64,000 nucleotides of DNA from an uncultured delta proteobacterium. Lineage in GTDB: Bacteria > Myxococcota_A > Polyangia > Polyangiales > Houyiibacteriaceae. The position numbers and the translations under genes were made by a program. Numbering within the stretch: the stretch's first letter is position 1; every line of letters starts with the position of its first letter. The notes beneath the pieces were generated by a model that was not told the origin of the DNA, ran no database searches, and saw only the letters and a program-made list of their open reading frames with translations. Below are positions 1 through 64,000 of this stretch, in pieces. Where the stretch lies: contig CAWFPD010000010.1 in assembly GCA_963817725.1 (NCBI GenBank), positions 413,104 to 477,103 on the forward strand, given 5' to 3'.

Positions 1-1
1 G

Positions 2-232
2 CTGGGTGTTCCGGTTCAGTCCCGGGCCCTGCAGGGTTTGGACTCTCTGCTTTCGATCGTTCAGATGCCCGCTGGGATCCCCGTGGGGACGATGGCCATC
101 GGACAGAGCGGTGCCGCCAACGCCGCCTTGCTAGCAGCCGCGTTCCTCGCGCGAGGGGATCGCGGGCTTCGCGAGCGACTTCAGGCCTACCGCGTCGCGC
201 AGACCGCCAGAGTGCTGGAGGCCACGCTATGA
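2..232 (+). CDS. purE: N5-carboxyaminoimidazole ribonucleotide mutase PurE, C-terminal fragment (5' end outside window)
   Basis: The frame is open from base 2. The translation [46 protein letters not shown] matches the conserved PurE C-terminal core. The stop overlaps the purK start (ATGA at 229). Confidence 0.9.
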
Positions 233-1497
233 CCCCGCTGCTGCCGGGATCGACCCTCGGGATCATTGGAGGAGGACAGCTTGCCCGCATGATGGTGCTC
301 GAGGCGCGGCGTATGGGCTATCGCACCTGCGTCCTCTCACCCCGAGACAGCGATCCTGCCATCGATTTGTCTAACGATTGGGTGGCCGGCGAGGTCGATG
401 ATGAGGAGGCGGCACAGCGCCTCGCGCTGCGCAGCGATGTCATCACCGTCGACACCGAGCACGTCCCGGCGTCGATACTCGAGGATCTCGCGCTCATTCG
501 CCCCGTGCGACCTTCCGGTTCAGTGCTTCGAACCGTCCAGGATCGTCGTGTTCAGCGCGCCTTTCTGCAACGCATCGGGGCGCCGCAGCCGCAGTGCGCA
601 TCGATCAACTCGATCGAGGCTCTCGAGCAACGAGCCCGAACGTTCGGCTTCCGCGGCGTGCTCAAGAGCGCGCATGCTGGATACGACGGAAAAGGCCAGG
701 CGATCATCCACGGCGAACACGACCTCGCCGGAGCCTGGCAAGCGGTCGGAAGGCGGGCGGCCGTCCTCGAGGAGTTCGTCGACTTCGATTTCGAGATCTC
801 GGTCCTTCTCGCGCGGAATCCACGGGGAGAACTGCGGTTCTACCCCGTCGCGCTGAACGCGCATCGGAATCGAGTGTTGCGGTCGACGGTTGCCCCAGCT
901 CCGATCCCAGCAGCGCTCGAGGCCGAAGCGATCGAGATCGCGGGCCGCATCGCCGGCGCGCTCGACCACGTCGGCATGATGGCCGTCGAGATGTTCGTCG
1001 TGGACGGAAGTAAGCTCCTCATCAACGAGATCGCCCCGCGCCCCCATAACAGCGGACACTTCACCTTCGGAGCCTGCGCGACCTCTCAGTTTGAGCAGCA
1101 CGTGCGCGCCGTGTTTGATCTGCGCCTGGGCGATCCTGCGCTGTCACGTCCAGCTGCCATGGTGAACCTCTTCGGTGACCTTTGGCTCGAAGGTCGACCG
1201 GATTGGACAGCGGTGTTCTCGACCCCGCAGGCTCACCTTCACCTCTACGACAAGCTCGAACCGAAACCGGGAAGAAAGATGGGTCACGTGCTCGTCCTCG
1301 ATCAGGACCCGTTTCGGGCGCTTCAGGCCGGAGAACGAATCCTCGAAAAGCTTAGCGCCCGTCCCTCCGCCGCGTCGAAGCAAGCGCGGGGGGGCTTCCT
1401 GTGCTCCGGTCGAGCGATGAACCCCACGAAACGAAGAGCCATGGAGATTGTGGTTCCAACGGGCGATGGAATCGCTCCGGTGAAAACTGAATCCTGA
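229..1497 (+). CDS. purK: N5-carboxyaminoimidazole ribonucleotide synthase PurK (ATP-grasp, bicarbonate-dependent)
   Basis: 422-aa ORF with N-terminal [13 protein letters not shown], an ATP-grasp core and the PurK/PurT-type motif [14 protein letters not shown]. It is translationally coupled to purE. The C-terminal ~45 aa are not recognisable. Confidence 0.9.
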
Positions 1498-1515
1498 AAG
1501 AGCGACGAAAAGAAC

Positions 1516-3132
1516 ATGCACGACTGGATCCCTCAATTCATCATCTTGGCCCCTCTCGCCCTGATCGCGGTAGGGCTCGTACCATCGCGCCTCGCTGACC
1601 GCAGGCCGGAGGTGATGCTGAGACTGGCGAGATGGGCGGCCGCTCTCGCACTTGGAGGCTCGCTCGTCGCGGCCGCGTTGCTCTTCGCCACATACCCGAT
1701 ACGCCCGACCCAAGGTCTCGTCTTGGGCGCTTCCAGCGTCGGAGTGTCGGTGTACTACGATGCTCTGTCGGCGGTGATGGCACTGCTGGTGTCCTTTGTG
1801 GGTGCCATCGTGGTCGGGTACAGCCGCAACTACCTCGATGGTGACCCCGGTCAGGGCCGCTTCGTCAAGTGGTTGTGTCTCACTCTCGCAGCCGTCTTGA
1901 CGCTCACGATCTCGGGCAACCTTCTGCAGTTCACGCTAGCGTGGGTCGCGAGCAGCCTCTGCTTGCATCAGCTACTCGTTTTCTACGGGGATCGTCGAGC
2001 CGCACGCTTGGCTGCGAGAAAGAAGTTCCTCGCGAGTCGCTTGGGTGACGTCTGCCTCGCTTCGACGATGGTCTTGGTTTACCTCACTTTCGGAAGCCTC
2101 GATTTCGCGACGGTTTTCGCGGAGGCAAACACGCTCCAAGACTCGACCAGCCTGCCGACCTCGATTCATGTCATCGCGGTCTTGCTGGTCGTCGGTGCGA
2201 TGCTCAAGTCGGCGCAGTTCCCTTTCCACGGTTGGCTCACCGAGGTCATGGAGACGCCAACCCCGGTATCTGCGCTCTTGCACGCTGGAATCATCAACGC
2301 AGGTGGGTTCTTGATCCTGCGCCTCAGCGACCTCGTCTCCCTCTCGGTGTTCGCACTCGAGACACTCGCGCTTGTCGGCGGATTGACTGCTCTGTTCGCG
2401 TCAGTGGTCATGCTGACCCAGACGAGCATCAAGGTGTCGCTGGCGTGGTCCACGATCGCGCAGATGGGCTTCATGATGTTGCAGTGCGGACTCGGCGCCT
2501 TCTCCGCAGCAGCTCTTCACATCGTCGCCCACTCACTGTACAAAGCGCACGCGTTTCTTTCCGCAGGAAGCGTCATCGACATCTCACAGGCTTCGTGGGT
2601 TCCGAAATCGCATGGAAAGCCGCATCCAGCTCGACTGGCTCTCGCGCTCGCGGGTGCGGTTGGTCTCACATGGGCCGTCAGCTCCGCGTTTGGTGCTTCA
2701 CTGACTCGAGCGCCAGGAGTGTTCGCGCTTGGTGCAGTCATGGTCATGGGGGTGACCCACCTCGTCGCCAACGCGATCGATGAACGCCCGAGCGCATTCG
2801 TGATTCTGCGTGGCGTAGGCCTAGCCACTGGTGTCGCGATCACCTACTTCGCCCTCCAACTCGGCGCCGAGCTGCTCATGGCCGGGAGCCTTCCCGAGAA
2901 GCAGGCCCTGCGCGGCCCCCTGGACCTCGCCATCGTAGGGGCTGTGATCCTGATGTTCGGCGCGGTCACGGTTCTTCAGAACACGATGCCCTACCGCATG
3001 ACAGATCCGAGGTGGCAAGCGCTTTACGTCCACCTCTTCAATGGCCTCTACGTCAACGCCATGACCAACGCCCTCGTGCAACGGTGGTGGCCCGTCCATG
3101 AGGTGATCCCGAGAGAAGGAGCCCGCCCGTGA
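1516..3132 (+). CDS. dabB: NuoL/MnhA-like proton-conducting membrane subunit, DabB/MpsA-type
   Basis: 538-aa polytopic membrane protein carrying complex-I subunit-5/antiporter signature stretches (KSAQFPFHGWLTEVMETPTPVSALLHAGIINAGGFLILR). No other nuo/mnh genes are adjacent. The stop overlaps the GTG start of the DUF2309 gene (GTGA at 3129-3132). Confidence 0.75.
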   Translation: MHDWIPQFIILAPLALIAVGLVPSRLADRRPEVMLRLARWAAALALGGSLVAAALLFATYPIRPTQGLVLGASSVGVSVYYDALSAVMALLVSFVGAIVVGYSRNYLDGDPGQGRFVKWLCLTLAAVLTLTISGNLLQFTLAWVASSLCLHQLLVFYGDRRAARLAARKKFLASRLGDVCLASTMVLVYLTFGSLDFATVFAEANTLQDSTSLPTSIHVIAVLLVVGAMLKSAQFPFHGWLTEVMETPTPVSALLHAGIINAGGFLILRLSDLVSLSVFALETLALVGGLTALFASVVMLTQTSIKVSLAWSTIAQMGFMMLQCGLGAFSAAALHIVAHSLYKAHAFLSAGSVIDISQASWVPKSHGKPHPARLALALAGAVGLTWAVSSAFGASLTRAPGVFALGAVMVMGVTHLVANAIDERPSAFVILRGVGLATGVAITYFALQLGAELLMAGSLPEKQALRGPLDLAIVGAVILMFGAVTVLQNTMPYRMTDPRWQALYVHLFNGLYVNAMTNALVQRWWPVHEVIPREGARP

Positions 3133-5687
3133 GTTCAACGCTTGCAGAAACGACCATCAGCCTCGAGCAGGCGGAAACCAGACGCAACGGAAGACCTCCG
3201 TCGCCTGTGCGGCCGGTCCCGTCGCCCAGTCACGGTCTCGGCCTCGCGATCTCTCGCGCAGGGTCTCGTATCCCACCACTATGGCCGCTCAAGAACTTCG
3301 TCGCCGTCAATCCATTCTTGGGACTCGCGTCGCAGAGGTTCGAGGAAGCCTGTCAGACGATGAAACGCGTGACGGGCGCACGGATGCTCCTGCCCCGGCA
3401 CCGCTACCGAACGCTGATCGCGGCAGGCCGGATCACCCAGGATGATCTGCGCGAGGCCCTAAAATTGGTGCGGAACGTGACCGGCACACCGACAAGCCTC
3501 TCCGATCTAAACGAGGCGGTCGACGACGAGCCGGAATACGTCGACGCGGCATTCACGACCGTGACCGAGACTCTAGATCGTGTTCACGGCCTCGAGACCG
3601 ACCTCCTGATGGTCGGCGAGATCTCGAAATGGTGCGCGGCCTACTGGGACGAGGGGCAAGCGGCATGGACCATGCCCTGGCGACGGCTTCCCTTCTATGC
3701 GGCGTGGCGCGCCTCGACTTCCCTCGACCGAACCGCGGAGGTCATGGGTTTCGCAGGGTTTCGAGAGGCGCTTGCGAGCCTTCCCGATGATCCTGTCGCG
3801 ACGATCGAGATGGTGGTCGACGCTCTCGGGCTTCCCGCCGATGTGCTCGAGGGCTACCTTCACCGCGCACTGTTCAGCGTCCGAGGCTGGGCTTCCTACG
3901 CCCGATACCTCGGCTGGTTTCAGGAGCTCGAAGGGCAGGACGACGACACGGTGATCCAAGTCTTGGCCGTGCGTCTAGCGTGGGACTACGCACTCTACAC
4001 GCTGCATCGTGAGGCGACCTTTCGCAGCGCCTGGCAGGAGTCGGTCGTCACGATGCAAGGCGTCGTGTCGAACCACGACCAGGATCGGGATCTTCTCGTC
4101 GACGCGATTTTGCAAAGCGCGCTCGAAGCGTCGTATAGGCGCGCGCTCACGGAGGCCCTTGCAAACCCTCCCGAAACGTCGCGCACTCCGGAATCGCGAC
4201 CTCCGCTCCAAATGGCGTTCTGTATCGACGTTCGGTCGGAGGTCTTCCGCCGGGTCCTCGAAAAGGTGGCGCCTCAGGCGGAGACGATCGGATTCGCTGG
4301 GTTCTTCGGTTTCCCCCTCGAGTACGTTCCCATCGGTAAGACGCGTGGGCAGGCACACTGTCCCGTTCTCTTGACCCCGAAGTTCGTGGTGCCGGAAGCG
4401 GTTGCGGGCGCGAATGACGATGAGACGAAGGAGATTCTCGGGCTTCGACTGCTGCGACGTCGGGCTTCCAAAACGTGGAAGTCTTTCAAGAGCTCAGCCG
4501 TATCTTCGTTCGTATTCGTCGAGACAGCAGGGCTTGCCTTCGCAGCGAAGCTGATCAGCGACGCCACGGGCACCACTCGCACGGTGACGCATCCGAGCGC
4601 GGACGGACTCGATGCGAAGACTGTTTCCCGCCTGGCGCCCGACATCGAACCGGGCGTGCTTGGCACTCGAAAAACCGGTCTCGGCGACGAGGAGCGGATC
4701 CAGGTCGCGGAAAGCGCCTTGAGAGCGATGTCCCTGACGCGCGATTTCGCGCGACTGGTCGTGTTTGCCGGACATGGGAGCACGACGGTCAACAACCCGC
4801 ACGCCTCCGGGTACGACTGTGGCGCGTGTGGAGGTAACCCCGGGGATGCGAATGCGAGGGTTGCAGCATTGGTCCTCAACGATGAGCAGGTCCGCGTTGG
4901 GCTCCGACAACGTGGAATCGACATTCCCGACGACACCTGGTTCGTCGGGGCCTTGCACGACACGACGACCGACGAAATCCGAGTCTTCGACCGGGAGCGC
5001 GTTCCCGAGTCTCATCTCGGAGATCTGCAAAGTCTCGATGCCTGGGTCGAGCGGGCGTCATCGTTGGCACGCCTCGAACGCTCGGCTCTACTCAATACGG
5101 GCTCTGGAAACGTCGAAGAGAGAGTCATCGCGCGGAGTCGCGATTGGTCGCAGGTGCGACCCGAATGGGGCCTCGCGCGCAACGCGGCATTCATCGCTGC
5201 GCCACGAGCCCGGACCCGGGGGATCGACCTCGAAGGTCGCGTGTTCCTCCACGATTACGACTCGCGTCAGGATTCCGACTGGAGCGTGCTCGAGTCGATT
5301 CTCACCGCCCCCGTCGTCGTCGCAACTTGGATCAATCTTCAGTACTACGGCTCGGCGGTCGATCGAGAGGCCTTCAGCTCCGGCAACAAAGTGCTTCACA
5401 ACGTAGTCGGGACGCTAGGTGTTCTCGAGGGCAATGGGGGAGACTTGAGGGTGGGCCTTCCGTGGCAGTCCATCCATGACGGGCACCGCCTGGTTCACGA
5501 ACCCCTCCGGCTCAACGTTCTCATAGAGGCTCCAACCGATCGAATCGACGCGGTTCTCGAGAAGCACGCCAACGTCCGCGAGCTGGTCGACAACGGTTGG
5601 TTGCACCTGCTGGCCCTGGGCGACGGTCACGACGCGTACTTGCGGGATCCGATCGAAGGCCATTGGCTTCCCGTGGCCCAGGGCTGA
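3129..5687 (+). CDS. dabA: DUF2309 protein, DabA/MpsB-type inorganic carbon transporter subunit
   Basis: 852 aa. It shows the DUF2309 hallmarks: N-terminal WPLKNFVAVNPFLG, the beta-carbonic-anhydrase-like ligand motif FCIDVRSE, and HGSTTVNNPHASGYDCGACGG. It is paired with a NuoL-like gene, as in DAB/MpsAB systems. Confidence 0.85.
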   Translation: MSSTLAETTISLEQAETRRNGRPPSPVRPVPSPSHGLGLAISRAGSRIPPLWPLKNFVAVNPFLGLASQRFEEACQTMKRVTGARMLLPRHRYRTLIAAGRITQDDLREALKLVRNVTGTPTSLSDLNEAVDDEPEYVDAAFTTVTETLDRVHGLETDLLMVGEISKWCAAYWDEGQAAWTMPWRRLPFYAAWRASTSLDRTAEVMGFAGFREALASLPDDPVATIEMVVDALGLPADVLEGYLHRALFSVRGWASYARYLGWFQELEGQDDDTVIQVLAVRLAWDYALYTLHREATFRSAWQESVVTMQGVVSNHDQDRDLLVDAILQSALEASYRRALTEALANPPETSRTPESRPPLQMAFCIDVRSEVFRRVLEKVAPQAETIGFAGFFGFPLEYVPIGKTRGQAHCPVLLTPKFVVPEAVAGANDDETKEILGLRLLRRRASKTWKSFKSSAVSSFVFVETAGLAFAAKLISDATGTTRTVTHPSADGLDAKTVSRLAPDIEPGVLGTRKTGLGDEERIQVAESALRAMSLTRDFARLVVFAGHGSTTVNNPHASGYDCGACGGNPGDANARVAALVLNDEQVRVGLRQRGIDIPDDTWFVGALHDTTTDEIRVFDRERVPESHLGDLQSLDAWVERASSLARLERSALLNTGSGNVEERVIARSRDWSQVRPEWGLARNAAFIAAPRARTRGIDLEGRVFLHDYDSRQDSDWSVLESILTAPVVVATWINLQYYGSAVDREAFSSGNKVLHNVVGTLGVLEGNGGDLRVGLPWQSIHDGHRLVHEPLRLNVLIEAPTDRIDAVLEKHANVRELVDNGWLHLLALGDGHDAYLRDPIEGHWLPVAQG

Positions 5688-5690
5688 CAC

Positions 5691-6581
5691 TTGAACGATC
5701 TCCAACAGCTGGAAGCGGAGGCGGTCTTCGTGATCCGTGAAACCGCTGCCCAGTTCGAGAAGCCGGCGCTCTTGTTCTCGGGAGGAAAAGATTCAATCGT
5801 CATGGCTCATGTGGCCTGCAAAGCGTTCCATCCGGCTCCGCTGCCGTTTCCCCTTCTTCACATCGATACCGGGCATAATTTCCAGGAGACATTGGAGTTC
5901 AGAGACCGCTTCGTCGCCCGGATAAGCGCACGACTGGTCGTGGGGAGCGTGCAGAAGTCGATCGACCGGGGCCGCGTGCAAGAAGACACCGGCCCCCACG
6001 CCAGCCGCAACGCGCTTCAGATCGTCACGCTGCTCGACACCATCGAGGAGCACGGCTTTGATGCATGCCTCGGAGGAGGGCGTCGCGACGAGGAGAAAGC
6101 GAGGGCGAAGGAGCGATTTTTCTCGCACCGCGACCGCTTCGGCCAGTGGAACCCTAAAAACCAGCGGCCCGAGATCTGGAACCTCTACAACGGTCTCAAA
6201 GCAAAGAGCGAAAATTTTCGAGTCTTCCCGCTCTCCAACTGGACTGAGATCGACATCTGGCGCTACATCAAAGCCGAGGACATCGAGCTTCCCAGCCTCT
6301 ACTTCGCAGCCGAGCGGCCATGCCTGAAGCGCGACGGCGCGATCCTGATGATTTCCGAATTCGTCGCACCGCGCGAGGGCGAGACCGTCGAACGAAAGAG
6401 CATACGGTTTCGCACCATGGGAGACGCCACGATCACCGGTGCGGTCGAATCGAGGGCTTCGACGCTCGATGCCGTTCTCGTCGAGGTTGCGCTTGCAGTG
6501 GACACGGAGCGCGCCAGCCGCGCGGACGACAAGGTCACGACGACGGCGATGGAGGATCGGAAACGCGAGGGATACTTTTAG
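5691..6581 (+). CDS. cysD: Sulfate adenylyltransferase subunit 2 (CysD)
   Basis: TTG start 3 nt after the dabA stop. It has the PP-loop LLFSGGKDSIVM and is colinear with E. coli CysD, including RDEEKARAKERFFSHRDRFGQWNPKNQRPE and the C-terminal RKREGYF. Confidence 0.92.
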   Translation: MNDLQQLEAEAVFVIRETAAQFEKPALLFSGGKDSIVMAHVACKAFHPAPLPFPLLHIDTGHNFQETLEFRDRFVARISARLVVGSVQKSIDRGRVQEDTGPHASRNALQIVTLLDTIEEHGFDACLGGGRRDEEKARAKERFFSHRDRFGQWNPKNQRPEIWNLYNGLKAKSENFRVFPLSNWTEIDIWRYIKAEDIELPSLYFAAERPCLKRDGAILMISEFVAPREGETVERKSIRFRTMGDATITGAVESRASTLDAVLVEVALAVDTERASRADDKVTTTAMEDRKREGYF

Positions 6582-6633
6582 CGCCTAGATTCGATTGCCT
6601 TTCGGACGATGTATCTCGCCTGGTACGCAGGCC

Positions 6634-6670
6634 ATCAAGAACAAAGCCCCGCCTCTTTCGAGACGGGGCT
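6634..6670 (-). terminator. Rho-independent terminator of the rrn operon (possibly bidirectional, also closing cysD)
   Basis: Hairpin AGCCCCGCCTC-TTTC-GAGACGGGGCT (11-bp stem, one mismatch) at about 6645-6670. On the minus strand it is followed by TTTGTTCTT, just downstream of the 5S. Confidence 0.7.
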
Positions 6671-6676
6671 TCGATA

Positions 6677-6795
<119 letters not shown>

Positions 6796-6925
6796 CCGTA
6801 GAAAGTTTCTCTTCACCGCTTTGTGAGCGGATCAGAAGCAAGTTCGAGCGTCCGTTTTGATGGAACGTCTCGAGCTCTTCCTTCCAACCCTGACCTCGAG
6901 CCACGTACGAAACGTGTCTTAGAAG

Positions 6926-9927
<3,002 letters not shown>

Positions 9928-9977
9928 TTGCTCCTAAGACGCATTTCGTCCTCAGGCTTCGACAAATCGCCGATCCG

Positions 9978-10047
9978 CCGCTTACCTCCTCGGTCGCTCC
10001 GCTGCGAGGTACTGTAGTACCTCTCACTTCGCTTCCTGCGGGGGCGC
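9978..10047. repeat. Spacer hairpin module, copy A (between tRNA-Ala and 23S)
   Basis: Plus strand GCTTACCTCCTCGGTCGCTCCGCTGCGAGGTACTGTAGTACCTCTCACTTCGCTTCCTGCGGGGGCGC. It contains the perfect hairpin GAGGTAC-TGTA-GTACCTC. Confidence 0.7.
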
Positions 10048-10232
10048 TGGCGCCTCGACGATTTCTCTTCGCCTAAGGGTGGTGGCGTTACCAAACGCGA
10101 ATATTTGGGATACCACCGTGTGGTCTGTCACGACGGAAGTTGTGACGGACCACGCTCGCAACTCGAGGCCAGGGTTCGAAAGAAGAGCCTGGCCACAGTC
10201 GCGGCTAGAAAGAGAATTTTCTACTTTCTTCA

Positions 10233-10246
10233 GTTGTCAAAGAGCT
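10233..10246 (-). promoter_or_regulatory. boxA-like antitermination element (spacer, upstream of 23S)
   Basis: The minus strand reads AGCTCTTTGACAAC, resembling the E. coli rrn boxA GCTCTTTAACAA. Confidence 0.55.
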
Positions 10247-10409
10247 GCGAGAATCGAGCTTTGAATCTTGATTGCTCGGGTCGATGGCGCGCGTTTGTCG
10301 CGTCGCCGACCGGAACGATCAAGAGTGGTTCGTCACGAGGTTTTTGGCAAGTCGCCTCATCACTGTCGAGTGACTCATCTCGGACCCGGGGGTGGCGGGC
10401 GTGACTCGG

Positions 10410-10482
10410 TGGAGCTGAGGGGGATCGAACCCCTGACCTCCGGCTTGCAAAGCCGGCGCTCTCCCAGCTGAGCTACAGCCCC
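10410..10482 (-). tRNA. tRNA-Ala (anticodon UGC)
   Basis: The reverse complement GGGGCTGTAGCTCAGCTGGGAGAGCGCCGGCTTTGCAAGCCGGAGGTCAGGGGTTCGATCCCCCTCAGCTCCA folds as a cloverleaf. The anticodon loop is CTTTGCAAG and the G3:U70 alanine identity pair is present. CCA is not encoded. Confidence 0.95.
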
Positions 10483-10511
10483 TTGGCTTTCGTCCCAGCT
10501 CCGGCACCTGG

Positions 10512-10582
10512 CCGGCTTACTCCCATCGTCGCTTCGCTGCGAGGTACTTGAGTACCTCTCACTTCGCTCCTCCGGGAGACGC
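10512..10582. repeat. Spacer hairpin module, copy B (between tRNA-Ile and tRNA-Ala)
   Basis: Plus strand CCGGCTTACTCCCATCGTCGCTTCGCTGCGAGGTACTTGAGTACCTCTCACTTCGCTCCTCCGGGAGACGC. It has the same orientation as copy A, with hairpin GAGGTAC-TTGA-GTACCTC. Confidence 0.7.
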
Positions 10583-10701
10583 TCGCCCATGCACCGAATC
10601 TGGAACGAAATCCATTCCTTGGAATGGAGGCATGGGAAGCCTGGGCATCTTGTCTCGGACACATGGTCCGGGCGCAGGGTTCTTGGGGTCAGGTCCGAGC
10701 G

Positions 10702-10770
10702 GCGCCCCCGCAGACCCGGAGTGAGAGCTACATCGGTAGCTCGCAGCGGAGGGTCGAGGAGGTAAGCCGG
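10702..10770. repeat. Spacer hairpin module, copy C (inverted relative to A and B)
   Basis: Its reverse complement is CCGGCTTACCTCCTCGACCCTCCGCTGCGAGCTACCGATGTAGCTCTCACTCCGGGTCTGCGGGGGCGC. This is colinear with copy A, and the hairpin arms are changed in a compensatory way (GAGCTAC…GTAGCTC). Confidence 0.7.
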
Positions 10771-10794
10771 AGCTGGCGCAAAAGGACAAGCCGG

Positions 10795-10868
<74 letters not shown>

Positions 10869-10881
10869 GTGTTTCTCGCAA

Positions 10882-10894
10882 GCTGTCAAAGACG
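10882..10894 (-). promoter_or_regulatory. boxA-like antitermination element (leader, 13 nt upstream of tRNA-Ile)
   Basis: The minus strand reads CGTCTTTGACAGC. It is the second copy of the TCTTTGACA core seen in the 23S-proximal spacer. Confidence 0.5.
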
Positions 10895-11005
10895 CATCGG
10901 AAGTGGATTCGGTGAACCTTGTCCGGAGCTCGTTCGGGCGTAAGCCCTGAAAACTACTCCGCTTTGTTGGTTCCCGTCCCCAACTTCCTCCGCAAAGGGA
11001 CGCCT

Positions 11006-11058
11006 TCTTTAGCGGCCTTCACCTAACCGGTCAAGCACTTTCCAAAAAAAGGAATAGC
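11006..11058 (-). promoter_or_regulatory. Candidate rrn promoter with A/T-rich UP element
   Basis: The minus strand reads CTATTCCTTTTTTTGGAAAGTGC-TTGACC-(17 nt)-TAAAGA. It lies about 135 nt upstream of tRNA-Ile and is the only A/T-rich tract in the 240-bp gap. Confidence 0.4.
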
Positions 11059-11106
11059 CCGCAACTCCCTTTTTCTAACCGGCCGTGAACATTGAAGAAT
11101 CCGAGC

Positions 11107-12291
11107 TCACGCATCGTTCCGGTACATCGTGACCACGCAGGCACCGCCGAGGCCCAGATTGTGCTGGAGCGCGATCCGCGCACCCTCCACCTGCCGGCGA
11201 TCGGCTTGCCCGCGGAGTTGCCACACGAGCTCGGTGCACTGGGCTAGCCCGGTGGCGCCGAGCGGATGTCCCTTGGAAAGCAGACCGCCGGAAGGATTGG
11301 TGACGTACTTGCCGCCGTACGTGTTGTCGCCTTCCTCGATGAATTTCTCGGCGTCGCCCGGTGCACACAGTCCCAGCGCTTCATAGGTGAGCAGCTCGTT
11401 GGCCGTGAAGCAATCGTGCAGCTCGACCACATCGACGTCCTCGGGGCCGATACCGGTCTCTTCGTAGACCAAGTCCGCGGCCTGCTTCGCCATGTCGAAG
11501 CCGACCATCTTGATCATGCTCTGCGGCTCGAAGCTCGAAGAGAAGTCCGTAGTCATCGCCTGGCCGGCAATCTGAACGAGGTCGCTCTTGCCGTGCTTCT
11601 TCGCAAAGTCCTCCGAGCAAAGCACCGCGGCGGCAGCGCCACAGGTCGGAGGGCAGCACTGATAGCGAGTCAGCGGCTCGAACACCTGCGGTGCGCGCAT
11701 CACATCCTCGAGTGAAAGCTCATCGGTGAAAATCGCGTAGGGATTCTTGGCTGCGTGCTTGCGAGCTTTGACAGAGATCTTGGCAAACGTCTCCGGCTTG
11801 GTCCCGTGATCTTTGGCATACTCACGCCCTGCCCCACCGAACATCTGAGCGGCCACCGGCGCAGGCGCGAAACCCTGCACGTCGTTCATCACCTGCACGT
11901 GTTGGACGAGCGGTGTAATCCGATCGGTGTATTTGGATCCGAGCGCGCCCTTTTCCATCTTTTCAAAGCCCACGGCAATCACGCATTCCGCGAGACCGCC
12001 CTCGATCGCCTGCCGCGCAAGCATGAGCGCGGTGGAGCCAGTGGAGCAGTTGTTGTTGACGTTGTAGATGGGAATGCCCGTGACGCCGACGCGATACAAA
12101 GCGGCCTGTCCACAAGTGCTGTCACCAAACACGTAACCGGCATAGGCTTGCTCGACCTCGTCGTACGGAATGCCGGCGTCCTCGAGCGCGGCGCGCGCGG
12201 CGTTGGCGCCCATGACGTCGTACTCCTCACTCGTGCCGGGCTTTGCAAACCTGATCATCCCGACACCCAGCACGTTGACTTTTCGCTTCAT
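11107..12291 (-). CDS. SCPx-type (SCP2-thiolase, 'lipid-transfer protein') 3-ketoacyl-CoA thiolase
   Basis: The start is taken at [12 protein letters not shown], which has GGAG upstream. There are long runs that I recall as near-identical to the animal SCPx thiolase domain: [84 protein letters not shown]. There is no SCP2 domain. Confidence 0.85.
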
Positions 12292-12354
12292 GTTCCTTCT
12301 CTCCTGCGCGCAAGGATTGCCGGCCGTACGAGGAGCGGCCAGCCGTACTTGGGC

Positions 12355-12383
12355 TTGACACTGTATGTAACGTTCGTTACAGG
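12355..12383 (+). promoter_or_regulatory. Candidate promoter plus palindromic TetR-type operator of the enoyl-CoA hydratase operon
   Basis: TTGACA (12355-12360), 17-nt spacer, TACAGG. The spacer contains the perfect inverted repeat TGTAAC-GTTC-GTTACA (12366-12381). GGAG lies 7 nt before the ATG at 12417. Confidence 0.4.
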
Positions 12384-12416
12384 ACTCGAACAAGAGCCCG
12401 AACGCGGAGAAGCTAC

Positions 12417-13217
12417 ATGACTGAGCCCCATTTCCTCTACGAAAAACGTGGCCACCTGGCGATTTGCACGTTCAACCGCCCAGAAAAGAAGAATGCGTTG
12501 AGCATCGAGATGCTGGTGCGGATGGCCGACGCCTGGGATGAGGCTGACGGCGACCACGACGTGCGCGCCATCATCCTCACGGGGGCTAGCGGGGTGTTTT
12601 GTGCCGGCAGCGATCTCGGTGCGATGAAGTCGGGTCAGTGGGACGCCGGCGATCAGTGGCTTCAGCGTATGAAGCAAGACCCCGAGCTTCACTGGAAAGC
12701 GCTGCTGCTCCGTTACCTCACCAAGAAACCCCTCATTGCGGCTGTAGAAGGGTACGCGCTGGCGGGAGGAACCGAGATCCTTCAGGGGACCGACATTCGG
12801 GTCGCGGGACAAGGGGCCGTCTTCGGCGTCACGGAGGTGCAGCTCGGTCTGTTTCCATTGGGCGGCTCCAGCGTTCGGCTTCGCCGGCAGATCCCCTACA
12901 CCATCGCGGCGGAAATGCTTCTGGCGGGCAGGAGGCTGAACGCCCAAGAGGCGCTTCACTACGGCCTGATCGGGCACGTTACTCCGGAGGGGCAAGCCCT
13001 CGACAAGGCGATCGAGATCGGAGAGCAGATCGCAGCCAACGGCCCCGTCGCCGTACAGGCGGTCAAGCACTCGCTCGTCGAAACCGACGGTGTGCCGGCC
13101 AAAGAAGCGGTCACTCGCTCGTTGGAGATCGGACAACCCGTATTCAGGACGAAGGACGCCATCGAGGGCCCGACCGCCTTCATGGAAAAGCGAAAGCCGA
13201 ACTTTCAGGGCGCTTGA
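12417..13217 (+). CDS. Enoyl-CoA hydratase/isomerase (crotonase) family protein
   Basis: 266 aa with crotonase-fold motifs ([31 protein letters not shown]). Confidence 0.85.
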
Positions 13218-13852
13218 TGACGCGTGCGGAACCGGCGCAGCGCAGCAGCGGAACCCGAGAGGTCATACTCGAAGCCGCGGAGCGTCTGTTCGCCGAGCGT
13301 GGGTTTGCGGCCACGAGCGTGCGCGACATCGTTCGTGACGCCGGGACCTCCGCACCGAGCCTCTACCACTTCTTCGGGAGCAAGGAAAATCTGGTCGTCG
13401 AGCTCGTGGCGGATCGGCACGCAGCGTATTGCAGCGCTCTCGAGGCCGACCTCGAGCTGGCCGACACGGTCTTCGACGTTTGCCAGCGGTTCGTCCGATT
13501 CGTGCTCACCAACATGAGCAAAAGACCAAACACCGCGAAATTCATCTTGGGTGTGATGTTCGGGCCTCAGCAAGACGTACCGGAAAAGGCAGTGGGTGAA
13601 ACGATGGTTCGTTCCCAGGAGATCTTGCAGTGGCGGATGCGAGAGGTGTCGACCGGAATCTCCGAGGCTCGCCTCGTCTTTGCGCGTATGATGCTCGTGG
13701 GCATGGTCACGCCCGCCGTATTGATGTTTCTCACCTCGGGCGTACAAACCTTTTCGCCGAAGCTGCCAGCTTGTATCGCCCATCGAGTCGTCGACATGCT
13801 GGCCGACTCCCATCCCATCTGCGCTTGGCCGACGGTGAGCCTGAGTTCATGA
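13217..13852 (+). CDS. TetR/AcrR family transcriptional regulator
   Basis: The start MTRAEP overlaps the upstream stop (TGATG). The HTH region is REVILEAAERLFAERGFAATSVRDIVRDAGTSAPSLYHFFGSKENL. The longer 417-aa ORF in the track is an upstream read-through. Confidence 0.85.
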   Translation: MTRAEPAQRSSGTREVILEAAERLFAERGFAATSVRDIVRDAGTSAPSLYHFFGSKENLVVELVADRHAAYCSALEADLELADTVFDVCQRFVRFVLTNMSKRPNTAKFILGVMFGPQQDVPEKAVGETMVRSQEILQWRMREVSTGISEARLVFARMMLVGMVTPAVLMFLTSGVQTFSPKLPACIAHRVVDMLADSHPICAWPTVSLSS

Positions 13853-13856
13853 GGAG

Positions 13857-14780
13857 ATGATGGCCTCGCCTGTATCGGAACCGGTGTTTGTTCGATTCGA
13901 GCTGCCCAATGGCATGTCGATTGCGGCCGAAGCGCAAGGCGATCCGGACAGCCAGCCGGTGCTCTTCTTGCACGGGGGCGGCCAAACACGGCATGCCTGG
14001 GGAGGAAGCGCAGAGGCCCTGGCCAAAGCGGGATTCTACGCGATCTGCATGGACCACCGCGGCCACGGACAGAGCGGGTGGGCCGTCCACGATCAATACA
14101 AGCTCGACCATTTCGTCGAGGACCTGAGGGGCGTCCTCGCGCAATTGCACGAAAAGCCCATCTTGGTGGGCGCGTCACTAGGTGGAATCACGGCGCTTCT
14201 TGCCGAGACTGGCCAACGCGAATCGATCGCCAAAGCCGTGATTCTGGTGGACGTGACGCCGCGCTTGGAGACCGAAGGCGTCGACCGGATCATCGCATTC
14301 ATGAGAGGCGGCACCGAAGGGTTTGCATCGCTCGAAGAAGCGGCAGACTCGATCGCTCGATACCTACCGCACAGGGAGCGCCCGAAAGACCTGTCGGGCC
14401 TGGCCAAGAACCTTCGCCTGATGGACGATGGCCGCTACTACTGGCACTGGGATCCCGCGATGCTGAGAACTTGGGAAAGGGACAAGTACACCGAGGACGA
14501 TGATCTCGAGCTCAAGGAACGTCTCTCCAAGGTCCGAAATCTCAGTATTCCTACCTTGTTGATCCGCGGGCGCTTGAGCGACATCGTCTCCGCGGACACT
14601 GCGACCGAATTCCTCCAAATGGTGCCGCATGCGGAGTACGTGGACCTCGCAGATGCCCATCACATGGTCGCGGGCGACCGAAACGATGCATTCACCGACG
14701 CGATCCTTCAATTCCTGTTGAAACATTTTGCGCCGGCGCTGCACGCGGACGAAGACCGATCAAAAAGGATTTCTCAATGA
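13857..14780 (+). CDS. Alpha/beta-fold hydrolase
   Basis: 307 aa with HGGGQTRHAW, the nucleophile elbow GASLGG and a C-terminal DAHHM histidine motif. Confidence 0.8.
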   Translation: MMASPVSEPVFVRFELPNGMSIAAEAQGDPDSQPVLFLHGGGQTRHAWGGSAEALAKAGFYAICMDHRGHGQSGWAVHDQYKLDHFVEDLRGVLAQLHEKPILVGASLGGITALLAETGQRESIAKAVILVDVTPRLETEGVDRIIAFMRGGTEGFASLEEAADSIARYLPHRERPKDLSGLAKNLRLMDDGRYYWHWDPAMLRTWERDKYTEDDDLELKERLSKVRNLSIPTLLIRGRLSDIVSADTATEFLQMVPHAEYVDLADAHHMVAGDRNDAFTDAILQFLLKHFAPALHADEDRSKRISQ

Positions 14781-16357
14781 ATCATCCGAGACTTTTCGAC
14801 ATGCCCTTGCTGCCCCATCTGATCATCGACGGGCTCAACCGCTATGACGACCGGCCCTTTTTGTTTCTCGGCGACCAGACGATTACGTATGCTCAGGTGC
14901 GTTCGCATGCGAGCTGCTTTGCGCAAGCTCTCGAATCGAAGGGCGTCCTCAAGGGCTCGCGAACGGCCGTCCTGTCGGCGAACCGACCTGAAGTTCTCTA
15001 CAACCTGTGCGCCAACATGTTGATCGGATCGTGCAACACCCCGCTCCATCCGCTCGGTTCCGCAAACGACCAGGCATACGTCCTGCAAGACGCCAAGATC
15101 GAGACGCTCGTATACGACCCTACCGTTTTCGAGGCGCGGGCCGCCGAGCTCAAAGCGAAGGTGCCGGGTTTGAAGAACCTGCTCGGCTTTGGAACCACGA
15201 AGGCCGGCGAAGATCTGAATGCGCTCGCGGCGACTTTCGAGCCCAAGCCACTGGTCGCACCGGACATCGGGGCGAACGACCTCAACACGATCGTCTACAC
15301 CGGGGGCACCACGGGCCGGCCCAAAGGCGTGCGCCAACCGTATCGCTCCGCGGCGTACATGACGATGATTCAAATGGCCGAGTGGGAATGGCCCAAGGAA
15401 ATGCGGTTTCTCATCGCGACCCCGCTGTCGCATGCCGCCGCAGCGTTCGTGGTGCCGACGCTGCAGGCCGGAGGAGCCTTCGTGGCGCTGCAGGGCTTCA
15501 CGCCGGACTTGTTCTTTGACGCCATCGAAAAGCACCAGATCACGGCGACCTTTCTGGTGCCGGTCATGATCTATCCGCTCCTCGATCATCCGCGGGCCAG
15601 CACGGCCGACCTCGCGAGCCTAGAGACGCTGTTCTACGGCGCAGCGCCCATGAGCCCCACCCGACTCCGCGAGGGCGTCGAGAAATGGGGCCCCATTTTC
15701 TTTCAGTGCTTTGGGCAATCGGAGGCGCCGATGGCGCTGACACACCTGAAGAAAGAAGAGCACGACTTGTCGAAACCGGAACGGTTTGCATCGTGTGGTC
15801 GCCCGAGCCCATGGGTGCACCTGGCGTTGCTCGGTGAAGACAATCGGCCGGTCGCGGAAGGAGAAGCCGGGGAGATTTGCGTCCGCGCACCGTTGGTGAT
15901 GGAGGGCTACAACGGGCTTCCCGCCGAGACGGAGGAAGCGTTCGCGGGTGGGTGGCTCCATACCGGCGACGTGGGCCGCTTCGACAGCGAGGGATACCTC
16001 TACATCGTGGATAGGAAGAAGGACATGATCGTCACGGGTGGCTTCAACGTCTTTCCACGAGAGATCGAAGATGCGATCTCCGCGCATCCCGCCGTGGCCC
16101 AGGTGGCCGTCATCGGAGTTCCCGATGAGCGATGGGGGGAGGCAGTCAAGGCGGTCGTCATCGTTCGCCAGGGGCATGAGGGAAGCGATGCCCTCGCAGC
16201 CGAGCTCATCGCGGCCGTCAAAGATGCCAAGGGGTCCGTACAGGCCCCGAAATCGATCGATTTCGTCTCCTCAATCCCTCTCTCGCCGCTCGGCAAGCCG
16301 GACAAAAAGACGCTTCGCAAACAGTATTGGGGCGAGCAGACTCGCGGAGTGAACTGA
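14777..16357 (+). CDS. AMP-dependent acyl-CoA synthetase/ligase
   Basis: 526 aa with the AMP-binding motifs YTGGTTGRPKGV, GWLHTGDVG and the C-terminal PLSPLGKPDKK. The ATGA start overlaps the upstream gene. Confidence 0.88.
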   Translation: MNHPRLFDMPLLPHLIIDGLNRYDDRPFLFLGDQTITYAQVRSHASCFAQALESKGVLKGSRTAVLSANRPEVLYNLCANMLIGSCNTPLHPLGSANDQAYVLQDAKIETLVYDPTVFEARAAELKAKVPGLKNLLGFGTTKAGEDLNALAATFEPKPLVAPDIGANDLNTIVYTGGTTGRPKGVRQPYRSAAYMTMIQMAEWEWPKEMRFLIATPLSHAAAAFVVPTLQAGGAFVALQGFTPDLFFDAIEKHQITATFLVPVMIYPLLDHPRASTADLASLETLFYGAAPMSPTRLREGVEKWGPIFFQCFGQSEAPMALTHLKKEEHDLSKPERFASCGRPSPWVHLALLGEDNRPVAEGEAGEICVRAPLVMEGYNGLPAETEEAFAGGWLHTGDVGRFDSEGYLYIVDRKKDMIVTGGFNVFPREIEDAISAHPAVAQVAVIGVPDERWGEAVKAVVIVRQGHEGSDALAAELIAAVKDAKGSVQAPKSIDFVSSIPLSPLGKPDKKTLRKQYWGEQTRGVN

Positions 16358-16358
16358 C

Positions 16359-17189
16359 ATGGAAAAGAGAACGGCGCTCGTCACCGGCGCGGGAGGAGGG
16401 CTAGGCCACGCAACCGCCGAGCGTCTTCTGATGAACGGGTGGAAGGTGTTCGTGGCCGACGTCAACCGCGATCTGCTTCGGACCTCGACCCACGACCCCG
16501 ACGCCGTGCCCATCGTCATGGACGTAACCGACAGCGAAAGCATCCAAAGCGCCTACGATGCCATCGCTGGTCAGACGGATCACTTGGACGGCGTGGTCAA
16601 TTTTGCAGGCATCTTGGGCGTCGGATCCCTGACCGACATTCCCGAAGAACGCCTCGCACGCATTCTCGACGTGAACGTCATGGGCACCTATCGGGTCAAC
16701 AAGCAGTTTTTGCCGATGGTCGAGGCAGCACGGGGTCGCATCGTCAACATCAGCTCCGAAACCGGATGGCAGAGCGCTGCGCCCTTCAACGGCCCTTATG
16801 CCATGAGCAAGCACGCGATCGAGGCCTACTCCACCGCGCTTCGACGGGAGCTGGCCCTCCTGGGGATCAAGGTGATCACGATTCAACCAGGACCCTTTCG
16901 TACCGGCATGGTCGAAGGCATCGAACGAGCATTCACCCAAGCGGAAGCCGAGACGACGAGATTCGCGCAGGTCATTCGCAAGCTCAAGACGTTAGCGGCC
17001 AAACAAATCAACTCCGCGCATGACCCGGGAATCGTAGCCGAAATCGTGGAGAGGGCGCTGACCGTGACCCGGCCCAAACCCGTGTATTCGGTGAAACCCG
17101 ATCCGTTGCGGTCGTCGCTCGAGCACCTACCACGACGTGCGGTCGATCATGTGTACGTCACGGTTCTCCGGCGCGCGAACAAGGGGTGA
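16359..17189 (+). CDS. Short-chain dehydrogenase/reductase (SDR)
   Basis: 276 aa with TGAGGGLG cofactor-binding and YAMSKHA catalytic motifs. Confidence 0.85.
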   Translation: MEKRTALVTGAGGGLGHATAERLLMNGWKVFVADVNRDLLRTSTHDPDAVPIVMDVTDSESIQSAYDAIAGQTDHLDGVVNFAGILGVGSLTDIPEERLARILDVNVMGTYRVNKQFLPMVEAARGRIVNISSETGWQSAAPFNGPYAMSKHAIEAYSTALRRELALLGIKVITIQPGPFRTGMVEGIERAFTQAEAETTRFAQVIRKLKTLAAKQINSAHDPGIVAEIVERALTVTRPKPVYSVKPDPLRSSLEHLPRRAVDHVYVTVLRRANKG

Positions 17190-17195
17190 GCTGAC

Positions 17196-17696
17196 ATGAG
17201 CGGCGACATGGTGAACATCAAACCCAAGCCCGAAGGGCTGGACAAGCCGTATGTGAGCAAGATCATCCGTCTCATGTCCAAGGTCAACGTCGCTGTATAC
17301 CGATGGACGGGCGGGCTATTGGGCTCGAAGTGGAGAGTCGGAAGCGCATTTCCGTGGGGCATACCCATTCTGCTTCTGACCACGATCGGGCGAAAAAGCG
17401 GTCAGCCTCGGACCGCACCGCTGCTATTCATCGAAAACGGCGAGCGCATCATCGTCGTTGCGTCGCAGGGCGGGCTTCCCAAGGACCCTCTCTGGTACGA
17501 AAACCTTCGAGCCAATCCGGACTGCGAAGTCCAGATCAAGCGCCGGAAAATCGAGATGCGGGCACGCACGGCGTCCGCTGAGGAGCGGGACCGCCTTTGG
17601 CCCAAGCTCGTGGCGCACTATCCGGATTTCGCCAGTTACGAGACTTGGACCGACCGGATCATCCCCGTGGTCATCCTCGAGCCGATCGCTTCTTAG
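17196..17696 (+). CDS. Nitroreductase-family deazaflavin (F420)-dependent oxidoreductase-like protein (DUF385/Ddn family)
   Basis: 166 aa. The pattern NVAVYRWTGG…LLLTTIGRKSGQPRTAPL…VVASQGG.PKDPLWYENLRANP…LWPKLVAHYPDFASY is typical of the family. Confidence 0.75.
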   Translation: MSGDMVNIKPKPEGLDKPYVSKIIRLMSKVNVAVYRWTGGLLGSKWRVGSAFPWGIPILLLTTIGRKSGQPRTAPLLFIENGERIIVVASQGGLPKDPLWYENLRANPDCEVQIKRRKIEMRARTASAEERDRLWPKLVAHYPDFASYETWTDRIIPVVILEPIAS

Positions 17697-18001
17697 TCGT
17701 CGCAGATCTTGAGAGTGAGCCGGGTCGCCGGCGCATCCACGATCCGGATCTGGCAACTGAGGCGGACTTTGTCAGGCGTGTCGCCAAAGATTTCCAGAAC
17801 CTCGAGCTCGTCCTCGTCTGGAGGAGAAAGAGCTTGACCGCCCTCGACGACCTCGACTCGGCAGGTTCCGCAGGTCGCCGAGCGGCAGGAGTAAGGCACT
17901 TCGGCGGCGGGATTGGCATCGGTGATGTCCATGATGGTCTCACCAGGCCGGGCCTCCACTTCGAAACCTGCAGGCTCGAATCGCACTCGAATCGTAGTCA
18001 T
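17693..18001 (-). CDS. Plant-type [2Fe-2S] ferredoxin
   Basis: 102 aa with the cluster ligands C-RSAT-C-GT-C…C (YSCRSATCGTCRVEV…RLSCQ). The start overlaps the P450 stop (ATGA). Confidence 0.88.
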   Translation of the reverse strand: MTTIRVRFEPAGFEVEARPGETIMDITDANPAAEVPYSCRSATCGTCRVEVVEGGQALSPPDEDELEVLEIFGDTPDKVRLSCQIRIVDAPATRLTLKICDD

Positions 18002-19224
18002 GCCGTGATGTGGATTGGAATCTTCGTAAACCCGCGGGTAAATGCGGAGTGCCGACGATGCGCGTTGTCCCAGTCGATCTGCAGGCGCTCGCCTATGCGC
18101 GCGCCCATCTCTTCGAAGTAGATGCGCACCATCAGGCGCGCCACGTGCGCCCCGATGCAGAAGTGAGGGCCTTGGGCGAAGGATAGGTGCCGGTCTACCT
18201 CACGATGGATGTCGAGCTCGTCCGCATCGTCGCCCCAATGGCGCGGATCGCGATTGCCTGAGGCGTAGAGATTGTGGACCTTGCTCCCGGACGGGATCGT
18301 GGTCCCCTGGAGCTCGACGCTCTCGGTCGTGGTGCGCGACAACCCCTGCACCACCGAGTCGATGCGAAGGAGCTCTTCGATCGCGTTGGGGATGGTCGAA
18401 GGGTCTTCCATCATCTCACGCCGCTGATCGGGGTAGTCCTCGAGCCATCTCATCGAATTGCCGATCAGGTTCGTCGTGGTGTCGTTTCCGCCGGCGATCA
18501 TCACGAAGCAGAATCCGAGAATGTCCCAATCGCTCAATCGATCGCCATCGATTTGGGCCTGCGTGAGCTTGCTGATCATATCGTCGGTGGGCTCGGAACG
18601 CCGCGCTCGGCACATCGCTCCGAAGTACTCGACCAGTCCCTGCACGGCGCCTATTGCTTGCTGCAAATCCAAATCGAAATCCGCCGAAGCCGAGGTGATC
18701 GCATCGGACCACGGGTCGAATCTTTCGCGATCCTCGGGAGGCACCCCCAGCAGATTGGCCACAACCATCGTGGGGAGCGGCGAGGCGATGGATTCGATGA
18801 GATCGACCGGCTCCCCGTCTGCCACCTTGCGCTTCATGCTCTCCACGTGTTCGACGACGAACTGGCGAATCGTCGGCTCGAGCGCCTTGACCGTCTCCGG
18901 CGTGAACGCTTTCGTGATCAATCGGCGCAATCGCGTATGGTCCGGCGGGTCCATCATGATGAAGGTCGGCGGAAGGCCGAGTTGGCTGATCTCGTCCTTG
19001 GCAGGCGTGAGCCCTTGCGCTGAGGAAAAGAGCCGAGGCTTGCGGAGTGCGTGAAAGATATCGTCGTAGCGAGACAGAACGTAAAAGTCCATCCGCTGGT
19101 TGTAATAGACGGGGTGGTCGTTTCGGAGCCGTTCATAGAACGGATAAGGATCGGCGATCACGTCGGGGTCGAACGGATCGTAGACCGGGTCGTACATCGA
19201 TCCGAGCGTTGGCGAGAGCGCCAT
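17998..19224 (-). CDS. Cytochrome P450 (class I, ferredoxin-dependent type)
   Basis: The start is taken at MALSPTLGSMYDP, giving 408 aa. It has the I-helix IAGGNDTT, ELLR (ExxR) and the heme loop FAQGPHFCIGAHVAR. Only this part of the 774-aa track ORF is P450-like. Confidence 0.88.
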   Translation of the reverse strand: MALSPTLGSMYDPVYDPFDPDVIADPYPFYERLRNDHPVYYNQRMDFYVLSRYDDIFHALRKPRLFSSAQGLTPAKDEISQLGLPPTFIMMDPPDHTRLRRLITKAFTPETVKALEPTIRQFVVEHVESMKRKVADGEPVDLIESIASPLPTMVVANLLGVPPEDRERFDPWSDAITSASADFDLDLQQAIGAVQGLVEYFGAMCRARRSEPTDDMISKLTQAQIDGDRLSDWDILGFCFVMIAGGNDTTTNLIGNSMRWLEDYPDQRREMMEDPSTIPNAIEELLRIDSVVQGLSRTTTESVELQGTTIPSGSKVHNLYASGNRDPRHWGDDADELDIHREVDRHLSFAQGPHFCIGAHVARLMVRIYFEEMGARIGERLQIDWDNAHRRHSAFTRGFTKIPIHITA

Positions 19225-19229
19225 GCAGG

Positions 19230-20531
19230 TCAACCCGGGAAGCGACTTCCGTCGCGCGGCACTCTGGTGCTGATGCGGCGAACCAGCTCGGGCCAATGAA
19301 CCGTATCCAAGGCGACGAATGGTTTGCCCGAGTTCATGAATGCAACGGCCAAATCCCGTTCCGGGTCGGCCCACGCCAAGATGTTGCTCAAGCCCACATG
19401 GCCGAAGGCCTTGCCACACCAAGCCCCATAGAGACCCACTGGGTCCGTGCCCAGCATGAAACCCATCGAATAGGACATGGGCAAGAGGATCATGCGATCG
19501 ACCTGCCAGGAGGTCTGCGGCTCGATCGCCCGGCGCACCGTCGAAACCGAGAAAATTCGCTTGCCTCCCAAGGTGCCGCCTGAAAGCAGCAGCTCGAAAA
19601 AGCGGCAGATGTCGTCGGGCGATCCCATGAGATTGGCGGATGGAATCACCGCCGTGCGGAAGCGGGGATCGTTCGAAAGCTCGATCAACTTCTCGACGGA
19701 AACTCCAAGAGCCTTCTGAAAGATGTCCTTGAGCGGCCAGATCAGCTTCGGTCCGGTGCATGCGTCGATGGCAACCTCGCCGAGCCGCTCCGGAGGCACG
19801 CCATAGTTGAAGTGGTTCATGCCGAGGGGCTCTGCGATCTCTCGGTCGAGAAACTCTCTGATACCGACGCCGGCCACGCGCCGAATCAGCTCTGCAAAGA
19901 TGAAGCCGCTGGTGACTGCGTGATACGCGGGAACGGTCCCCGGTCGATAGGCGGGCTCGAGGTCGTAGATCATCTCCAAGATCCGTTCCGGTTCCCGCAA
20001 GAGGTCCAAATCGGCCACGCCCGGAGGCGCCGCCGGAATGCCCGCCCGGTGGGTGAGTAGATCCCGTATGGTGATTCGGTCCTTGCGTTTGCGCCCGAAC
20101 TCCGGAATGAACGTGCTCACCGGCTCGTCCACATGCAGCAAGTCTCGCTGGGCCAGCAGGTGGACGAGCATGGCTGTGACGGCCTTCGAGCCAGAAAAAA
20201 AGTTGAACAGCGTGCGAGGCGTGGCCGGCACCAGCGCGGCGCCCCGGGAATCGTTGGGAGCGTTTCCCCGGGCATGCCCGATGGTGCGATCGAGGATGAC
20301 CTCCCCGCGTCTTCGGATGCACAAACCCAGCGCAGGGTGAAAACCCGTTCTATAGAAGTTAACGACCTCGTCCCAAATCGCCTCGACGTCGTCAGAACGC
20401 AGCCCCACCGATTCTGGATGCACCTCCGGGATGCCGCGTGCCGTCACCTGCTCGGGGTCGAAGACGCGAACTCGCCTCGATGAAAGACCACGTAGTTGCC
20501 ATCGATGCGAGCCAGTCCGGGCACGTCTCAT
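19230..20531 (-). CDS. Beta-lactamase-fold serine hydrolase (class C/EstB-like esterase or acyltransferase family)
   Basis: 433 aa with the S-x-x-K motif in FFSGSKAVTAML, followed by LLTHRAGIP. The start overlaps the upstream P450 stop (ATGA). Confidence 0.8.
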   Translation of the reverse strand: MRRARTGSHRWQLRGLSSRRVRVFDPEQVTARGIPEVHPESVGLRSDDVEAIWDEVVNFYRTGFHPALGLCIRRRGEVILDRTIGHARGNAPNDSRGAALVPATPRTLFNFFSGSKAVTAMLVHLLAQRDLLHVDEPVSTFIPEFGRKRKDRITIRDLLTHRAGIPAAPPGVADLDLLREPERILEMIYDLEPAYRPGTVPAYHAVTSGFIFAELIRRVAGVGIREFLDREIAEPLGMNHFNYGVPPERLGEVAIDACTGPKLIWPLKDIFQKALGVSVEKLIELSNDPRFRTAVIPSANLMGSPDDICRFFELLLSGGTLGGKRIFSVSTVRRAIEPQTSWQVDRMILLPMSYSMGFMLGTDPVGLYGAWCGKAFGHVGLSNILAWADPERDLAVAFMNSGKPFVALDTVHWPELVRRISTRVPRDGSRFPG

Positions 20532-21919
20532 GAAGAAGCGCTTTTGCGAAACCGCACGTCCGTCGGCATCCCGCGCGCACCCGGGTGCATCGAAAGCTCG
20601 GTCACGAAATCAGGCTCGAAGCCTTCGGGGACGTTCGGCTCGACCCGTTGCAGGAGCGTCGCGAGGATCATGCGCATTTCCATCATCGCGAACTGCTTGC
20701 CGAGACATACACGCGGACCTCCGGCAAACGGCGTGTAGGCACCCCTGGGCAGACTTCGTTCGAACTCCCGTGTCCAGCGCTCGGGACGGAACTCGTCCGG
20801 GCCGTCGTAGTACTTGGGGTTCCGTCCCATCGCGATGTGGCTGATCGTGATCGTCTGCCCCTTTTTGATGTCGTAGCCTTCGATGACGAGATCGCGCTGC
20901 GCTTGGCGGGCATAGGCCCAGACCGAAGGGAGGAGGCGGAGCGACTCCTTCACCACCATTTCGAGATACGGAAGGCTCGGAAGATCGTCGACCTCGGCAC
21001 GCCGATCGCCGAGCACGCGGTCGAGCTCTTCGCGCATCTTGGCAACCTTGCCAGGGTGCCTCGCCAGCAAGTACCAAGTCCAGGTCAGCGCGTGCGCGGT
21101 GGTCTCGTGCCCCGCAAAAATAAGGGTCATCGCCTCGTCACGAAGCTGCTGATCGGACATGCGGCCCTGCTCGTCTTCGACGAAGACCATGTGAGAAAAC
21201 AGATCGCCGCGGTCCTTCTGATTGGTGAGCCGATCTTGGTGGACGCGTCGAATGATCTGCTCGATTTTGGTGATGGCGCGCTTCTTGCGGCGATTGTCCG
21301 CCGTGGGCCACCAGTCCGGTCGTGGAATCATCTTGTCTGCATCGGTTACCAAGATCTCGCTGACCTCTCCAATGGCATCGCGGATGGTTTTCGAGTCCTC
21401 TTTCCCAATGTCGATGTCGAACAGCGTGCTAGCGACGACCTCGAGAGCCAGCGCGTTGAGCTCGACGCGCATGTCTCTGCGCTCGCCTTCTTGCCAACGG
21501 TCGATCATTCGTTCGGTGAACTCGACCATCGTCGGTGCATAGGCGTCGACGCGCTTCTTGTGAAACCCGGGCATGATGAGCTTGTGCTGACGCTTCCAAG
21601 ACTCGCCGTCGTTCGGGACCAGGCCGTTTCCGAGAAACGGCTTCCACATCGCCTTGATGTAATCGGGTTTGTGGAAGTCGGCCCAATACGTGACGTTGAT
21701 CGCGTTGACCACCGCCGGATCGCGCACGCAAAGAAGGTCTCGCACCAGCGCCCGCGCGACGAAGACATCGCCGTACTCGGCATGCCCTTCGATCAGAAAC
21801 CCGGAGCGGTCCCTGGAGAGGTCGAACAGACAACCCCAGAGCCAATGGCCCTTCATCCGGGGGACGGGCCGGGCCGTGAGCGAGCCCCCACTCGTTTGCG
21901 CTGCGGCTTCCGCGGTCAT
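20528..21919 (-). CDS. Cytochrome P450 (E-class)
   Basis: The start is taken at MTAEAAAQ, giving 463 aa, with GAGGGG upstream. It has the I-helix FAGHETTA, ESLRL (ExxR), PERW and the heme loop FAGGPRVCLGKQFA. Confidence 0.88.
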   Translation of the reverse strand: MTAEAAAQTSGGSLTARPVPRMKGHWLWGCLFDLSRDRSGFLIEGHAEYGDVFVARALVRDLLCVRDPAVVNAINVTYWADFHKPDYIKAMWKPFLGNGLVPNDGESWKRQHKLIMPGFHKKRVDAYAPTMVEFTERMIDRWQEGERRDMRVELNALALEVVASTLFDIDIGKEDSKTIRDAIGEVSEILVTDADKMIPRPDWWPTADNRRKKRAITKIEQIIRRVHQDRLTNQKDRGDLFSHMVFVEDEQGRMSDQQLRDEAMTLIFAGHETTAHALTWTWYLLARHPGKVAKMREELDRVLGDRRAEVDDLPSLPYLEMVVKESLRLLPSVWAYARQAQRDLVIEGYDIKKGQTITISHIAMGRNPKYYDGPDEFRPERWTREFERSLPRGAYTPFAGGPRVCLGKQFAMMEMRMILATLLQRVEPNVPEGFEPDFVTELSMHPGARGMPTDVRFRKSASS

Positions 21920-22081
21920 GCGAACCAACCCCTCGAAGGCACGGATCGCCTCCTTTTCCTGGTTATCTCCTTGTAAACTTGTTGATGGGGGCCGCGCAAC
22001 CCGGCGCGGCAGGACCCAAGGCAACCCAGGGCGCCCGAAGCCCTCTTTACGCGCCTCCGAAGAGAAACTATACGGCATCCG

Positions 22082-22549
22082 ATGATTCGATCTGCTTTTG
22101 GGTTGTCCTTGCTTGTCAGCATGGGCGTGGTGATGACCGGTTGTGGCGACAGCGGTGGCAGCGCCTGCGACACAGGCCAGGTCGAATGCGACGGCGTCTG
22201 CATCCCCGCGATCGAGCCTACGCTCGACGGGGTACGCGGCATTCAGGCGAGCGTGTTTGACGTCAGCTGCGCGATAAGCACTTCCTGTCACGGAGCCGGA
22301 GGCGGTCTGCAGTCGGGGCTCGTGCTGAGCTCGGCAAGTGTCTCAGCAGACAACCTGATCGACGTCGAGTCCACCGAGGTAGATAAACTGCGAGTCGCCC
22401 CAGGCGATACAGGTGCGTCATACCTGGTCGACAAGCTGCTCGGCCAGAACCTAGCCCTGGGCACCGCGCAGATGCCCAACCTCGGGCAACCTCTTTGCGA
22501 CGCCAAGATCCAAGCCGTCGAGGACTGGATCGCAGCGGGCGCAAATTAG
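22082..22549 (+). CDS. Small lipoprotein with a PSCyt1-like ('planctomycete cytochrome c'-type) domain
   Basis: 155 aa with a signal peptide and lipobox (VVMTGC). The pattern is SCAISTSCHGAGGGLQSGLVLSS…VAPGDTGASYLVDKL…MP…IQAVEDWIAAGA. Confidence 0.5.
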   Translation: MIRSAFGLSLLVSMGVVMTGCGDSGGSACDTGQVECDGVCIPAIEPTLDGVRGIQASVFDVSCAISTSCHGAGGGLQSGLVLSSASVSADNLIDVESTEVDKLRVAPGDTGASYLVDKLLGQNLALGTAQMPNLGQPLCDAKIQAVEDWIAAGAN

Positions 22550-22570
22550 CCTGGGATAGTCTGCGTGGAA

Positions 22571-23527
22571 ATGGAGTACCGGCGGCTGGGCGATGCGGGC
22601 CTCAAAGTCAGCGTGCTGTCGTTCGGCTCCTGGGTCACGTTCCACAACCAGCTCGGTGACGACTCGGCCCTGCGTTGCATGGAGGCCGCCTGGAATGCAG
22701 GCGTGAACTTCTTCGACAACGCCGAGGTCTACGCGGGTGGCAAGTCGGAGCGCATCATGGGCCGCGCGCTACGCGAGCTGGGCTGGCCGCGTGAGTCGTA
22801 CGTGATCTCGACCAAGCTCTACTGGGGCTTGCGCGAGGGACCCAACACCAGGAACACGCTCAATCGAAAGTACCTGCTGCAAGGGATCGATGGGTCACTC
22901 GAACGCCTCGGCCTCGACCACGTCGATCTCTTGTTCTGCCATCGACCCGATCCTGAGACGCCAGTGCAAGAGACGGTATGGGCGATGAGCGACATCATCG
23001 CGTCTGGGAAAGCGCTTTACTGGGGCACCTCCGAGTGGCCGGCGGATGCGATCCAAGAAGCCTACGAAATTGCGGAACGGTACCGCCTCCGAAAGCCCGT
23101 GGTGGAGCAGCCGCAGTACAACATCCTGTGGCGTGACCGCGTCGAAAAGGAATATGCGCCCCTCTATCGGGAGCATGGCATGGGCACGACCGTTTGGAGC
23201 CCTCTCGCTTCGGGTGCGCTGACCGGCAAGTACCTCGACGGGATTCCGGAGGACAGTCGCGCGGCGCTGCCCGGTTACGAATGGCTTCGCGAGCTGATCA
23301 CCTCGGCCGACAACCACGCGCAGGTGAAGCGTGTGGTGAGTATGGCCAAGGAGCTTGGCTGCACGCCCGCCCAGCTGGCCATCGCGTGGTGCGCCAAGAA
23401 TCCTCACGTGTCGACCGTCCTCACCGGCGCGAGCCACGTCGATCAAGTGCGTGAAAACATGGGCGCGCTCGAAGTCTTGCCGCACCTCAGCGACGAGATC
23501 ATGGCCCACCTCGAAGGCAGGAGCTGA
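22571..23527 (+). CDS. Aldo/keto reductase, Kv-beta-subunit-like subfamily
   Basis: The start is taken at [24 protein letters not shown] motifs occur throughout ([23 protein letters not shown]). Confidence 0.85.
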
Positions 23528-23538
23528 AGCGCGCCGGC

Positions 23539-25533
23539 CTAGAGGCCCAGGAGCGCGTCGCGTGCTGCTTGCACCGCAGCGTCGTACGGCTGGCCCGCGT
23601 CGAGCGCCGCCACAGCTGCATCGAGTTGCTCCAACGCCGTGGCGGCCCCGGCGGCGACGTCGCCGAGCCTCGCATCGACGGCCACGCTCTGCGTGGCATC
23701 GAGTTGCACGATGGCGCGCCGGAGGTAATCGCGCGCGCTGATGGCGCCCGGCTCATTGCGCTGCAAGCGATCCAGCAAATCGAGGGTCTGCGCTACCCCT
23801 GCCGCGGCTTGCGTCTCGGCCGGAAGCGCTTCGGCCACCGAGGGAACGTAGCGGGTCATCCCATTGAGCGTCCCTTGGTAGACCATCCCGTCGGGTCCGA
23901 CAGTGGTCGCCGCAAAGACGGAGTTCTCGCAAGAGTCGGGCACTTGGTCGAGTATGTCGGCCACCCCCGGAAGAAGCGCCACGAGGTCCAAGTAGTCCTG
24001 GGCGCAAGTGCCTGGCCCGGCGGCGACCCAAACCCGCGACTCACCCGTTTCGAAGTCGAGGCCCTCGAGCCCCCACTGACCGTCACGCTGGCCCGCGCCG
24101 TACACCAGACCCGAAGCTTCGCTGATGGCGGGTATGCCATTTGGAATGCTGATCTGCGCGTTGGCCCAAGCGGTGGCGCAGCTCTTGGTCTGCGGGTCCC
24201 AGTCGATGCGCTCGACGCCGTAGGGGGCCTTGTCGGGGATTCCGCCCTCGAGCGCCGACACGAGGTTCTGCGCAACCGCGCTGAGCTCGAGCATGGAGGG
24301 TGGGTTGATCGTGGGATCGGTGAGCAGGTTGTTCACCACGACGGCTGAATAGCCCCGAACGGCGACCGACTGCTCGGAGATGGCCGCGGTGGCGCCGGTT
24401 CCAAAATCGACCGGAAGCTCGCATGCAATCCGTGGGTCCTTGCCAGGCGCAATGGGCTCCCAGTCTTCGGGGATCTCATCCCGCCAAAAGAGCACGAGGT
24501 TCATCAGCGCTTGGCCGTCGGTGATGACGACGAATCGATCGTCGTCGGCGCGCGTGCCCATCAGGCTTGGAGTAGAACCCGACCCCGGTCCCAAACGGAT
24601 TGGGCTCGGGCTTTGTTCCGCGGATTGGTATTCGGCCCGCCATGCCCGCGTGAGCGTGCTGCCATCCCAGTTGAACCGATACATCGCCGCGCTGGTCAAG
24701 AGGTAAATTCCCCCGCTTTCGTCTACCGCGACGCTGTTGGAGACGATCTCGAGATCAGCTGGATCGGCGGTCGCGCAGTTGTCGTTGGCGGAAGCTACCG
24801 GGATGTCGCCGAGGTCGTTGGGATCCGCATCAGGCGAGAGCACGAACAAGTTGCCGAGCTCGGTCGCAAACACCAAGGATCCATCGTAGGCCAGCGACAT
24901 GCCTGCAATGACATCATCCTCGTTGCAGAACACCTCGTCGGGAATGAAGATGCGCTTCTTCAGCACGATGGGAGAAAAGCGATCGCCATCGACCTCATCA
25001 CCGAACAGCGACACGAAACGGGTTCGGCCGACCACGAAGCGGTTCTTGCTGTCGATGCCGGTATAGGCGCCGCTCAATCCGAGGGTGAACGTGGGAGGGT
25101 TCTCCTCTCGGTCGGCTGGAACGTACCAGTCGATGATCTCGAACGTCTCGTGATCCACCTTGACGATCGCAGCGTCGGTGCCGGTCACGGTCGACCACAC
25201 GGCGCGGCCGCCATCTTCGTACGGTGCGCTAAACGAGGTGATGACGGGAATCCCCGGCCCCTCGAGCTCGAGATGCTCGCTCACGGTTTCGTCACTCACG
25301 CTGGGCCCGGCAAGCGGCGAGGAGCCTTGCGCATAACTGCCTCGGTGCGAGCCCGGCCACGTGCTATCGGCGAATCCAGTGCTGCAAAGCGGCTCGTGAG
25401 GGGCGAGCGGTGTCGTGCACAGATCGGAGGTATCCGTGGCTGGCGCGTAGCCGCTGCCGTTCGAGCCACTGGAGCTACAAGCCGACAAGACAAGGGTTAG
25501 AAACAGCGATGAAAAAGCGGGTCGACGAAGCAT
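23539..25533 (-). CDS. Secreted lipoprotein of unknown function
   Basis: The start is taken at MLRRPAFSSLFLTLVLSACSS (lipobox LSAC). It is about 664 aa. I recognised no catalytic motif, and the C-terminus is Ala-rich and helical. Confidence 0.6.
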   Translation of the reverse strand: MLRRPAFSSLFLTLVLSACSSSGSNGSGYAPATDTSDLCTTPLAPHEPLCSTGFADSTWPGSHRGSYAQGSSPLAGPSVSDETVSEHLELEGPGIPVITSFSAPYEDGGRAVWSTVTGTDAAIVKVDHETFEIIDWYVPADREENPPTFTLGLSGAYTGIDSKNRFVVGRTRFVSLFGDEVDGDRFSPIVLKKRIFIPDEVFCNEDDVIAGMSLAYDGSLVFATELGNLFVLSPDADPNDLGDIPVASANDNCATADPADLEIVSNSVAVDESGGIYLLTSAAMYRFNWDGSTLTRAWRAEYQSAEQSPSPIRLGPGSGSTPSLMGTRADDDRFVVITDGQALMNLVLFWRDEIPEDWEPIAPGKDPRIACELPVDFGTGATAAISEQSVAVRGYSAVVVNNLLTDPTINPPSMLELSAVAQNLVSALEGGIPDKAPYGVERIDWDPQTKSCATAWANAQISIPNGIPAISEASGLVYGAGQRDGQWGLEGLDFETGESRVWVAAGPGTCAQDYLDLVALLPGVADILDQVPDSCENSVFAATTVGPDGMVYQGTLNGMTRYVPSVAEALPAETQAAAGVAQTLDLLDRLQRNEPGAISARDYLRRAIVQLDATQSVAVDARLGDVAAGAATALEQLDAAVAALDAGQPYDAAVQAARDALLGL

Positions 25534-25589
25534 GAAACCCGCTTGTAGCAGGAGATGCACGAGGACCAAACCATGCCTATGCTCCATGC

Positions 25590-25979
25590 ATGGCGGCATT
25601 CGAAAATCTGGCGAAATCTCCGTATGTGAATTTGGAGACTTATCGGAAAAACGGAACGGGCGTGCAAACGCCGGTTTGGGTGGCCCGAGAGGGTGATGAG
25701 CTGGTGGTCTTTACCAATGGCGAGTCCTACAAGGTCAAACGCCTGCGCCGAAATCCGAAGCTCCGAATCGCTGCCTGCGGCGTCCGAGGGGCACTCAAGG
25801 GGCCCTGGCACGAGGCCACGGCACGGCTCGTCGACGATCCAAGCGAGAAGCAGTCGGCGATCAAGGCGATTCGAAAGAAATATGGTTGGCAGATGACCTT
25901 GGTCGACTTGGGCGCGCGCCTCGGCGGCACCAAGAAAAACTGGGCCGTCATCGCGATACGCTTGACCCATGATGAATAG
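25590..25979 (+). CDS. PPOX-class (pyridoxamine-5'-phosphate-oxidase fold) probable F420/FMN-dependent protein
   Basis: 129 aa. YVNLETYRKNGTGVQTPVW…KVKRLRRNPKLRIAAC is typical of the small PPOX-class family. Confidence 0.65.
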   Translation: MAAFENLAKSPYVNLETYRKNGTGVQTPVWVAREGDELVVFTNGESYKVKRLRRNPKLRIAACGVRGALKGPWHEATARLVDDPSEKQSAIKAIRKKYGWQMTLVDLGARLGGTKKNWAVIAIRLTHDE

Positions 25980-26922
25980 ACTCGTGCCAGACATGGTCCC
26001 ATCGCCCATGCAGTGGCTGTTGATCATGTCGTTGGCGTTCGCCGTGTCGTTGCGTGCGGGTGCCCAGGAGGGTGCCCCTTCCGAAGGGGTGCGATCGGCC
26101 GGGGAAATTCCAGCCGACATGCCGCCGCCTCCCGACAGCGCGCCGCCAGTCGAGGCGCCGCCGGCCGGTGCAACCGACGAAAGACCTCCTCATCCCGAAA
26201 CCCCCGATCCTCTGGCAGAAGCGCAACCGACGCCCGAAGTGCTGGCATCGACTTCCTATCACTGGCTTCCCGGTCACTGGATTTGGACGGGGCAGCAATT
26301 CGAATGGTGGAGCGGCCATTGGATCTACCAGGTCAAAGGAATGATCCTCGTGCCGCCGCGCTGGGAGTGGGACGGCAAGCAGTGGGTATTCCACAATGCA
26401 GGCTGGGCAAGCCCCGGCACGTATGAGGTGATCTATCGACCCACCGATGCGCCTGGCGGGCCCGACGTCATCGGCAATGCGGCGGCGCCTCCAGTAACAT
26501 ACGTCGAAGCGCCTCCACCCCAGCAGAGCGTCACCACCGTGTACGTCTGGACGGGATTCTACGCGCCACCGCTGGTCGCCTTCCCGATCTGGTCTCCCTG
26601 GTACCACTACTACTGGTACCACCGCTATCCGTACTATGTGCGTCCGCCCCTCTACCGTTCTCCGTATTACCGCTACGCGCGGACGCATCCCCCGCCGCCG
26701 CCACCACGCCACCGTCCCCCGCCCGCAGCCAGGCCGCCCCAGAGGCCGAGCGCCCGCCCGACTCAGCCCAGGCCGAGCACGCGCCCTTCCCAACCCAGCA
26801 CCCGGCCGAACACGCGGCCTTCACAGCCCAGCACCCGGCCGAGCACGCGGCCCTCCCAACCCAGTACCCGACCGAGCGCTCCGCCAAGTCGCGGTGGCGG
26901 CTCGCGAGGTGGGCGGCGCTGA
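25969..26922 (+). CDS. Secreted Pro/Trp/Tyr-rich repeat protein
   Basis: It has a signal peptide (LLIMSLAFAVSLRAGAQE), W-rich motifs (YHWLPGHWIWTGQQFEWWSGHWIY, PPRWEWDGKQWVF), and a C-terminal PSTRPSQ-type tandem repeat ending in an RGG tail. Confidence 0.6.
   Translation: MMNRLVPDMVPSPMQWLLIMSLAFAVSLRAGAQEGAPSEGVRSAGEIPADMPPPPDSAPPVEAPPAGATDERPPHPETPDPLAEAQPTPEVLASTSYHWLPGHWIWTGQQFEWWSGHWIYQVKGMILVPPRWEWDGKQWVFHNAGWASPGTYEVIYRPTDAPGGPDVIGNAAAPPVTYVEAPPPQQSVTTVYVWTGFYAPPLVAFPIWSPWYHYYWYHRYPYYVRPPLYRSPYYRYARTHPPPPPPRHRPPPAARPPQRPSARPTQPRPSTRPSQPSTRPNTRPSQPSTRPSTRPSQPSTRPSAPPSRGGGSRGGRR
26764..26880 (+). repeat. About 3.5 copies of a 33-bp in-frame tandem repeat (PSTRP[S/N]TRPSQ)
   Basis: The unit CCCAGCACCCGGCCGA(A/G)CACGCGGCC(T/C)TC(A/C)CA(G/A) is repeated directly inside the CDS 25969-26922. 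Confidence 0.7.
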
Positions 26923-26931
26923 CTCGGACGG

Positions 26932-27678
26932 CTAGCGCTTTCTGACGAGCACACCCGCGTAGGGCGCAAGCCACCATCCAGATTGCTCGAAGAAATCACC
27001 TTTGCCGGTGAACGAGTACTGGAAGCCGACATCGATGAGCACACTGCTCTGCTTGATGTTGAAACCAAGCCCAGCTTTGCCCGTGAACCCGGGGGTGAAG
27101 CGATAGACGGCGTATTGCGCGCAGTACCAGTAGCCGCAGCCGACCGTCGTTTCACGGAAGTTCCAGAAGTTGATGTCGAACGAGCCTGAAATGTAAGGCA
27201 GCACGACCTTGAGGTTCGGGATCTGAAAGCGAATCTCCGGAATTGAGAAGTAGAAGCGCTTCAGGGGAGAGCGACCGGAGTAGGTAGAGCCGTCAATGGT
27301 CGTACCCCTTCCGAAATCGATCGGATTCCACTGGAGACCGAGCGAGCCCCCGATCACGAAGAAGTCGAAGTCCGCGCCGCCAAAGAAGAAGATGTTGGCC
27401 CCGGGACGAACGGTCTCACGCGGTACATCCAAGATGATGGGCACGCCGAGCCCCAACGACCACGTGAACCCTACCTCGAGCCCCTTCTTTGGCGGTGCCG
27501 CGGTCGGTGGCGGAGCCGTCACCATTTGATCGGGCGGAGCTGGGGGCGGCGGCGGGGCCGTCGTCGTTGTCGTGGACACTCCCTCCTCGGTCGAAGGGGC
27601 CCACTGCGCCGAAGCAAATGAAGCGGGTAGCCAAAGCGCGACCGCAAAGCCGACCAATCTCGGTGCCGTACTCCTCAT
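26932..27678 (-). CDS. Putative outer-membrane beta-barrel protein
   Basis: The start is taken at MRSTAPRLVGFAVALWLPASFASAQ (signal peptide). A Pro/Thr linker is followed by alternating aromatic/Gly-rich beta-strand-like segments. Confidence 0.45.
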   Translation of the reverse strand: MRSTAPRLVGFAVALWLPASFASAQWAPSTEEGVSTTTTTAPPPPPAPPDQMVTAPPPTAAPPKKGLEVGFTWSLGLGVPIILDVPRETVRPGANIFFFGGADFDFFVIGGSLGLQWNPIDFGRGTTIDGSTYSGRSPLKRFYFSIPEIRFQIPNLKVVLPYISGSFDINFWNFRETTVGCGYWYCAQYAVYRFTPGFTGKAGLGFNIKQSSVLIDVGFQYSFTGKGDFFEQSGWWLAPYAGVLVRKR

Positions 27679-27838
27679 GGGTCCCTCCCGAACGGACGCA
27701 ACTCTAGAGTGCGCCAACGCTTTGTTCAACGTCACAGATGGTCTTGAGGGGCACCCGAACTTCGACTAGCACAACCCCCCCGGGCGTCCATGGCTGATTC
27801 CCCGGCCGGAGTCGTTTTCACCTTCACAGAGATAGAGC

Positions 27839-29563
27839 ATGCACGCATCACCACAATCCTTTCCGAATCGAACGGCAATCGGTATCGCCCTCCTTCTTGC
27901 GCTCTTTGCTTGGCAGCCAACGCGAGCGTGGGCGCAAGAGGAGACCCCCAAGGAAGACCAGACCGTCGAGCAGAAGATCGACGCATTGCTTCAGCAGCTA
28001 AAGACGAGCGACGCCGACCTCGAGGAGATGACCCGTAAGCTCCCGGAGCTCGATGAGAGCGCTGCGGCAATCCTCGAATCGGAGCTTTCGGAGCGGCGCG
28101 CTCGACGGCGGCGCGATCTGTCGGAGTTGGTCGACCTCGTCGTCGGCGCCGAAGATGCCGGAGCCGAGGTGGCGCAAGCGCGCGCCACCTTGGTCGAGAT
28201 GCTGCAAAAAGACGCCGAGTCGATGCAGGAGCAAATGCGGCAGCTCGACGCCGCCAACCTGGCGCGCGTGGAGGTGACGGAAAAAGGGAGCGCTGAAGAG
28301 GCGCAAAAGGCCCGCGCGCAGCTCAACGACAGCATCGCTGTTGCGAACCGCCTACTCAGCTACATGGACGCGAACATCGACCAGCGAAAGAAGCTCGGCC
28401 TGGATGTCCAAGAGGACGTGCAGGCTTTCACCAAACGACTGGAGACTCGCGCGATCATGGTGTCCGGGCTGCTGCAGAACGTAAAGGCGCAGATCGACGA
28501 GATCAGCACTAGACCCGGCGCCGGAGAAGATGCGGAAGCACAGAAGGAGCTCGCCGCCCTCAAAAAGAGCCGAGACATCCTGGCTGAGACCCAGCGTCTA
28601 AACGTGAGCCTGATGGACAAATACGGGCTCGAAACCGCACAGCTCAAGCAAGCCATCATCAGCGCGACGGGCAAGCTGTCGCAGGATGTGCTCAACAAGG
28701 ACGTCGCCTCGGGCTTGGTTCAGGATTGGTTCGAGAACGCCGGCGACTCGCTGCGCACCAATGGCCCGGCGCTCGTATTCCAAGCGATCGTTTTCTTGTT
28801 GATCCTATTCGCGTTTTGGGTCTTCGCCCGCATCACACGCGGCGCGGTGCGGCGCGGCCTCGACCGCTCCAAGCTCAAGGTGTCGAGCTTGGCCAAAGAC
28901 TTCTTCGTCAAGACGACGAGCCGGCTGATTCTACTCGTCGGGTTCATCATCGCAATCGCGCAACTCGGCGTCGAAGTTGGGCCACTGCTGGCCGGCCTTG
29001 GCATCGCCGGCTTCGTCATCGGTTTCGCGCTGCAGGACACCCTGTCCAACTTTGCCTCGGGTCTGATGATCCTGGTCTATCGGCCCTTCGACGTGGGGGA
29101 CGCGGTGGAAGCGGGCGGCGTCCTCGGAAAGGTCGATCAAATGAATCTCGTTTCGACGATGATCCTGACCTTCGACAACCAGCTCGTCATCGTCCCCAAC
29201 AAGCAGATCTGGGGCGGGATCATTCGCAACATCACGCATCAGGAGACCCGACGAATCGACCTCACATTTGGAATCGGCTACTCGGATGACATTCCGACAG
29301 CCGAAAAGATCCTGACCGAGATCGTCACCAGTCACGACAAGGTGCTCAAGGATCCGGAGCCTGTGGTCAAGCTGCACGAGCTCGGCGAGTCCTCGGTGAA
29401 CTTCGTCGTGCGCCCATGGTCGAAGACCAGCGACTACTGGGACGTGTATTGGGACGTCACTCGCGAGGTGAAACGGCGGTTCGACGAGGAAGGAATCTCG
29501 ATTCCGTTCCCGCAGCGCGACGTGCACATCTACAACGAAGGCACCAAAAACGAGGACCCCTAA
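27839..29563 (+). CDS. Mechanosensitive ion channel, MscS family, with a long N-terminal coiled-coil periplasmic domain
   Basis: 574 aa with a signal peptide. The MscS core is LGIAGFVIGFALQDTLSNFASGLMILVYRPFDVGDAVEAGGVLGKV…LVIVPNKQIW. Confidence 0.88.
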   Translation: MHASPQSFPNRTAIGIALLLALFAWQPTRAWAQEETPKEDQTVEQKIDALLQQLKTSDADLEEMTRKLPELDESAAAILESELSERRARRRRDLSELVDLVVGAEDAGAEVAQARATLVEMLQKDAESMQEQMRQLDAANLARVEVTEKGSAEEAQKARAQLNDSIAVANRLLSYMDANIDQRKKLGLDVQEDVQAFTKRLETRAIMVSGLLQNVKAQIDEISTRPGAGEDAEAQKELAALKKSRDILAETQRLNVSLMDKYGLETAQLKQAIISATGKLSQDVLNKDVASGLVQDWFENAGDSLRTNGPALVFQAIVFLLILFAFWVFARITRGAVRRGLDRSKLKVSSLAKDFFVKTTSRLILLVGFIIAIAQLGVEVGPLLAGLGIAGFVIGFALQDTLSNFASGLMILVYRPFDVGDAVEAGGVLGKVDQMNLVSTMILTFDNQLVIVPNKQIWGGIIRNITHQETRRIDLTFGIGYSDDIPTAEKILTEIVTSHDKVLKDPEPVVKLHELGESSVNFVVRPWSKTSDYWDVYWDVTREVKRRFDEEGISIPFPQRDVHIYNEGTKNEDP

Positions 29564-30357
29564 GGCTCGTTCATTTTCAGGCGCTGGCGCTCGCCGAACC
29601 ACTGAAAGGGCTTGAGCGCCCTCAGCCCGAGCGATGGAAAAGGGCGGAGGGCGTGGGCAAGCGCAGCCCGCGTGCGCGGAACGCTCACCGCGACCCTGGG
29701 TTTGTCCACGAGGTCGAGGACCACGCCAGCCACTTCTTCCACGGTGAGCAACTTGGGCGAGGAGAACACCAGGCCGGCCTCTTTCGACGAGCGCACGTTG
29801 CGAACCATGTCGGTGTCGATTCCGTCGGGGCACACGGCGCTGACCTCGATCGGCAGCGACGCCCTTTGCAGGTCGCCCGCCAGGGAGATGGTGAAGCCGA
29901 GGACGGCCTGTTTGGTCGCTCCGTAGACCGCCAAGCCGGGAACCGGGGCAAGCGATGAGATCGAGGCGATGTTGATGATGTGTCCACCCGCGGCGCTCAT
30001 CGTGTCGATCGCCGCGCGCGCGCCCCAGATCATGCCCAGCAGGTTGACGTCGATCATTTGCCGCACGACCTCGTCACTATGCTCCCAGGGGTTGCCCGTG
30101 TAGAGCACGCCGGCGTTGTTGACCCAGAGCGCGAGCGGGCCGCGTGCGTTGGCAGCCTGAGCCACCGCCTTGTGCGATCCAGGATCTCGAACGTCCTGGC
30201 GCAGGGACCATGCGCCGCCGCCTATCATGCGAGCTGTCTCGGCTGCGCTTTGCTCGTCGATGTCCGTCACCAGCACCGTGAAGCCCTTGCCTGCAAGACC
30301 CTGGGCGATTTGCCGCCCTAGCCCCTTTCCTGCACCGGTTACGACTGCGGTTTTCAT
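29560..30357 (-). CDS. Short-chain dehydrogenase/reductase (SDR)
   Basis: The start is taken at MKTAVVTGAGKGLGRQIA. It has NNAG and the catalytic YGATKQA. The longer 392-aa track ORF has an implausible Arg/Pro-rich N-terminus. Confidence 0.85.
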   Translation of the reverse strand: MKTAVVTGAGKGLGRQIAQGLAGKGFTVLVTDIDEQSAAETARMIGGGAWSLRQDVRDPGSHKAVAQAANARGPLALWVNNAGVLYTGNPWEHSDEVVRQMIDVNLLGMIWGARAAIDTMSAAGGHIINIASISSLAPVPGLAVYGATKQAVLGFTISLAGDLQRASLPIEVSAVCPDGIDTDMVRNVRSSKEAGLVFSSPKLLTVEEVAGVVLDLVDKPRVAVSVPRTRAALAHALRPFPSLGLRALKPFQWFGERQRLKMNEP

Positions 30358-30447
30358 GCGGGCGTTTTGCTCGGATCCGGCCGGGAGTTCAAGCGCACCG
30401 GCTGGTTCCTCTAGCCAAAGATGGCGGTTCCATCTAGCATCCGCCGC

Positions 30448-32580
30448 ATGAATCGACTTGGTTTTCTTGTGGTTGGCGCGCTCTTCAGCGTCCTGTGGCC
30501 CGCCGGGTGCGGCAGTGATGGCAGCGGCGCTGCGGGCGGGACGGGAGGAACGGCCGGAGCAGGTGGCACGGGCGGGACGGGAGGCGCAGGCGGAACGATC
30601 CCAGCGCCGCCCTTGGGCTGCGATCCGCTCACGCCTACGTATTGCGGGTTCCCCTATCCCAACGACTACTGGACGGTGGCGGATTCGACCACCGTGACCG
30701 GGCTTCGGCTTGCCCTGCCCGAAGAGATCATGCCGCAAAACGAGTTCGGCGTCCGTTCCGATCCCGGCCCCTTCAACGAGATGGATGGATTTTCAGCCGG
30801 CATCGCGGCAATGACGCACTTTCCAGGAGCCACCGTCGAGGGGCTACCCACGCCGGACACCATCGCCGATTCGCTGCTCGACGATTGTCCCACGGTGATC
30901 CTCAACGCCGAAACGCGCGAGCGGTTGGCCCATTGGGTGGACCTCGACGAGTACGTCGTCGAAGCCAAGTTGCGCGTCGACGACCCGACCAAGGACAAGC
31001 CCGACTTCAACATCGACCGTCCGCTCGAGGAGCTTCGACAGGAGCAAGCCCTGATGCTGCGCCCCGCGATCCGTCCCGAGGATGCGACCCGCTATATCGT
31101 CGCGATTCGGAACGTTCGCGACAGCGAGGGCGCGCTGGTGGAACCCTCGCCTGGTTTCGCGGCCCTGCGCGACGGCACGCCCTCCGGTGATGACGTGATC
31201 GAATCACGCCGCGCGCATTTCGAAGAGATTTTCGCGACGCTCGAGAACGCCGGAATCTCGCGGGACGACCTTCAAATCGCATGGGATTTCACCACGGCAA
31301 GCCGCGAGAACAACACCCGAGCCATGGTGCACATCCGGGATGACGCGCTCGCGAAATATCCCAATGGAGTTTCCTACGGCATCAAGCTCAAGAACGACGG
31401 CATCGATGCAGGCATCGCCTGTGGCCTCGAGATCACTTTCGACATGCCGCTGTACATGACCCAGAGAGAGCCCGGCGGCTTGCTCAACCTGGGGACCGAT
31501 GGGCTTCCCGAGCAAAACGGAACGTTCCCAACGTTCCAGTACACCGCGACCATGATCGTTCCGGACAGCTCCAGCCCAGAGACGCCGTCCCCGCTCGTGG
31601 AGTTCGGCCACGGCCAGCTCGGGACCCAAGCGCAGGTGTTGGGGCACGACTTTCAGCAGCTCGTCGCCACGGAGAACCTTGCAGCGTTTGCGCTCGACTG
31701 GAAAGGCTTTGCCAGCGATGACGTGCCGATCATCTTTGCTGCCATCTCCGGGGGTGATCTTTCGGACTTCCGCGCCATCCCGGAGCGCATGCATCAAGGT
31801 TTCCTCAACTTCTTGATGGCGATGCGAACACTATGGCGCGAAGCCGATGGGGGGCCCAGCACCCCTCTCAACCAGTTCCTCACCGACAATTGCGGCGGCG
31901 CCAAGCTCGATGGCAGCAAACGATACTACTTCGGCGGCAGCCAGGGAGGGATCCTCGGCGCGAGCATCATGGCGCTCACCCAAGACATCGAGCGGGGCCT
32001 GTTGGCCGTACCGGGCCAGTCGTACAATCTCCTGCTCAACCGAAGCGTGAACTTCGACGAGTTCGCACCGCTCTTCTACGCCCACTACAACTGGAACGCG
32101 CTCGACTCCCAGATGAACCTCGCCTTGATTCAAGGGCTTTGGGACCGGGCCGAGCCCACGGGATACTCGAAATACATTCGCACCAATCGCCTCCCCGACA
32201 CGCCCGCACACGAGGTCCTGATCCAGGTGTCCAAAGGCGACCACCAGGTGACCAATCTCGGTGCGCACATCATGGCTCGCACCATCGGTGGCGTGGTGAA
32301 CCTCGCCTCAGATGGCGATGTCAGCAACGTCATACGGCCGGTGTGGGGTATCGACGTCGTCGCCGGCCCCCATGAGGGCTCCTCGATGATCGAAGTCGAC
32401 TTCGGAAACCCCGAGGCGCCCCTCATCAACATTCCGCAATGGGACGACACGCTGCCAGACCCGCACGGCCGAGCCACGGAGCTACGCGGAATCGGCAGCA
32501 CATTGCTCGGCTTCTACGAAACCGGCATCGCCGAGAATCCATGCATGGGCCCATGCGACGAAGACGACATCTTGCCCTGA
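30448..32580 (+). CDS. Secreted lipoprotein, possible alpha/beta-hydrolase-like
   Basis: The start is taken at MNRLGFLVVGALFSVLWPAGC (lipobox). It has a Gly/Thr/Ala linker and a possible nucleophile elbow in YFGGSQGGILG. Confidence 0.5.
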   Translation: MNRLGFLVVGALFSVLWPAGCGSDGSGAAGGTGGTAGAGGTGGTGGAGGTIPAPPLGCDPLTPTYCGFPYPNDYWTVADSTTVTGLRLALPEEIMPQNEFGVRSDPGPFNEMDGFSAGIAAMTHFPGATVEGLPTPDTIADSLLDDCPTVILNAETRERLAHWVDLDEYVVEAKLRVDDPTKDKPDFNIDRPLEELRQEQALMLRPAIRPEDATRYIVAIRNVRDSEGALVEPSPGFAALRDGTPSGDDVIESRRAHFEEIFATLENAGISRDDLQIAWDFTTASRENNTRAMVHIRDDALAKYPNGVSYGIKLKNDGIDAGIACGLEITFDMPLYMTQREPGGLLNLGTDGLPEQNGTFPTFQYTATMIVPDSSSPETPSPLVEFGHGQLGTQAQVLGHDFQQLVATENLAAFALDWKGFASDDVPIIFAAISGGDLSDFRAIPERMHQGFLNFLMAMRTLWREADGGPSTPLNQFLTDNCGGAKLDGSKRYYFGGSQGGILGASIMALTQDIERGLLAVPGQSYNLLLNRSVNFDEFAPLFYAHYNWNALDSQMNLALIQGLWDRAEPTGYSKYIRTNRLPDTPAHEVLIQVSKGDHQVTNLGAHIMARTIGGVVNLASDGDVSNVIRPVWGIDVVAGPHEGSSMIEVDFGNPEAPLINIPQWDDTLPDPHGRATELRGIGSTLLGFYETGIAENPCMGPCDEDDILP

Positions 32581-32621
32581 TGAGCTTGTAGGGCACCATG
32601 GCCGAGGCAATGGCGTAAGCC

Positions 32622-33236
32622 GTGGGTGATCCGCCGAACCGCGTTCTCGTACTTTTCGCGCACCCCGCGCTCGAAAGATCTCGCGTCAACCAAGCGCTGA
32701 TCGGCGGCTTGGACCGTTTGCAGGGCATCACCCTTCACGATCTTTACGAGGCCTACCCCGACTTCGACGTCGACGTCGAGCGCGAGCAGACGCTCCTCGT
32801 CGAGCACGACGTGATCGTGCTGCACCATCCTCTTTTCTGGTACAGCACGCCGGCGTTGGTGAAACAGTGGGAAGATCTCGTGCTCGAGCACGGATGGGCC
32901 TACGGAAGGGGTGGCACTGCGTTGCGGGGCAAGCGGATGATGAGCGCGATCACTACGGGCGGTCGCGAAACCGCCTATCAACACGGCGGCCACAATCGCT
33001 TCACGATCTCCGAGCTGCTACGTCCGATCGAGCAGACGGCCGTGCTCTGCGGGCTGGACTATTTGCCCCCCTTCGTGGTCCACGGAACCCACGGCCTTCG
33101 GGAGGCGGAGATCGCGTCGCATGCTGCGGACTATCACCGCGCGCTGACGGCTCTGAGCCTAGGAACGCTGGACATAGAGGCGGCGCGACAACAGGCGAGG
33201 ATCAACGCAGACCTAAACGCGATCATCAGGGAATGA
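32622..33236 (+). CDS. KefG/KefF-type flavodoxin-like quinone oxidoreductase (K+ efflux ancillary protein)
   Basis: GTG start. VLVLFAHPALERSRVNQAL…VIVLHHPLFWYSTPALVKQWEDLVLEHGWAYG matches the KefG/KefF family. It lies directly upstream of kefC. Confidence 0.85.
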   Translation: MGDPPNRVLVLFAHPALERSRVNQALIGGLDRLQGITLHDLYEAYPDFDVDVEREQTLLVEHDVIVLHHPLFWYSTPALVKQWEDLVLEHGWAYGRGGTALRGKRMMSAITTGGRETAYQHGGHNRFTISELLRPIEQTAVLCGLDYLPPFVVHGTHGLREAEIASHAADYHRALTALSLGTLDIEAARQQARINADLNAIIRE

Positions 33237-33245
33237 GGGCCGACG

Positions 33246-35135
33246 ATGCATGGGCAGGGATTTTTCTTTCAAGCATTCGTCTACCTCGGCGCTGCCGTGA
33301 TCGCGGTGCCCGTCGCCAAGCGCCTCGGCCTCGGCTCGGTGCTCGGCTACTTGCTCGCCGGCATGGTCATCGGCCCGTTCGGCCTCGGCCTCATCGGGAC
33401 GGAAGGTCAGGACGTCATGCACTTCGCGGAGTTTGGCGTCGTCATGATGCTCTTCGTCATCGGCCTCGAGCTCGAGCCTTCGCTGCTGTGGCGGATGCGC
33501 GCGCCCATCATGGGACTCGGAGGCCTGCAAGTGGCCGCGACGACCGCAGCGGTCGGGGGGCTCGCCATGGCCTTCGGGTTTCACTGGAAAGCAGCCCTCG
33601 CCATCGGGATGATCCTCGCCCTTTCGTCCACTGCCATCGTGTTGCAGACCTTGGCCGAAAAGGGCCTCCTAGGCACCGACGGAGGGCAATGCGCGTTTGC
33701 CGTCTTGCTCTTTCAGGACATTGCCGTGATCCCGATGTTGGCGGTGCTCCCGTTGCTCGCATCGGGGGCAGCCGCCGGTGCCGGCGGCTCCGAAGCCGCT
33801 GACCACGCCGCATCCTGGGTGGAAGGCCTTCCTGCGTGGGGGCAGACGCTGGCCGTCCTCGGCGCGGTTGCCGCCATCGTCGTCGGCGGCCGCTACCTCA
33901 TCCGACCCGTGTTTCGGTTCATCGCGAGGACGAGGCAAACCGAGATCTTCACGGCAGCCGCCTTGTTGCTCGTCATCGGAATCGCGCTTCTCATGGCGGA
34001 GGTGGGACTCAGCCCCGCGCTTGGCACCTTTCTCGCCGGCGTGGTTCTCGCCAACAGCGAGTATCGGCACGAGCTCGAGGCCGACATCGAGCCGTTCAAG
34101 GGTCTATTGCTCGGCGTCTTCTTCATCGCCGTTGGCGCCTCTGTGGACTTTGCCTTGATCTTGGACGACCCGGGCGGCGTGGCGGCCGCTGTCGGCGCGC
34201 TGATCGTCCTCAAGCTGGCCGTCCTGGTGGTGCTCGGGCGCGTGTTCGGAATGGGCTTGGACCAGAATCTGATGTTTTCCTTTTCCCTGGCCCAGGGCGG
34301 TGAGTTCGGCTTCGTTCTGTTCTCCTTTGCGTCGCAGCAGGGGGTGCTGGACACGGAGACGACCCAAAGGCTCACCGCCGTGATCGCGATCTCCATGGCG
34401 ATGACTCCGATCCTGATGCTCTTCAACGAAAAGCTTCTTCAACCGCGCCTTGGCACCCGGGAGCGTCAAGAGCGCAAGCCGGACGTAATCGAGGAGACCA
34501 ACCGCGTGATCATCGCAGGCTTCGGCCGCGTCGGTGGAATCGTCGGCCGACTGCTTCGAGCCAACGGGGTCGGCGCCACGGTTCTCGAGTTCAACTCGGA
34601 TCACGTGGAGCTACTCAGAAAGCTCGGTCTCAAGGTCTTTTATGGAGATGCCTCCCGGCTCGACTTGCTCCGAGCGGCCGGGGCAGAGGAGGCCGAGGTC
34701 ATGGTGCTGGCCATCGATGAGCACGACAAGCTCATGGGCATGGTCGAGACCGTCCAGAAGCACTTTCCACACTTGAAGCTGCTCGCGCGCGCGCGAGGTC
34801 GCGTCGAGGCCTATGACCTTTTGGAAAAGCGAGGCGTGCGAGTCTACCGCGAAACCTTCGACACCTCGCTACGCATGGGGATCGATGCGCTGCGCGCGCT
34901 TGGATCCCGCGCCTACCAAGCCCAACGCTCGGCTCAAAAGTTTCGACGGCACGACGAGTCCGCGCTCGAGACGCTGGCCCGTGTCCGTCACGATCAGGAT
35001 CAGTATTTCAACGCCGCTCGCCAGCACATTCAGGCGCTCGAGGAAACCATGTTGCAGGACGTCCGGAATGAGGACGATCTGAGAGACATGGGGTGGGACG
35101 CGGAATCCCTACGACAGGAGTACGGAGAGCAGTGA
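33246..35135 (+). CDS. kefC: Glutathione-regulated K+/H+ antiporter, CPA2 family (KefC/KefB)
   Basis: 629 aa. The N-terminus is FQAFVYLGAAVIAVPVAKRLGLGSVLGYLLAGMVIGPFGLG. It has a C-terminal RCK/TrkA-N domain (VIIAGFGRVGGIVGRLL). Confidence 0.9.
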   Translation: MHGQGFFFQAFVYLGAAVIAVPVAKRLGLGSVLGYLLAGMVIGPFGLGLIGTEGQDVMHFAEFGVVMMLFVIGLELEPSLLWRMRAPIMGLGGLQVAATTAAVGGLAMAFGFHWKAALAIGMILALSSTAIVLQTLAEKGLLGTDGGQCAFAVLLFQDIAVIPMLAVLPLLASGAAAGAGGSEAADHAASWVEGLPAWGQTLAVLGAVAAIVVGGRYLIRPVFRFIARTRQTEIFTAAALLLVIGIALLMAEVGLSPALGTFLAGVVLANSEYRHELEADIEPFKGLLLGVFFIAVGASVDFALILDDPGGVAAAVGALIVLKLAVLVVLGRVFGMGLDQNLMFSFSLAQGGEFGFVLFSFASQQGVLDTETTQRLTAVIAISMAMTPILMLFNEKLLQPRLGTRERQERKPDVIEETNRVIIAGFGRVGGIVGRLLRANGVGATVLEFNSDHVELLRKLGLKVFYGDASRLDLLRAAGAEEAEVMVLAIDEHDKLMGMVETVQKHFPHLKLLARARGRVEAYDLLEKRGVRVYRETFDTSLRMGIDALRALGSRAYQAQRSAQKFRRHDESALETLARVRHDQDQYFNAARQHIQALEETMLQDVRNEDDLRDMGWDAESLRQEYGEQ

Positions 35136-35152
35136 GCTGTGGCCCCGGGTGA

Positions 35153-35785
35153 TCAGATCCAACCCAGCCCGGCGCCGAAAACGAGCAGGCACAGGGCGTC
35201 GAATCCCAAGATGACGCCTACCGCCGCCGCTTGTCTCTTGATGCACTTCATGTCGTGCACCCAGTAGGCCACCACGAAGAAAGGGAAGTAACCGAACAGG
35301 AAGATCAGCCAGGGAGCGGAGCGATTCCACCAGGGATAATCCCAAGTCAGCGCGCCCACTGCATTGAGCAGATACTCGACGAAGACCGCGAGCGCGGCGA
35401 AGAAGATCGCGAAGAACCAGCGGTTGGGAAGGCCTAGAATCTTCACATCCCTGCTGGGCAGCATCACCGTCGTGGCGATACCCATGATCGCGAACATGAA
35501 GCAGATTTCAATGTTGAGACCGATCAGGATCAGATAGGCCGTTTCGCCGGGTGCTGCCCACACGGGCGCGTAGTCGGTGAAGTGAAAGACCAGCGAGTTC
35601 CAGATCTCGTTGAACCAGTCCATCCCCCACAAGGCAAGTCCGGCGAACACCACGCTGTAGTTCTTTCGGCCGATCTGGTCGTGATAGACGTAGAGCACGA
35701 TCAACAGGAACGGAATCACGTACCACTGGAAGTCAGACGGATCGCGCAGGTGCGACAGCGCTCGTTGGGCGGATTCAGTGGGCAT
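35153..35785 (-). CDS. Polytopic membrane protein of unknown function
   Basis: 210 aa with about 6 hydrophobic segments. I did not recognise any family. Confidence 0.5.
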   Translation of the reverse strand: MPTESAQRALSHLRDPSDFQWYVIPFLLIVLYVYHDQIGRKNYSVVFAGLALWGMDWFNEIWNSLVFHFTDYAPVWAAPGETAYLILIGLNIEICFMFAIMGIATTVMLPSRDVKILGLPNRWFFAIFFAALAVFVEYLLNAVGALTWDYPWWNRSAPWLIFLFGYFPFFVVAYWVHDMKCIKRQAAAVGVILGFDALCLLVFGAGLGWI

Positions 35786-35940
35786 GCCCGGTGATGTACC
35801 ACTGTCGGCCGACGATTGGCCAACCCAGAAATCATTCGCGAAATCGACGAGTTGATCGATCTTTTGAATCTCGCGAAACTGGCGCTATCCTCGGACGGCG
35901 GCGCAGGGCGGGTCCGGCGTCGCATTCCACACGACGTAAG

Positions 35941-37338
35941 ATGCTTCGATTTGTCTCAAATCGGTGGTCCCTATTGTCGTTGGCGGTTTTGGTCGCCGGC
36001 ATCAGTGGCGGGACCGTCGCCTTCGGGGAACACACCACAACCCAACGAAACCAAGGAGTCGAAACGGTCGACGGCCAGCTCGTGCTCCGCGCTCCTGGTC
36101 TCGATGGCTGGAACGACCATCGCAAGGCGCCGCGAAACAACCCCGGTCAATCCTCCCTGTTCGGCGCAGCGTTTCACTACGACGCGTTCGTCTATGACGA
36201 CGCTACCGCCAACCCCAAGGTCGCGGGCGTGGTGCGGCGGGGATCCGTGCTCCCTCTGGGACCCAAGGTCAGCGGGTCGGGTTGCAAAAATGGTTCGTGG
36301 TACAAGACGGCACCCTTCGGCTATGTCTGCTCGGCGCTAGGCTTTCACGTCAGCGATCAGCCCACGGCCGAGCGGTATGGCGTTCCTCCAGCCGAGGTGA
36401 GCAGCCACCTTCCCTATCAGTACTCGCGGGTGATCAAGCAACGCGCACCGCGCTACTACCGCTTGCCAAGCATCGAAGAAGAGAAAGAAGCGCGGCTCGC
36501 GATGGACAAGAAGGGGCCTACACCCGAGGTCGTGTCGGCGCTCATGGAGGGCGACTATTTTCTCGCCCTTGCGGACAAAGAGACCCGCGAAACAGATGGC
36601 GCCGTATTCTATCGAACGGTTCGAGGCCGTTACGTGCGGGAGAGCGACGTCGAGCTTCGCAATCCCGAGGTGGTCCGAGGCGAGGAGCTGGGCCGGGACG
36701 GCTGGCACTTGCCTTTGGCATTCGTCTACGGCGAAGACCGAGACCTCTGGGATGTCGACCGCGCAAAGCCTCGGGTCACCGGGAAGGCTGAAAACCACGC
36801 CAGATTCGTGGTTGAGGACGAACGGGTGCAGGACGGAATGACTTACGCCGTGGGCTCTGCTGGGGCCGTGCGCCGGGACGAGGTGCGAGTGGCACGCCGG
36901 ACCGACCGACCGAGCGACGTTCCAAAAGGCGCCAAATGGATTCACGTCGACCTCGGACAGCAGACGCTGGTCGCATACGAAGGCGACGAGCCCATCTACG
37001 CAACGGTCATCTCGAGCGGCAAAGAGGGCTACGAGCCACCCACGGGCCTTTTCGAGATAGAACAGAAATACATCTCGACCACGATGAATGCCACGGATCC
37101 GATCGACGGATTCTATGAAGTCGAGGAAGTGCCGTGGACGCTTTATTACCACGGGGGCTACGCTCTTCACGGAGCGTATTGGCATACGGACTTCGGGAAG
37201 GTACGGAGCCATGGTTGCACCAACATCTCACCGGTCGACGCTCGCTGGCTCTACTATTGGAGCGACCCGAAGGTTCCACCGGCGTGGCACGCGGTACGCT
37301 TCCAGCCCGACACGACCTGGGTCTATTTCACCAATTGA
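35941..37338 (+). CDS. L,D-transpeptidase (YkuD domain) with N-terminal membrane anchor
   Basis: The start is taken at MLRFVSNRWSLLSLAVLVAG. The C-terminal catalytic motif is YALHGAYWHTDFGKVRSHGCTNISPVDARWLY. Confidence 0.85.
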   Translation: MLRFVSNRWSLLSLAVLVAGISGGTVAFGEHTTTQRNQGVETVDGQLVLRAPGLDGWNDHRKAPRNNPGQSSLFGAAFHYDAFVYDDATANPKVAGVVRRGSVLPLGPKVSGSGCKNGSWYKTAPFGYVCSALGFHVSDQPTAERYGVPPAEVSSHLPYQYSRVIKQRAPRYYRLPSIEEEKEARLAMDKKGPTPEVVSALMEGDYFLALADKETRETDGAVFYRTVRGRYVRESDVELRNPEVVRGEELGRDGWHLPLAFVYGEDRDLWDVDRAKPRVTGKAENHARFVVEDERVQDGMTYAVGSAGAVRRDEVRVARRTDRPSDVPKGAKWIHVDLGQQTLVAYEGDEPIYATVISSGKEGYEPPTGLFEIEQKYISTTMNATDPIDGFYEVEEVPWTLYYHGGYALHGAYWHTDFGKVRSHGCTNISPVDARWLYYWSDPKVPPAWHAVRFQPDTTWVYFTN

Positions 37339-38068
37339 GCAACCCGCGGCCGAGCAAGAGGAGCGCGGCGCCCCCTGCTATCAGAACGATGGCATTGCGT
37401 AGTAGGGGTCCATCGACGCGCGGAATCAGCGTGCGGCTGGCGCGAAGGCCGAGCCAGACTGCCGGAAGCAGCGCGGCCCCAACCACGACCTCGCCCGAGC
37501 TTACCTCTCCGGCTGCTGCACGTACGCCGATGGTGATGCACAGCCCAACCGCGAAAACAAGTCCCAGGTTGGCACGCACCGTGGGGCCGGTGTCGTTGCG
37601 ATAGAGAAGAGCAATGGGCGGTCCGCCGATGGCTGAGACCATGGCCATGATTCCGGAGGCCACACCGGCGCCAAACTCGCGACTAGCTGTCCGCCGGAAA
37701 CTCCCGCGGCTGATCACGAGAGCCACCCCGGTGAGCACCATGAGGGACATCAGGACATCTAGCGCGGACGCGGAGAGCATTTTTAGCAGAGCCACTCCGA
37801 TGAGAGCACCGGGAATGCGTCCAGCGAAGATCCACAACGTGCTGCGGACGTCGACCGCGTGGCGCTCGCGCAACACGATGGCGAGAGTGAGCGGCAGCAC
37901 CACCAGAAGCTGCGGCACGGGCGCAAAGATGGGATCGAGCAGTGAAAGCAACGGAACGCTGATGAGCGCAAAGCCAAAGCCGACGGTGCTGTGTAGCGCC
38001 GCAGCGAAAAAGCTCACGATCAGGGCCACGGCGAACTCGGGCGTCGCAATGTGTGCTATCGCTTCCAC
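37328..38068 (-). CDS. TauE/SafE (DUF81) family anion exporter-type membrane protein
   Basis: 246 aa. ALIVSFFAAALHSTVGFGFALISVPLL and the Gly-rich repeat halves are typical of the family. Confidence 0.75.
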   Translation of the reverse strand: MEAIAHIATPEFAVALIVSFFAAALHSTVGFGFALISVPLLSLLDPIFAPVPQLLVVLPLTLAIVLRERHAVDVRSTLWIFAGRIPGALIGVALLKMLSASALDVLMSLMVLTGVALVISRGSFRRTASREFGAGVASGIMAMVSAIGGPPIALLYRNDTGPTVRANLGLVFAVGLCITIGVRAAAGEVSSGEVVVGAALLPAVWLGLRASRTLIPRVDGPLLRNAIVLIAGGAALLLLGRGLLNW

Positions 38069-38098
38069 GGGCGGTGCTAGGGTAGTCAGGCTCTGATC

Positions 38099-39013
38099 AT
38101 GCGGCCAACCAAGACCACGAGGACTTTCGAGCCGCTCATGGCTCCGACGGGCCGTGCTCTGAGAATCGCGGCGGACGCGCTCGACACGGTGGTCCGCAAT
38201 CTCGAAAACACTCGTCGAATCGCGAACTTCCTGCGCGCAAGGATGGAGCTCAAGGTGCGGTCGACCGACGTGTTCATCTCGAGCTATCCCCGCTCGGGCA
38301 CCACACTCACCCAGTGGATTCTCTATCTATTGACCCACGAGCAGCAGCCCGATCCCGAGCATCTCACACGGGTATCGCCATGGTTCGAGCGTTCTCTCGC
38401 GATGGGCGAGCTGACTGCAGCCGATTTAGAAGCGTTTCCTCCGCCCCGGGTGTTCAAGAGTCACCTGCCGCGACAGTGGTTGCCAGACGGCGCACGCTAC
38501 ATCTACGTCCAACGCAACCCGAGGGACGTGTTGGTTTCGTATTTCCATTTCTATCGTGCGTATCTGGGATTCCACGGTTCGTTCGACGATTTCTTCCGCC
38601 GATTCATGGAAGGACGTGTGCAGTACGGTTCCTGGTTTGATCACGTCGCCGGATGGCGGGAGAGGGCGGGCGATCCCGACCTGCTGATCGTGAGGTACGA
38701 AGATTTGGTAAGTGATCGCAAGGCGTCCATTCAGCGTATCGTCGATTTTCTCGGCTGGGAACGCGACGAACGATGGGTCGATCGCGCCGTGATCGAAAGT
38801 AGCTTCGACGCCATGAAGCGCCGTGAATCCGTCTTTGACCATGCGACGGCGTTGCTCCTCGAGCGCGGAATCACTCAGCGCGCCTTTTTACGCTCGGGGG
38901 TCGTGGGAAGCGCCGACGGTGAGCTGAGTGAAGCGCAGGCGCGAGAGATCAAGGAGCGAAGCTCGAAGGCGCGTCGGCTCTCGATCCGAGGGCTCGCCGC
39001 GTTCCTGCAGTAG
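38099..39013 (+). CDS. Cytosolic-SULT-type (Sulfotransfer_1) PAPS-dependent sulfotransferase
   Basis: It has the 5'-PSB loop FISSYPRSGTTLTQWIL, KSHLP, the 3'-PB motif RNPRDVLVSYFHFY, then RFMEGRVQYGSWFDHVAGW, YEDL, SSFDAMKR and FLRSGVVG. By eye it is colinear with animal SULT1/SULT2 enzymes. The start is uncertain (M1 or M14). Confidence 0.85.
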   Translation: MRPTKTTRTFEPLMAPTGRALRIAADALDTVVRNLENTRRIANFLRARMELKVRSTDVFISSYPRSGTTLTQWILYLLTHEQQPDPEHLTRVSPWFERSLAMGELTAADLEAFPPPRVFKSHLPRQWLPDGARYIYVQRNPRDVLVSYFHFYRAYLGFHGSFDDFFRRFMEGRVQYGSWFDHVAGWRERAGDPDLLIVRYEDLVSDRKASIQRIVDFLGWERDERWVDRAVIESSFDAMKRRESVFDHATALLLERGITQRAFLRSGVVGSADGELSEAQAREIKERSSKARRLSIRGLAAFLQ

Positions 39014-39896
39014 TGCCTCGCGACGAAGTATCCACAACGAACTGAAGAAATGTCTCGGGTGTCCCAGGATCATCGCCCGAGAGGTGCTGGTATGCCCGGG
39101 CCAGCTTGCCAATGAGTCGTTGGTAGCCGCGAGCGGCGGGAGAAGTCCCATCGGAGTAGAGCTTACGCACCGCGTTTTCCTTGGTGCCGAGCAGGAGACG
39201 GTCACGAGGCTCGCGACAAAGATAAGGGCATGCCCTCGGCCGCTGGGCATTCAAGGTTCGTCCGCCGATCGTGTACACGAACGTGACCTGGTCGCCAAAA
39301 CGGTTTCGATACAATCGATCGAAGTAAGTCTCATCATAGGTGCACGCCGAAAGAGCCCAACCAACCTTCACCGCGGCGCCTCGCTCACGCATGATGTCGG
39401 TTTGCACCAACTGCTGCGCGACGTAGCCATTGTCGATGTCGAGAGCTTCTTGCTTGCGTTCGACCTCGGCCGCTGGCGCGAGTGAAGACGAGCGGCGGAT
39501 GTCGACGGGGAAACCGAATCGATCGATCAGGGCTTCCAGCGGAGCCTGTGCAAGCGATGCGGAGCGATGCACATCGAGCCGGGGAACGCCCGCATGGCAG
39601 GCATTGCTGTCCGCAATGAGGATGGAGCTCTTGCTGAGCCCCAACTCCCTTCGGACCATCTCCTGCCCGAAGACGAGAATCAGTACGTCGGCCGGAAGAC
39701 CACAGCTCGCATCGCCGGCGGCCACGCCCACACCGAACCAAGTCGAGGTCGCTTCGATGAGCGACCGGGCGGAGATCACAGGCTCGTACTGCCGCCGAGC
39801 GAAAAGCTCCTGGCGATTTGCAAGCGATGCGAGGCGCTCCCCCGAAATGTCCGTCGCTGATGGGCTACTCATGAGGCGTTCGGCCGCAAGGCTCAA
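38949..39896 (-). CDS. Hypothetical protein
   Basis: 315-aa ORF with a TTG start (an ATG alternative is at 39872). G/C-ending codons predominate in the first two thirds. It is the only long ORF covering 39.0-39.9 kb. Its 3' end overlaps the sulfotransferase gene by 65 nt. Confidence 0.5.
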   Translation of the reverse strand: MSLAAERLMSSPSATDISGERLASLANRQELFARRQYEPVISARSLIEATSTWFGVGVAAGDASCGLPADVLILVFGQEMVRRELGLSKSSILIADSNACHAGVPRLDVHRSASLAQAPLEALIDRFGFPVDIRRSSSLAPAAEVERKQEALDIDNGYVAQQLVQTDIMRERGAAVKVGWALSACTYDETYFDRLYRNRFGDQVTFVYTIGGRTLNAQRPRACPYLCREPRDRLLLGTKENAVRKLYSDGTSPAARGYQRLIGKLARAYQHLSGDDPGTPETFLQFVVDTSSRGTTAGTRRALGSRADAPSSFAP

Positions 39897-40000
39897 TCGG
39901 CACCCTAGCGGACATGGAGCGACGCCGCAAAAAGGTTGGGGACAGCTGAGCCAATTCAGATAGTTGCATCATTAAGTTGGACAGTCTCTGCTGGCGCGGC

Positions 40001-41443
40001 ATGCTGAAGGCTTCGGAGGATTGCTTGAGAATCCTTGCTTGCTGCACGTGCCTGGCGCTCATCGCGGTCCTCAGCGCCTCTATCGAGCCGAGTCGCGCAC
40101 AGGACACGCCATGGAAGCGCCGAATGCGCACCGGTGTGGTGCTGGACGATTCCTCGCCAGGTGGACCCACAGCCCGAGCCGGATCCGTCGATGCGCAGGA
40201 GCTGCTCCGGCTCGGCTTGCGTCCACGAGGCAACGGTCTGATCGACCTCTCGTTCTGGCCGGGGGAACCTCCTTCCCCGGCCGATGTGACACCCGAGGCG
40301 CTCGCCAAGGCGATGCGCCAGCTTTGCCCCGCCTCGGTTGATTCCAAGCAGCTACGACGATACGCCCGCGCAATCGTTCGCTACGGCCGAGAATTTTCGG
40401 TGGACCCGTGGTTACTGGCGGCGTTGGTCTATACGCAGGGCAATTGCAGCACCGAGATCGATAACGGCTACGGAACGGGGCTCACGCTCATCAACGTAGG
40501 CATGCACGAGCGACACATTCGCGGCGGATACTACCACTATGCCGTTTGGAGCGGGCGGGGATGGACGCGCCGGGATCTCGACGTCAGCGCCTTTCCTTTT
40601 CGGAAGGCGACGCTCCAGAGACCGGAAGCCAACCTCTATTTCGCCGCAGCCTTTCTCCGCGTGTTCGAAGAGCAGTGCCCGGACATCGATCATGCCTTTC
40701 ACTCCGTCCCACACCGCCATCCGGTTTCGCACTTCGTGTGGGGTGACAGGGTGGGAGACACCGGACCCGAAGACAGGATCCTGACGGCCCGTCGGCGTTT
40801 GCTCAATAGCCATGCTCAAACCAGCACGCATGCAGTGAGCGACATCGGTGGCATCGATCTGTCGAGCCCGCTCGACGGGTATCCACGGGTCGTCACTAGC
40901 GGCCTCGGTGAGCCACGCGACCATGGAAAGCGCCTTCACAAAGGCATCGACTTCGCGTCCGAATACGGGGAGCCCGTCCGCTCGGTGGCCGCAGGGCGGG
41001 TGATCTTCGCCGGAGTCGATTGGGAACGGAGGGCGCTCATTCCATTGGAGCCCTGGGGCGCCAGCATCGTGCACGCGCGCCACATGGGGCCCCGGGGGCT
41101 CTTCGTGGAGGTCGACCACGGCCACGGCGTGGTTTCCCTCTACGCGCACCTGGCGAGCTACGACGTGAAAATCGGTGACCGGGTCGAAGCAGGCCAGCGG
41201 CTCGGGGAGGTGGGCCGGACGGGCGTTCGGGATTCGGGCCCGCATCTGCACTTCGGCCTGTTTCGAGACGGTGAGGTTCTCGATCCGTTGGACTATCTCG
41301 CAGCATACGTATTTCCGCCGGAGCTCACCAAGCGAGGGCGCGCGCAAATCGCGGGGCAGTACCACCGGCCGAGGCGGCCCCCGGTCGTCGCACGGAAGCC
41401 GCGCGCCCATGCCATGGAGCGAGGCCGAGCTTCGCTCCGATAG
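40001..41443 (+). CDS. M23 family metallopeptidase (peptidoglycan endopeptidase type)
   Basis: The start is taken at MLKASEDCLRILACCTCLALIAVLSA. The C-terminal LytM motifs are HKGIDFASEYGEPV and HLHFGLFRDGEVLDP. Confidence 0.85.
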   Translation: MLKASEDCLRILACCTCLALIAVLSASIEPSRAQDTPWKRRMRTGVVLDDSSPGGPTARAGSVDAQELLRLGLRPRGNGLIDLSFWPGEPPSPADVTPEALAKAMRQLCPASVDSKQLRRYARAIVRYGREFSVDPWLLAALVYTQGNCSTEIDNGYGTGLTLINVGMHERHIRGGYYHYAVWSGRGWTRRDLDVSAFPFRKATLQRPEANLYFAAAFLRVFEEQCPDIDHAFHSVPHRHPVSHFVWGDRVGDTGPEDRILTARRRLLNSHAQTSTHAVSDIGGIDLSSPLDGYPRVVTSGLGEPRDHGKRLHKGIDFASEYGEPVRSVAAGRVIFAGVDWERRALIPLEPWGASIVHARHMGPRGLFVEVDHGHGVVSLYAHLASYDVKIGDRVEAGQRLGEVGRTGVRDSGPHLHFGLFRDGEVLDPLDYLAAYVFPPELTKRGRAQIAGQYHRPRRPPVVARKPRAHAMERGRASLR

Positions 41444-41449
41444 CCTGCC

Positions 41450-42073
41450 TCACTGCGACGGGGAACAGATGCGTTTGTAGGGCCACTGCTGGAAGATCTC
41501 CTGCACGGCTTGGCGCACTTTGGTCTGGACGTCCGGCCCGGTGTCCAGGATCGATTGGGCAAGGCCCGCAAAAACCGCAACAGGCGCCTCGCCTTCGGCC
41601 CGCGGGAAGCCGACAGGGATCAAGAGCGTCCCCACGTCATACTCGACATAGTTGGGACACCAATACGCACAGGGATCCCAGTACCAGCCCCAGTAGCCCC
41701 ACCAATAGCCACCGCAGCAGTCATACACGTAACCTCCCTCGGTCTCTCGAGCGAGCCCATTGGCAGCCCAGAGGTCCGGCTGCGTTTGCTCGGTGACGGC
41801 TTCGGGAGGAATGTAGGTCAGGCACACCGGCTCGGCCTGCATCGCCTGGACGATGAGGCCGTTCACCAGTTCGTTGAAGGCCTGCTGATCCTGGTCGAGG
41901 TCAGGGGCGTCGACCAGGTCCTTGGTCACGACGCTGAAGGTTCGAAACTCTGCGAAATCAACATCGGGGTTCACCTTCACATCGACCGTCACCGACTGGA
42001 CGGCATCATTGGAGCAGCTAGCGGCCAGGAAAATCGAACCCAGGAACAGAGCAAAACACGAACGACCAAACAT
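41450..42073 (-). CDS. DUF4136-like lipoprotein with a W/Y/G/C-rich insertion
   Basis: The start is taken at MFGRSCFALFLGSIFLAASC (lipobox). It has the DFAEFRTFSVV pattern and the insertion CCGGYWWGYWGWYWDPCAYWCPNY. Confidence 0.55.
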   Translation of the reverse strand: MFGRSCFALFLGSIFLAASCSNDAVQSVTVDVKVNPDVDFAEFRTFSVVTKDLVDAPDLDQDQQAFNELVNGLIVQAMQAEPVCLTYIPPEAVTEQTQPDLWAANGLARETEGGYVYDCCGGYWWGYWGWYWDPCAYWCPNYVEYDVGTLLIPVGFPRAEGEAPVAVFAGLAQSILDTGPDVQTKVRQAVQEIFQQWPYKRICSPSQ

Positions 42074-42178
42074 ACCCACCTCCGACGGCGGGCTCATAGC
42101 ATGCCGCCCCTACGCATCCAATGCGCAGGTCTTGCACAGCCGCGCTATACTTCACGGCATGGCACGAGGAAAATCTTG

Positions 42179-42967
42179 GTGATCAAGCGAGTCCGCTTGG
42201 GTCGCATCCATGCCGACGCAGTCAGCGCGACCGAAGCGCTCGAGCGGGTAGCTGGGCTGATCACTGCGCGCGACGGGGGCTACATCGTGACCCCGAACGT
42301 CGATCACGTCGTGCAGGCCGAGCACAGCGATGAGCTGACCGCGGCCTATCAAGGGGCGAGCCTTTCCCTCGTCGACGGGCAGCCTTTGGTGTGGCTCTCG
42401 CGGCTAATCCGCCAACCTCTCCCGGCGAAGATCTCGGGAAGCGATTTCGTGCCGCTTCTCATGGAGCGAGCCGCGCTCGAAGGTTGGCGCGTGTTCTTTC
42501 TCGGCGCCGCAGAGGGGGTCGGCACGAAGGCCGCAAAGGTGTTGCAGCAAGAGCTTCCTAGCCTCCAAATCGTGGGAGTCGAGTCTCCTCCGCTTGGCTT
42601 CGATCGGGACGAATCCGAGTGCGAACGGCTCATCGCCCAGGTTCGTGATGCGCGGGCCGACCTCCTCGTGCTTGCTCTGGGTTGTCCCAAGCAAGAGCTG
42701 CTCATGCATCGCTGGCGAGCTGCCCTCGGACCCACCGTCGCCATCGGGAGCGGGGCCACGCTCGATTTCATCGCGGGCAACATTCCGCGGGCCCCGCAAT
42801 GGATGTCGAACCATGGGCTCGAGTGGTTGTTTCGGCTTGCACGCGAGCCCCGTAGGCTATCGCACCGATATCTGGTGCGCGACCCGCGTATCATCGGGGT
42901 CGTCTTGAAAATGATGCGATCGGTGAGCCGTCCGGAAGCCGCTGAAAGACCTCAGCGCAGGTCTTGA
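42179..42967 (+). CDS. WecB/TagA/CpsF family glycosyltransferase
   Basis: Family pattern IVTPNVDHVVQA…VDGQPLVW…RVFFLGAAEGV…LVLALGCPKQELLM…GATLDFIAGNIPRAPQWM…GLEWLFRLAREPRRL. I prefer the GTG start at 42179 (GAGGA upstream). An in-frame ATG at 42101 is the alternative. Confidence 0.8.
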   Translation: MIKRVRLGRIHADAVSATEALERVAGLITARDGGYIVTPNVDHVVQAEHSDELTAAYQGASLSLVDGQPLVWLSRLIRQPLPAKISGSDFVPLLMERAALEGWRVFFLGAAEGVGTKAAKVLQQELPSLQIVGVESPPLGFDRDESECERLIAQVRDARADLLVLALGCPKQELLMHRWRAALGPTVAIGSGATLDFIAGNIPRAPQWMSNHGLEWLFRLAREPRRLSHRYLVRDPRIIGVVLKMMRSVSRPEAAERPQRRS

Positions 42968-44229
42968 GCGGAGGACTCTCGGTCGCCCCCGTTGGTGGAC
43001 TGCGCGAGCTCGCTCGGTGGTTTGGGCGCCGGTGGTACGATGCTCTCAGGAGGAATGGTCGTCCGCAGCATGCGAGTGCCCCACGGAGCCCGCGCGATGA
43101 CGAACAAGGACAACAGGATCAGCGCGGTGACGATCCCGGCCAACCAGCGATTTGGTTGGCGTTTCTGAAAGATGTCACCGGTTCCGACCTCGGGGGTGGT
43201 ACGGGGCGCGATCTCTAGACCGTATTCTTCGGCAAGGTCGACGATTTGGGTGATGTGAATGCCCGGCACGCCGGTCTTCAGAAACGCGCCGATGACGGAG
43301 GGCGGCAGGTTCTCCATGCCGCGCGGCGGCCTGGTGTTCACACCCGGCTCGAACTTGTGCTTGCCCACCTTGGTGCCGACCGACACCGTGCCGCCGCCGA
43401 CGTTGATGTACGCCTTGATCTCGCGATCGCCGGCTGCCTCGTAGTACACGCGAACGCGTTCACGAACCCTATCCTGGTCCACCAGGGCAAGGCTCGGCGT
43501 AGGCGTTTCGGCGTTCTCGCCCTCGGGTGTCTTGATGTCTTCCGGCTCGGTATCGGCGAGCTCGGGCACGTCGTTGCGCTCGATGGCGCGTTGGAGCATG
43601 CGCTTTCCTCGTTTGGTCAATCCGATCGCCTCGTCGCCGACACCACCGAGGGATGCGGCGGAGGACTTATAGGGGAATACCCCGGCCTTTCGAAGCGCGG
43701 CCTCCATGTCGAGCCAGGTCAAGGACGGCTCGTTCGCTCCCCATTGCGAGGCGGCCGTGCTGCTGATGATGATCGGCTCGATGCCCAGCTCGTGAGCCGC
43801 GGAATACACCGCCACATTCATCGCCGGGAATGAGCCGGACATCCCGACGGCCACCACGTCTCCGCTACGGATGCCCAGATCCTTGAGCCATTGCACGATG
43901 ACGGCGGCGAAGTTCGGGTTCACGGTTGTTTGCTTGGACACGAGGCTGCCGCTTCCGCTCGTGATGGGAGACAAGACCTCGCCAATCATGCGGGATTCGG
44001 CCGGATCGGTCTTGGGGTGCAGCGGAATCCCCTTGCTCTCCGAGGTCTCGGCGATGACGTCGAACGCGTCTTGCGCCTTGCGGGCGGCGAGCATCTTCTC
44101 CGCATAATATGGCTGCTGCTCTTCGGCGGGGAAAACTTCCACCGCGATGAGACCGATGATGGCCAACGCTGCAACGAGAGAGCGTTGAACCTGAGAGGCG
44201 CCCGAAGGCTTCCAGTACATCCCCCTCAT
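42952..44229 (-). CDS. Poly-gamma-glutamate system protein (family found beside pgsBC where pgsA/capA is absent)
   Basis: The start MRGMYWKPS overlaps the pgsC stop (ATGA). It has an N-terminal anchor and the pattern YYAEKMLAARKAQDAF…SGSFPAMNVAVYSA. Assignment is from memory of the family plus its position. Confidence 0.55.
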   Translation of the reverse strand: MRGMYWKPSGASQVQRSLVAALAIIGLIAVEVFPAEEQQPYYAEKMLAARKAQDAFDVIAETSESKGIPLHPKTDPAESRMIGEVLSPITSGSGSLVSKQTTVNPNFAAVIVQWLKDLGIRSGDVVAVGMSGSFPAMNVAVYSAAHELGIEPIIISSTAASQWGANEPSLTWLDMEAALRKAGVFPYKSSAASLGGVGDEAIGLTKRGKRMLQRAIERNDVPELADTEPEDIKTPEGENAETPTPSLALVDQDRVRERVRVYYEAAGDREIKAYINVGGGTVSVGTKVGKHKFEPGVNTRPPRGMENLPPSVIGAFLKTGVPGIHITQIVDLAEEYGLEIAPRTTPEVGTGDIFQKRQPNRWLAGIVTALILLSLFVIARAPWGTRMLRTTIPPESIVPPAPKPPSELAQSTNGGDRESSAQDLR

Positions 44230-44684
44230 ATCGTCACATCTCCGAGTAGCACGATTAGGACCATCCGAACGAGCACTGCTGCCGTGAGAAGGCTGAGCGT
44301 CGTTTCGATGACACCTTGACGCTGGTACCAGATCGCGATGAGGCCCGGAATGATGAAGCCGATGATCGCGCCTTCCGCAAACGGCGTGACCGGGCTTTGG
44401 AGCCACATCCGGAAGACCATGCCCACCAGATAGCCGATGAGAATGGTGAGCGCGGTCCGGCGCCGGCCGTAGACGATCGCGATCTGCGAGAGCCCCTTGA
44501 GGAAGGCAAACGTCACCAGCGCGGCAAGCAAGGTGAGGCCGACATCGACGGGCTTGTCGGCGTAAAGCGCAATGTAGCCGGGCACCACCATGCCGCCGGC
44601 CGCAAGGCCGAACAGCTCCCCGTACAGAAGGCTCGCGGTAAGGCCGAGCCCGATCGACAGGGTCAACAACTCAATTTCTGGCAT
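44226..44684 (-). CDS. pgsC: Poly-gamma-glutamate biosynthesis membrane protein PgsC/CapC
   Basis: 152 aa counted from MPEIELL. GGMVVPGYIALY…IVYGRRRTAL…IIPGLIA is colinear with B. subtilis PgsC. Confidence 0.88.
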   Translation of the reverse strand: MPEIELLTLSIGLGLTASLLYGELFGLAAGGMVVPGYIALYADKPVDVGLTLLAALVTFAFLKGLSQIAIVYGRRRTALTILIGYLVGMVFRMWLQSPVTPFAEGAIIGFIIPGLIAIWYQRQGVIETTLSLLTAAVLVRMVLIVLLGDVTI

Positions 44685-45867
44685 GATTTCTCCCCCGATT
44701 GGCAAAGTATTCGGCCAGCGCCAATCCCGGCCCCGCGATGTTCCCGAGCCCCATGACCAGGGCCGAGGACTCGGCGAGGCCCAGCAGAATTTCGAAGATG
44801 TCGGCAGGATGAGTCTGGTCCACGAAAACCAGCCGTGTCGGGTCCAGGCCGTTTTTCACGGCGGCGCGAGCGAAGATGAATTGTCCGCTTCCGAGCAGCA
44901 CCACTTCATCCGCTTGGGTCCAACGAGCGTACGATTCGGCGAGTTGCTCCGAGCGATTGGCGCGGTCCGAACGGCAGTTGAAGACAGCGATGCGTCTTCG
45001 AAGCTCTCGATGCCTCTGCAATGACTGCTCCCAGATGTATTGCGTCGAGATGGGGTCATTGGCTGCAAACCCATTCACGAAGACGATGGTTCGCCCGAAG
45101 AACTCGACCTCGTCCTCGGTCATGGCGCCGGGGTCGGGTTTGGCCCGACACATCCCTCGAAGAGCGGTTTCGCTGTCGATTCCGAGCTCCTCGCACACCG
45201 CGAGCGCAAGCTCCACATTGTCCTGATGCTCGAGATACGAAAAGCCGGCTAAGTCCTCGGGTGTCACCGGTCGGCTGATCTGCTCGGAGCCTCGTAAGCG
45301 AGAGCCGCGATCTTCGGCAACCAACTGAAACAAGGCGCGGTGCTTGTGCTCCGCGGTGAGAAGAACGCCAGCGGTGGGAACCATGCCGGCAAGCGCAAGC
45401 GCCACGTCTTCTTCGGTGGGCCCCATGACCTCCAAGTGGTCCGGTCGCGCGTTGGTAATCACTCCATGTGTCGCGCGAACGAGCCTAGCTTCGGAGAGCC
45501 ACTGCAACTGCGGTTGCAGCGCCATACACTCGACGACGAGGGCGTCTGCCCGTTGCGCCGCAGCCATCGTGACCGACTGCTTTTGCTCGATGATGTTGGG
45601 GCCGCCCGGCCGGTACACCGGCACCTCGCGGCCGTTGGGCAAGATGAAGCGCGGAACCGTGCCCGTGGTCTTGGCCACGGTACGAATGCCCGCCTCGCGA
45701 AGCCCGCCTGCGATGAGGCGCGTGACACTGGTTTTCCCGCGAGTACCGTTGACGTGGATGCGGATGGGAATGCGCGAGAGCCGACGGCGATGGAGGATCA
45801 GCTCGATCACCCCCAACACGATCAGGGCTCCCGTGGCCCCGAGAAGAATGTAGATTTCTCTGCTCAC
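44671..45867 (-). CDS. pgsB: Poly-gamma-glutamate synthase PgsB/CapB (Mur-ligase-like)
   Basis: An N-terminal TM segment is followed by IRIHVNGTRGKTSVTRL, AKTTGT and GPNIIEQK. By eye it is colinear with B. subtilis PgsB. I prefer the GTG start at 45867. The track ORF begins at TTG 45936. Confidence 0.88.
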   Translation of the reverse strand: MSREIYILLGATGALIVLGVIELILHRRRLSRIPIRIHVNGTRGKTSVTRLIAGGLREAGIRTVAKTTGTVPRFILPNGREVPVYRPGGPNIIEQKQSVTMAAAQRADALVVECMALQPQLQWLSEARLVRATHGVITNARPDHLEVMGPTEEDVALALAGMVPTAGVLLTAEHKHRALFQLVAEDRGSRLRGSEQISRPVTPEDLAGFSYLEHQDNVELALAVCEELGIDSETALRGMCRAKPDPGAMTEDEVEFFGRTIVFVNGFAANDPISTQYIWEQSLQRHRELRRRIAVFNCRSDRANRSEQLAESYARWTQADEVVLLGSGQFIFARAAVKNGLDPTRLVFVDQTHPADIFEILLGLAESSALVMGLGNIAGPGLALAEYFANRGRNHARN

Positions 45868-46228
45868 TCGACTTGCCCCGCTCCTCGAAAGAGGAGGCGG
45901 ACGCGAGCCTCTTACCAAATCGCAACTGCGCAGCAAGCCCCACCACGGATGGGCGCGAGACGGGCTGCGCTTGGGTTTCGTACGCGATCTAGGTTACGAA
46001 GGGGCGGTCCAAAATAGACCTAATGGACGAAAAAAGTTGTAATCAACTGTCGCCCAGCCTCGACTAATACACCCTAAAGGGTTCATAAATGTCAGGAAGA
46101 CCAAAAAGGGAAACGGGGTCTTCGCGACCTTTGGCCGGGCCCCAGGGTCGTCAAAGGTCACTGGAGATAAGCCGGGGCGGGTCGCGTTCGGGGGGACGGC
46201 GGCCCGCCCTGCAACTCCAGCCTCGGGC

Positions 46229-47257
46229 TCACGCAGGACGTCGAAGCACGGTTGCTTCGAGGTGCTGACAGGTTCTCTCGATGCCCTCGTCCACACTGAC
46301 GGCCGGCTCGTAGCCGAGCTCCGTGCGTGCCTTGTCGATGCTGAAATAGTGATGGGTGCACATGTAGCGGATGGCGAACCGGGTCAGTCCGTCCTCCGCA
46401 TTGAGGGTGCCGCCTTTGAGTGTGTCGAAGCCCTCTTTGACGGCCGCGATCGCGTACACGAGCCCTTTGGGAACGCGATACTTGATCGGCGGGAAACCCA
46501 GGCGGGCGGCCACTTTGCGGACGAAGTCCCAGAATGGCATGGGCTCACCGTTGGTGATGAAATACGCCTGCCCTGCGGCGGTGCTTTGCGGACCGCCTGC
46601 GCGTAGAGCCTCATCGGCGAGAATTACCGCATCGACCAGGTTGCTGACGTAGGTGTAGTCCGACAGCCACACGCCGCGGCCGATCTGGACGCGGAGCTGA
46701 CCGGACTGGGCCTTGTCGAGCAGCGCGGGCATGAAGCGGTTGTCGCCCGGGCCGAAGATCACGTGAGGACGAAGAGCGCAAGTGGCTACGCCATCCTTGC
46801 CGTTGGCTGCAAGGACGCGTTTTTCAGCCTCGATCTTGCTGTCTGCGTAGGGCGCCTGCGAGACCGTCGAGTACGGTAGACTCTCGTCCCCGTTTTCGAT
46901 GTCTTTGCCTTCGTAGACCACGCTTCCCGAGCTGATGTAAATGAAGCGCGGAACCCGGTGGCGCTGAGCGCCCTGCAGCATGTTCTCCGTACCCCCGAGA
47001 TTCACCCCCCAGACGACATCCTTTTTGTTCTGCTTGGTATGCACGATCGAGGCATTGTGGATGATCGTGTCGACACCACGGCATGCATCGATGACCGCCG
47101 CTTCGTCGGTAATGTCGATGCGTCGGTAGTCGACTCCGTCGACCGGGCATTCGGGGGACACATCGATCACGATGACCCGGTCGCCACGAGCCTGTAGACC
47201 CCGTGCGATCGCTGCACCGACAAACCCGCAGCCGCCCGTCACCAAGCTCACCGTCAT
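46229..47257 (-). CDS. 3beta-hydroxysteroid dehydrogenase/isomerase family; NSDHL/ERG26-like sterol-4alpha-carboxylate 3-dehydrogenase (decarboxylating) candidate
   Basis: 342 aa. By eye it is colinear with human NSDHL: VTGGCGFVG, SSGSVVYEGKDIENGDESLPY, YADSK, LRPHVIFGPGD, AYFITNGEPMPFWDFVRKV, HYFSIDKARTELGYEP. Confidence 0.75.
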   Translation of the reverse strand: MTVSLVTGGCGFVGAAIARGLQARGDRVIVIDVSPECPVDGVDYRRIDITDEAAVIDACRGVDTIIHNASIVHTKQNKKDVVWGVNLGGTENMLQGAQRHRVPRFIYISSGSVVYEGKDIENGDESLPYSTVSQAPYADSKIEAEKRVLAANGKDGVATCALRPHVIFGPGDNRFMPALLDKAQSGQLRVQIGRGVWLSDYTYVSNLVDAVILADEALRAGGPQSTAAGQAYFITNGEPMPFWDFVRKVAARLGFPPIKYRVPKGLVYAIAAVKEGFDTLKGGTLNAEDGLTRFAIRYMCTHHYFSIDKARTELGYEPAVSVDEGIERTCQHLEATVLRRPA

Positions 47258-47260
47258 GTT

Positions 47261-47935
47261 CTACTCCACGGTGCCAAAGATGATGTCGGGCAGGGGTGTG
47301 ATCGACGCATAATTGCCCGAACGCATGCTGTGGTGGTGCCTGTCGTGCTTGGCCGCGAGCACTCCCAGCGTCTTCAATGGAAAACGGGGAACATCGACCC
47401 CCGCATGGTTGAGAATGTTGAATGCCGTGTACGTGATGAAGAGAGCAGCCAGCGTATAAATGTGCACGCCCCCTACGAGTGCCACCGATCCAAAGAACAA
47501 GCTGAGACCGAGGACGGTTTCGATCGGATGAAGCAAGAGGCTATCGATGACGCGGGGGTTTCGCGCTGCGTGATGGACCGAATGCACCGCTCGAAGGAGC
47601 TTCCACTCGTGGAATGGATAGCGGTGCATGAAGTAGTACGCGAAATCGTAGATCAAAATGACGGTCGCGGCCTCGAGCACGTACCGCCACCAAGCGATGG
47701 GGTGGTCGTAGTACAAATAGTCGCCGAACCCGAACATCAGGAAGAAGATCAGCGCAATGGAGACCGTCGAGTTCAGAGCGACCCGCCAGTAAAGCTCACG
47801 GTCGCTCTTCGAGCGATGGGGGTCGTCGCTAATCAAATACGCGTGACCAGCCGGGGAACGGTAGGCGTACGCGAGGACGGCGATGGCCAAACCGGCCGAT
47901 GCATAGCTCGCGAGAATGACGAACAAGGCCTTCAT
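47261..47935 (-). CDS. Fatty-acid-hydroxylase superfamily di-iron membrane oxygenase; MSMO1/ERG25-like (sterol desaturase family)
   Basis: 224 aa with three His boxes (HRYPFH, HSVHH, HDRHHH). The C-terminal block HAGVDVP…HDRHHHSMRSGNYASI…DIIFGT resembles C-4 methylsterol oxidases. Confidence 0.7.
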   Translation of the reverse strand: MKALFVILASYASAGLAIAVLAYAYRSPAGHAYLISDDPHRSKSDRELYWRVALNSTVSIALIFFLMFGFGDYLYYDHPIAWWRYVLEAATVILIYDFAYYFMHRYPFHEWKLLRAVHSVHHAARNPRVIDSLLLHPIETVLGLSLFFGSVALVGGVHIYTLAALFITYTAFNILNHAGVDVPRFPLKTLGVLAAKHDRHHHSMRSGNYASITPLPDIIFGTVE

Positions 47936-47963
47936 GGGAGCTTCCGGATGATCATGTTACCAC

Positions 47964-49127
47964 CTAAGGAACCATTCTGAGAATCAGCGTACCGGCGACC
48001 ATGAAGGCGAACACCGCCACGGCCGCCAACTGGGAAGCACGCTTGCTGAAGGAAGATTTCACGGCGGACGCTGCGCGAAACGACGTGGAGTTACCGTCGA
48101 GCTCGAGGGGCTCCGCGCTCGCGGGGATGCTTTGGCAAAGGAGGGCGACGCCTCGCCCGACGTCCCTGTCCGACAGGGCCTCGTGCGTGCGCATGTGGAC
48201 CTTGCCCGTTTTCACGTGTGCCATGCAGGAACCGCAAAAACCGGATTGGCACGAGTGAGCCGGGTTCAGACCGGCGACCTGGGCGCACTCGAGCAGCGTC
48301 TTTCCCTCGATGTACGGTACGGTGCGAGAGCGCCCGCCGAGCCAGAGGCTGAAGGCTGGGGGCGAATCAAACGAAGGGAAGCCTGATCGAGCGTCTTGGA
48401 GCCGATCCGGGTCGACCGGGGAAACGAAGCGCTCGACGTGAATGAGCTCTTCATGCGCGCCGGCGTCGATGAGGACGGCCTCGATGAGGTTCATGAACGG
48501 CTCTGGCCCGCACAAGTAGAACTCGGCGACTTCCGTGTCGTGCAACAAGGCGCGCACGTCTCGGGCCGAGAGCTGGCCCCGGTCGGAATCTAGATGATGT
48601 TGAAGGACGACTCTGCCTGGATGCGCCGCCACGATACGGACGAGCTGCTCCGCGTAGATGACCGATGCCCGATCGCGATTCGCGTAAAGCATGGTGATGG
48701 GGCGTTTGGTCGTGGCGAGCGCGCTCTTGAGCAAAGAAATGATTGGCGTGATCCCACTGCCACCAGCGAACAGGAAAAGCGGCGTGCTCGAGCGCGTCTC
48801 GGGATCCAGAACGAAACGGCCCTCGGGAACGCTTGCGCAAATCGAGTCACCGGCTTTGAGCTGGTCGTTCATCCAATTGGATGCGCGGCCCCCTTCTACC
48901 CTTTTTACGGCAATTTCCAGCGGCTCGCCGAGTTCGACACAGCTCGAAAGGGAATAGCAACGGCTGATCTGCCAGCTTTCCCAGGGGAGCCTCAAAGTCA
49001 GGTGCTGGCCCGCACGGTATTGAAACTCGGCCTCGAGCCGTTTTGGAACCGACAGTCGAAAGGAGCTGCAGTCCGCCGTCTCGCGGGTAACTGCCGATAT
49101 CGTCAAGGTGTGGAGCGGGACTTCCAT
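47964..49127 (-). CDS. FNR-type FAD/NAD(P)H reductase fused to a plant-type [2Fe-2S] ferredoxin, with a C-terminal membrane anchor
   Basis: The start MEVPLHTL overlaps the TetR stop. It has the RCYSLSS (FAD) and GGSGITP (NAD) motifs and the cluster ligands CQSGFCGSC…C. The last ~25 aa are hydrophobic (LAAVAVFAFMVAGTLILRMV). Confidence 0.8.
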   Translation of the reverse strand: MEVPLHTLTISAVTRETADCSSFRLSVPKRLEAEFQYRAGQHLTLRLPWESWQISRCYSLSSCVELGEPLEIAVKRVEGGRASNWMNDQLKAGDSICASVPEGRFVLDPETRSSTPLFLFAGGSGITPIISLLKSALATTKRPITMLYANRDRASVIYAEQLVRIVAAHPGRVVLQHHLDSDRGQLSARDVRALLHDTEVAEFYLCGPEPFMNLIEAVLIDAGAHEELIHVERFVSPVDPDRLQDARSGFPSFDSPPAFSLWLGGRSRTVPYIEGKTLLECAQVAGLNPAHSCQSGFCGSCMAHVKTGKVHMRTHEALSDRDVGRGVALLCQSIPASAEPLELDGNSTSFRAASAVKSSFSKRASQLAAVAVFAFMVAGTLILRMVP

Positions 49128-49807
49128 CAAGTCTCCGAAAGTCCGGCGAGTTGCAAAGCGGTGGCGAGGCGCTCCGGCCGACAGTCGCTCCGAAGCAAAT
49201 GCCGGATGGCGGCATCCACGACGCGGTCCGGCGGCTCTTTGGCGCCCCGATTCATCCACAGCGCGAGCCTGACTTGCTGGGTGGCGATGGCCATTCGCGC
49301 CATCAGCTCCGGATCCTCATCGATGAAGGTTCCTTCTCGAATTCCTCTCCGAAACAAGTCGGCAAACAATGCAAGGCCGGCACCCAACGCCTCGACCTGC
49401 TCGGGGCTGCGCAAGAGCTCGACGGTCGACCATGCCGTCACCTCCTTGAGCTGCATCCGGGTGAAGTCATGGCGGTGCATGAAGAATCGGAGCTGCGCGC
49501 GTGTTCCCGCCACCAACTGTTCCAGCACCGGCATGTCCTCTTGGATCACGCCCTGCACGAGCCCCATCACTTCGGCGAGCCGGCGTCGGTGCACTGCGCG
49601 GTAGATTTCCCATTTCGACTCGAGCACTCCGTAGAGAGTCGTCAGAGAGACCCCCGCTTCAGCCGCAATCCGCTGCACCCTCGTGGCTTCGTAGCCGTCG
49701 TCCCCGAAGACTCGCTCCGCGGCGTCGAGAATGGCTTCTCGGTAGAGCTCTCGCTTTTTGTCCCTGAGATTTTGCTGCGGGCTTGCTGGAGCGACGGAGG
49801 CCGGCAT
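49127..49807 (-). CDS. TetR/AcrR family transcriptional regulator
   Basis: 226 aa. The HTH region is REAILDAAERVFGDDGYEATRVQRIAAEAGVSLTTLYGVLESK. Confidence 0.85.
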   Translation of the reverse strand: MPASVAPASPQQNLRDKKRELYREAILDAAERVFGDDGYEATRVQRIAAEAGVSLTTLYGVLESKWEIYRAVHRRRLAEVMGLVQGVIQEDMPVLEQLVAGTRAQLRFFMHRHDFTRMQLKEVTAWSTVELLRSPEQVEALGAGLALFADLFRRGIREGTFIDEDPELMARMAIATQQVRLALWMNRGAKEPPDRVVDAAIRHLLRSDCRPERLATALQLAGLSET

Positions 49808-49814
49808 CGTCAGA

Positions 49815-49847
49815 ATGCTAGTGTGGAAAAGCAGAATGTCAATTCTG
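49815..49847 (-). promoter_or_regulatory. Candidate promoter plus palindromic operator of the TetR-reductase-oxygenase-3betaHSD operon
   Basis: The minus strand reads CAGAAT-TGAC-ATTCTG (inverted repeat) containing TTGACA, then a 16-nt spacer, TAGCAT, and 7 nt to the ATG at 49807. A further CAGAATG half-site lies at 49811. Confidence 0.4.
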
Positions 49848-49874
49848 GCAGGGCCATCGGCATTGGCCTGGGCC

Positions 49875-51098
49875 TCACAGGCGGTCGTGCCCGGGAATGT
49901 CGGGAAGCTTGATGACTGACATTTGCGGCATGAGGTCCTCCTCGGCGAGGAGGGTTCGGAGCACCACCTGGCCCCGTCGATGCCCTTGTGTGCAGATCCA
50001 ATTCTTCACGCCCGGGTCCTGACGGCTCGCGTAGATCCGGAATGCGCCGTCCTCATCGAAGACGACCTGGCGATTATTCAGAGCGACCGGATGATGGCGA
50101 TAGTCGCCCGCGCGAAGGTAGTGATCGAAGATCTGACACGACCAATACCGGCAGGGCACGTCCTTGCCTTCGACCAAAATGGCTTCGTCGTCGGCGAGCT
50201 TGAAGGAGACGCCTGCGTATCCGATGCCTGGGCCCGGCAAGTTGTTGGCGACCACCTTCGGATCGACCATCTCGAAAACCTCATCCGGGCTGTATTGGTC
50301 GTGTCTTTCTTCGTCGACCACCAATGCCCCGTCCTCACCGATTCGGGTCGGGGTAGCGTGGGCGTCACCCTCGTGTTCGATGTTGCTCATGCCGACAATG
50401 GCGGATACGCCCAAGCCCGCGTCGACGGTGTCGTGAACAAACTCGATGATGCGGTCGAGACCTTCGCCGAGGTCGGCCTCCGTGTATTGCTCTGGGGGCG
50501 GTATGCTCTGGGCGCAATCGATGGTCATGGTGGCAGCCTCGTATCTACCCTTGTCGACCTCGATCACGCACTCGGGAAAATACTGCCGCGTCATGACGAA
50601 TGGCCGATTGCCCTTGAGCTCCAGCCAATTCCGGGCTCCTTGGGGACGCTTTGCGCTGATGTGAATCGTTGCGACCTCCTGACCGCCGTCCTCCTCGAAT
50701 GCGATGTCCTTGTCGATGAGGAAGCTCGCCATGAAACGCATGCCTTCCTCGTCGCTGGCATAGACGACGATGGAGAAAAAAATGTCCTCTCCGCGCCGAA
50801 GCGACAAGACGTAGTCTAGCTGCTCATCGAGCTTGGCTTCGTGGTAAAGGGTGTCGGGTCCGTCACCGACGAAGCTCCGAATCGGAGTGAACATACGAGC
50901 GAGCACGGGATGCGCCCTATCGGCCTCCATTTCCAGCTCGTAGCCGCCCGCGATCAACGATGCGAGGTAACGGAAGCCATCTGCCCTCTCACGCGCGCTT
51001 CGTGCGCCGAGCGGGCCCACGATCTTCTGGCCGACCTCCTTGAGGCCATCGGCAAAGCGATTCCATGCGGCTTGGCTCGATGTGATTTCGTCAGGCAT
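49875..51098 (-). CDS. DUF1214-like protein of unknown function
   Basis: 407 aa. The N-terminal pattern RERADGFRYLASLIAGGYELEMEADRAHP… is what I recall for DUF1214-containing proteins. Its start overlaps the upstream SDR gene by 8 nt. Confidence 0.45.
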   Translation of the reverse strand: MPDEITSSQAAWNRFADGLKEVGQKIVGPLGARSARERADGFRYLASLIAGGYELEMEADRAHPVLARMFTPIRSFVGDGPDTLYHEAKLDEQLDYVLSLRRGEDIFFSIVVYASDEEGMRFMASFLIDKDIAFEEDGGQEVATIHISAKRPQGARNWLELKGNRPFVMTRQYFPECVIEVDKGRYEAATMTIDCAQSIPPPEQYTEADLGEGLDRIIEFVHDTVDAGLGVSAIVGMSNIEHEGDAHATPTRIGEDGALVVDEERHDQYSPDEVFEMVDPKVVANNLPGPGIGYAGVSFKLADDEAILVEGKDVPCRYWSCQIFDHYLRAGDYRHHPVALNNRQVVFDEDGAFRIYASRQDPGVKNWICTQGHRRGQVVLRTLLAEEDLMPQMSVIKLPDIPGHDRL

Positions 51099-51963
51099 CT
51101 TTCGGTCCCCATCTGTACATCTTCTGAAGGATTCGCTCGGCCATACGATTGGGCATCAGCGCGAACATTCGAGCCGCTGTGCCTGCCGACCTTGGGGCGA
51201 AGTATCGAGCTTTCGGTTCGCGCGACGATGCGATTCGCACGATCAAGGCCCCCACTTCCTCTGGCGTGATGGCGCTCTCCAACTGTTGTTGGGCGAACGC
51301 ATCGAGGTGATCCATCAGCTCGCGGTATGGATTGCTTTGATCGTGACGCAGGTGCAGTCCGGCTTCTCTGCTCTTGTCGAACGCAGGCGTATCGACGAAA
51401 CCAGGAACGACGACGCTGAGCTGAATGTTCCAAGGTGCGAGCTCGAGACGCATGCAAGCGTTCATGGCTTCCATCCCTCCTTTCGTGGCCGCATAGGACG
51501 AAGCAAACGGGGCACCCACGTAGCGGCTGAGGGAGCTGATGTTGATCACGCGGCCCCCGCCTTGGGCTCTCATGATCGGAGTGAGCTCCCCGATCAGTTG
51601 CATGGCTGAGAGCAGATTGACGTCGAACACGTGCCGGAGCGCTTTCCGATCGAGTTGCTCGAGCGCATAGGGCGGACCATAGCCCGCATTGTTGACGAGC
51701 AGATCGACTCGGCCGAACCTAGCCAGGGCTTTCCGGACCAAAGCCGAGGTCTGGTCCGCGTCGCTCAAGTCTGTGGGCACGCTCAGGGCGCTGCCTCCTT
51801 TGCTTTCGATTTCAGCGACGATTTCGTCGAGGCGATCCTTGCGCCTGGCCGCAAGCGCGACCGAGAAACCCGCTTCTGCCAAACAGCGAGCGGTCGCCTC
51901 CCCGATGCCAGACGACGCTCCAGTCACGATCGCGGCCTTGATTGGTTGCTCTTGCGCGTTCAT
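51091..51963 (-). CDS. Short-chain dehydrogenase/reductase (SDR)
   Basis: 290 aa with VTGASSGIG, NNAG and YAATKGG. Confidence 0.85.
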   Translation of the reverse strand: MNAQEQPIKAAIVTGASSGIGEATARCLAEAGFSVALAARRKDRLDEIVAEIESKGGSALSVPTDLSDADQTSALVRKALARFGRVDLLVNNAGYGPPYALEQLDRKALRHVFDVNLLSAMQLIGELTPIMRAQGGGRVINISSLSRYVGAPFASSYAATKGGMEAMNACMRLELAPWNIQLSVVVPGFVDTPAFDKSREAGLHLRHDQSNPYRELMDHLDAFAQQQLESAITPEEVGALIVRIASSREPKARYFAPRSAGTAARMFALMPNRMAERILQKMYRWGPKDA

Positions 51964-51985
51964 GCGGCTCTAGGTTTTGCGGGCT

Positions 51986-53257
51986 ATGAGGTCCCGTGCT
52001 ACCCGACGCAACCCGTTGGCCATGGCCGCACCCCCGCCACACCGTCCTCGCCTCGTCCGATGGCTCAACCGATTGGGACCCGTGGTCGCATCTCGCTGGC
52101 CGTCCCTCGACCCGGACGACATCATCCGTACCGCAGCGCGAAGGGCCAAGTCCGACGAGCTCGGCGATCATGGCTTCATGGAGAGGCTTCCCGTCTTGGC
52201 GGAAGCGGTGGAGCGCGAGGCGAATCTTCATTGGATCGGCCGGTTGGCGGTGCGTGAGTCGTTGGTGACCGGGTTGGAAAGCCGGTTTTCCGTCTATCGC
52301 CGTCGCGCGCTCGAGCCCGAGCTCGCGGATGTGCCGATCGAAAAGCCCCTCTTCATCGTGGGCTTCCCACGGACGGGAACGACGATCCTCTTCAATTTGC
52401 TGGCGCAGGATCCGGCCAATCGGGCGCCTCTCGGATGGGAAGTTCAGTTTCCCGACCCTCCACCCGAGCCCGAAGCCTATTCGAGCGACCCCAGAATCGA
52501 ACGCGCTCGCAAATATTTCGGCCAGATGGATACGATGGCGCCCACGCTTGCTTCGATCCACGAGGTGGGCGCCGAGCTTGCTCAGGAGTGCATGCCGATC
52601 ATGGCGCATACGCTCCTGAGCCCGCAGCCAAGCATTGCGTACAACATTCCCGGCTATCAGGACTGGGTCGACCTTCAAGACGCGGCCCCCGCCTACATCT
52701 ATCACCGCCACTTCCTCGAGCATCTACAGAGCCGGTACATGAAAGAGCGCTGGGTGCTCAAGAGCCCAGTGCATTTGGCAACGCTCGACGCGTTGCTCCG
52801 TGAGTATCCGGACGCCAGGCTGATCTTCACGCATCGAGATCCGGTCAAAACGATTCCATCTCTCGCGAGCTTGGTCTATACGGTGCGCGGCATCGTGAGC
52901 GATTCCGTCGATCCGAGACGGATCGGCCCGGAGCAATTCGAGTGGTGGGCCAAGGCGCTCGATCACGCCATGCAGGTGCGTGCAAGACATCCCGACAAGG
53001 CGGACCATTTCATGGACATTCATTTCGAGGAGGTGATCGCCGATCCCATCGCAGCCCTTCGCCGCGCCTATGACCACTTTCAGATGCCGTGGTCGCAGGA
53101 GGCCGAGGATCGAATGCGTGCCTTCTTGGCGGCGAACCCGCGAGACAAGCACGGTGCGCACCGGTACGCCCTCGAGGACTTCGGCCTCGAGCTCGGCGCG
53201 ATCCGCGAGCGATTCGCCGACTACTGCAAGCGTTTCGACGTCCCCTTGGCGCTCTGA
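51986..53257 (+). CDS. Sulfotransferase family protein (Sulfotransfer_3 / mycobacterial Stf-like)
   Basis: It has the PAPS-binding loop PLFIVGFPRTGTTILFNLLAQDP, preceded by the family-typical N-terminal helical region (…LAEAVEREANLHWIGRLAVRESL…). The start is uncertain (TTG 51977, ATG 51986 or 52022). Confidence 0.75.
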   Translation: MRSRATRRNPLAMAAPPPHRPRLVRWLNRLGPVVASRWPSLDPDDIIRTAARRAKSDELGDHGFMERLPVLAEAVEREANLHWIGRLAVRESLVTGLESRFSVYRRRALEPELADVPIEKPLFIVGFPRTGTTILFNLLAQDPANRAPLGWEVQFPDPPPEPEAYSSDPRIERARKYFGQMDTMAPTLASIHEVGAELAQECMPIMAHTLLSPQPSIAYNIPGYQDWVDLQDAAPAYIYHRHFLEHLQSRYMKERWVLKSPVHLATLDALLREYPDARLIFTHRDPVKTIPSLASLVYTVRGIVSDSVDPRRIGPEQFEWWAKALDHAMQVRARHPDKADHFMDIHFEEVIADPIAALRRAYDHFQMPWSQEAEDRMRAFLAANPRDKHGAHRYALEDFGLELGAIRERFADYCKRFDVPLAL

Positions 53258-53323
53258 CTGGTTCCTGTAAGTCGCCGAATCCATTGACAGCTCTTGGCCG
53301 GAAGGCTAGGAACGAAAAACAGA

Positions 53324-54916
53324 ATGACTATTCCGAATCAGGTCGAGCACGGCGCGCATCATGCTGGCGACCGCACGCACATCGAGTGCATCGACCCGGC
53401 GACCCGAGAACGCCTCGGCCTGGTCCGGGTCGACACGGCCGGGGATGTCGAGGCCGCAGTCGCACGTGCCCAAGCCGCCCAGAAACAGTGGCGCAAGACC
53501 TCGTTCGAAGAGCGTCGCGAGGTGCTCCGCAAGCTCATGGCCTACACGGTCGAGCACAAAGACGAAATCTGTCTCACCATCCAGCGAGATTCGGGCAAGA
53601 CGCGGGAGAACGCCCTGCTCGGCGAGATCTGGACGACCTGCGAGAAGTTTCGCTGGATCATCAAGAATGGGGAGAGGCACCTTCGCCCAGAGCGGGTGTC
53701 CTCCGGGCTCCTCGTCCACAAGAAGGCGCGGTTGGAGTTCCATCCCCTGGGTGTCGTGGCCGCGATCATTCCCTGGAACTACCCGTTCCAGAACATGGTC
53801 AATCCGATCATTCCGGCGTTGATGACTGGCAACGCGATCGTAATCAAGCCTTCCGAATGGGTCGCATGGTCTAGCCAGCGGTTCGTGGACGCGTTTCGAG
53901 GTGTCATCGCCGACTCAGGACACGACCCCGATTTGATCCAGGTCGTGCAGGGATACGGGGCCACGGGCGCGTCGCTCGTGCGCTCCCCAGTGGACATGAT
54001 CTTGTTCATAGGCTCGGTAAAAAACGGCCGGCGCGTAATCGAAGGCAGCGCCGAGCGCGTCACGCCAGTGGTGATGGAGCTTGGCGGCAAGGACGCCTTC
54101 ATCGTTTGCGACGATGCAGACCTCGAACAGGCGCTCCACGCCGCGCTCGCCGGGTGCTACGTGAATTGTGGACAGAATTGTGTCGCCTCGGAGCGTATTC
54201 TCGTTCACGACAGCATCTACGACGAGTTCGAGCGTCGAGCCGCTACGCTGGTGACCGGGCTTCGGCAAGGCAACGGCAGGGAAGCTCTAGTCGACGTCGG
54301 AGCCATCATCACTCCACTCCAGCTCGACGTCATCGACGACGCGGTGCGAGGGGCAATTGCGCAAGGCGCTCGTCTGGTGGCTGGCGGAAAGCGGACGCGG
54401 ACCGACCAGGGTGACTACTTCGAGCCCACCATCTTGGCCGACGTGACGCCCGAGATGGACATTGCCCAAGAGGAAGTATTCGGACCGGTCATGCTTCTCA
54501 TGCGCTTCGGGGACGACTCCCAGGCGGTCGAGATTGCCAACAGCGTATCCTATGGGCTTTCATCCTCGGTCTTTTCGAAGGATCGTCGTCGAGCGCGCAA
54601 GATTGCCGAGGAGCTCGAAACGGGAATGTCGGCGATCAACGAATTCGGAGGCATCACCTACATGGCCCAAGACCTCACGTTTGGTGGCGTCAAAGCATCG
54701 GGCTACGGCAGGATGAACGGACGCGAGGGTTTGCGCTCGATGTGCAACATCAAGGCGGTCATCGACGATCGAATTCCCATCCATCGCGCAAACGAGATGT
54801 ATCCCGTGGGTCCGGCCCTCTATTCGACCTTCAGCGGTGTGATCGACCTGGTCTACGGAAGAAGCTTCAAACGCCGCTGGCAGGGGCTGATGAAGCTGCT
54901 GCGACGAAAGCCGTAG
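53324..54916 (+). CDS. NAD(P)+-dependent aldehyde dehydrogenase
   Basis: It has ALDH motifs: WNYPF, the catalytic VMELGGKDA glutamate region, a NCGQNCVASER cysteine region, and EEVFGPV. Confidence 0.88.
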   Translation: MTIPNQVEHGAHHAGDRTHIECIDPATRERLGLVRVDTAGDVEAAVARAQAAQKQWRKTSFEERREVLRKLMAYTVEHKDEICLTIQRDSGKTRENALLGEIWTTCEKFRWIIKNGERHLRPERVSSGLLVHKKARLEFHPLGVVAAIIPWNYPFQNMVNPIIPALMTGNAIVIKPSEWVAWSSQRFVDAFRGVIADSGHDPDLIQVVQGYGATGASLVRSPVDMILFIGSVKNGRRVIEGSAERVTPVVMELGGKDAFIVCDDADLEQALHAALAGCYVNCGQNCVASERILVHDSIYDEFERRAATLVTGLRQGNGREALVDVGAIITPLQLDVIDDAVRGAIAQGARLVAGGKRTRTDQGDYFEPTILADVTPEMDIAQEEVFGPVMLLMRFGDDSQAVEIANSVSYGLSSSVFSKDRRRARKIAEELETGMSAINEFGGITYMAQDLTFGGVKASGYGRMNGREGLRSMCNIKAVIDDRIPIHRANEMYPVGPALYSTFSGVIDLVYGRSFKRRWQGLMKLLRRKP

Positions 54917-56509
54917 ATGCAGCACTACGAGTACATCGTGGTCGGCGGTGGTTCGGCCGGTTGCATCGTGGCAGCAGAGCTTGCCAAAGACGGTGTAACA
55001 CGCGTGCTACTGCTCGAGAGCGGACCTGCCGCGGAGGATCACCCCGAGACGCTCGTTGCGCACGGGTACAAAGAGGCGTTCGTCAACGACGCGGTGATGG
55101 GCGAGCGTTTCTCCGTACCTCAGGAGCATGCCGGAAGACAACGGGTCTTTGCCGGGACGGGAACCGTCATGGGCGGAAGCGGTTCGGTCAACGGCATGGT
55201 CTACACGCGGGGTGCGCGGCAAGACTACGCCGAGTGGCCAGTCGGATGGCATTGGGATGACGTCGTCCCCGATTTCGAGGCAATCGAGCGACGGATCAGG
55301 CCCCACCGCCGTGCTCCGACGCAATGGACCGAAGCATGTATCGCCGCCGCGCAGGCGCACGGCTTCGACCTCAAAAAGGATCTCAACGATGGCGATATGA
55401 GCAACGTCATCGGATACGAATGGATGTCTTACGAGGAAGAGACGCGGCGCAGCTCGTACGTTGCCTTCATCAAAGATCCGGGTGAGCGCCCGAATCTCAC
55501 GGTGCTCCCGCAGGCTCGCGTCGATCGGATCGTCTTCACGGTCGATGCAAGAGCAAGAGCAGTGGAGTTCGAGCACCGAGGAGCGCTCGAGCGCGCGGAG
55601 GCAGCCCGGGAGATCGTTCTTTGCGCAGGCGCGCTTGAGACTCCGAAGCTCTTGATGCTCTCCGGAATTGGCCCGGCAGCGCACTTGCGCTCATTCGGCA
55701 TACCGGTCGTCGCCGATCGGCCGAGTGTCGGGGCCGGGCTCCACGATCATCCGAACGTGCCCATCTTCTTCAAGACGCGCCGGGACATCGACTGCTTCTA
55801 TCCTCAGCTCTACAGCTTTTTCCGCACGAATCCCGCCTCCGGCCTGCCTCCTTCGCAAAGTGATACCTGCTACGTCTACTGGCCGGCTCCATCCGCCATG
55901 CGTCAAATGATGCAGCGCATGCTTCCACCAAAGCTCATCCCGCATCGGTTGTACGGTCCTCGCTCGCGGGCGTGGACCCGCTCCATCATCGGCGGAGCAT
56001 TCAAGATCGGTGCGCTGCAGCGGTTCACCGACCACATGTTCGGCATCATCTTGATTCTTGGAAAGCCGAAGAGCCGAGGCACTCTTCGCCTCCAGTCGAC
56101 CGATGTGAACGAGCAGGCTCTAATCGATCCCGCCTACTACTCGGACCCGCAAGACATGGACACCATGGTGCGAGGTGTGCGCATAGCCCGCGGGATTGGC
56201 GGTGCTAGCGGTCTGTCAGCCTGGCGCCCCAAGGAGCTCATGCCAGGGCCCCGCGTTCAGAGCGACGACGCGGTCAGGCGGTACGTCCGCAAGAACACGA
56301 TCACCACCTATCATTTCGCGGGAACCTGTCGCATGGGAGAAAGCGAGCCCGATGCAGTCGATCCCCAACTTCGCCTGCGCGGAGTGCGGGGGCTCAGAAT
56401 CGCGGATGCCTCGGTGATTCCCTGGACACCCGTCTCTGCCCTCAACGCGCCGAGCATGCTGATCGGCTACCGCGCAGCTCGACTGATCGAGGCGGAATCC
56501 GGCCGGTAA
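54917..56509 (+). CDS. GMC family FAD-dependent oxidoreductase
   Basis: 530 aa with N-terminal YEYIVVGGGSAGCIVAAELA, GGSGSVNGMVY and the C-terminal HFAGTCRMG…RIADASVIP. It starts immediately after the ALDH stop. Confidence 0.88.
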   Translation: MQHYEYIVVGGGSAGCIVAAELAKDGVTRVLLLESGPAAEDHPETLVAHGYKEAFVNDAVMGERFSVPQEHAGRQRVFAGTGTVMGGSGSVNGMVYTRGARQDYAEWPVGWHWDDVVPDFEAIERRIRPHRRAPTQWTEACIAAAQAHGFDLKKDLNDGDMSNVIGYEWMSYEEETRRSSYVAFIKDPGERPNLTVLPQARVDRIVFTVDARARAVEFEHRGALERAEAAREIVLCAGALETPKLLMLSGIGPAAHLRSFGIPVVADRPSVGAGLHDHPNVPIFFKTRRDIDCFYPQLYSFFRTNPASGLPPSQSDTCYVYWPAPSAMRQMMQRMLPPKLIPHRLYGPRSRAWTRSIIGGAFKIGALQRFTDHMFGIILILGKPKSRGTLRLQSTDVNEQALIDPAYYSDPQDMDTMVRGVRIARGIGGASGLSAWRPKELMPGPRVQSDDAVRRYVRKNTITTYHFAGTCRMGESEPDAVDPQLRLRGVRGLRIADASVIPWTPVSALNAPSMLIGYRAARLIEAESGR

Positions 56510-56518
56510 CCACCGTCT

Positions 56519-57358
56519 TCAGCCCAGATCGTCGTCGATGAACTTGAGCGTGAGCTCGTTGAAGAGCTTTGGATACTCCACCATGACCCAGTGGCCGCAA
56601 TTGGAGATCAACAGGGTACGAGAGCGTGCGCAGCGAGAGGCGATCTTCGATGCGCCGCTGACCGGACAGAACTTGTCGTCGACTCCCCAGAAGCAAAGCA
56701 CGGGGCATTGGATCTCCGACAATCGGTCTTCCTGATTGGTGACCTGGATTCGAGCGATGTTGTCTTTGTGTTGTGTCTTTGCGACCTGATAGCGCTCTTC
56801 GATGATCTCATCGGTGATCTTCGACTCGTCGTGCAGCTGGAGCGTGAAAACCCTACGCATGGTTTCCTTGCTGATTCCTTCCTTATAGAGGACGCGAATC
56901 ATCGTCTTGATGCCCTGCATGTCCATGTAAGTCTCGCGACTTTCGAGGCCTCCAGGAGCCATCAATACCAGCTTGTCGACGAGCGCAGGGTAGTTGAGAG
57001 CAAGGGCAATCGCGATGGCGCCACCTTGGGAGTTTCCAATGACGGTGACGCGCTCGATCCCGAGAACATCGAGCAAGGCCTTGTACTGCGCGGCCACCTG
57101 ATCGAGATCGAAGGTGCCTTCCTCTGGCTTCGAGGAGTAGCCGTACCCCATCGTGTCCGGGACGATGGTTCGATACCCGTGCTCAGCGAGGAACGGATAG
57201 TTGCCTTTGAAGTTGCTCCATCCGCTCGCTCCAGGGCCGCTTCCGTGAACGAACAAGACCGCGCCCTCGGGGCCCGGCCCCGAGTCGTGATAGTGCATGG
57301 AGATGCCCGCGCCGACATCGGCGTACTCTCCCTCCGGAACTGCATCCACAACCATCAC
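56519..57358 (-). CDS. Meta-cleavage-product (C-C bond) hydrolase, BphD/HsaD/MhpC-like alpha/beta hydrolase
   Basis: 279 aa with FVHGSGPGASGWSNF, the nucleophile GNSQGG and C-terminal GHWVMVE. It starts 2 nt after the dioxygenase stop. Confidence 0.8.
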   Translation of the reverse strand: MMVVDAVPEGEYADVGAGISMHYHDSGPGPEGAVLFVHGSGPGASGWSNFKGNYPFLAEHGYRTIVPDTMGYGYSSKPEEGTFDLDQVAAQYKALLDVLGIERVTVIGNSQGGAIAIALALNYPALVDKLVLMAPGGLESRETYMDMQGIKTMIRVLYKEGISKETMRRVFTLQLHDESKITDEIIEERYQVAKTQHKDNIARIQVTNQEDRLSEIQCPVLCFWGVDDKFCPVSGASKIASRCARSRTLLISNCGHWVMVEYPKLFNELTLKFIDDDLG

Positions 57359-57359
57359 T

Positions 57360-58265
57360 TCACTCCTTGGCGCGCCGATACGCCTTGGTGAGCAATTGCG
57401 GCGGGTGGTGACCCCATTCGCTCACCTTCCGGTGCGTCGTGGTCTCCCAGGTGCCGTCGTCGATCTCGATCGCGTCCGAGCCGAACTCGAAGTGAAATCC
57501 GGAGGGCGTATAGCCATAAAAAGAGAACATCTTGTCGTTGGGATGACGACCGAGCGTTTGATGCACCATGCCGCCGCCAAAGAGAAAGCGATCGTAGCAC
57601 CTGCCGACCTCGTCCATCGACTTCGCCTGCACCATGAAATGGTGGATGCGTTTGTGCTGGCCTTTGGCAAACGCGAGGGAATGGTGTCGAGGGTTGGCGT
57701 GCATGAAGGTGACGTCGATGTCGTGGCCGAAGTACTCGCACCGGATGTAGTCGCTGAGCCTGAGGCCGAGCATCGTCGAATAGAAAACCTCGTGCTCGTG
57801 TTGGTCGCGCGATAGAAGCACGACGTGTCCGAGGCCCCGCTCGTCGGCGACGAATCCCGATGGCACGACCTGCGAAACGAAGGGCTCTTCGGCCATGGCC
57901 GGACCGTAATACACTTCGTTCGGATTTCCTGCGGGATCCTCGAAGCGAATCAGGCCTTCCACGTTTCGCCGGGACGCCTGGTCGGCGCTGCCGTCGGTCA
58001 CCCGGTGACCTGCAGCCGTCAGACGCTGCTTGATGTCCGCCAGGGCGGCCGGCCCCTCGACCTCCCAACCCACCGCTCCGAGGTCGTCTGCGGGCCCGTG
58101 CTCGAGGAAGAAGCGCTGACGATGACCGTCCATGCGCAACGAAAAACCCTCGTCTGCGCGGCGATCGACGACCTGGAGGCCGAGAACCTTCGCGGCAAAG
58201 GTCTCCCACGCTCCGAGATCGCTGACCTCGAATACCAGATATCCGAGCTGCTTCACCGCACTCAT
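57360..58265 (-). CDS. Type I extradiol ring-cleavage dioxygenase, BphC/HsaC-like (two VOC domains)
   Basis: The start is taken at MSAVKQLGYLVFEVSDL. The metal-ligand contexts are LGHVVL, FMHANPRHHSLAF and GRHPNDKMFSFYGYTPSGFHFEFG. Confidence 0.82.
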   Translation of the reverse strand: MSAVKQLGYLVFEVSDLGAWETFAAKVLGLQVVDRRADEGFSLRMDGHRQRFFLEHGPADDLGAVGWEVEGPAALADIKQRLTAAGHRVTDGSADQASRRNVEGLIRFEDPAGNPNEVYYGPAMAEEPFVSQVVPSGFVADERGLGHVVLLSRDQHEHEVFYSTMLGLRLSDYIRCEYFGHDIDVTFMHANPRHHSLAFAKGQHKRIHHFMVQAKSMDEVGRCYDRFLFGGGMVHQTLGRHPNDKMFSFYGYTPSGFHFEFGSDAIEIDDGTWETTTHRKVSEWGHHPPQLLTKAYRRAKE

Positions 58266-58324
58266 TTGCTTAGCCTCGGCGCGCATCATAGTACGGAGCC
58301 GCCATCTGGCTATGGAGAAACTCG

Positions 58325-59026
58325 ATGGAATCGAAAACGAGGTCTGCTGGTCCCACGGTCCCCACGGTCGCCGTGATCGGCTTGGTGGTAATCGGCGGCA
58401 CGCTGTTCCACATCTGGCTGCATCACCGCGTCCATGGAACGTACAACGTCACGCAAATAGGCCTGGCGTTCTTCTTGGTGATCAACGTGCTCGTCAACTG
58501 GTGGGAGATCGCATTGCTGGTCTGCCAAGACCAGATTCGTGCGGAATACGAGGCGTTCAAAGAACCCTATTGCGGACGCGAGCTCGAATGTGTGGGCAAA
58601 GTATTCATGAGGCCGATTCCGGTGCTGAAGGTCTTGTCGTTCCGGCAATGGACCACCGTTTGGTCGAGCTATTCGCTATTCGATCCGGGCTACTCCGACC
58701 GTCGCTCATTCGGCTACAACATCGACGTTGGAAACGGGTTTACGACCATCATTCCTTCGGTTTTTTTCGTTTTCGGAATGACCTACGAGCTCGTGCCCGC
58801 GCGCATCCTCGGCATCGTTGGTGTCGTCATCTTTTGGCAGATGTTTTACGGAACGGCGCTCTACTTCTTTCAGTTCTTTCATAACGGGCGACACAAGGGG
58901 CACTCCGTCCGCGACTTGATCCTGTTCGTTGGAATCACCAACCTGACCTGGCTGATCTTCCCCATGTGGGGAATGACGACGAGCGTGCAATTGATCCTCG
59001 ACGGATCCTACGGCCTGCTCCGCTGA
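58325..59026 (+). CDS. EBP/EXPERA-like four-TM membrane protein (sterol Delta8-Delta7 isomerase-like)
   Basis: 233 aa. A by-eye alignment to human EBP gives W-x2-Y-x3-D-x2-Y (VWSSYSLFDPGY vs LWKEYAKGDSRY), QMFYGTALYFFQFFH vs QIYGDVLYFLTEH, and NLTWLIFP vs NALWLVLP. Confidence 0.5.
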   Translation: MESKTRSAGPTVPTVAVIGLVVIGGTLFHIWLHHRVHGTYNVTQIGLAFFLVINVLVNWWEIALLVCQDQIRAEYEAFKEPYCGRELECVGKVFMRPIPVLKVLSFRQWTTVWSSYSLFDPGYSDRRSFGYNIDVGNGFTTIIPSVFFVFGMTYELVPARILGIVGVVIFWQMFYGTALYFFQFFHNGRHKGHSVRDLILFVGITNLTWLIFPMWGMTTSVQLILDGSYGLLR

Positions 59027-60459
59027 GCGCTCGTGCCCGCGTTCGAGATCGGCCGATCGTCGGCTACGGCAGAAGGCTGAATGATCTTGTGCGCCCCCGC
59101 TCGCAACATCATTCGCTGCATCTGGTTGAAATCGGCAATGGCGTCCGGATTGTCGCGAGGCAGCGGATAAGGTGCGCCGATCGCGTGGGCTGCAACCAGG
59201 CCGGACATGAACGATAGATCGTGACCGCCCTCGGGCGTGGTGAAGGTCCCGCAGTAGTACATTCCGCGCTTCCCTTGGAGGAACCGCATCATCGACATGA
59301 TGAGTAGGTTGCGAAGCGACATCGTGTGTGTGGGGTGTGGAAGATCGATGCGCTTTTGGACCGCTCCAAGGTCCTTGTCGGAATTGAAGGTCACCAGCAT
59401 GGGAATGCCTTTGTCCTTCGTGCTCGGATTTTGGGCGGAGATCACGAACGTACATTCGAGCGAACCGGCGTCGGTGATCTCCGAATACGTGTTGAACTCG
59501 GAGAGAATTCTCTCGCGATGTGATTCGGGAAGGATGCTGGTGTCGGAATGAATCACGAATTTAGAGAAAGTCGGATCGACGTCATCGACATACTGCGCCC
59601 CACCGAGAAGTAGTCGCTGCAGCCAGCTCGGAGACTCGATTGAGCTCAACGCGGAGTCCGCGTCACAGGCAAAGACCACTTCATCGACCTCGTACGATCG
59701 ACTTTTCTTGTCTTCCACCACGAATCGACCGCCACGTTCCCGCACCCGGGTCACCTCGTGGTCGGTATGCACGTGATCCGAGAATGCGGCGGTCATCCGA
59801 TCGAAAACCTGACGGGGCGCACCGTCCCAAGTGCCCATTTGGGTTGGCTCCTCGAGCGGGACGATGCTCTCGAGTAGAGGAAGAATGACCGCAGGCACGC
59901 CGCGCATCGACGTCGTGATGAAGCTGGCGCAGTGAATCGGAACGAAGATGGTGTCCCAAAACTCACTGGAGATTCCGAAGACGCGCGCCAGCCAATAGAG
60001 AGGGATGAAGTTGAGCGGATTGAAATACGAGAAGTGATAGAGCGAATCGTGCCGATTCTTCCGCAGGAACAGACCGTTTACCCTGGTGACGAAGCGCACC
60101 AGCTTTTTCCATCGTCGAAACTGAACAGCGAAACGCCGGTGGAGCGCGGTTTGGCCGTCTTGACAGAAATGGCCATTGGGTGTCTGGACGAAGTAAGAGA
60201 TCGGGAGCGTCTCGATGCCCACCCCGAGCTCTTGCAAGAGCCGCTCGTAGTTGTGGTAGTACATCTGCGGCCAGGCCACGACGAGGAGCGGGGACTCCGC
60301 GTACCCGCCACCTTCCAAAGGCCAACGAAACGTCTTGGCGTTTCCTCCGAGTGCCGGTCCCTTTTCGAAGAGCTCGACTTCGTATCCCGCGCGGTGCAGC
60401 GACCACGCCGCTCCGACTCCGGCGATGCCGCCCCCGATGATTCCTATTGTTCGCGTCAT
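59008..60459 (-). CDS. NAD(P)/FAD-binding oxidoreductase (amine-oxidase/phytoene-desaturase superfamily, COG2907-like)
   Basis: 483 aa with the N-terminal dinucleotide fold IGIIGGGIAGVGAAWSLHRAGYEVELFEKGPALGGNA. It is the last gene of the CYP51 operon. Confidence 0.7.
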   Translation of the reverse strand: MTRTIGIIGGGIAGVGAAWSLHRAGYEVELFEKGPALGGNAKTFRWPLEGGGYAESPLLVVAWPQMYYHNYERLLQELGVGIETLPISYFVQTPNGHFCQDGQTALHRRFAVQFRRWKKLVRFVTRVNGLFLRKNRHDSLYHFSYFNPLNFIPLYWLARVFGISSEFWDTIFVPIHCASFITTSMRGVPAVILPLLESIVPLEEPTQMGTWDGAPRQVFDRMTAAFSDHVHTDHEVTRVRERGGRFVVEDKKSRSYEVDEVVFACDADSALSSIESPSWLQRLLLGGAQYVDDVDPTFSKFVIHSDTSILPESHRERILSEFNTYSEITDAGSLECTFVISAQNPSTKDKGIPMLVTFNSDKDLGAVQKRIDLPHPTHTMSLRNLLIMSMMRFLQGKRGMYYCGTFTTPEGGHDLSFMSGLVAAHAIGAPYPLPRDNPDAIADFNQMQRMMLRAGAHKIIQPSAVADDRPISNAGTSAQRSRP

Positions 60460-60480
60460 GTCCGTTCCGGGACTGGTGCT

Positions 60481-61740
60481 CTACCCGCGTCTCGGCCGCA
60501 GGTCGACGATCGGTCCGTGCCGCAGGGTATGGCAGGCGCCTTTGTAAATGCCAAGGGATTCGTAGACCGCCGCCGTCATCATCACGGTACGCGTTTGCCC
60601 CGTGACCGACGCTGGAAATCCGCTGTGAACGAAGGCAAACGAAAGCTCGAACTCTGGGTTCGCCCAGCCACCCGCGCCTCCCAGGCCGAAGTGTCCGAAG
60701 GCATTGGGCACGTCCATCAAGAACGCATCCGCGCGGTGGTATCCGAGCTTCCAATGAAGTGGGTACCCGATCACCCTGTCGGCACGCTTCGTTTGGACCA
60801 CCGCCGCCTCACCGATGATCCGCTGCGAAACCAATCGAATACCGTCGATCTCCCCGCCTACGGAAAGTGCCGCGTACATCTTGGCGAGCGAACGCGCTGT
60901 CGCTACCCCGTTCATCGCTGGCAAGCAAGCCTTCCAAAAGGCCGGATGTGTGAAAAGCTCCTTCGCGTAACGAGGGGTCAAACCGCGGCGGCAGAGCGAT
61001 CGGAGCTTCGGTGCACGAACCCAAAAAGGTACTTGGTAGTCGGTGGTGAGCGGGGCTGGGTTCCGTCTTTGCAGAGGAGGAAGCCCTATGAAATCGGGAA
61101 TTCTATCCATCTGTGATTCGGCATTGCCGATGTAGAGGCCGTCGAGCTTCAGCGGCAGTGCGATGCGTTGCTTCACGAACTCCGGAACCGTCTGTCCCGA
61201 AATGCGGCGGACGAGCTCGCCAACCATCCAACCGAAGGTCATGGCCTGATACGCATTGGCCGTGCCCGGAGTGAAGTCGGGCTTGGCTCTCTCTAGACGG
61301 GAAACGATGAGGTCCCAATCCAAGATGTCCGTGAGCTCATGGACGAGGTGGATGAGCTTGTGGAGCCCTGCCTGATGCGACAACAGCTGCCGAACGGTGA
61401 TCTGCTCTTTGCCATTGCAACCGAACTCCGGCCAGTACCGCGCAACGGGCGCATCGTAGGCGATGAGACCAGCGGTCGCGAGCATGTGGATTGCCGTCGA
61501 GATGATCCCTTTGGTACCGGAGTAGCAGATCGACATGGTGTCTCGCTTCCAGGGCGACCCGTCTTTGCGAGCCGAACCTCCCCAGATGTCCACCACGGGC
61601 TTTCCTTGGAGGAATACGGTTGCGGCAGCCCCACCCCCGTAGTGAACGATCTGCTTGCGCATGAGCTTTGCGACCGGCTCGAATCGCGGCTCGTACGTTC
61701 CTTTGATTGCGATGTCGTGATCAGTCACCTGCCCCTCCAT
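60481..61740 (-). CDS. Beta-lactamase-fold serine hydrolase (EstB/class C-like)
   Basis: 419 aa with S-x-x-K in ICYSGTKGIISTAIHML, followed by LLSHQAGLH. It is a paralog of the 19230-20531 gene. Its start overlaps the upstream stop (TAATG). Confidence 0.8.
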   Translation of the reverse strand: MEGQVTDHDIAIKGTYEPRFEPVAKLMRKQIVHYGGGAAATVFLQGKPVVDIWGGSARKDGSPWKRDTMSICYSGTKGIISTAIHMLATAGLIAYDAPVARYWPEFGCNGKEQITVRQLLSHQAGLHKLIHLVHELTDILDWDLIVSRLERAKPDFTPGTANAYQAMTFGWMVGELVRRISGQTVPEFVKQRIALPLKLDGLYIGNAESQMDRIPDFIGLPPLQRRNPAPLTTDYQVPFWVRAPKLRSLCRRGLTPRYAKELFTHPAFWKACLPAMNGVATARSLAKMYAALSVGGEIDGIRLVSQRIIGEAAVVQTKRADRVIGYPLHWKLGYHRADAFLMDVPNAFGHFGLGGAGGWANPEFELSFAFVHSGFPASVTGQTRTVMMTAAVYESLGIYKGACHTLRHGPIVDLRPRRG

Positions 61741-62561
61741 TAGCCTGGTGAGATCGGCCCGAATATTCGGGCGGCGAAGTCCATCAAGAACAGCATGATC
61801 ATGCTCGCAGACAAAGCCGCGGCCATCGTCGTCTTCAGGCTCCAGTCGGTATCGCGTCCTTCGTCCAGCCAGTAGAAGATGGGGAAGCTTGCAACGAAGT
61901 AGAGCGAATAGAAGAAGGAGCCGTAGGACAGCATTCGCTCCATGTCTCTATAGTAGAACTGACTCTCGATCCAAGGATTGGCCATCGCCCTGGTTTCCAT
62001 CCAAGCCCAAAAATACGCGACCGCTAGAAGCAGTACCGGCCAAACGAGGTTTCCCACGGGAAGCCTCGACGTCCGGATCCTCCTCAGAACGACCACCGCC
62101 GTCGTGTGATAGGTCATGAAGTATGCCTGGGTGAGCAGGTACATCACAATCGGCACTCGTTGCTGTCCTGATCCGACCAAGGTCGCGTCCAGGTTGAAAT
62201 CGATCATCGGGTAGTCGTAAACCATTCCGAGGATGTCGAAGAAGTACTCCGAGCCGAAGTAGTTCGCGGCCACGTTGAAAATCGCAATGTAGAGATTGGC
62301 CTTGAGCCAGTACGTCTGATACCAGGGTCGGCCGAGCGGCGTTTCGTCACGGATGAGAGCGGGCACGACGACCAGAGGAAGGGCCACTGCGAGGCCGATG
62401 GTAATGAAACCCCATTCGCCAATGCGATCGGTGATGCCCATCCCCATCACCAGCGCCATGATCCCCATCCAAATCGGCGAATAGACGAGGAAGAACTTCT
62501 CCCCCCAGGCCTTGCTCGAATTCGCCGAGAACCAACGGGGGCCATCAGCGGATGTCGTCAC
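61740..62561 (-). CDS. Cycloeucalenol cycloisomerase (plant CPI1)-like membrane protein
   Basis: 273 aa with a GTG start 12 nt after the CYP51 stop. It is a polytopic protein. The blocks KAWGEKFFLVYSPIW, YWLKANLYIAIFNVAANYFGSEYFF and SLYFVASFPIFYWLDE match my recollection of the CPI family. That similarity is unverified. Confidence 0.55.
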   Translation of the reverse strand: MTTSADGPRWFSANSSKAWGEKFFLVYSPIWMGIMALVMGMGITDRIGEWGFITIGLAVALPLVVVPALIRDETPLGRPWYQTYWLKANLYIAIFNVAANYFGSEYFFDILGMVYDYPMIDFNLDATLVGSGQQRVPIVMYLLTQAYFMTYHTTAVVVLRRIRTSRLPVGNLVWPVLLLAVAYFWAWMETRAMANPWIESQFYYRDMERMLSYGSFFYSLYFVASFPIFYWLDEGRDTDWSLKTTMAAALSASMIMLFLMDFAARIFGPISPG

Positions 62562-62573
62562 GAGGCGTTCATT

Positions 62574-63953
62574 CTACGGGATTCTCCTGCGGTACCTGAT
62601 CCGAATGGGGGGCTTGGGTCCGAGGACCAAACCCTGAAAGTCGGTTTCGATCGGATCGCCGACCAACTCGAAGTCATAGCGATTCAGCAGAGCCGCGATG
62701 ATCGTCTTGATCTGCAAGATGGCAAAGGCGTTACCCATGCACTTGTGCCGCCCACCTCCAAAGGAAATGTACGCGAACGGACGCTTGTCTTCTTCACGCC
62801 CGGGGCCATACCGATCCGGGTCGTATTCGAGCGCGTTCTTGAATACCTCGTCGTCGCGATGCGCCACCATGGGCGAGACGGCGACCCAGTTGCCCTTTTT
62901 GACCTGGTAGCCGAGGATCAGGCAGTCCTCGAGGACGGCTCGCAGCAGAATGAAGAGCGGCGGATGAATGCGGAGCGCCTCCTTGACTGCGCTTTCCGTC
63001 TTCTCCAGATCCCGAAGCGACTGAAAAGTGTAGCTCTCCTCGTCTGCGTAACGTGCACGGATCTCGTTTCGGACCTCCTCTAGGCACCGAGGATGACGCA
63101 ACAGCTCGATCAACGTCCAGGCCGTGGTGACGGAGCTCGTGTGATGGCCGGCGAACATGGCTGCGACGAGCATTCCCGTGATCTCGTGGTCGCTGAGCTT
63201 GCTACCATCCGAGTACTCCGCGTCCATCAAGGTCTGAAGGAAGTCTTCTCCTCGATAGCCCGACCGCTTCCGCTTTTCGACGATCTCGGAGACCATTTGC
63301 CCCAGGCGCTTGCGAGCTCGGTCACGGCGCCGGAACGCCGGGATGGGCAAGTAGGGATGAATGTAGCCCCATGCCACGATGCCGCGTTCCAGGTCGTAGT
63401 AGACCTTGGCAAACTCCTCGCTCATCTCATTGCGAAACTCTTTGCCGAGCAGGCAGCTGCTCGAGGTGAAGTTCGTGAGCATGCCGAAGAATGCCGAGGC
63501 CTCGATCTCGCCTTCCTCCCCCCAGTCGGCGATGATGTCTGCTGTCTCCCGCGCTACAATTTCGGTGTAGGTCCGCATGCGGTTGTTGCGAAGCGCTGGA
63601 TAGAGCATGTGCATTTGCTCGGCCATACGAGCAGGCTCGGCCCCGTAGGCGACCCCTTCACCGAATACCGGCACCATCATCTTGTAGGCCGCGTTTGGAC
63701 TGAGGACCTCGTCGGGCAGCCTGAAAAGCGCCTCGTGCGCCGCGGGCCCCGAGAAGAGGATCATGTCCTTACCAAACAGTTTGAATCTCCCGACGTGGCC
63801 GCACTCGTCGTAGGTCCGCTGTAGCAAACCGGTCGTGTCCTTCACGAAGGCGAGTGTGTGACCGATCAACGGCAGCCCGCCTTTGAGCCTCGGCGGCCTC
63901 TTGGCCTTGCCCGCAGTGATGGGGGTGGTCGTGGTTCGTGCTGGTGCCGTCAC
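62574..63953 (-). CDS. cyp51: Sterol 14alpha-demethylase, cytochrome P450 family 51
   Basis: 459 aa with a GTG start and GGAG upstream. By eye it is colinear with M. tuberculosis CYP51. Matches include the B' region VPVFGEGVAYGA, then WGEEGEIEASAFF…TSSSCLLGKEFR, YLPIPAFRRRDRAR, the CYP51 I-helix signature MFAGHHTSS, and the heme loop FGGGRHKCMGNAFA. Confidence 0.9.
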   Translation of the reverse strand: MTAPARTTTTPITAGKAKRPPRLKGGLPLIGHTLAFVKDTTGLLQRTYDECGHVGRFKLFGKDMILFSGPAAHEALFRLPDEVLSPNAAYKMMVPVFGEGVAYGAEPARMAEQMHMLYPALRNNRMRTYTEIVARETADIIADWGEEGEIEASAFFGMLTNFTSSSCLLGKEFRNEMSEEFAKVYYDLERGIVAWGYIHPYLPIPAFRRRDRARKRLGQMVSEIVEKRKRSGYRGEDFLQTLMDAEYSDGSKLSDHEITGMLVAAMFAGHHTSSVTTAWTLIELLRHPRCLEEVRNEIRARYADEESYTFQSLRDLEKTESAVKEALRIHPPLFILLRAVLEDCLILGYQVKKGNWVAVSPMVAHRDDEVFKNALEYDPDRYGPGREEDKRPFAYISFGGGRHKCMGNAFAILQIKTIIAALLNRYDFELVGDPIETDFQGLVLGPKPPIRIRYRRRIP

Positions 63954-64000
63954 TTTCTACTCCTGAACAGGCTGCGCTTGATTTGTTCTTCGATTTGTTC

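Follow-up and report, generated by a model that had tools for sequence, protein, structure and literature searches.

The thiolase of animal SCPx, which belongs to the SCP2-thiolase type-1 family, cleaves 2-methyl-branched and bile-acid intermediates (PMC3406046, PMC7682436). The family also occurs in bacteria, with the signature HDCF replacing NEAF, and one member is listed for Mycobacterium tuberculosis (PMC7682436); no report of a characterized bacterial member was found in the literature. Two reports describe EchA19 as a cholesterol side-chain hydratase (PMC6273163, PMC8204306), and a 2021 review gave the distribution of the Ddn family as Actinobacteria and Chloroflexi (PMC8498797). The stretch of 64,000 nucleotides analyzed here (the window) comes from the metagenome-assembled genome (MAG) of an uncultured member of the Polyangiales (Myxococcota), a soil or sediment myxobacterium. 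The actinobacterial framing of an earlier interpretation made from the letters by themselves (the sequence-only reading) was therefore wrong. All parts of the locus belong to known kinds, and its control site is genuine and highly conserved. Together they probably serve the breakdown, under TetR repression, of an acid that is hydrophobic and possibly branched.

Six genes, for a crotonase, a TetR regulator, an alpha/beta hydrolase, an acyl-CoA ligase, an SDR, and a Ddn-like FDOR-A enzyme, had been described as a tightly joined operon, and the coordinates, when checked, agreed with that description (Table 1). From first to last, neighboring genes overlap by 1 nt, lie 4 nt apart, overlap by 4 nt, and are then separated by 1 nt and by 6 nt. 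Approximately 38 species-level loci keep the order ech-tetR-abh-(acs)-sdr-fdor. Terminator-like sites were not in excess (7 found, 6.6 expected) and were all on the other strand. The hydratase passed NF005864/PRK07799 (367 bits; cut-off, 316) and missed the EchA19 equivalog (340 bits; cut-off, 400), its best solved relatives being EchA19 itself (4F47 and 6WYI, ∼280 bits). The acyl-CoA synthetase missed the FadD8 model (651 bits; cut-off, 875), with M. tuberculosis FadD8 (8IVI) as a solved relative at 549 bits. On its matches, the SDR is generic and cannot be assigned as a 3-hydroxyacyl-CoA dehydrogenase. The Ddn-like enzyme passed TIGR00026 (123 bits; cut-off, 46), and its best solved relatives were the Ddn structures 3R5P, 3R5L, and 3R5R (∼135 bits). 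F420 would be needed for any role of this enzyme.

Past the operon, and convergent with it, lie genes for two P450s, a ferredoxin, and an esterase; this set is likewise conserved, and the ferredoxin adjoins the operon in many relatives. The first P450 scored 314 bits with CYP130, 232 with the CYP125 ancestor, and 205 with CYP124, and the esterase scored 332 bits against LipE (cut-off, 750). One relative carries a FadL/TodX outer-membrane transporter inside its cluster.

Table 1. Features of the thiolase-operon locus, in window coordinates
Feature	Position	Strand	Basis
SCP2-thiolase type-1 ("lipid-transfer protein"), bacterial, without SCP2 domain	11107..12291	-	NCBIfam, solved structures, identity, tree
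Divergent control region, 125 bp, common to thiolase and operon	12292..12416	.	Sequence, alignment of loci
TTGACA, putative -35 of operon promoter	12355..12360	+	CTTGAC 85-100% conserved in 26 aligned loci
Putative TetR operator TGTAACG-TT-CGTTACA (7-nt arms, 2-nt spacer)	12366..12381	.	Perfect inverted repeat, conservation
Putative -10 hexamer TACAGG	12378..12383	+	Read from sequences; 17 nt after -35, overlaps right operator arm
GGAGAAG ribosome-binding site of crotonase gene	12406..12412	+	Conserved
Crotonase-fold enoyl-CoA hydratase, EchA19-like	12417..13217	+	Pfam ECH_1, NCBIfam, solved relatives
TetR-family regulator, 211 aa, second operon gene	13217..13852	+	Pfam, NCBIfam, orthologue search, fold comparison
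Alpha/beta-fold hydrolase (start possibly 13860)	13857..14780	+	Pfam; no specific NCBIfam family at cut-off
Acyl-CoA synthetase (AMP-ligase), FadD8-like	14777..16357	+	Pfam, NCBIfam, solved relatives
Classical short-chain dehydrogenase/reductase (SDR)	16359..17189	+	Pfam, NCBIfam; best solved relatives only ∼88 bits
Ddn-like FDOR-A split-barrel reductase (PF04075)	17196..17696	+	Pfam, NCBIfam, solved relatives
2Fe-2S ferredoxin (PF00111), last gene of convergent cluster	17693..18001	-	Pfam; 4-nt overlap with FDOR stop
Cytochrome P450, CYP130-like	17998..19224	-	Pfam, solved relatives
Beta-lactamase-fold esterase, LipE-like (alternative start: 19230-20531)	19230..20408	-	Pfam, NCBIfam
Cytochrome P450, CYP102/CYP97/CYP3-like class	20528..21919	-	Pfam, NCBIfam, solved relatives

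The thiolase ORF comprises 395 codons (394 aa plus stop) and matches Thiolase_N and Thiolase_C_1 in Pfam. It passed NF006102 (690 bits; cut-off, 436), matched the structure of zebrafish SCP2-thiolase type-1 (6HSJ/6HRV) with an E value of 6e-156, and was 59.0% identical to the zebrafish SCPx thiolase domain over its full length (393 aa). The nucleophilic Cys in its 12-residue block and the motif GHPLGATG both align with the zebrafish enzyme, and HDCF is present in place of NEAF. The cysteine-bearing CxGGGxG motif is absent, the sequence being NLGLGGACV (NIGLGGAVV in zebrafish). The likeness to animal SCPx had been argued from two blocks of 20 and 27 residues; both are indeed there, but they are not special to this gene, as Myxococcota homologues are 58 to 62% identical to the fish enzyme, the same level as the window protein. 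All 8000 of the 8000 scored candidates in the family search matched, the best 120 of them all at 75% identity or more. Among the matches listed, homologues at 93 to 75% identity occur throughout uncultured Myxococcota, and a Variovorax homologue is 66 to 68% identical. In a rough neighbor-joining tree, the window thiolase fell within a bacterial clade (bootstrap, 85 to 100), apart from eukaryotic SCPx. The alignment and phylogeny proposed in the sequence-only reading thus group the protein with ordinary bacterial SCP2-thiolases, yet its identity to SCPx is high rather than modest. By alignment and tree, it is a typical protein of the large SCP2-thiolase type-1 family of bacteria and is closely homologous to the thiolase domain of animal SCPx, a likeness common to the whole family.

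The 125-bp control region common to the thiolase and the divergent operon was found as earlier described, with only three conserved elements: the thiolase ribosome-binding site, the -35/operator block, and the ech ribosome-binding site. The perfect palindrome reported at a TTGACA promoter is real, although its arms are better read as 7 nt with a 2-nt spacer, and TTGACA lies 5 nt upstream. The operon promoter was not called by a consensus scan, because the -10 of the window is weak; most relatives have TATAGN, TATATT, or TATAAT instead. The window contains no second copy of the palindrome, even with up to 3 mismatches allowed. By itself the palindrome is weak evidence and mildly unusual, since 4.4% of shuffled versions of the 125-bp region contained a perfect inverted repeat with 7-nt arms and a spacer of up to 6 nt and the window background is 0.15 such repeats per 125 bp. 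Across the 26 aligned loci, however, positions 12365 to 12379 were 100% conserved, while the flanking columns were mostly 35 to 70% conserved, and the operator is therefore more than chance. The exact 16-mer TGTAACGTTCGTTA[CT]A occurred once per locus in 36 related loci, with the locus of the window counted twice (as L001 and L002). It preceded ech in every ech-bearing locus, its spacing to the start of that gene being constant; in L012 and L034, for which no ech matched, it preceded tetR. TetR identity across the operator-bearing loci falls from 93% to 54%, so this conservation does not reflect recent common descent. The operator/-35 block is under strong purifying selection, and on these alignments the palindrome is very likely the TetR operator of the operon promoter.

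Orthologues of the regulator above ∼55% identity were found only in uncultured Myxococcota. The folds nearest to its AlphaFold model (pLDDT 83) were Bacillus FadR, with and without stearoyl-CoA, PfmR, and BkaR. An acyl-CoA effector is suggested only softly by these matches, because TetR folds are all alike and the values were a TM score of ∼0.7 at 17 to 25% identity. The suggested KstR-like regulator and operator did not hold up: the TetR scored 19.5 bits against the KstR model (cut-off, 280), and the KstR motif TnnAACnnGTTnnA is absent from the whole window.

From the gene content and the control site, we consider it probable that the locus is a TetR-repressed cluster for the uptake, oxidation, CoA activation, and shortening of a hydrophobic carboxylic acid, possibly methyl-branched or bulky. 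TetR, made from the second gene of ech-tetR-abh-acs-sdr-fdor, would bind in dimeric form to the 16-bp operator, which is placed between the -35 hexamer TTGACA and the -10. As the operator overlaps the -10, binding would block RNA polymerase and autoregulate the repressor, which would be released by an acyl-CoA or the free substrate. The divergent thiolase would carry out the thiolytic step on a 3-oxoacyl-CoA. A catabolic function on a hydrophobic substrate is suggested by the FadD8-like ligase and EchA19-like hydratase, by the convergent P450/ferredoxin/esterase set together with the FadL/TodX transporter of one relative, and by the GMC alcohol oxidoreductase and 3-beta-HSD-family SDR that follow the thiolase in relatives. 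Against it, the beta-oxidation cycle is incomplete, with neither an acyl-CoA dehydrogenase nor an oxidase.

The thiolase-operon link is not general and is confined to a minority of related loci, the thiolase being divergent in 8 of ∼40 distinct ones (L003, L005, L012, L023, L025, L030, L087, and L088). This distribution, with a GMC oxidoreductase or 3-beta-HSD-family SDR in the divergent place elsewhere, would fit a thiolase that is a mere neighbor, outside the TetR regulon and the operon pathway, and that serves general peroxisome-like branched-chain beta-oxidation or the thl-gmc-hsd unit of relatives. Homologues near MFE-2-like genes favor the same explanation: in a Kofleriaceae MAG, a 77%-identical homologue directly follows a TetR gene unrelated to that of the window and an MFE-2-like gene, and in a Polyangiaceae MAG, the homologue and an MFE-2-like gene are 3.5 kb apart and separated by two genes. 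No thiolase-specific conserved promoter element is visible in the shared control region. We nevertheless regard a mere neighbor as rather unlikely. In the loci that have it there, the thiolase is in every case the first gene of the divergent unit, at ∼125 bp, even with TetRs only 74% identical. The -35/operator block is the sole conserved non-coding element between the ribosome-binding sites and would leave a thiolase promoter little room to escape it. In loci with GMC in the divergent place, the -35 directly adjoins the GMC start codon, which means that the divergent promoter must overlap the operator. With the control region shared, co-regulation of the thiolase with the operon is plausible. 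A recent transfer of the thiolase from animals or other eukaryotes would account for the "near-identical blocks" and draws on the long stretches identical to the fish enzyme, but it is already contradicted and has next to no chance of being correct: the SCP2 domain is missing, close homologues are found in uncultured Myxococcota and Variovorax, the Myxococcota proteins are all equally similar to the fish enzyme, the protein groups with bacteria, and the GC content of the gene (60 to 62%) is that of its surroundings.

A sterol or bile-acid side-chain module, with SCPx-like thiolase, EchA19-like hydratase, CoA ligase, and SDR under a KstR-like repressor, appears improbable. The substrates of animal SCPx and the solved relatives of the hydratase point toward it, as do the relatedness of the first convergent P450 to CYP130, CYP125, and CYP124, the 3Beta_HSD-family SDR and GMC oxidoreductase directly after the thiolase in relatives, and HsaD/BphD-like and HsaC/BphC-like genes at 56.5 to 58.3 kb of the window. 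The latter, however, lie 40 kb away; the dioxygenase has a better score for BphC than for HsaC, and both it and the hydrolase are below cut-offs. The ligase is nearest the fatty-acid ligase FadD8, not the steroid-CoA ligase CasG (243 bits), and the TetR is not KstR. Among ∼49 ORFs scanned, no acyl-CoA dehydrogenase, MaoC hydratase, or Ltp2-type aldolase family was found, nor, by Pfam match, Rieske (KshA) or KstD proteins, which ORFs without a match could still encode; a general scan of the same ORFs gave no matching family name for HsaAB. A single beta-oxidation cycle acting on sterol side chains, as earlier proposed, is thus not established, as the cluster lacks an acyl-CoA dehydrogenase, the SDR is generic, and the hydratase missed the EchA19 cut-off. 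Still less credible, and in our view very improbable, is a biosynthetic cluster, either a group of tailoring enzymes for a lipid natural product of myxobacteria or an Ole-like route with thiolase-superfamily condensation, an AMP-ligase-family beta-lactone synthetase, an alpha/beta-hydrolase decarboxylase, and an OleD-type reductase. Myxococcota are rich in secondary metabolism, the locus has two P450s, and there is a superficial OleABCD parallel in the thiolase, alpha/beta hydrolase, and AMP-binding enzyme and in the 3-beta-HSD-family SDR of relatives. The best NCBIfam match of that SDR is OleD, which also speaks against a sterol role, but the score is far below the cut-off (185 and 580 bits), and the window's own cluster has no such SDR. 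OleA is a FabH-like condensing enzyme, whereas the window thiolase is of the degradative SCP2 type. The AMP-ligase matches FadD8, with no OleC family among the best 25 of 107 matches; one relative's cluster contains an uptake porin (FadL/TodX); and no PKS, NRPS, or terpene synthase was found nearby.

Compared with the mycobacterial cholesterol side-chain system (FadD19, EchA19, ChsE, ChsH, Ltp2, and FadA5; KstR regulon), the window has in common a crotonase, a ligase, and a thiolase-superfamily enzyme, with nearby P450s and TetR control in both. It differs in lacking ChsE-type dehydrogenases, MaoC hydratases, and the Ltp2 aldolase, in a FadD8-like ligase and an SCP2-type rather than FadA5-type thiolase, and in a regulator other than KstR; ring-degradation genes were not found among the ORFs scanned. 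Animal peroxisomal branched-chain/bile-acid beta-oxidation (MFE-2/HSD17B4 and SCPx) uses the same thiolase family, and two other Myxococcota families pair a thiolase homologue with a full MFE-2 homologue (SCP2 domains). In the window, no MFE-2 homologue, acyl-CoA oxidase, or 2-methylacyl-CoA racemase was seen, and the hydratase is of the crotonase (hydratase-1) type. The thiolase itself shares with animal SCPx and NF006102 (PRK08256) the family, the Cys, HDCF, and the GHP histidine, scoring above the curated cut-off, but it has no C-terminal SCP2 domain or peroxisomal targeting signal, and its genomic partners are a crotonase-type hydratase and a classical SDR, not MFE-2.

The regulator has the N-terminal TetR HTH of the acyl-CoA-sensing TetRs (Bacillus FadR/YsiA, Thermus PfmR, M. 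tuberculosis BkaR, KstR, and KstR2) and an all-helical ligand domain with its closest fold matches among them. As there, its gene lies inside the operon that it likely regulates, with a palindromic operator overlapping the promoter. Its sequence similarity to these proteins, however, is confined to the HTH, its orthologues are confined to uncultured Myxococcota, and its operator, TGTAACGTTCGTTACA, differs and fails the KstR pattern. The Ddn-like enzyme resembles the actinobacterial Ddn/FDOR-A F420H2-dependent reductases, with PF04075 and TIGR00026 above cut-offs and M. tuberculosis Ddn as the best solved relative, whereas its host here is a myxobacterium.

What is new at this locus is a putative TetR/operator pair that is restricted to one lineage and shows unusually clean phylogenetic footprinting, together with a gene cluster conserved in Polyangiales. 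The six genes transcribed away from the thiolase were, as the sequence-only reading had described, tightly packed into an operon, and the junctions could be read directly: in order, a 1-nt overlap (TGATG), a 4-nt gap, a 4-nt overlap (ATGA), a 1-nt gap, and a 6-nt gap. With a profile of 21 TetR orthologues, 80 related loci were recovered, and in about 38 of them the encoded TetR shares 54% or more identity with that of the window. When these loci were searched by tblastn with the window proteins, the order ech-tetR-abh-(acs)-sdr-fdor was found to be kept in nearly all of the 38, often followed by convergent genes for a ferredoxin, a P450, a beta-lactamase-fold esterase, and a second P450. Identity across the related loci was 80 to 92% for the hydratase and 84 to 92% for the ligase, with the TetR lower, at 54 to 93%. 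Among species-representative genomes, the close relatives of the locus were all uncultured Myxococcota (named Polyangiales, Sandaracinaceae, Polyangiaceae, or "Myxococcales"), and the actinobacterial frame (Ltp, KstR, Ddn) implied by the sequence-only reading is not that of the host. The record names of the recovered loci pointed to soils, sediments, and engineered systems. GC content ranged from 54 to 64% across the window and from 60 to 62% in the region of interest.

Coordinates of the features discussed, in the window (plain positions) or in related loci from other genomes (L numbers)
Feature	Position	Strand	Detail
DabB/DabA-type pair, then PAPS-reductase-family gene	1516-5687		upstream
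tRNA-Ile, tRNA-Ala, 23S, 5S array	6678-10868	-	no 16S
Thiolase ORF	11107-12291	-	394 aa; thiolase N- and C-terminal domains
-35 element (TTGACA)	12355-12360		
Operator palindrome	12366-12381		
ECH_1 hydratase (crotonase), ech	12417-13217	+	
TetR_N regulator, tetR	13217-13852	+	211 aa; PF00440, E = 1.7e-19
Abhydrolase_1, abh	13857-14780	+	
AMP-binding ligase, acs	14777-16357	+	
adh_short SDR, sdr	16359-17189	+	
F420H2_quin_red (FDOR-A), fdor	17196-17696	+	
First P450	17998-19224	-	
Second P450	20528-21919	-	
3Beta_HSD-family SDR, PF04116 enzyme, PaaE-like reductase	46229-49259	-	three adjacent genes
Second catabolic block	53294-58289, 60481-63953		
Fuller cluster in relatives	L087:4134-13908, L023:832-4731, L025:1294-7077, L012:5042-7858		
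MFE-2/thiolase loci	L083:2090-7182, L084:2174-7182, L085:2087-7182, L086:1-7188		
16S-less array in relatives	L005:1-3251, L025:1-965, L031:1219-5339, L087:14242-18002		
Second FDOR-A copy in a relative	L087:19235-19672		near cluster
Operator-like palindrome, Binataceae	L082:1301-1316		
Animal haem peroxidase homologue	L024:175-1809		544 aa; PF03098, E = 7e-153

The start codons of the thiolase and ech are separated by 125 bp. The perfect palindrome reported from this region was present, with a layout different from the one proposed: its 7-nt arms, TGTAACG and CGTTACA, are separated by 2 nt. By itself it is weak evidence, since shuffling the 125-bp region produced a perfect 7+7 inverted repeat, its spacer no longer than 6 nt, in 4.4% of cases, and such repeats have a background of 0.15 per 125 bp in the window. 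Comparison with relatives argued strongly for an operator under selection. The 16-mer TGTAACGTTCGTTA[CT]A was found about 35 to 45 nt upstream of the first operon gene, following CTTGAC, in every locus holding that start, and a single copy was present in each of 36 related loci (two of them, L001 and L002, duplicates of the window's own locus). Versions with one mismatch and two mismatches were found in a Dadabacteria locus and in two more distant loci, respectively. Across 28 aligned upstream regions, whose mean column identity was 45%, the operator block was invariant. Among the 26 rows from Myxococcota, positions 12365-12379 were 100% conserved and the -35 element 85 to 100% conserved, with flanking columns mostly at 35 to 70%. 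The leader from the operator to the ech start was conserved only at the ribosome-binding site (RBS). The 211-aa TetR and the 16-bp site are a well-defined candidate regulator/operator pair, and the site hardly varies among some 38 uncultured species. A search for additional operator copies, for example upstream of the P450 cluster, gave none in the window with three mismatches allowed and none in the related loci with two. An Rfam scan of the window found rRNA and tRNA only, with no structured RNA in the control region.

The conserved promoter layout is TTGAC[AG], 17 nt, TA[TC]A[GT]N, and from this spacing the operator would fill the spacer and overlap the putative -10 element, the classical position for a repressor. 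In most relatives the -10 contains TATA, one base off perfect symmetry; in the window's clade the palindrome is perfect and the -10 weaker (TACAGG). The weak -10 is the reason that a consensus promoter scan did not call the ech promoter, which we infer from conservation alone. A terminator scan gave no excess. The adjacent TetR is the presumed operator-binding protein, given its presence in every locus and the general behavior of the TetR family. The orthologue alignment served to build an AlphaFold model with nine helices (pLDDT 83), whose best fold matches, at a TM score of about 0.7, were TetR regulators that sense acyl-CoA (Bacillus FadR with stearoyl-CoA, PfmR, and BkaR), lending soft support to an acyl-CoA as the predicted effector. 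A Binataceae locus carried an operator-like palindrome, TGTACCGTTCGGTATA, located 5 nt upstream of the point, at query residue 9, where the tblastn alignment of a TetR only 26% identical to that of the window begins, which hints that the operator type may be older than the Myxococcota TetR lineage.

The half-sites of the palindrome had also been likened to those of KstR-type operators. This likeness did not hold: the TetR scored 19.5 bits against the KstR model NF033703 (cut-off 280), and the KstR operator, of the form TnnAACnnGTTnnA, had no match in the whole window. In the window operator, the AAC and GTT half-sites lie 4 nt apart. KstR and KstR2 structures in the PDB resembled the window TetR in the helix-turn-helix (HTH) only. 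A KstR-type regulator and operator were therefore ruled out by the model score and the absence of the motif.

The thiolase, put at 395 aa in the sequence-only reading, is indeed a thiolase, of 394 aa. It matched NCBIfam NF006102 (PRK08256, "lipid-transfer protein") with 690 bits (cut-off 436) over residues 1 to 392, the runner-up family scoring 280 bits. The nearest solved structures were those of zebrafish SCP2-thiolase type-1 (6HSJ and 6HRV; E = 6e-156, residues 2 to 391), with 59.0% identity over 393 aa by BLASTP. The blocks cited earlier as near identical to animal SCPx were all present in this alignment. The nucleophilic Cys (NNNCSTGS) and catalytic His (GHPLGATG) motifs were letter for letter those of the zebrafish enzyme, VVELHDCF aligned with VIELHDCF of 6HSJ to give HDCF instead of NEAF, and the CxGGGxG catalytic Cys motif was absent near the C terminus, where the zebrafish counterpart reads HNIGLGGAVV. 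Replacement of NEAF by HDCF and loss of the CxGGGxG cysteine are hallmarks of SCP2-thiolases (PMC7682436). No Pfam match to an SCP2 domain was found, and the protein stops at residue 394 with the thiolase fold; it thus differs from full-length animal SCPx in having neither the C-terminal SCP2 lipid-transfer domain nor the peroxisomal targeting signal. By these sequence features, it is a bacterial SCP2-thiolase type-1. Our literature search found no report of a characterized bacterial SCPx-type thiolase.

The resemblance to animal SCPx had been presented as unusual. The similarity is high, but it is not special to this gene, as seven further Myxococcota homologues were 58.6 to 61.9% identical to the fish enzyme, on a par with the window protein; beetle SCPx and the fish enzyme are 59.5% identical to each other. 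A word-indexed search gave at least 8000 matches (8000 candidates scored), and among the 120 matches listed all had at least 75% identity and the named homologues came from Myxococcota MAGs. At 50% identity the entire family collapsed into very few clusters. The nearest cluster representative was a Variovorax-type "lipid-transfer protein" at 66 to 68%, and SCPx from a beetle, a protist, a chytrid, and ascomycetes was 48 to 53% identical to the window thiolase. In a rough neighbor-joining tree (27 sequences, 393 columns, 200 bootstraps), the window protein grouped with its close relatives (bootstrap 100) inside a Myxococcota clade (98) that joined Variovorax (85), and eukaryotic SCPx formed a separate group. 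Of the refuting conditions proposed for the animal affinity, clustering with ordinary bacterial SCP2-thiolases was seen, at an identity to SCPx that is high and not modest. On these comparisons the SCPx likeness is real, high, and family-wide, and comes from the slow evolution of an old family. Recent acquisition from animals was rejected on this tree and on the even identity to the fish enzyme throughout Myxococcota.

A thiolase gene was divergent to the operon in only 8 of about 40 distinct related loci (L003, L005, L012, L023, L025, L030, L087, and L088), which counts against its belonging to the cluster. A fuller divergent unit, with thiolase, GMC oxidoreductase, and 3Beta_HSD-family SDR genes on the minus strand, was found in L023, L025, and L087/L088 and partly in L012. 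This GMC oxidoreductase was choline-dehydrogenase-like (583 bits, cut-off 605), and the best NCBIfam match of the SDR was OleD (185 bits, cut-off 580). A 600-aa lipoprotein of no known family sometimes followed the SDR. In many other loci the thiolase was absent and a GMC or SDR gene was the divergent neighbor. The window has the thiolase only, its GMC and SDR paralogues being 30% identical and far away, and the two genes have been lost at this position. The shared 125-bp region was conserved at just three elements, namely, the thiolase RBS, the -35/operator block, and the ech RBS. In loci with GMC as the divergent neighbor, the GMC start codon abuts the -35, and the divergent promoter must therefore overlap the operator there. 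Coregulation of the thiolase with the operon is plausible.

The enzymes could be assigned at the level of families. The hydratase passed the cut-off of NF005864/PRK07799 (367 bits, cut-off 316) and fell short of the narrower EchA19 equivalog NF051848 (340.5 bits, cut-off 400), its best solved relatives being EchA19 of M. marinum and M. tuberculosis. For the ligase, the nearest solved relative was M. tuberculosis FadD8 (549 bits, PDB), with 651 bits to the FadD8 model NF004838, below the cut-off of 875. A search for a 3-hydroxyacyl-CoA dehydrogenase assignment of the SDR returned generic SDR matches only. The FDOR-A protein was well above both family cut-offs (PF04075, 143.9 bits against 22; TIGR00026, 123.3 bits against 46), with Ddn as its best solved relative; no F420 biosynthesis gene was noticed within the 64-kb window. 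The FDOR-A family was described in a 2021 review as occurring in Actinobacteria and Chloroflexi (PMC8498797). Here, a clearly Ddn-like FDOR-A gene (PF04075) was observed in Myxococcota, and one relative carries a second copy close to its cluster. Of the two P450s, the first ranked closest to CYP130, then to the CYP125 ancestor and CYP124, and the second was of the CYP102/CYP97/CYP3 type.

Taken together as a catabolic cluster, conserved in Polyangiales and Sandaracinaceae-type bacteria, these genes could act as follows. A hydrophobic compound might be taken up, as suggested by the FadL/TodX porin encoded between the FDOR and P450 genes in L087, and be oxidized by the two P450s with the ferredoxin and, in relatives, the GMC alcohol oxidoreductase. 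The two hydrolases would cleave esters, the FadD8-like ligase would activate the product with CoA, and hydration, dehydrogenation, and thiolysis would follow. By analogy with characterized enzymes of animals (PMC3406046) and mycobacteria, acyl chains that are bulky or 2-methyl-branched, for instance those of isoprenoid acids or sterols, would be suitable substrates for an SCPx-type thiolase working with an EchA19-like hydratase. The FDOR-A enzyme could reduce an activated C=C bond or a quinone, like its actinobacterial relatives (PMC8498797). An acyl-CoA dehydrogenase is missing, which leaves the cycle incomplete.

Sterol side chains are among the substrates that these enzymes would suit, and the sequence-only reading had seen in the operon the enzyme set for one beta-oxidation-like cycle on such a chain. 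That proposal was not borne out, with the acyl-CoA dehydrogenase missing, steroid-specific family cut-offs missed, and the SDR generic. Because in addition ring-degradation genes were not found among about 49 ORFs scanned and the regulator is not KstR, we regard a sterol role for the cluster as unlikely. No Rieske (KshA) or KstD family member was detected among these ORFs, though those with no Pfam match may hide such genes. The aerobic 9,10-seco steroid set, judged by KshA, KstD, HsaC, and HsaD, was not recovered either: the meta-cleavage hydrolase of a second catabolic block best matched HsaD (190 bits, cut-off 400), and its extradiol dioxygenase scored higher as BphC (305 bits, cut-off 366) than as HsaC (237 bits, cut-off 450). 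The literature search gave nothing directly relevant on myxobacterial steroid degradation or a peroxisome link. Ole-like biosynthesis, considered for the gene set and the OleD-like matches, was ruled out by family scores: in contrast to OleABCD, the window thiolase is SCP2-type and not OleA-type, and no Ole family appeared among the matches listed for the ligase (25 of 107) or the hydrolase (25 of 28).

A bolder reading would have uncultured Polyangiales degrade methyl-branched isoprenoid or sterol side chains by a peroxisome-like route, and it would be relevant to how the eukaryotic MFE-2/SCPx pair arose. Its parts would be the SCPx-type thiolase, EchA19-like hydratase, P450s, GMC oxidoreductase, 3-beta-HSD-type oxidoreductase, and deazaflavin ene-reductase, controlled by the lineage-specific TetR with its invariant operator. 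Sterol synthesis has been reported in Myxococcota. We consider this reading very unlikely. If true, and taken with the full MFE-2 homologues that lie beside or close to the SCPx-type thiolase in related Myxococcota, it would point to this phylum as a possible bacterial source, or sister, of the eukaryotic MFE-2/SCPx module and would be the first steroid or isoprenoid side-chain pathway described outside Actinobacteria and Proteobacteria.

Several observations were made around the cluster. Directly downstream of the thiolase and on the same strand lies an rRNA/tRNA array lacking 16S, and four relatives have the same array beside their clusters; both the unlinked arrangement of the rRNA genes and their association with this cluster are therefore conserved in the clade. 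Upstream is a DabB/DabA-type pair (a proton-antiporter-like subunit and a PF10070 DabA protein), the type of an inorganic-carbon pump, followed by a PAPS-reductase-family gene. Farther along the window, three adjacent genes encode a 3Beta_HSD-family SDR (OleD-like, 249 bits, below cut-off), a PF04116 fatty-acid-hydroxylase-family membrane enzyme, and a PaaE-like FAD/NAD/2Fe-2S reductase; PF04116 also contains sterol C4-methyl oxidases and desaturases, and the trio may be lipid- or sterol-modifying. The second catabolic block comprises an aldehyde dehydrogenase, a GMC oxidoreductase, the meta-cleavage hydrolase, and the extradiol dioxygenase, and then a beta-lactamase-fold esterase and a P450 that resemble the pair in the studied cluster. 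In one relative, an animal haem peroxidase homologue is encoded a few kilobases from the cluster.

In other Myxococcota the thiolase was found in a second context. A Kofleriaceae MAG encodes a 77%-identical homologue directly after a TetR gene and an MFE-2-like gene, and in a Polyangiaceae MAG two genes separate the homologue from an MFE-2-like gene 3.5 kb away. The MFE-2-like protein has 1006 aa, with SDR, hydratase-2/MaoC, and two SCP2 domains, and scored 548 bits against Drosophila peroxisomal MFE-2 and 412 and 250 bits against human HSD17B4 domains. No MFE-2 homologue was found in the window. The Kofleriaceae TetR has a palindrome of its own (ACAGTC..GACTGT), different from the window operator, and kinship with the window TetR was rejected, the two being similar in the HTH only. 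The two contexts, TetR operon and MFE-2-like neighborhood, give substrate hypotheses for bacterial SCPx-type thiolases.

Every part of the locus is of a known kind, from the SCP2-thiolase type-1 and the TetR with a promoter-overlapping palindrome to the crotonase, ligase, SDR, FDOR, and P450s. The proteins and the regulatory logic are familiar, and nothing here overturns current knowledge. The locus touches on how the enzymes of bacterial and peroxisomal branched-chain beta-oxidation are related. The MFE-2 and thiolase found together in other Myxococcota are the enzyme pair of that pathway in animal peroxisomes.

Follow-up and report, generated by a model that had tools for sequence, protein, structure and literature searches.

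Which substrate is served by a TetR-regulated oxygenase operon of an uncultured marine myxobacterium? The earlier note on this DNA took four minus-strand genes in the window (the whole stretch analysed, 64,000 nucleotides) to be a self-contained module of sterol C-4 demethylation type. The best reading available, and in our judgement a probable one, is a TetR-controlled module for stepwise sterol C-4 demethylation that comprises a reductase (RED), a di-iron oxygenase (OXY) and a dehydrogenase (HSD) together with an aldehyde dehydrogenase (ALDH) and a GMC-family flavoprotein (GMC). Most likely, this gene set would remove C-4 methyl groups from sterols by a route distinct from that of eukaryotes and from the bacterial route known so far. 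Since ERG25 and ERG26 homologues in myxobacteria have been on record since 2009 and 2021 (PMC2817430, PMC8237579), the idea of a sterol module is less new than was implied earlier.

Organization of the locus

The open reading frames and the nucleotide sequence confirmed four minus-strand genes with junctions of a 1-nt overlap, 28 nt and 3 nt, and the identities given to them earlier agree with their Pfam domains (Table 1). Namely, the TetR stop codon overlaps the RED start by 1 nt (TGATG), the 28-nt spacer between RED and OXY carries GGAAG ahead of the OXY ATG, and the OXY/HSD junction reads TAG-AAC-ATG. The RED start was taken as the ATG at 49127, while the open reading frame reaches a GTG at 49259. 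The conservation counts cover 53 species-level loci that contain a complete OXY. RED is located immediately upstream of OXY in 48 of these loci, HSD immediately downstream in 45, and TetR was found in 46; RED also directly precedes OXY in every one of the distant relatives L052-L056. The RED-OXY-HSD arrangement is more than chance.

Table 1. Features of the analysed locus (coordinates refer to the 64-kb window).
Feature	Position	Strand	Remarks
HSD, extended-SDR 3beta-hydroxysteroid dehydrogenase family, NSDHL/OleD type, 342 aa	46229-47257	-	Proposed 3beta-dehydrogenase/C-4 decarboxylase
OXY, membrane di-iron oxygenase, FA_hydroxylase superfamily, 224 aa	47261-47935	-	Proposed sterol C-4 methyl hydroxylase
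RED, NAD(P)H-FAD-[2Fe-2S] reductase, 387 aa	47964-49127	-	Proposed electron donor to OXY
RED hydrophobic C-terminal tail anchor, residues 367-383	47979-48029	-	Hydropathy, conservation
TetR-family regulator, 226 aa, first gene of the operon	49127-49807	-	TetR_N + TetR_C_24
Candidate TetR operator 1, perfect palindrome CAGAAT-N4-ATTCTG	49832-49847		25-40 nt upstream of TetR ATG
Accessory block between TetR and ALDH	49875-53257		Only in 15-16 of 53 loci
DUF1214 protein (accessory block)	49875-51098	-	Role putative
Classical SDR (accessory block), candidate 3-ketoreductase	51091-51963	-	Role putative
Sulfotransferase (accessory block)	51977-53257	+	Role putative
Candidate TetR operator 2, one mismatch	53320-53335		Overlaps ALDH gene start
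ALDH, aldehyde dehydrogenase, 530 aa	53324-54916	+	Aldedh; proposed 4-formyl to 4-carboxy step
GMC-family flavoprotein oxidoreductase, 530 aa	54917-56509	+	GMC_oxred_N/C; proposed 4-hydroxymethyl to 4-formyl step
CYP51 (sterol 14alpha-demethylase) homologue	62574-63953	-	12.8 kb from operon

The operon is not self-contained, as ALDH and GMC are conserved partners that share a palindrome with TetR. ALDH was present in 39 and GMC in 37 of the 53 loci, and ALDH was adjacent to and divergent from TetR in 23. It shares a strand with the OXY operon genes in L052, where ALDH, HSD, RED and OXY form one co-directional operon, and in L056 (ALDH-RED-OXY). The length of ALDH follows the public gene call, its open reading frame extending to 53294; the closest NCBIfam model is PRK09407 (418 bits, under the cut-off). 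The palindrome CAGAAT-N4-ATTCTG has two matches with at most one mismatch in the window, versus 0.11 expected, and 49 of 52 loci have it at -39 to -49 relative to TetR. Among 14 relatives with the SDR/DUF1214/sulfotransferase insertion, 11 possess a second palindrome at the 5' end of ALDH, and in 10 of these the TetR and ALDH palindromes are the only two sites of the locus. As judged from these comparisons, ALDH and GMC belong to a conserved, co-regulated unit with TetR-RED-OXY-HSD, which implies that oxidation proceeds step by step and not through three turnovers of an ERG25 enzyme. There is a reasonable likelihood that the module consists of two transcription units, TetR-RED-OXY-HSD and ALDH-GMC, with one common candidate operator.

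Relationships of the oxygenase, dehydrogenase and reductase

OXY belongs to the FA_hydroxylase family (PF04116, 2.4e-25), and all of its His boxes are invariant across its own family. It shares 33% identity (E 1e-16) with real MSMO1 over residues 75-222, the catalytic core, where the blocks HRYPFH/HRLLHH, HSVHH/HKVHH, NHAGVDVP/VHSGYDIP, HDRHHH/HHDFHH and GNYAS/GNYAS are aligned. The OXY family profile scored real MSMO1 at 45-65 bits, which would put it among the ~170 closest clusters to OXY out of 1.84 billion proteins; the same profile gave 5-13 bits with approximate sequences of ERG3, SC5D, CH25H and CrtZ. The fatty-acid 2-hydroxylase Scs7p in PDB did not match OXY even at E<=10, and the sole NCBIfam match was OlsE (23 bits, far under the model cut-off). 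By these comparisons, OXY was clearly nearer to MSMO1/ERG25 than to ERG3/SC5D, CH25H, CrtZ, OlsE or Scs7p. It is shorter than MSMO1/ERG25 (224 versus ~293 aa), the N-terminal part of ERG25 being absent, and sits in a small bacterial clade of its own (neighbour-joining tree, backbone unsupported), identity across the whole alignment being 25%. NCBI names the entire clade only 'sterol desaturase family protein'. The earlier designation of OXY as MSMO1(ERG25)-like is upheld by the His-box and GNYAS blocks, which align with real MSMO1, but it denotes family-level similarity. By sequence, MSMO1/ERG25 are the nearest named relatives of OXY, which is ERG25-like and no ERG25 orthologue.

HSD contains a 3Beta_HSD domain (2.6e-61). 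The NSDHL(ERG26)-like assignment agrees with its best solved structure, human NSDHL (PDB 6jkg, 1.4e-37; next match 1e-18). Two of the three sequence blocks quoted earlier as NSDHL matches align with this protein; the third falls outside the part of the protein that was crystallised. Among NCBIfam models, HSD reached 249 bits with OleD (cut-off 580) and 74 bits with SdmB (cut-off 600). OleD outscores every NCBIfam sterol enzyme model, which counts against the sterol reading.

The domains of RED (FAD_binding_6, NAD_binding_1 and Fer2) form an FNR-like module followed by a C-terminal plant-type ferredoxin domain; the PaaE model gave 219 bits, under its cut-off of 420. Solved homologues align only up to residue <=342. 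The hydrophobic tail anchor is genuine and has been conserved, in that the Kyte-Doolittle 17-residue maximum was 2.25-3.1 in 50 of 50 distinct homologue tails. The tail is hydrophobic in every operon-linked homologue, including those of 43-46% identity with diverged tail sequence, so that hydropathy is retained down to 43% identity.

Sterol genes around OXY homologues

Two Sandaracinaceae MAGs (L067 and L072) contain a co-directional, tightly packed cluster in the order Bsr-like, SE-OSC, ERG24, SE-SQS, ERG2, OXY homologue, CYP51-Fdx, ALDH and GMC, with 1-nt overlaps at the ERG2/OXY and OXY/CYP51 junctions in L067. The same cluster is seen in L068 as far as ERG2, where the contig ends. Identities between the window proteins and those of L067 and L072 are 38-40% for OXY, 50-53% for ALDH and 54-57% for GMC. 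In Sandaracinus amylolyticus (L071), which produces cholesterol, the syntenic cluster lacks OXY, ALDH and GMC; instead, a Rieske/VanA_C gene, a putative SdmA by position and domains, lies between an HMGR-SdmB-like fusion and Bsr. This Rieske protein had no match within the Sandaracinaceae MAG clusters, to which the search was confined. Thus, the SdmA-type gene is found in S. amylolyticus, whereas the trio-bearing clusters are without it. The HMGR-SdmB-like fusion is retained in the MAG clusters (298 bits with the SdmB model). The apparent displacement of SdmA by the OXY/ALDH/GMC trio is counted in favour of the C-4 reading. In Polyangium aurulentum (L073), an SdmA-type Rieske gene is accompanied by an ALDH with 49% identity to that of the window, which fits the finding that E. 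salina SdmA, acting alone, goes no further than the 4-methylaldehyde (PMC10202945). In cultured Myxococcota, experiments of the Welander laboratory ascribed the removal of C-4 methyl groups to SdmAB(C), which counts against the module reading.

The window CYP51 matches those of Methylococcus capsulatus (E 1.3e-137) and M. tuberculosis (6e-110) and is 55% identical to the CYP51-Fdx of L067. Just past the window end lie a second TetR gene, which precedes this CYP51, and, facing it, a 63-aa ferredoxin, 41-43% identical to CYP51-fused Fdx domains elsewhere. On these similarities, we regard the P450 as a true CYP51 and the ferredoxin as its cognate. The sterol reading gains support from this CYP51 and from the homologous trio in SdmA-less sterol clusters. 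A function of sterol C-4 demethylation type is the best-supported one, by virtue of gene context and not of the motif matches cited earlier. The module and the CYP51-ferredoxin unit ~13 kb away are likely to form an inducible sterol-processing island; its physiological role, like the TetR ligand, is something that we infer. No genes for OSC, squalene epoxidase, ERG24 or ERG2 were detected in the 64-kb window or 8 kb beyond, which counts against the module reading; none of the best 120 OSC matches falls on the operon-bearing multi-Mb contigs. We slightly favour a role in handling sterols that are acquired or arise as intermediates over one in constitutive de novo biosynthesis.

The OXY-HSD pair also recurs in Gammaproteobacteria, next to a CYP51-like P450 with ferredoxin and a KstD-like gene (L063), a steroid 5alpha-reductase-like gene (L064), or a sterol-sensing-domain transporter, with an 815-aa FA_desaturase gene nearby (L066). 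In the sterol producer Plesiocystis pacifica, by contrast, the neighbours of the OXY homologue (41% identical) are not sterol genes but encode a MerR regulator and a fatty-acid desaturase, which counts against the sterol reading.

Alternative functions and the proposed route

A hydroxylase, a GMC alcohol dehydrogenase and an ALDH constitute the classic set for terminal-methyl oxidation, following the AlkB-AlkJ-AlkH logic (alkBFGHJKL), and the 3beta-HSD/isomerase Rv1106c yields a 3-keto-4-ene in cholesterol catabolism. OXY, GMC and ALDH could likewise oxidise a terminal methyl group (sterol side chain C-26/27, other isoprenoid or alkyl lipid) to an acid for entry into beta-oxidation, HSD being an ordinary 3beta-HSD/isomerase that forms the 3-keto-4-ene. 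Besides the gene set, this accords with two TetR regulators, suggestive of substrate-inducible catabolism, with BphC/HsaC-like and BphD/HsaD-like genes, a KshA_C-type Rieske oxygenase, esterases, an acyl-CoA ligase and an SCP-x-type thiolase in the island, and with a KstD-like gene and TonB-dependent receptors at the Haliea locus. We nevertheless consider it unlikely: it leaves unexplained why the trio occurs in just those biosynthetic sterol clusters that lack SdmA and why ALDH is found alongside SdmA in P. aurulentum, and the tight coupling of OXY to an NSDHL/OleD-type HSD, a beta-hydroxy-acid/beta-keto-acid enzyme, better suits decarboxylation. Furthermore, the second P450 of the window is not CYP125-like, and HsaAB and KstD were not identified among the window genes scanned.

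In a reading without steroids, the substrate that OXY hydroxylates or desaturates would be a lipid of the membrane (fatty acyl, ornithine lipid, ceramide, alkylglycerol or carotenoid), HSD would resemble OleD as a reductase of 3-oxo/3-hydroxy acids, and ALDH and GMC would be ordinary neighbours. This would suit the general NCBI name of the clade, the best NCBIfam matches of HSD (OleD) and OXY (OlsE), and the desaturase genes adjoining the P. pacifica homologue and near the L066 pair. It is improbable: both scores are far under the model cut-offs, Scs7p was undetected at E<=10, CrtZ (approximate sequence) is dissimilar, and the trio in sterol clusters, the nearby CYP51 and ferredoxin, and the common operator argue against chance neighbours. 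Finally, TetR, ALDH and GMC are the gene types of a betI-betB-betA unit for choline-to-glycine-betaine conversion, with RED-OXY-HSD as an unrelated neighbour, but this identity is effectively refuted by weak matches far under the equivalog cut-offs (BetA 264 versus 732, BADH 327 versus 669, BetI 19 versus 201 bits), besides the recurrence of the ALDH and GMC orthogroups in sterol clusters and the predicted co-transcription of ALDH with HSD-RED-OXY in L052.

For stepwise sterol C-4 demethylation, we infer the substrate, the electron path and the split of the three oxidation steps as follows. Electrons from NAD(P)H would pass via the FAD to the [2Fe-2S] cluster of RED, held at the membrane beside OXY by its C-terminal helix. 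OXY, the ERG25/MSMO1-related membrane di-iron enzyme, would hydroxylate the C-4 methyl of a 4-methyl or 4,4-dimethyl sterol; GMC would convert the 4-hydroxymethyl group to the aldehyde, and ALDH the aldehyde to the 4-carboxylate. Oxidation of the 3beta-hydroxyl by HSD would then give a beta-keto acid that releases CO2. The 3-ketone may stay a ketone or be re-reduced by HSD itself, the accessory-block SDR or an unlinked enzyme. Both SDRs noticed earlier, at 51091-51963 and 29560-30357, are present.

Gene content, conservation and candidate operator

The four minus-strand genes that an earlier note had read as an operon were recovered as open reading frames, encoding a TetR regulator, a reductase (RED), an oxygenase (OXY) and a dehydrogenase (HSD). 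The junctions between them are as that note described: the TGA of TetR and the ATG of RED share an A (TGATG, a 1-nt overlap), RED and OXY are separated by 28 nt with GGAAG in the spacer, and OXY and HSD by 3 nt (TAG-AAC-ATG). The domain content proposed there also agrees with Pfam: 3Beta_HSD in HSD (2.6e-61), FA_hydroxylase in OXY (2.4e-25), FAD_binding_6, NAD_binding_1 and Fer2 in RED, and TetR_N plus TetR_C_24 in TetR. None of the four proteins reached an NCBIfam equivalog cut-off, the best matches being OleD for HSD (249 bits, cut-off 580), OlsE for OXY (23 bits, cut-off 475) and PaaE for RED (219 bits, cut-off about 420). RED was accordingly rejected as a PaaE equivalog.

Over the approximately 20 kb compared, the window is matched by a 642-kb ENA contig and by a contig of MAG GCA_049288685.1. 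The sources of OXY homologues with 61-98% identity are uncultured Myxococcota that bear the labels Polyangiales, Myxococcales or Sandaracinaceae, SG8_38 among them. Gene neighbourhoods were counted over 53 species-representative loci with full OXY. RED is located directly upstream of OXY in 48 of them and HSD directly downstream in 45; TetR is present in 46. An aldehyde dehydrogenase (ALDH) and a GMC flavoprotein (GMC) occur in 39 and 37 of these loci, respectively, and in 23 loci the ALDH-GMC pair diverges from TetR across a short common control region. In the window and 15 others, a block encoding a sulfotransferase, an SDR and a DUF1214 protein is inserted between TetR and ALDH. More distant relatives retain the same genes in other arrangements, namely TetR followed by ALDH-HSD-RED-OXY on a single strand in L052 (66% identity), TetR followed by ALDH-RED-OXY in L056 (54%), and RED-OXY in L054 and L055. 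The conserved functional unit therefore exceeds the four genes that had been regarded as a self-contained module, with ALDH and GMC as recurrent partners. The TetR genes of L052 and L056 adjoin a gene for a protein of about 860 aa, which has no match in Pfam or NCBIfam. Poly-gamma-glutamate synthesis genes follow HSD in 38 of the 53 relatives; this neighbourhood is conserved, and a functional link is not obvious.

A perfect palindrome, CAGAAT-N4-ATTCTG, is located 25-40 nt upstream of the TetR ATG, and a copy with one mismatch overlaps the ALDH start. No other match occurs in the 64 kb, for which 0.11 matches are expected. Of 52 loci, 49 have the palindrome at positions -39 to -49 relative to TetR. 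Among 14 loci with an insertion between the two units, 11 possess sites both in front of TetR and at the 5' end of ALDH, with no further sites in the locus in 10 of these 11. The assignment of the regulator to the TetR family is based on the TetR_N domain (2.2e-11) together with this conserved inverted repeat in its own promoter. We infer that TetR controls both units, TetR-RED-OXY-HSD and ALDH-GMC, via the predicted operator.

Coordinates of features in the window and in related loci (window unless another locus is named)
Feature	Coordinates	Strand	Remarks
DabB-like gene and DabA gene	1516-5687	+	
PAPS-reductase-domain gene	5691-6581		
rRNA and tRNA genes	6678-10868	-	5S rRNA 6678-6794; 23S rRNA 6926-9927; tRNAs 10410-10482 and 10795-10868
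Lipid-metabolism cluster	11107-23527		thiolase at 11107
Esterase paralogue	19230-20531		adjoins second P450
TauE sulfite exporter gene	37328-38068		
Sulfotransferase gene	38099-39013		
Poly-gamma-glutamate synthesis genes	42952-45936	-	CapC 44226-44705; PgsB/CapB-like Mur ligase 44671-45936; unknown 484-aa protein
HSD	46229-47257	-	NSDHL/OleD-type extended SDR
OXY	47261-47935	-	membrane di-iron oxygenase
RED	47964-49127	-	FAD/[2Fe-2S] reductase
TetR	49127-49807	-	
Perfect palindrome	49832-49847		candidate operator
Inserted block	49875-53257		DUF1214 protein, classical SDR (51091-51963), Sulfotransfer_3 sulfotransferase; operator duplicated alongside; in 15-16 of 53 relatives
One-mismatch palindrome	53320-53335		candidate operator
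ALDH	53324-54916	+	
GMC	54917-56509	+	
Extradiol dioxygenase and meta-cleavage hydrolase genes	56519-58289	-	adjoin GMC
LipL-like esterase and amine-oxidase-type flavoprotein genes	59008-61740	-	CYP51 operon
273-aa protein gene	61740-62561	-	
CYP51	62574-63953	-	
Contig L069	5864-9167		part beyond the window end
L052, ~860-aa protein gene	2473-5082	-	
L056, ~860-aa protein gene	3810-6386	-	
L068, HMGR-SdmB-like fusion gene	6393-8879		
L071, HMGR-SdmB-like fusion gene	5030-7657		Sandaracinus amylolyticus
L072, HMGR-SdmB-like fusion gene	about 6620-8806		
L073, ALDH	2139-3710		Polyangium aurulentum

The oxygenase, reductase and dehydrogenase

OXY is a member of the FA_hydroxylase family (PF04116; 89.9 bits, cut-off 31), whose definition includes the histidine boxes HX3-4H, HX2-3HH and HX2-3HH. 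Residues H104/H109, H118/H121/H122, H197/H200/H201/H202 and N176-H177 are invariant in the OXY family. The histidine boxes, NHAGVDVP/VHSGYDIP and GNYAS can be aligned with genuine MSMO1 sequences, as the earlier note had proposed. The colinearity with MSMO1 claimed there applies to residues 75-222 (33% identity) and does not extend over the full length; OXY, with 224 aa, is devoid of the ERG25 N-terminal region. The identity shared with MSMO1 is 33% over 156 residues (BLASTP) and 25% across the trimmed alignment. OXY is thus neither colinear throughout with the ERG25/MSMO1 orthogroup nor placed within its clade.

The MSMO1 references were retrieved with an approximate human MSMO1 query, to which the best genuine match was 95% identical. 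These real sequences scored 45-65 bits against the OXY family profile (E down to 6e-13 at library size). The values for approximate sequences were 31 bits for yeast ERG25, 13 for CH25H, 12 for ERG3, 9 for CrtZ and 5 for SC5D. OXY is closer to ERG25 than to ERG3/SC5D, CH25H, CrtZ, Scs7p and OlsE, the paralogous families covered by the comparison. A search of the profile against 1.84 billion cluster representatives revealed just 168 clusters below 1e-10; the 150 closest representatives listed were almost all bacterial proteins of 220-260 aa, with names never more specific than 'sterol desaturase family protein'. The PDB, which includes the fatty-acid 2-hydroxylase Scs7p, gave nothing at E<=10 with either the OXY sequence or the profile, and a Foldseek search of PDB with the AlphaFold model of OXY (pLDDT 68, shallow 12-sequence alignment) gave nothing better than E 2.6. 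A rough neighbour-joining tree, whose backbone is without bootstrap support and which was used solely for the statement of a separate clade, placed the OXY family apart from the ERG25/MSMO1 clade in a bacterial group of 225-255-aa proteins, including those of L052-56, Haliea, Tara, Plesiocystis pacifica and the sterol clusters. Judged by sequence, OXY is an ERG25-like protein with ERG25 as its nearest named family, and is not an ERG25 orthologue.

The domain order of RED (FAD_binding_6 - NAD_binding_1 - Fer2) is that of FNR-type reductases with a C-terminal plant-type [2Fe-2S] domain. Its translation contains the motifs RCYSLSS (RxYS), GGSGITP (GGxGxxP) and CQSGFCGSC...C (Cx4Cx2C...C). KshB and Rv3230c, to whose type the earlier note had assigned RED, belong to the same reductase class. 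The final ~45 residues of RED overhang the solved homologues, none of which aligns beyond residue 342, and include a 17-residue hydrophobic stretch. All 50 of 50 distinct homologue tails are hydrophobic (Kyte-Doolittle 17-residue maximum 2.25-3.1), and this property is also kept in L050, L052 and L054-L056 despite diverged tail sequences. The natural reading of this C-terminal tail is that of a membrane anchor, which may aid coupling to OXY.

HSD contains the Pfam domain 3Beta_HSD (207 bits) and the motifs TGGCGFVG (GxxGxxG) and YADSK (the catalytic pair YxxxK). Its nearest PDB sequence is NSDHL, ahead by 19 orders of magnitude in E-value, and the blocks SSGSVVYEGKDIENGDESLPY and RPHVIFGPGD can indeed be aligned with human NSDHL. 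Among the alternative identities considered, the SdmAB system was rejected on scores against the models NF052578 (SdmB) and NF052579 (SdmA; cut-off 600 for both): HSD reached 74 bits with SdmB and a nearby Rieske protein 46 bits with SdmA. HSD was also rejected as OleD (2-alkyl-3-oxoalkanoate reductase of olefin synthesis), for which at least 580 bits are required; OleA, OleB and OleC were absent from the genes around the operon (37-58 kb of the window) and from the annotated related loci. OleD is a beta-keto/beta-hydroxy-acid enzyme and therefore shares the functional-group chemistry proposed for HSD. Choline oxidation by betIBA was dismissed on scores far below the cut-offs (BetI 19 bits vs 201, BADH 327 vs 669, BetA 264 vs 732).

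Homologues in sterol clusters and elsewhere

A Sandaracinaceae MAG encodes one homologue of OXY (P0282, 236 aa, 40% identity) as part of a compact sterol cluster (L067), the genes of which all point in one direction. The gene order is: Bsr-like FAD reductase, squalene-epoxidase/oxidosqualene-cyclase fusion, ERG24, squalene-epoxidase/squalene-synthase fusion, ERG2, OXY homologue, CYP51-ferredoxin fusion, ALDH and GMC. The same order was found on a 911-kb contig of a second MAG (L072), while a third contig (L068) contains the upstream half of the cluster, after a gene for an HMG-CoA-reductase/SdmB-like fusion. The window proteins share 50-53% (ALDH), 54-57% (GMC) and 38-40% (OXY) identity with their sterol-cluster counterparts. 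The cluster of Sandaracinus amylolyticus, a cultured cholesterol producer, comprises the HMGR-SdmB-like fusion followed by a Rieske/VanA_C gene, which, judged by position and domains, we regard as SdmA; the cluster contains none of OXY, ALDH and GMC. This Rieske protein had no match in L067, L068 or L072. Such a distribution is the signature of non-orthologous displacement, in which OXY, GMC and ALDH would occupy the place of the C-4 methyl oxidase SdmA in these clusters. The occurrence of OXY homologues in sterol clusters without SdmA points to oxidation of the sterol C-4 methyl group as the possible activity of OXY.

The cluster of Polyangium aurulentum (CP079217.1) contains an SdmA-type Rieske gene and an ALDH gene, whose product is 49% identical to the window ALDH, but neither OXY nor GMC. 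This fits the observation that SdmA of E. salina alone yields the 4-methylaldehyde (PMC10202945), and suggests that the P. aurulentum ALDH assists Rieske-type C-4 oxidation in a hitherto unrecognised way, by converting the aldehyde to the acid. Because SdmA alone stalls at the aldehyde, the sterol-cluster ALDH may have a role even in organisms with SdmA. The fusion of HMG-CoA reductase to an SdmB-like domain of the 3beta-HSD family (828-875 aa; SdmB model 298 bits) in the Sandaracinaceae sterol clusters unites the first committed mevalonate step and a late sterol step in one polypeptide.

Outside the Myxococcota, an OXY homologue is paired with a 3beta-HSD-family gene in three settings. In the cultured Haliea sp. 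E1-2-M8 (L063, JAUTDR010000018.1), the locus includes a CYP51-like P450 with ferredoxin, an SdmB/HpnA-like SDR, the OXY homologue, a KstD-like flavoprotein (598 bits), three luciferase-like monooxygenases, three SDRs, a TetR regulator and two TonB-dependent receptors. By gene content, this gammaproteobacterial locus looks like one by which methylated sterols or triterpenoids are taken up and degraded. The pair is accompanied by ALDH, GMC, a P450 and a steroid-5alpha-reductase-like gene on a Tara Oceans contig (L064). It is located near an MMPL transporter with a sterol-sensing domain in a gammaproteobacterial MAG (L066), where HSD is 46% identical to that of the window. All three settings look catabolic or transformative more than biosynthetic. 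In contrast, the OXY homologue of Plesiocystis pacifica (41%) adjoins a fatty-acid desaturase gene and a MerR regulator.

Proposed route, its precedents and the CYP51 island

In the route proposed for the module, RED would transfer electrons from NAD(P)H via FAD and [2Fe-2S] to OXY at the membrane, and OXY would hydroxylate the 4-methyl group, performing only the first oxidation. GMC would then convert the 4-hydroxymethyl group to the aldehyde and ALDH the aldehyde to the acid, after which HSD would oxidise C-3, with decarboxylation following. The conserved core does not include a 3-ketoreductase. The SDR gene of the inserted block occurs in a minority of loci (15 of 53), and C-3 reduction may therefore be performed by HSD or an unlinked enzyme, or not occur.

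The eukaryotic complex of ERG25/MSMO1, ERG26/NSDHL and ERG27/HSD17B7 resembles this module in several respects. Its oxygenase is also a membrane di-iron protein of the FA_hydroxylase type with the same histidine boxes and GNYAS, its partner is an extended SDR resembling NSDHL, and the sequence from methyl to carboxylate to decarboxylation is the one proposed here. OXY differs in its short length without the ERG25 N-terminal region, its separate bacterial clade and its 25-33% identity. While the eukaryotic electron donor is cytochrome b5 with its reductase, a dedicated tail-anchored FAD/[2Fe-2S] reductase is proposed for the window module. Also, the conservation of GMC and ALDH suggests that these partners take over the second and third oxidations, and the core is devoid of ERG27 and ERG28 homologues and presumably under TetR control. 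The AlkB-AlkJ-AlkH system of the Pseudomonas putida OCT plasmid comprises a membrane di-iron hydroxylase, a GMC-family alcohol dehydrogenase and an aldehyde dehydrogenase. This is the division of labour proposed for OXY-GMC-ALDH, although the hydroxylase belongs to another family, the carrier is rubredoxin, the substrates are alkanes and a decarboxylating SDR is missing. Rv3230c has the FAD/NAD(P)H/[2Fe-2S] make-up of RED, and DesA3-Rv3230c of Mycobacterium tuberculosis is likewise a membrane di-iron enzyme encoded beside its dedicated reductase; DesA3, however, belongs to the FA_desaturase family and acts on fatty acyl-CoA. A preprint reports negative regulation of the Rv3230c-Rv3229c operon by the transcriptional regulator Rv1019 (bioRxiv 10.1101/2022.04.26.489556).

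The SdmA/SdmB(/SdmC) demethylase is known from Methylococcus, Enhygromyxa and Calothrix (PMC10202945). The same net reaction is proposed for the window module, the place in otherwise syntenic myxobacterial sterol clusters is the same, and decarboxylation is assigned to an SDR of the 3beta-HSD superfamily in both. The window module differs in being without a Rieske oxygenase and in the position of HSD in the NSDHL/OleD branch. Experiments of the Welander laboratory revealed solely SdmAB(C), with cultured Myxococcota lacking the eukaryotic set (PMC10202945; bioRxiv 10.1101/2024.11.01.621555). Myxobacterial genes resembling ERG25 and ERG26 had been described in 2009, 2016 and 2021. Phylogenomic studies described myxobacterial ERG25-27 homologues syntenic with sterol genes (Desmond & Gribaldo, 2009, PMC2817430; Hoshino & Gaucher, 2021, PMC8237579), which the latter authors inferred to be ancestral to the eukaryotic genes. 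These families are probably the same as, or overlap with, those of the window. In their accessible portions, the two papers contain no biochemical test and make no mention of a dedicated reductase, GMC/ALDH partners, a TetR regulon or the SdmA displacement pattern. SG8-38-type MAGs are not listed in the supplements of Lee et al. Our literature search returned no relevant account of a sterol system composed of FA_hydroxylase, GMC and ALDH, or of an operon comparable to this one; the tail-anchored reductase of the OXY clade, the GMC/ALDH partners, the shared TetR operator and the SdmA displacement were undescribed in the literature searched. The reaction and the enzyme superfamilies are already known.

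The P450 at the window end is a true CYP51 (E 1.3e-137 vs the Methylococcus enzyme), sharing 55% identity with the L067 CYP51. On contig L069, which reaches past the window end, a second TetR gene overlaps the CYP51 start and heads the CYP51 operon. The same contig encodes a divergent 63-aa ferredoxin, 41-43% identical to the CYP51-fused ferredoxin domains of L067, L071 and L072, and a 319-aa Rieske/KshA_C oxygenase, which is not SdmA (46 bits vs cut-off 600). Between CYP51 and GMC lie genes for a 273-aa protein, a LipL-like esterase, an amine-oxidase-type flavoprotein, a BphC/HsaC-like dioxygenase and a BphD/HsaD-like hydrolase. The 273-aa protein has no match in Pfam, NCBIfam or PDB. Its gene is translationally coupled downstream of CYP51, and its own start overlaps the stop of the adjoining gene; by position, it is a candidate partner after C-14 demethylation (an analogue of a Delta14 or 8,14 reductase). 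Genes for oxidosqualene cyclase (OSC), squalene epoxidase, ERG24 and ERG2 were absent from the window and its extension, and the best 120 matches to the L067 OSC were not traced to operon-bearing contigs.

We regard it as slightly better than an even chance that the island serves inducible processing of acquired or intermediate sterols, given its two TetR switches, the lack of early pathway genes nearby and the character of its genes. Two points favour biosynthesis, which we consider a little short of evenly probable: Myxococcota are sterol producers, and homologues of the OXY/ALDH/GMC trio are biosynthetic. In the most far-reaching version of our reading, to which we give somewhat less than an even chance, OXY with RED, GMC, ALDH and HSD would form a further bacterial route of sterol C-4 demethylation, the first based on a di-iron FA_hydroxylase instead of a Rieske protein. 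This route would replace SdmA in some myxobacterial clusters and would have been recruited here into a TetR-switched, inducible island beside CYP51, which would remove the methyl groups at C-4 and C-14 of acquired or intermediate sterols. The whole case rests on comparative genomics of MAGs.

Both the manner of C-4 methyl removal in bacteria and the existence of bacterial roots of the eukaryotic ERG25-27 route are in dispute. The comparative pattern supplies a definite candidate for a bacterial system of the ERG25-like kind, and one that can be cloned. In the window, a putative TetR regulon beside CYP51 unites the orthogroups of the sterol-cluster trio with the dedicated reductase and the NSDHL-like HSD. 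All partners for reconstitution in the existing lanosterol-producing E. coli assay are thus named (OXY, RED, GMC, ALDH and HSD), and RED is proposed as a bacterial means of supplying electrons to enzymes of the ERG25 type. If the reading is true, no prokaryotic system would correspond more closely to the eukaryotic ERG25/ERG26 pair, and the module would therefore bear directly on the disputed question of whether eukaryotic sterol synthesis originated in myxobacteria. Possibly, marine Myxococcota and Halieaceae demethylate environmental 4-methylsterols, which, if true, would bear on the interpretation of sterane biomarkers.

Several other features of the window deserve mention. The extradiol dioxygenase (BphC 305 bits, HsaC 237) and meta-cleavage hydrolase (HsaD 190, BphD 166) scored below all cut-offs, and the pair is missing at this position in L005; it might serve ring cleavage of an aromatised steroid or another catechol. 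The products of the LipL-like esterase and amine-oxidase/CrtI/HpnE-like flavoprotein genes in the CYP51 operon are a beta-lactamase-fold protein of 419 aa and a protein of 483 aa, respectively, and the esterase has a paralogue (30% identity) beside a second P450. The latter belongs to a lipid-metabolism cluster, together with an SCP-x-type thiolase, an alpha/beta hydrolase, an acyl-CoA ligase, an SDR, an esterase and an aldo-keto reductase. This P450 (587 aa, with an N-terminal extension of ~140 residues) is CYP97/CYP3/CYP102-like rather than CYP125-like and is therefore uninformative as to whether the role is catabolic or biosynthetic. Sulfur-related genes occur elsewhere in the window, and sterol sulfation by the window sulfotransferases is conceivable. 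No 16S rRNA gene was found upstream of the 23S rRNA gene, the next gene being the thiolase; the rRNA genes are in an unlinked arrangement, which accounts for the low-GC, skewed stretch in the composition profile. Also, an inorganic-carbon transporter pair composed of DabB-like (Proton_antipo_M) and DabA (PF10070, 927 bits) proteins is encoded near the window start.

Follow-up and report, generated by a model that had tools for sequence, protein, structure and literature searches.

A Predicted Distant Relative of the Sterol Isomerase EBP beside a Bacterial CYP51 Operon and Its Possible His-Independent Catalysis

In the window studied here—the whole 64-kb stretch of DNA, from an uncultured myxobacterium, that was analysed—an operon headed by the sterol 14-alpha-demethylase CYP51 is met head-on by a gene for a 233-aa membrane protein, which raises the question of whether this protein carries out a step of sterol synthesis and, if so, which one. 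The reading frame (58325..59026, plus strand; ATG start, TGA stop) is real, as a preliminary description of this DNA had claimed. A GGAG ribosome-binding site, read from the sequence, lies 7 nt before the ATG (58314..58317, plus strand), and the start is supported by the MES.T N-terminus, which is conserved among relatives. The convergence with the CYP51 operon and the 19-nt overlap described earlier were found again, the shared stretch being 59008-59026 and the partner the last gene of the operon. A promoter/terminator scan around the EBP-like gene gave nothing above shuffle expectation. The gene is the sole plus-strand gene between two minus-strand operons.

The CYP51 operon runs, on the minus strand, from CYP51 through a CPI1-like and a beta-lactamase-like gene to an FAD oxidoreductase. 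In phmmer comparison with the PDB, its first product (62574..63953) matches the CYP51 of Methylococcus at E 1e-137 and CYP51B1 of M. tuberculosis at E 1e-110. The second gene (61740..62561) encodes a 273-aa CPI1-like cycloeucalenol cycloisomerase, identified by the JGI names of many homologues, a Pfam search being without a match; CPI1 has been reported in myxobacteria (PMC8237579). It is followed by a beta-lactamase-fold or LipL-like esterase (60481..61740; PF00144 at E 9e-58, with an NCBIfam LipL-like match below cutoff) and by the 483-aa FAD amine-oxidase-like oxidoreductase (59008..60459; Pfam Amino_oxidase/NAD_binding_8), whose top PDB match is LkcE (E 4e-17). The latter gene, convergent with the EBP-like gene, is a recurrent neighbor of it: a 30 % homologue adjoins the EBP-like gene at two Paracoccaceae loci (L073 and L074), and the distant member L090 has a 616-aa amine oxidase some 2.5 kb away. 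The upstream operon, likewise on the minus strand and of sterol type (46229..49259, by Pfam), comprises a 3-beta-HSD/ERG26-like gene (46229-47257; PF01073, E 2.6e-61), an FA_hydroxylase of the ERG3/ERG25 superfamily (47261-47935; PF04116, E 2.4e-25), and an FAD/NAD/2Fe-2S reductase (47964-49259; FAD_binding_6/NAD_binding_1/Fer2). ERG26-like and ERG25/ERG3-like genes are found about 10 kb from the EBP-like gene, and CYP51 and the CPI1-like gene adjacent to it. Tblastn found no C-14 reductase (ERG24) in the 64-kb window, and searches of the window and of the relatives' loci compared yielded neither a canonical EBP gene nor one for an isomerase of the sigma-1/ERG2 type. Adjoining BphC/BphD-like genes had suggested a steroid-degradation locus; we rejected this, since the other flank and the 10 kb upstream are biosynthetic (CYP51, CPI1, ERG25/ERG26-like), and a non-exhaustive look at the window locus showed no KshA- or KstD-type genes.

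Judged by its sequence, the 233-aa protein is distantly related to human EBP, a relationship not annotated before, which the family profile brings to light. By hmmscan, the protein matched no Pfam or NCBIfam family at E ≤ 0.1, PF05241 (EBP) included, and its score lies below the PF05241 gathering score; phmmer and hmmsearch of PDB sequences with the single sequence and with profiles A1 and A2 (A2 being the 61-sequence family profile) found nothing relevant, the sole match, to clathrin at E 1.2, being spurious; and tblastn with human EBP reached E 8.1, insignificant alone. Among the 61 family members, 10 have weak, sub-threshold matches to PF05241 (best E 0.0029), and any other Pfam family is matched by two at most. 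When A2 was aligned by hhalign with a profile of 30 vertebrate EBPs, the two matched at 77.7 % (E 1.9e-5, target residues 110-224), while the controls, reversed profiles and an unrelated membrane family, stayed at ≤0.5 % (E ≥ 0.12). The family HMM, in turn, scored 120 of 120 vertebrate EBPs, at up to 26.7 bits, and gave 120 CPI membrane proteins no more than 1.0 bit. The three blocks of EBP similarity that had been proposed by eye are thus real and above chance: W113..Y116...D120..Y123 corresponds to EBP W101..Y104...D108..Y111, Y175-G176...Y180 to Y160-G161...Y165, and N206..W209...P213 to N193..W196...P200. The preliminary description had let the EXPERA assignment stand or fall with profile searches; here the Pfam search of the protein itself gave no hit, whereas the family profile matches EBP. 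In the literature we found no bacterial EBP-like or EXPERA family described, just a remark that some actinobacteria have cryptic PF05241 proteins.

The predicted structure agrees with the profile alignment. An AF2 model built from the 61-sequence alignment (pLDDT 96, pTM 0.91) retrieved by Foldseek two PDB chains of human EBP, 8w0r_A (E 7.8e-4) and 6oht_A (E 1.4e-2), both with probability 1.00 and TM scores of 0.55-0.64; the next-best chain had probability 0.20, leaving human EBP as the sole PDB match above that value. Model and Foldseek search alike show the four-TM EXPERA core fold. An initial model from 20 close homologues had a pLDDT of 73.8, with the conserved stretch 117-137 below 50, and EBP was still its top Foldseek match. 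Instead of the four transmembrane helices first described, there are five hydrophobic helices, at residues 14-37, 42-66, 129-154, 159-186, and 195-226, a five-TM fold shared with human EBP (EC 5.3.3.5; 6OHT, 8W0R) and its plant orthologue HYD1. All features lie on the plus strand: TM1 (58364..58435; AF2 helix, hydropathy 1.24) is an additional N-terminal helix, which EBP has too; TM2 (58448..58522; hhalign, HMMER, and column counts) carries F50, N54, V57, and E61; the most conserved block, residues 109-141 (58649..58747; hhalign and column counts), reads W..W..Y...D..Y....FGYNIDVGNGFTT; TM4 (58799..58882; hhalign, AF2, and column counts) contains FWQMFYGTALYF with Y175-G176 and Y180; and TM5 (58907..59002; hhalign and column counts) bears N206, W209, and P213. 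With the fold and the gene context, the profile-profile alignment upholds the earlier view that the membrane protein encoded beside the CYP51 operon is EBP/EXPERA-like.

How much of the EBP active site is kept turns on the register of TM2. Hhalign (low mact, global mode) and HMMER independently set it three residues away from that of the preliminary description, probably with F50 at EBP Phe69, N54 at Gly73, V57 at His76, and E61 at Glu80, a region in which per-column confidence is low. The register with N54 at His76 and N58 at Glu80 was rejected: under it the invariant E61 and F50 would have no counterpart in EBP, and both programs prefer E61 at Glu80. Of the proposed replacement of the catalytic His/Glu pair by Asn, the loss of His would stand, with Val rather than Asn in its place, and the Glu would be retained as E61. 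The TM3 glutamate position was correctly sought in DVGNGF and falls on D134, a conservative Asp. To speak of substituted catalytic residues was accordingly an overstatement, with E61 (Glu80) and D134 (Glu122) kept and His76 and Arg110 lost, and the caveat that the alignment might be shifted was right for both glutamates.

The residues that determine EBP activity in alanine scanning we take to be H76, E80, W101, Y104, D108, R110, Y111, E122, T125, N193, and W196. Eight of the 11 are kept—E61, W113 (W101), Y116 (Y104), D120 (D108), Y123 (Y111), D134 (for E122), N206, and W209—and are 95-100 % conserved over 61 members with 26-75 % identity to the 233-aa protein. The His76 position is Val57 here and Ile/Val in 58 of 61 relatives, in a low-confidence region of the alignment; Arg110 is lost (G122 here, Gly/Ser/Ala in the family); and Thr125 has become N137, an invariant Asn. 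In single columns, E61 is present in 60, N54 in 59, and D120 in all of the 61 sequences. The 11 determinants are listed in PMC4263179, which also describes positions 80 and 108 as conserved acids throughout the EXPERA superfamily; both acids are present, as E61 and D120. For EBP itself, residue roles are given in PMC6549186: His76 is proposed to supply the C9 proton, its exchange in H76A abolishes activity, and W196 is the cation-pi residue. H33 in TM1, a His in 62 % of the members, was considered as a stand-in for His76 and rejected; by helix positions, it and E61 sit at opposite ends of the bilayer.

The family is broad, with 246 close homologues of equal length and 339 representatives at 50 % clustering. 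Relatives at ≥61 % identity share the entire neighborhood, so synteny alone is little informative there. Association with genes of the sterol pathway beyond lanosterol/cycloartenol is found in the window and, in differing architectures, around relatives of at least four lineages. In a Polyangiaceae MAG (L046/L047), the operon runs CYP51, ERG24 (PF01222, E 6e-70), and, after a gap of 4 nt, the EBP-like gene; next come SQS, a Rieske oxygenase, and OSC. The loci from alphaproteobacterial Paracoccaceae MAGs (L073/L074/L075) hold an SE-OSC fusion, a CYP51-like P450, ERG24, a Rieske oxygenase, and a sterol methyltransferase. In a Dehalococcoidia MAG (L079), a Rieske oxygenase, ERG24, and CYP51 are near the EBP-like gene, and on contig P0121 its surroundings are a P450, an SDR, a Rieske/KshA_C protein, and another P450. 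For many members no sterol genes were seen within 10 kb: those from Nocardia, Amycolatopsis, and Haloechinothrix, which are paired with a TetR gene, those from the Acidimicrobiia checked (Poriferisodalis, L081), and several from Myxococcota. A gammaproteobacterial member adjoins a MarR gene. Scattered eukaryotic members, from a choanoflagellate, a brown alga, marine picoeukaryotes, and the anaerobic protist Paratrimastix (one member), are without sterol-gene context.

From the sequence evidence we propose that the 233-aa protein acts downstream of CYP51 as an EBP-type sterol isomerase that does without the His, a reading to which we assign a probability of about one half. By analogy, the most likely reaction would be that of EBP, in which a Delta8 sterol has its nuclear double bond shifted to Delta7 via a C8 carbocation. 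Fold, conserved residues, and linkage to sterol clusters are what the analysis shows; we infer substrate, direction, and the identity of the acid from the comparison with EBP. The sterol would enter a membrane-embedded cavity of TM2-TM5, where its double bond would be protonated, W209 and N206 would stabilize the cation, and E61, braced by D134, would take the C7 proton. Since Val/Ile occupies the His76 position, the proton donor must be another group; again by analogy, it could be the paired acids E61 and D134, D120, or a water molecule bound by N54 and N137, two invariant residues peculiar to the family. Likeness to EBP extends from the motifs W..Y...D..Y, YG...Y, and N..W...P to the post-CYP51 placement in the sterol pathway. 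Set against EBP, the protein is bacterial, its sequence identity is only about 15 %, and its family has an extra invariant Asn (N54) in TM2, a TM2-TM3 loop about 30 residues longer with two additional helices, and Val/Ile, Gly/Ser/Ala, and Asn in place of His76, Arg110, and Thr125.

A second explanation is that fold and pathway are those of EBP and the reaction on the sterol nucleus is a different one of carbocation type. It might be a Delta8 or Delta7 to Delta8(14) isomerization, the handling of the Delta8,14-diene made by CYP51, the opening of the 9,19-cyclopropane ring where CPI1 is absent, or the hydration of a 5,6-epoxide, and the protein may act together with its recurrent FAD amine-oxidase-like neighbor, homologues of which adjoin the EBP-like gene in two distant lineages, with a related enzyme near the L090 member. 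The loss of His76 and the gain of the invariant N54 and N137 do point to altered proton chemistry, the window operon is without ERG24, and bacteria make 8(14)-sterols, for which an EBP-type route has been proposed in eukaryotes (PMC13277303). Yet the cation-stabilizing Trp/Asn and the Glu/Asp pair are kept as in EBP, the L046 gene order CYP51, ERG24, EBP-like is the order of the pathway, the window already has CPI1, and bacterial 8(14)-sterol formation has been assigned to an NTF2-family reductase. We regard a different reaction as unlikely.

To about the same degree we doubt that the protein is a non-catalytic EXPERA protein that binds sterols or hydrophobic amines and serves as a sensor or chaperone, escorting or sensing intermediates in the way of TMEM97 or TM6SF. 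The absence of the essential His76 would fit such a role, as would the presence of a member in an anaerobic protist and the regulator neighbors—the actinobacterial TetR pairs without sterol genes within 10 kb and the gammaproteobacterial MarR gene—that are typical of ligand-responsive membrane functions. Against it, the intramembrane residues E61, D120, D134, N137, and N206 are 95-100 % conserved, which suits catalysis better than binding, the EBP-like gene is tightly packed behind ERG24 in a biosynthetic operon, and EBP alone exceeds probability 0.2 in Foldseek. Polar-residue conservation and operon placement, as read from the sequences, favor catalysis over sterol binding. TMEM97 (the sigma-2 receptor) and TM6SF1/TM6SF2 share the four-TM EXPERA core and the acidic positions 80 and 108; the family appears to differ from them in keeping far more of the EBP catalytic residues (the E122 equivalent, N193, and W196) and in having EBP's fifth, N-terminal helix, and no non-EBP chain rose above probability 0.2 in Foldseek. 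Were the protein non-catalytic nonetheless, we would be dealing with an EXPERA protein that binds sterols in a bacterium, and to our knowledge none has yet been described.

That the protein has nothing to do with sterols, its EBP likeness stemming from remote ancestry or convergence and its place beside CYP51 being incidental, is very improbable: the neighborhood shared at ≥61 % identity, the unrelated neighbors of most distant members, and the gene's isolation on its strand between two minus-strand operons would allow it, but bacterial sterol genes are rare and CYP51, ERG24, OSC, or SMT nevertheless occurs within 10 kb in at least four lineages, and the functional residues of EBP are conserved.

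Two other enzymes invite comparison. The C-8 sterol isomerase of the ERG2/sigma-1 receptor type, which has an unrelated fold, accomplishes the EBP step in fungi, and homology suggests that it does so in Plesiocystis pacifica as well (PMC2817430); no sigma-1 chain appeared in the Foldseek list, and a tblastn query with human SIGMAR1 had no match in the window or the relatives' loci compared. CPI1, encoded at the same locus (61740-62561), is likewise a small enzyme with several membrane spans, and it remodels the nucleus of the sterol through gain and loss of a proton; its profile has no detectable similarity to that of the family (hhalign 0.5 %, E 0.12). In the cultured cholesterol makers S. 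amylolyticus and M. rosea, homologues of the eukaryotic ring-double-bond enzymes have been reported (PMC12004948), and the EBP-like family is hence not the sole route in Myxococcota.

Bacterial sterol pathways, those of Myxococcota especially, are used to trace the origin of eukaryotic sterol synthesis, and EBP, one of only a few steps so regarded, has been inferred to lack a bacterial homologue and to have arisen within eukaryotes (PMC2817430, PMC8237579). Published surveys of bacterial sterol genes applied BLASTp cutoffs of 1e-30 to 1e-50, to which the EBP-like family is invisible. It is possible, if doubtful, that the family forms an unrecognized, His-independent bacterial EBP/EXPERA branch engaged in nuclear double-bond isomerization and sister or ancestral to eukaryotic EBP; if true, a bacterial branch would overturn the eukaryote-only inference of PMC2817430 and PMC8237579. 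The members from the choanoflagellate, the brown alga, and the picoeukaryotes might, in that case, represent the "missing" Delta8-Delta7 isomerase of eukaryotes in which, as reported for diatoms and pelagophytes among others, EBP and ERG2 are both lacking. The family HMM can be searched against eukaryotes without a known C-8 isomerase. The family also offers a natural experiment on whether EBP chemistry runs without His76. For the bacteria themselves, an EBP-fold protein in the sterol clusters of four lineages is a concrete candidate for an unassigned step of the pathway.

The 233-aa membrane protein encoded at 58325-59026 (+), an ATG-to-TGA ORF as the preliminary description had it, is the product of a real gene, with a GGAG motif 7 nt 5' of its start, and a real but remote relative of EBP, the human sterol Delta8-Delta7 isomerase. 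No Pfam or NCBIfam family matched it at E ≤ 0.1, sequence searches of the PDB with the single protein or with family profiles returned no match, and tblastn with human EBP (a query identical to PDB 6OHT) gave no significant match. Its 246 close homologues, nearly all of 233 aa, come from Polyangiales/Myxococcales metagenome-assembled genomes (MAGs), those that carry a name all being called "hypothetical protein," and an exhaustive HMM search found 339 family representatives at 50% clustering. For profile work, we used an alignment of 61 sequences (A2), each 26-75% identical to the window protein. The resemblance to EBP and its EXPERA superfamily first read from the sequence emerged again in a profile-profile comparison (hhalign), in which A2 matched 30 vertebrate EBPs at 77.7% (E = 1.9e-5), with controls (reversed alignments and the unrelated polytopic family CPI) at ≤0.5% and E ≥ 0.12. 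The A2 HMM scored up to 26.7 bits on all 120 EBPs and ≤1.0 bit on 120 CPI proteins, and the EXPERA model PF05241 was weakly matched by 10 of the 61 A2 members, any other Pfam family by at most 2. The quality of the AlphaFold model depended on alignment depth: a shallow alignment gave a mediocre model (pLDDT 73.8), whereas A2 gave pLDDT 96.0 and pTM 0.91, with five hydrophobic helices in the protein where four transmembrane segments had been described. In a Foldseek search of the PDB, the only confident matches of the A2-based model were to human EBP (8w0r_A, E = 7.8e-4; 6oht_A, E = 1.4e-2; both probability 1.00, TM 0.55-0.64), the next match having probability 0.20. The protein is thus very probably a member of the EXPERA superfamily, despite missing the Pfam model's own threshold.

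In the window, the gene is alone on the plus strand, between two minus-strand units. Its divergent neighbors at the 5' end, 35 nt away, encode a BphC/HsaC-like extradiol dioxygenase and a BphD/HsaD-like hydrolase; at the 3' end, it runs convergently into the CYP51 operon, with the 19-nt overlap noted at first (59008-59026). That operon comprises four genes, encoding a true CYP51 (top PDB match, Methylococcus CYP51, E = 1e-137), a CPI1-like protein, a beta-lactamase-fold/LipL-like esterase (60481-61740, −), and an FAD amine-oxidase-like oxidoreductase (59008-60459, −). The gene immediately downstream of CYP51 (61740-62561, −) encodes the CPI1-type cycloeucalenol cycloisomerase homologue, a membrane protein of 273 aa that had no Pfam match and is identified by the JGI names of its relatives; its presence implies that this uncultured Polyangiales lineage follows a plant-like cycloartenol route. 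Farther upstream, an operon at 46229-49259 (−) for an ERG26-like 3-beta-HSD, an ERG3/ERG25-superfamily fatty-acid-hydroxylase-type oxidase, and an FAD/NAD/2Fe-2S reductase resembles a eukaryote-type module, complete with electron donor, for C-4 demethylation or C-5 desaturation. Between these sterol-type blocks, positions 51977-58289 hold sulfotransferase, aldehyde dehydrogenase, and GMC oxidoreductase genes and the hydrolase/dioxygenase pair, an arrangement kept in all close relatives; these genes may serve sterol tailoring (e.g., sulfation) or ring cleavage beside biosynthesis. A second P450-esterase pair, 40 kb away (19230-22291, −), consists of a 587-aa non-CYP51 P450, 25% identical to the window CYP51, and a 30% identical paralogue of the CYP51-operon esterase. 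Separately, a low-GC stretch without called genes (6678-10868, −) carries tRNA-Ile(GAT), tRNA-Ala(TGC), 23S rRNA, and 5S rRNA; upstream of it there is no 16S rRNA but a protein gene (11107-12393), and the 16S gene appears unlinked from this operon.

The whole neighborhood is common to all relatives at ≥61% identity, which only shows synteny within one clade; more telling are the distant members. In two MAGs of Polyangiaceae (L046 and L047, at 47-48% identity), a co-directional operon begins with CYP51 and a sterol reductase gene of the ERG4/ERG24 family (PF01222, E = 6e-70), the EBP-like gene coming third, 4 nt behind the reductase gene, with squalene synthase, Rieske oxygenase, and an OSC homologue downstream. 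This order matches that of the pathway: C-14 demethylation, C-14 reduction, Delta8 isomerization. The 551-aa CYP51 ORF of L046 (6965-8620, +), as called from its first in-frame start, ranks with the unusual fusions of these related clusters. In Paracoccaceae/alphaproteobacterial MAGs (L073-L075, 35-37%), the neighbors are a squalene epoxidase-OSC fusion, a CYP51-like P450, ERG24, a Rieske oxygenase, a sterol methyltransferase, an MMPL protein with a sterol-sensing domain, and a 30% homologue of the window FAD oxidoreductase. L073 itself encodes two unusual fusions, an 1,184-aa squalene epoxidase-oxidosqualene cyclase (16455-20009, −) and a GPP34-P450 (1186-3264, +). A Dehalococcoidia MAG (L079) has Rieske, ERG24, and CYP51 genes beside the EBP-like gene, and the metagenomic contig that carries P0121 (45%) has two P450 genes, one SDR gene, and the gene for an SdmA-like Rieske/KshA_C protein. 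Searches with human EBP and SIGMAR1 turned up no canonical EBP and nothing like sigma-1/ERG2 in the window or the related loci covered. Given how rare sterol genes are in bacteria, their linkage to the family in at least four lineages, with cluster layouts that differ, argues strongly for a sterol-related role. The FAD amine-oxidase-like (LkcE/CrtI-like) gene, too, is a repeated neighbor of the EBP-like gene, in the window clade as in the Paracoccaceae MAGs (L073 7940-9244, −; L074 about 11500-12900, +), and its product is a candidate enzyme for a desaturase or reductase step in bacterial sterol synthesis.

Taken together, the members of the family reach beyond de novo sterol producers. A genome scan found it in Nocardia, Amycolatopsis, Haloechinothrix, Ketobacter, a gammaproteobacterium, and Acidimicrobiia, including sponge-associated Poriferisodalis. 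In the actinobacteria, the gene is paired with that of a TetR regulator in a two-gene unit, directly following it with slight overlap in Nocardia, Haloechinothrix, and Amycolatopsis (L052 9309-10612; L086 9417-10720; L056/L068), and no sterol-pathway genes lie within 10 kb; the pairing suggests ligand-regulated expression. In Amycolatopsis palatopharyngis, a single contig holds two copies of the locus, their gene calls identical. The most distant bacterial member (L090) lies between two non-CYP51 P450 genes, with TetR, ferredoxin, and amine-oxidase genes just downstream, among them a related 616-aa amine oxidase (13243-15093, +) about 2.5 kb away; elsewhere, the gene sits among housekeeping genes. 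Eukaryotic members (L084/L085 10001-10738; L087; proteins P0156, P0184, and P0395) include the choanoflagellate Salpingoeca urceolata, the anaerobic metamonad Paratrimastix pyriformis, a fragment from the brown alga Scytosiphon, and an abundant marine picoeukaryote cluster of 172 members, on contigs with homeodomain, ankyrin, and JmjC genes. Some stramenopiles are reported to lack EBP/ERG2, a gap that such members might fill.

Alanine scanning of EBP identified 11 activity determinants: H76, E80, W101, Y104, D108, R110, Y111, E122, T125, N193, and W196 (PMC4263179). In the proposal from its crystal structure, His76 protonates C9, Trp196 stabilizes the C8 cation, and Glu80, braced by Glu122, takes the C7 proton; H76A and E80A are inactive (PMC6549186). 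The confident part of our hhalign alignment pairs W113 with EBP W101, Y116 with Y104, D120 with D108, Y123 with Y111, D134 with E122, N137 with T125, Y175-G176 with Y160-G161, Y180 with Y165, N206 with N193, W209 with W196, and P213 with P200. In TM2, where confidence in the alignment columns is low, hhalign (low mact or global mode) and HMMER independently gave F50 = F69, N54 = G73, V57 = H76, and E61 = E80, so the register of the preliminary description (N54 = H76, N58 = E80) was off by three residues. Of the substitutions of catalytic residues it had suggested, that of His76 holds on those low-confidence columns, with Val in its place; Glu80 is kept as E61 on the same columns, and Glu122 as the Asp D134. 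Among the 61 A2 members, D120, N137, and W209 are invariant, E61 is found in 60, D134 in 59 (the remaining 2 have Glu), N54 in 59, and N206 in 58, and position 57 is Ile/Val in 58. By these equivalences and counts, 8 of the 11 determinants would be retained; His76 and Arg110 are lost, and Thr125 is replaced by invariant Asn.

To the fold, residue conservation, and cluster linkage documented here, we add an inferred substrate, reaction direction, and acid: with a probability of roughly one-half, the protein is a membrane isomerase of EBP type that works on the sterol nucleus downstream of CYP51, its likeliest reaction being Delta8 to Delta7. W209 and N206 would stabilize the carbocation, E61 would serve as base with D134 bracing it, and in place of His76 the acid could be the E61/D134 pair, D120, or a water molecule bound by N54 and N137. 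A different but related rearrangement of the sterol nucleus, perhaps in concert with the recurrent FAD enzyme, is a distinctly less probable reading; just as doubtful is a non-catalytic sterol binder or sensor, to be weighed with both the missing His and the near-invariant acid pair. That the family has no sterol role whatever, its wide distribution notwithstanding, is very unlikely beside its linkage to sterol genes.

EBP/HYD1 is the closest known protein, alike in fold and in most functional residues; unlike EBP, the bacterial protein lacks the defining His and escapes the Pfam model, and it should therefore not be classed with the orthologues of EBP. The literature searched held no description of such a bacterial family. 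Desmond and Gribaldo stated that EBP lacks any bacterial homologue (PMC2817430), Hoshino and Gaucher inferred that it evolved within eukaryotes (PMC8237579), and the Welander-lab surveys of bacterial sterol genes used BLASTp cutoffs of 1e-30 to 1e-50, which cannot detect the family described here. In culture, S. amylolyticus and M. rosea produce lathosterol and cholesterol and are reported to carry homologues of the eukaryotic ring-double-bond enzymes (PMC12004948), so the EBP-like family is not the sole solution in Myxococcota. It supplies a testable candidate for a step of bacterial sterol synthesis and is relevant to how EBP arose and how it works.
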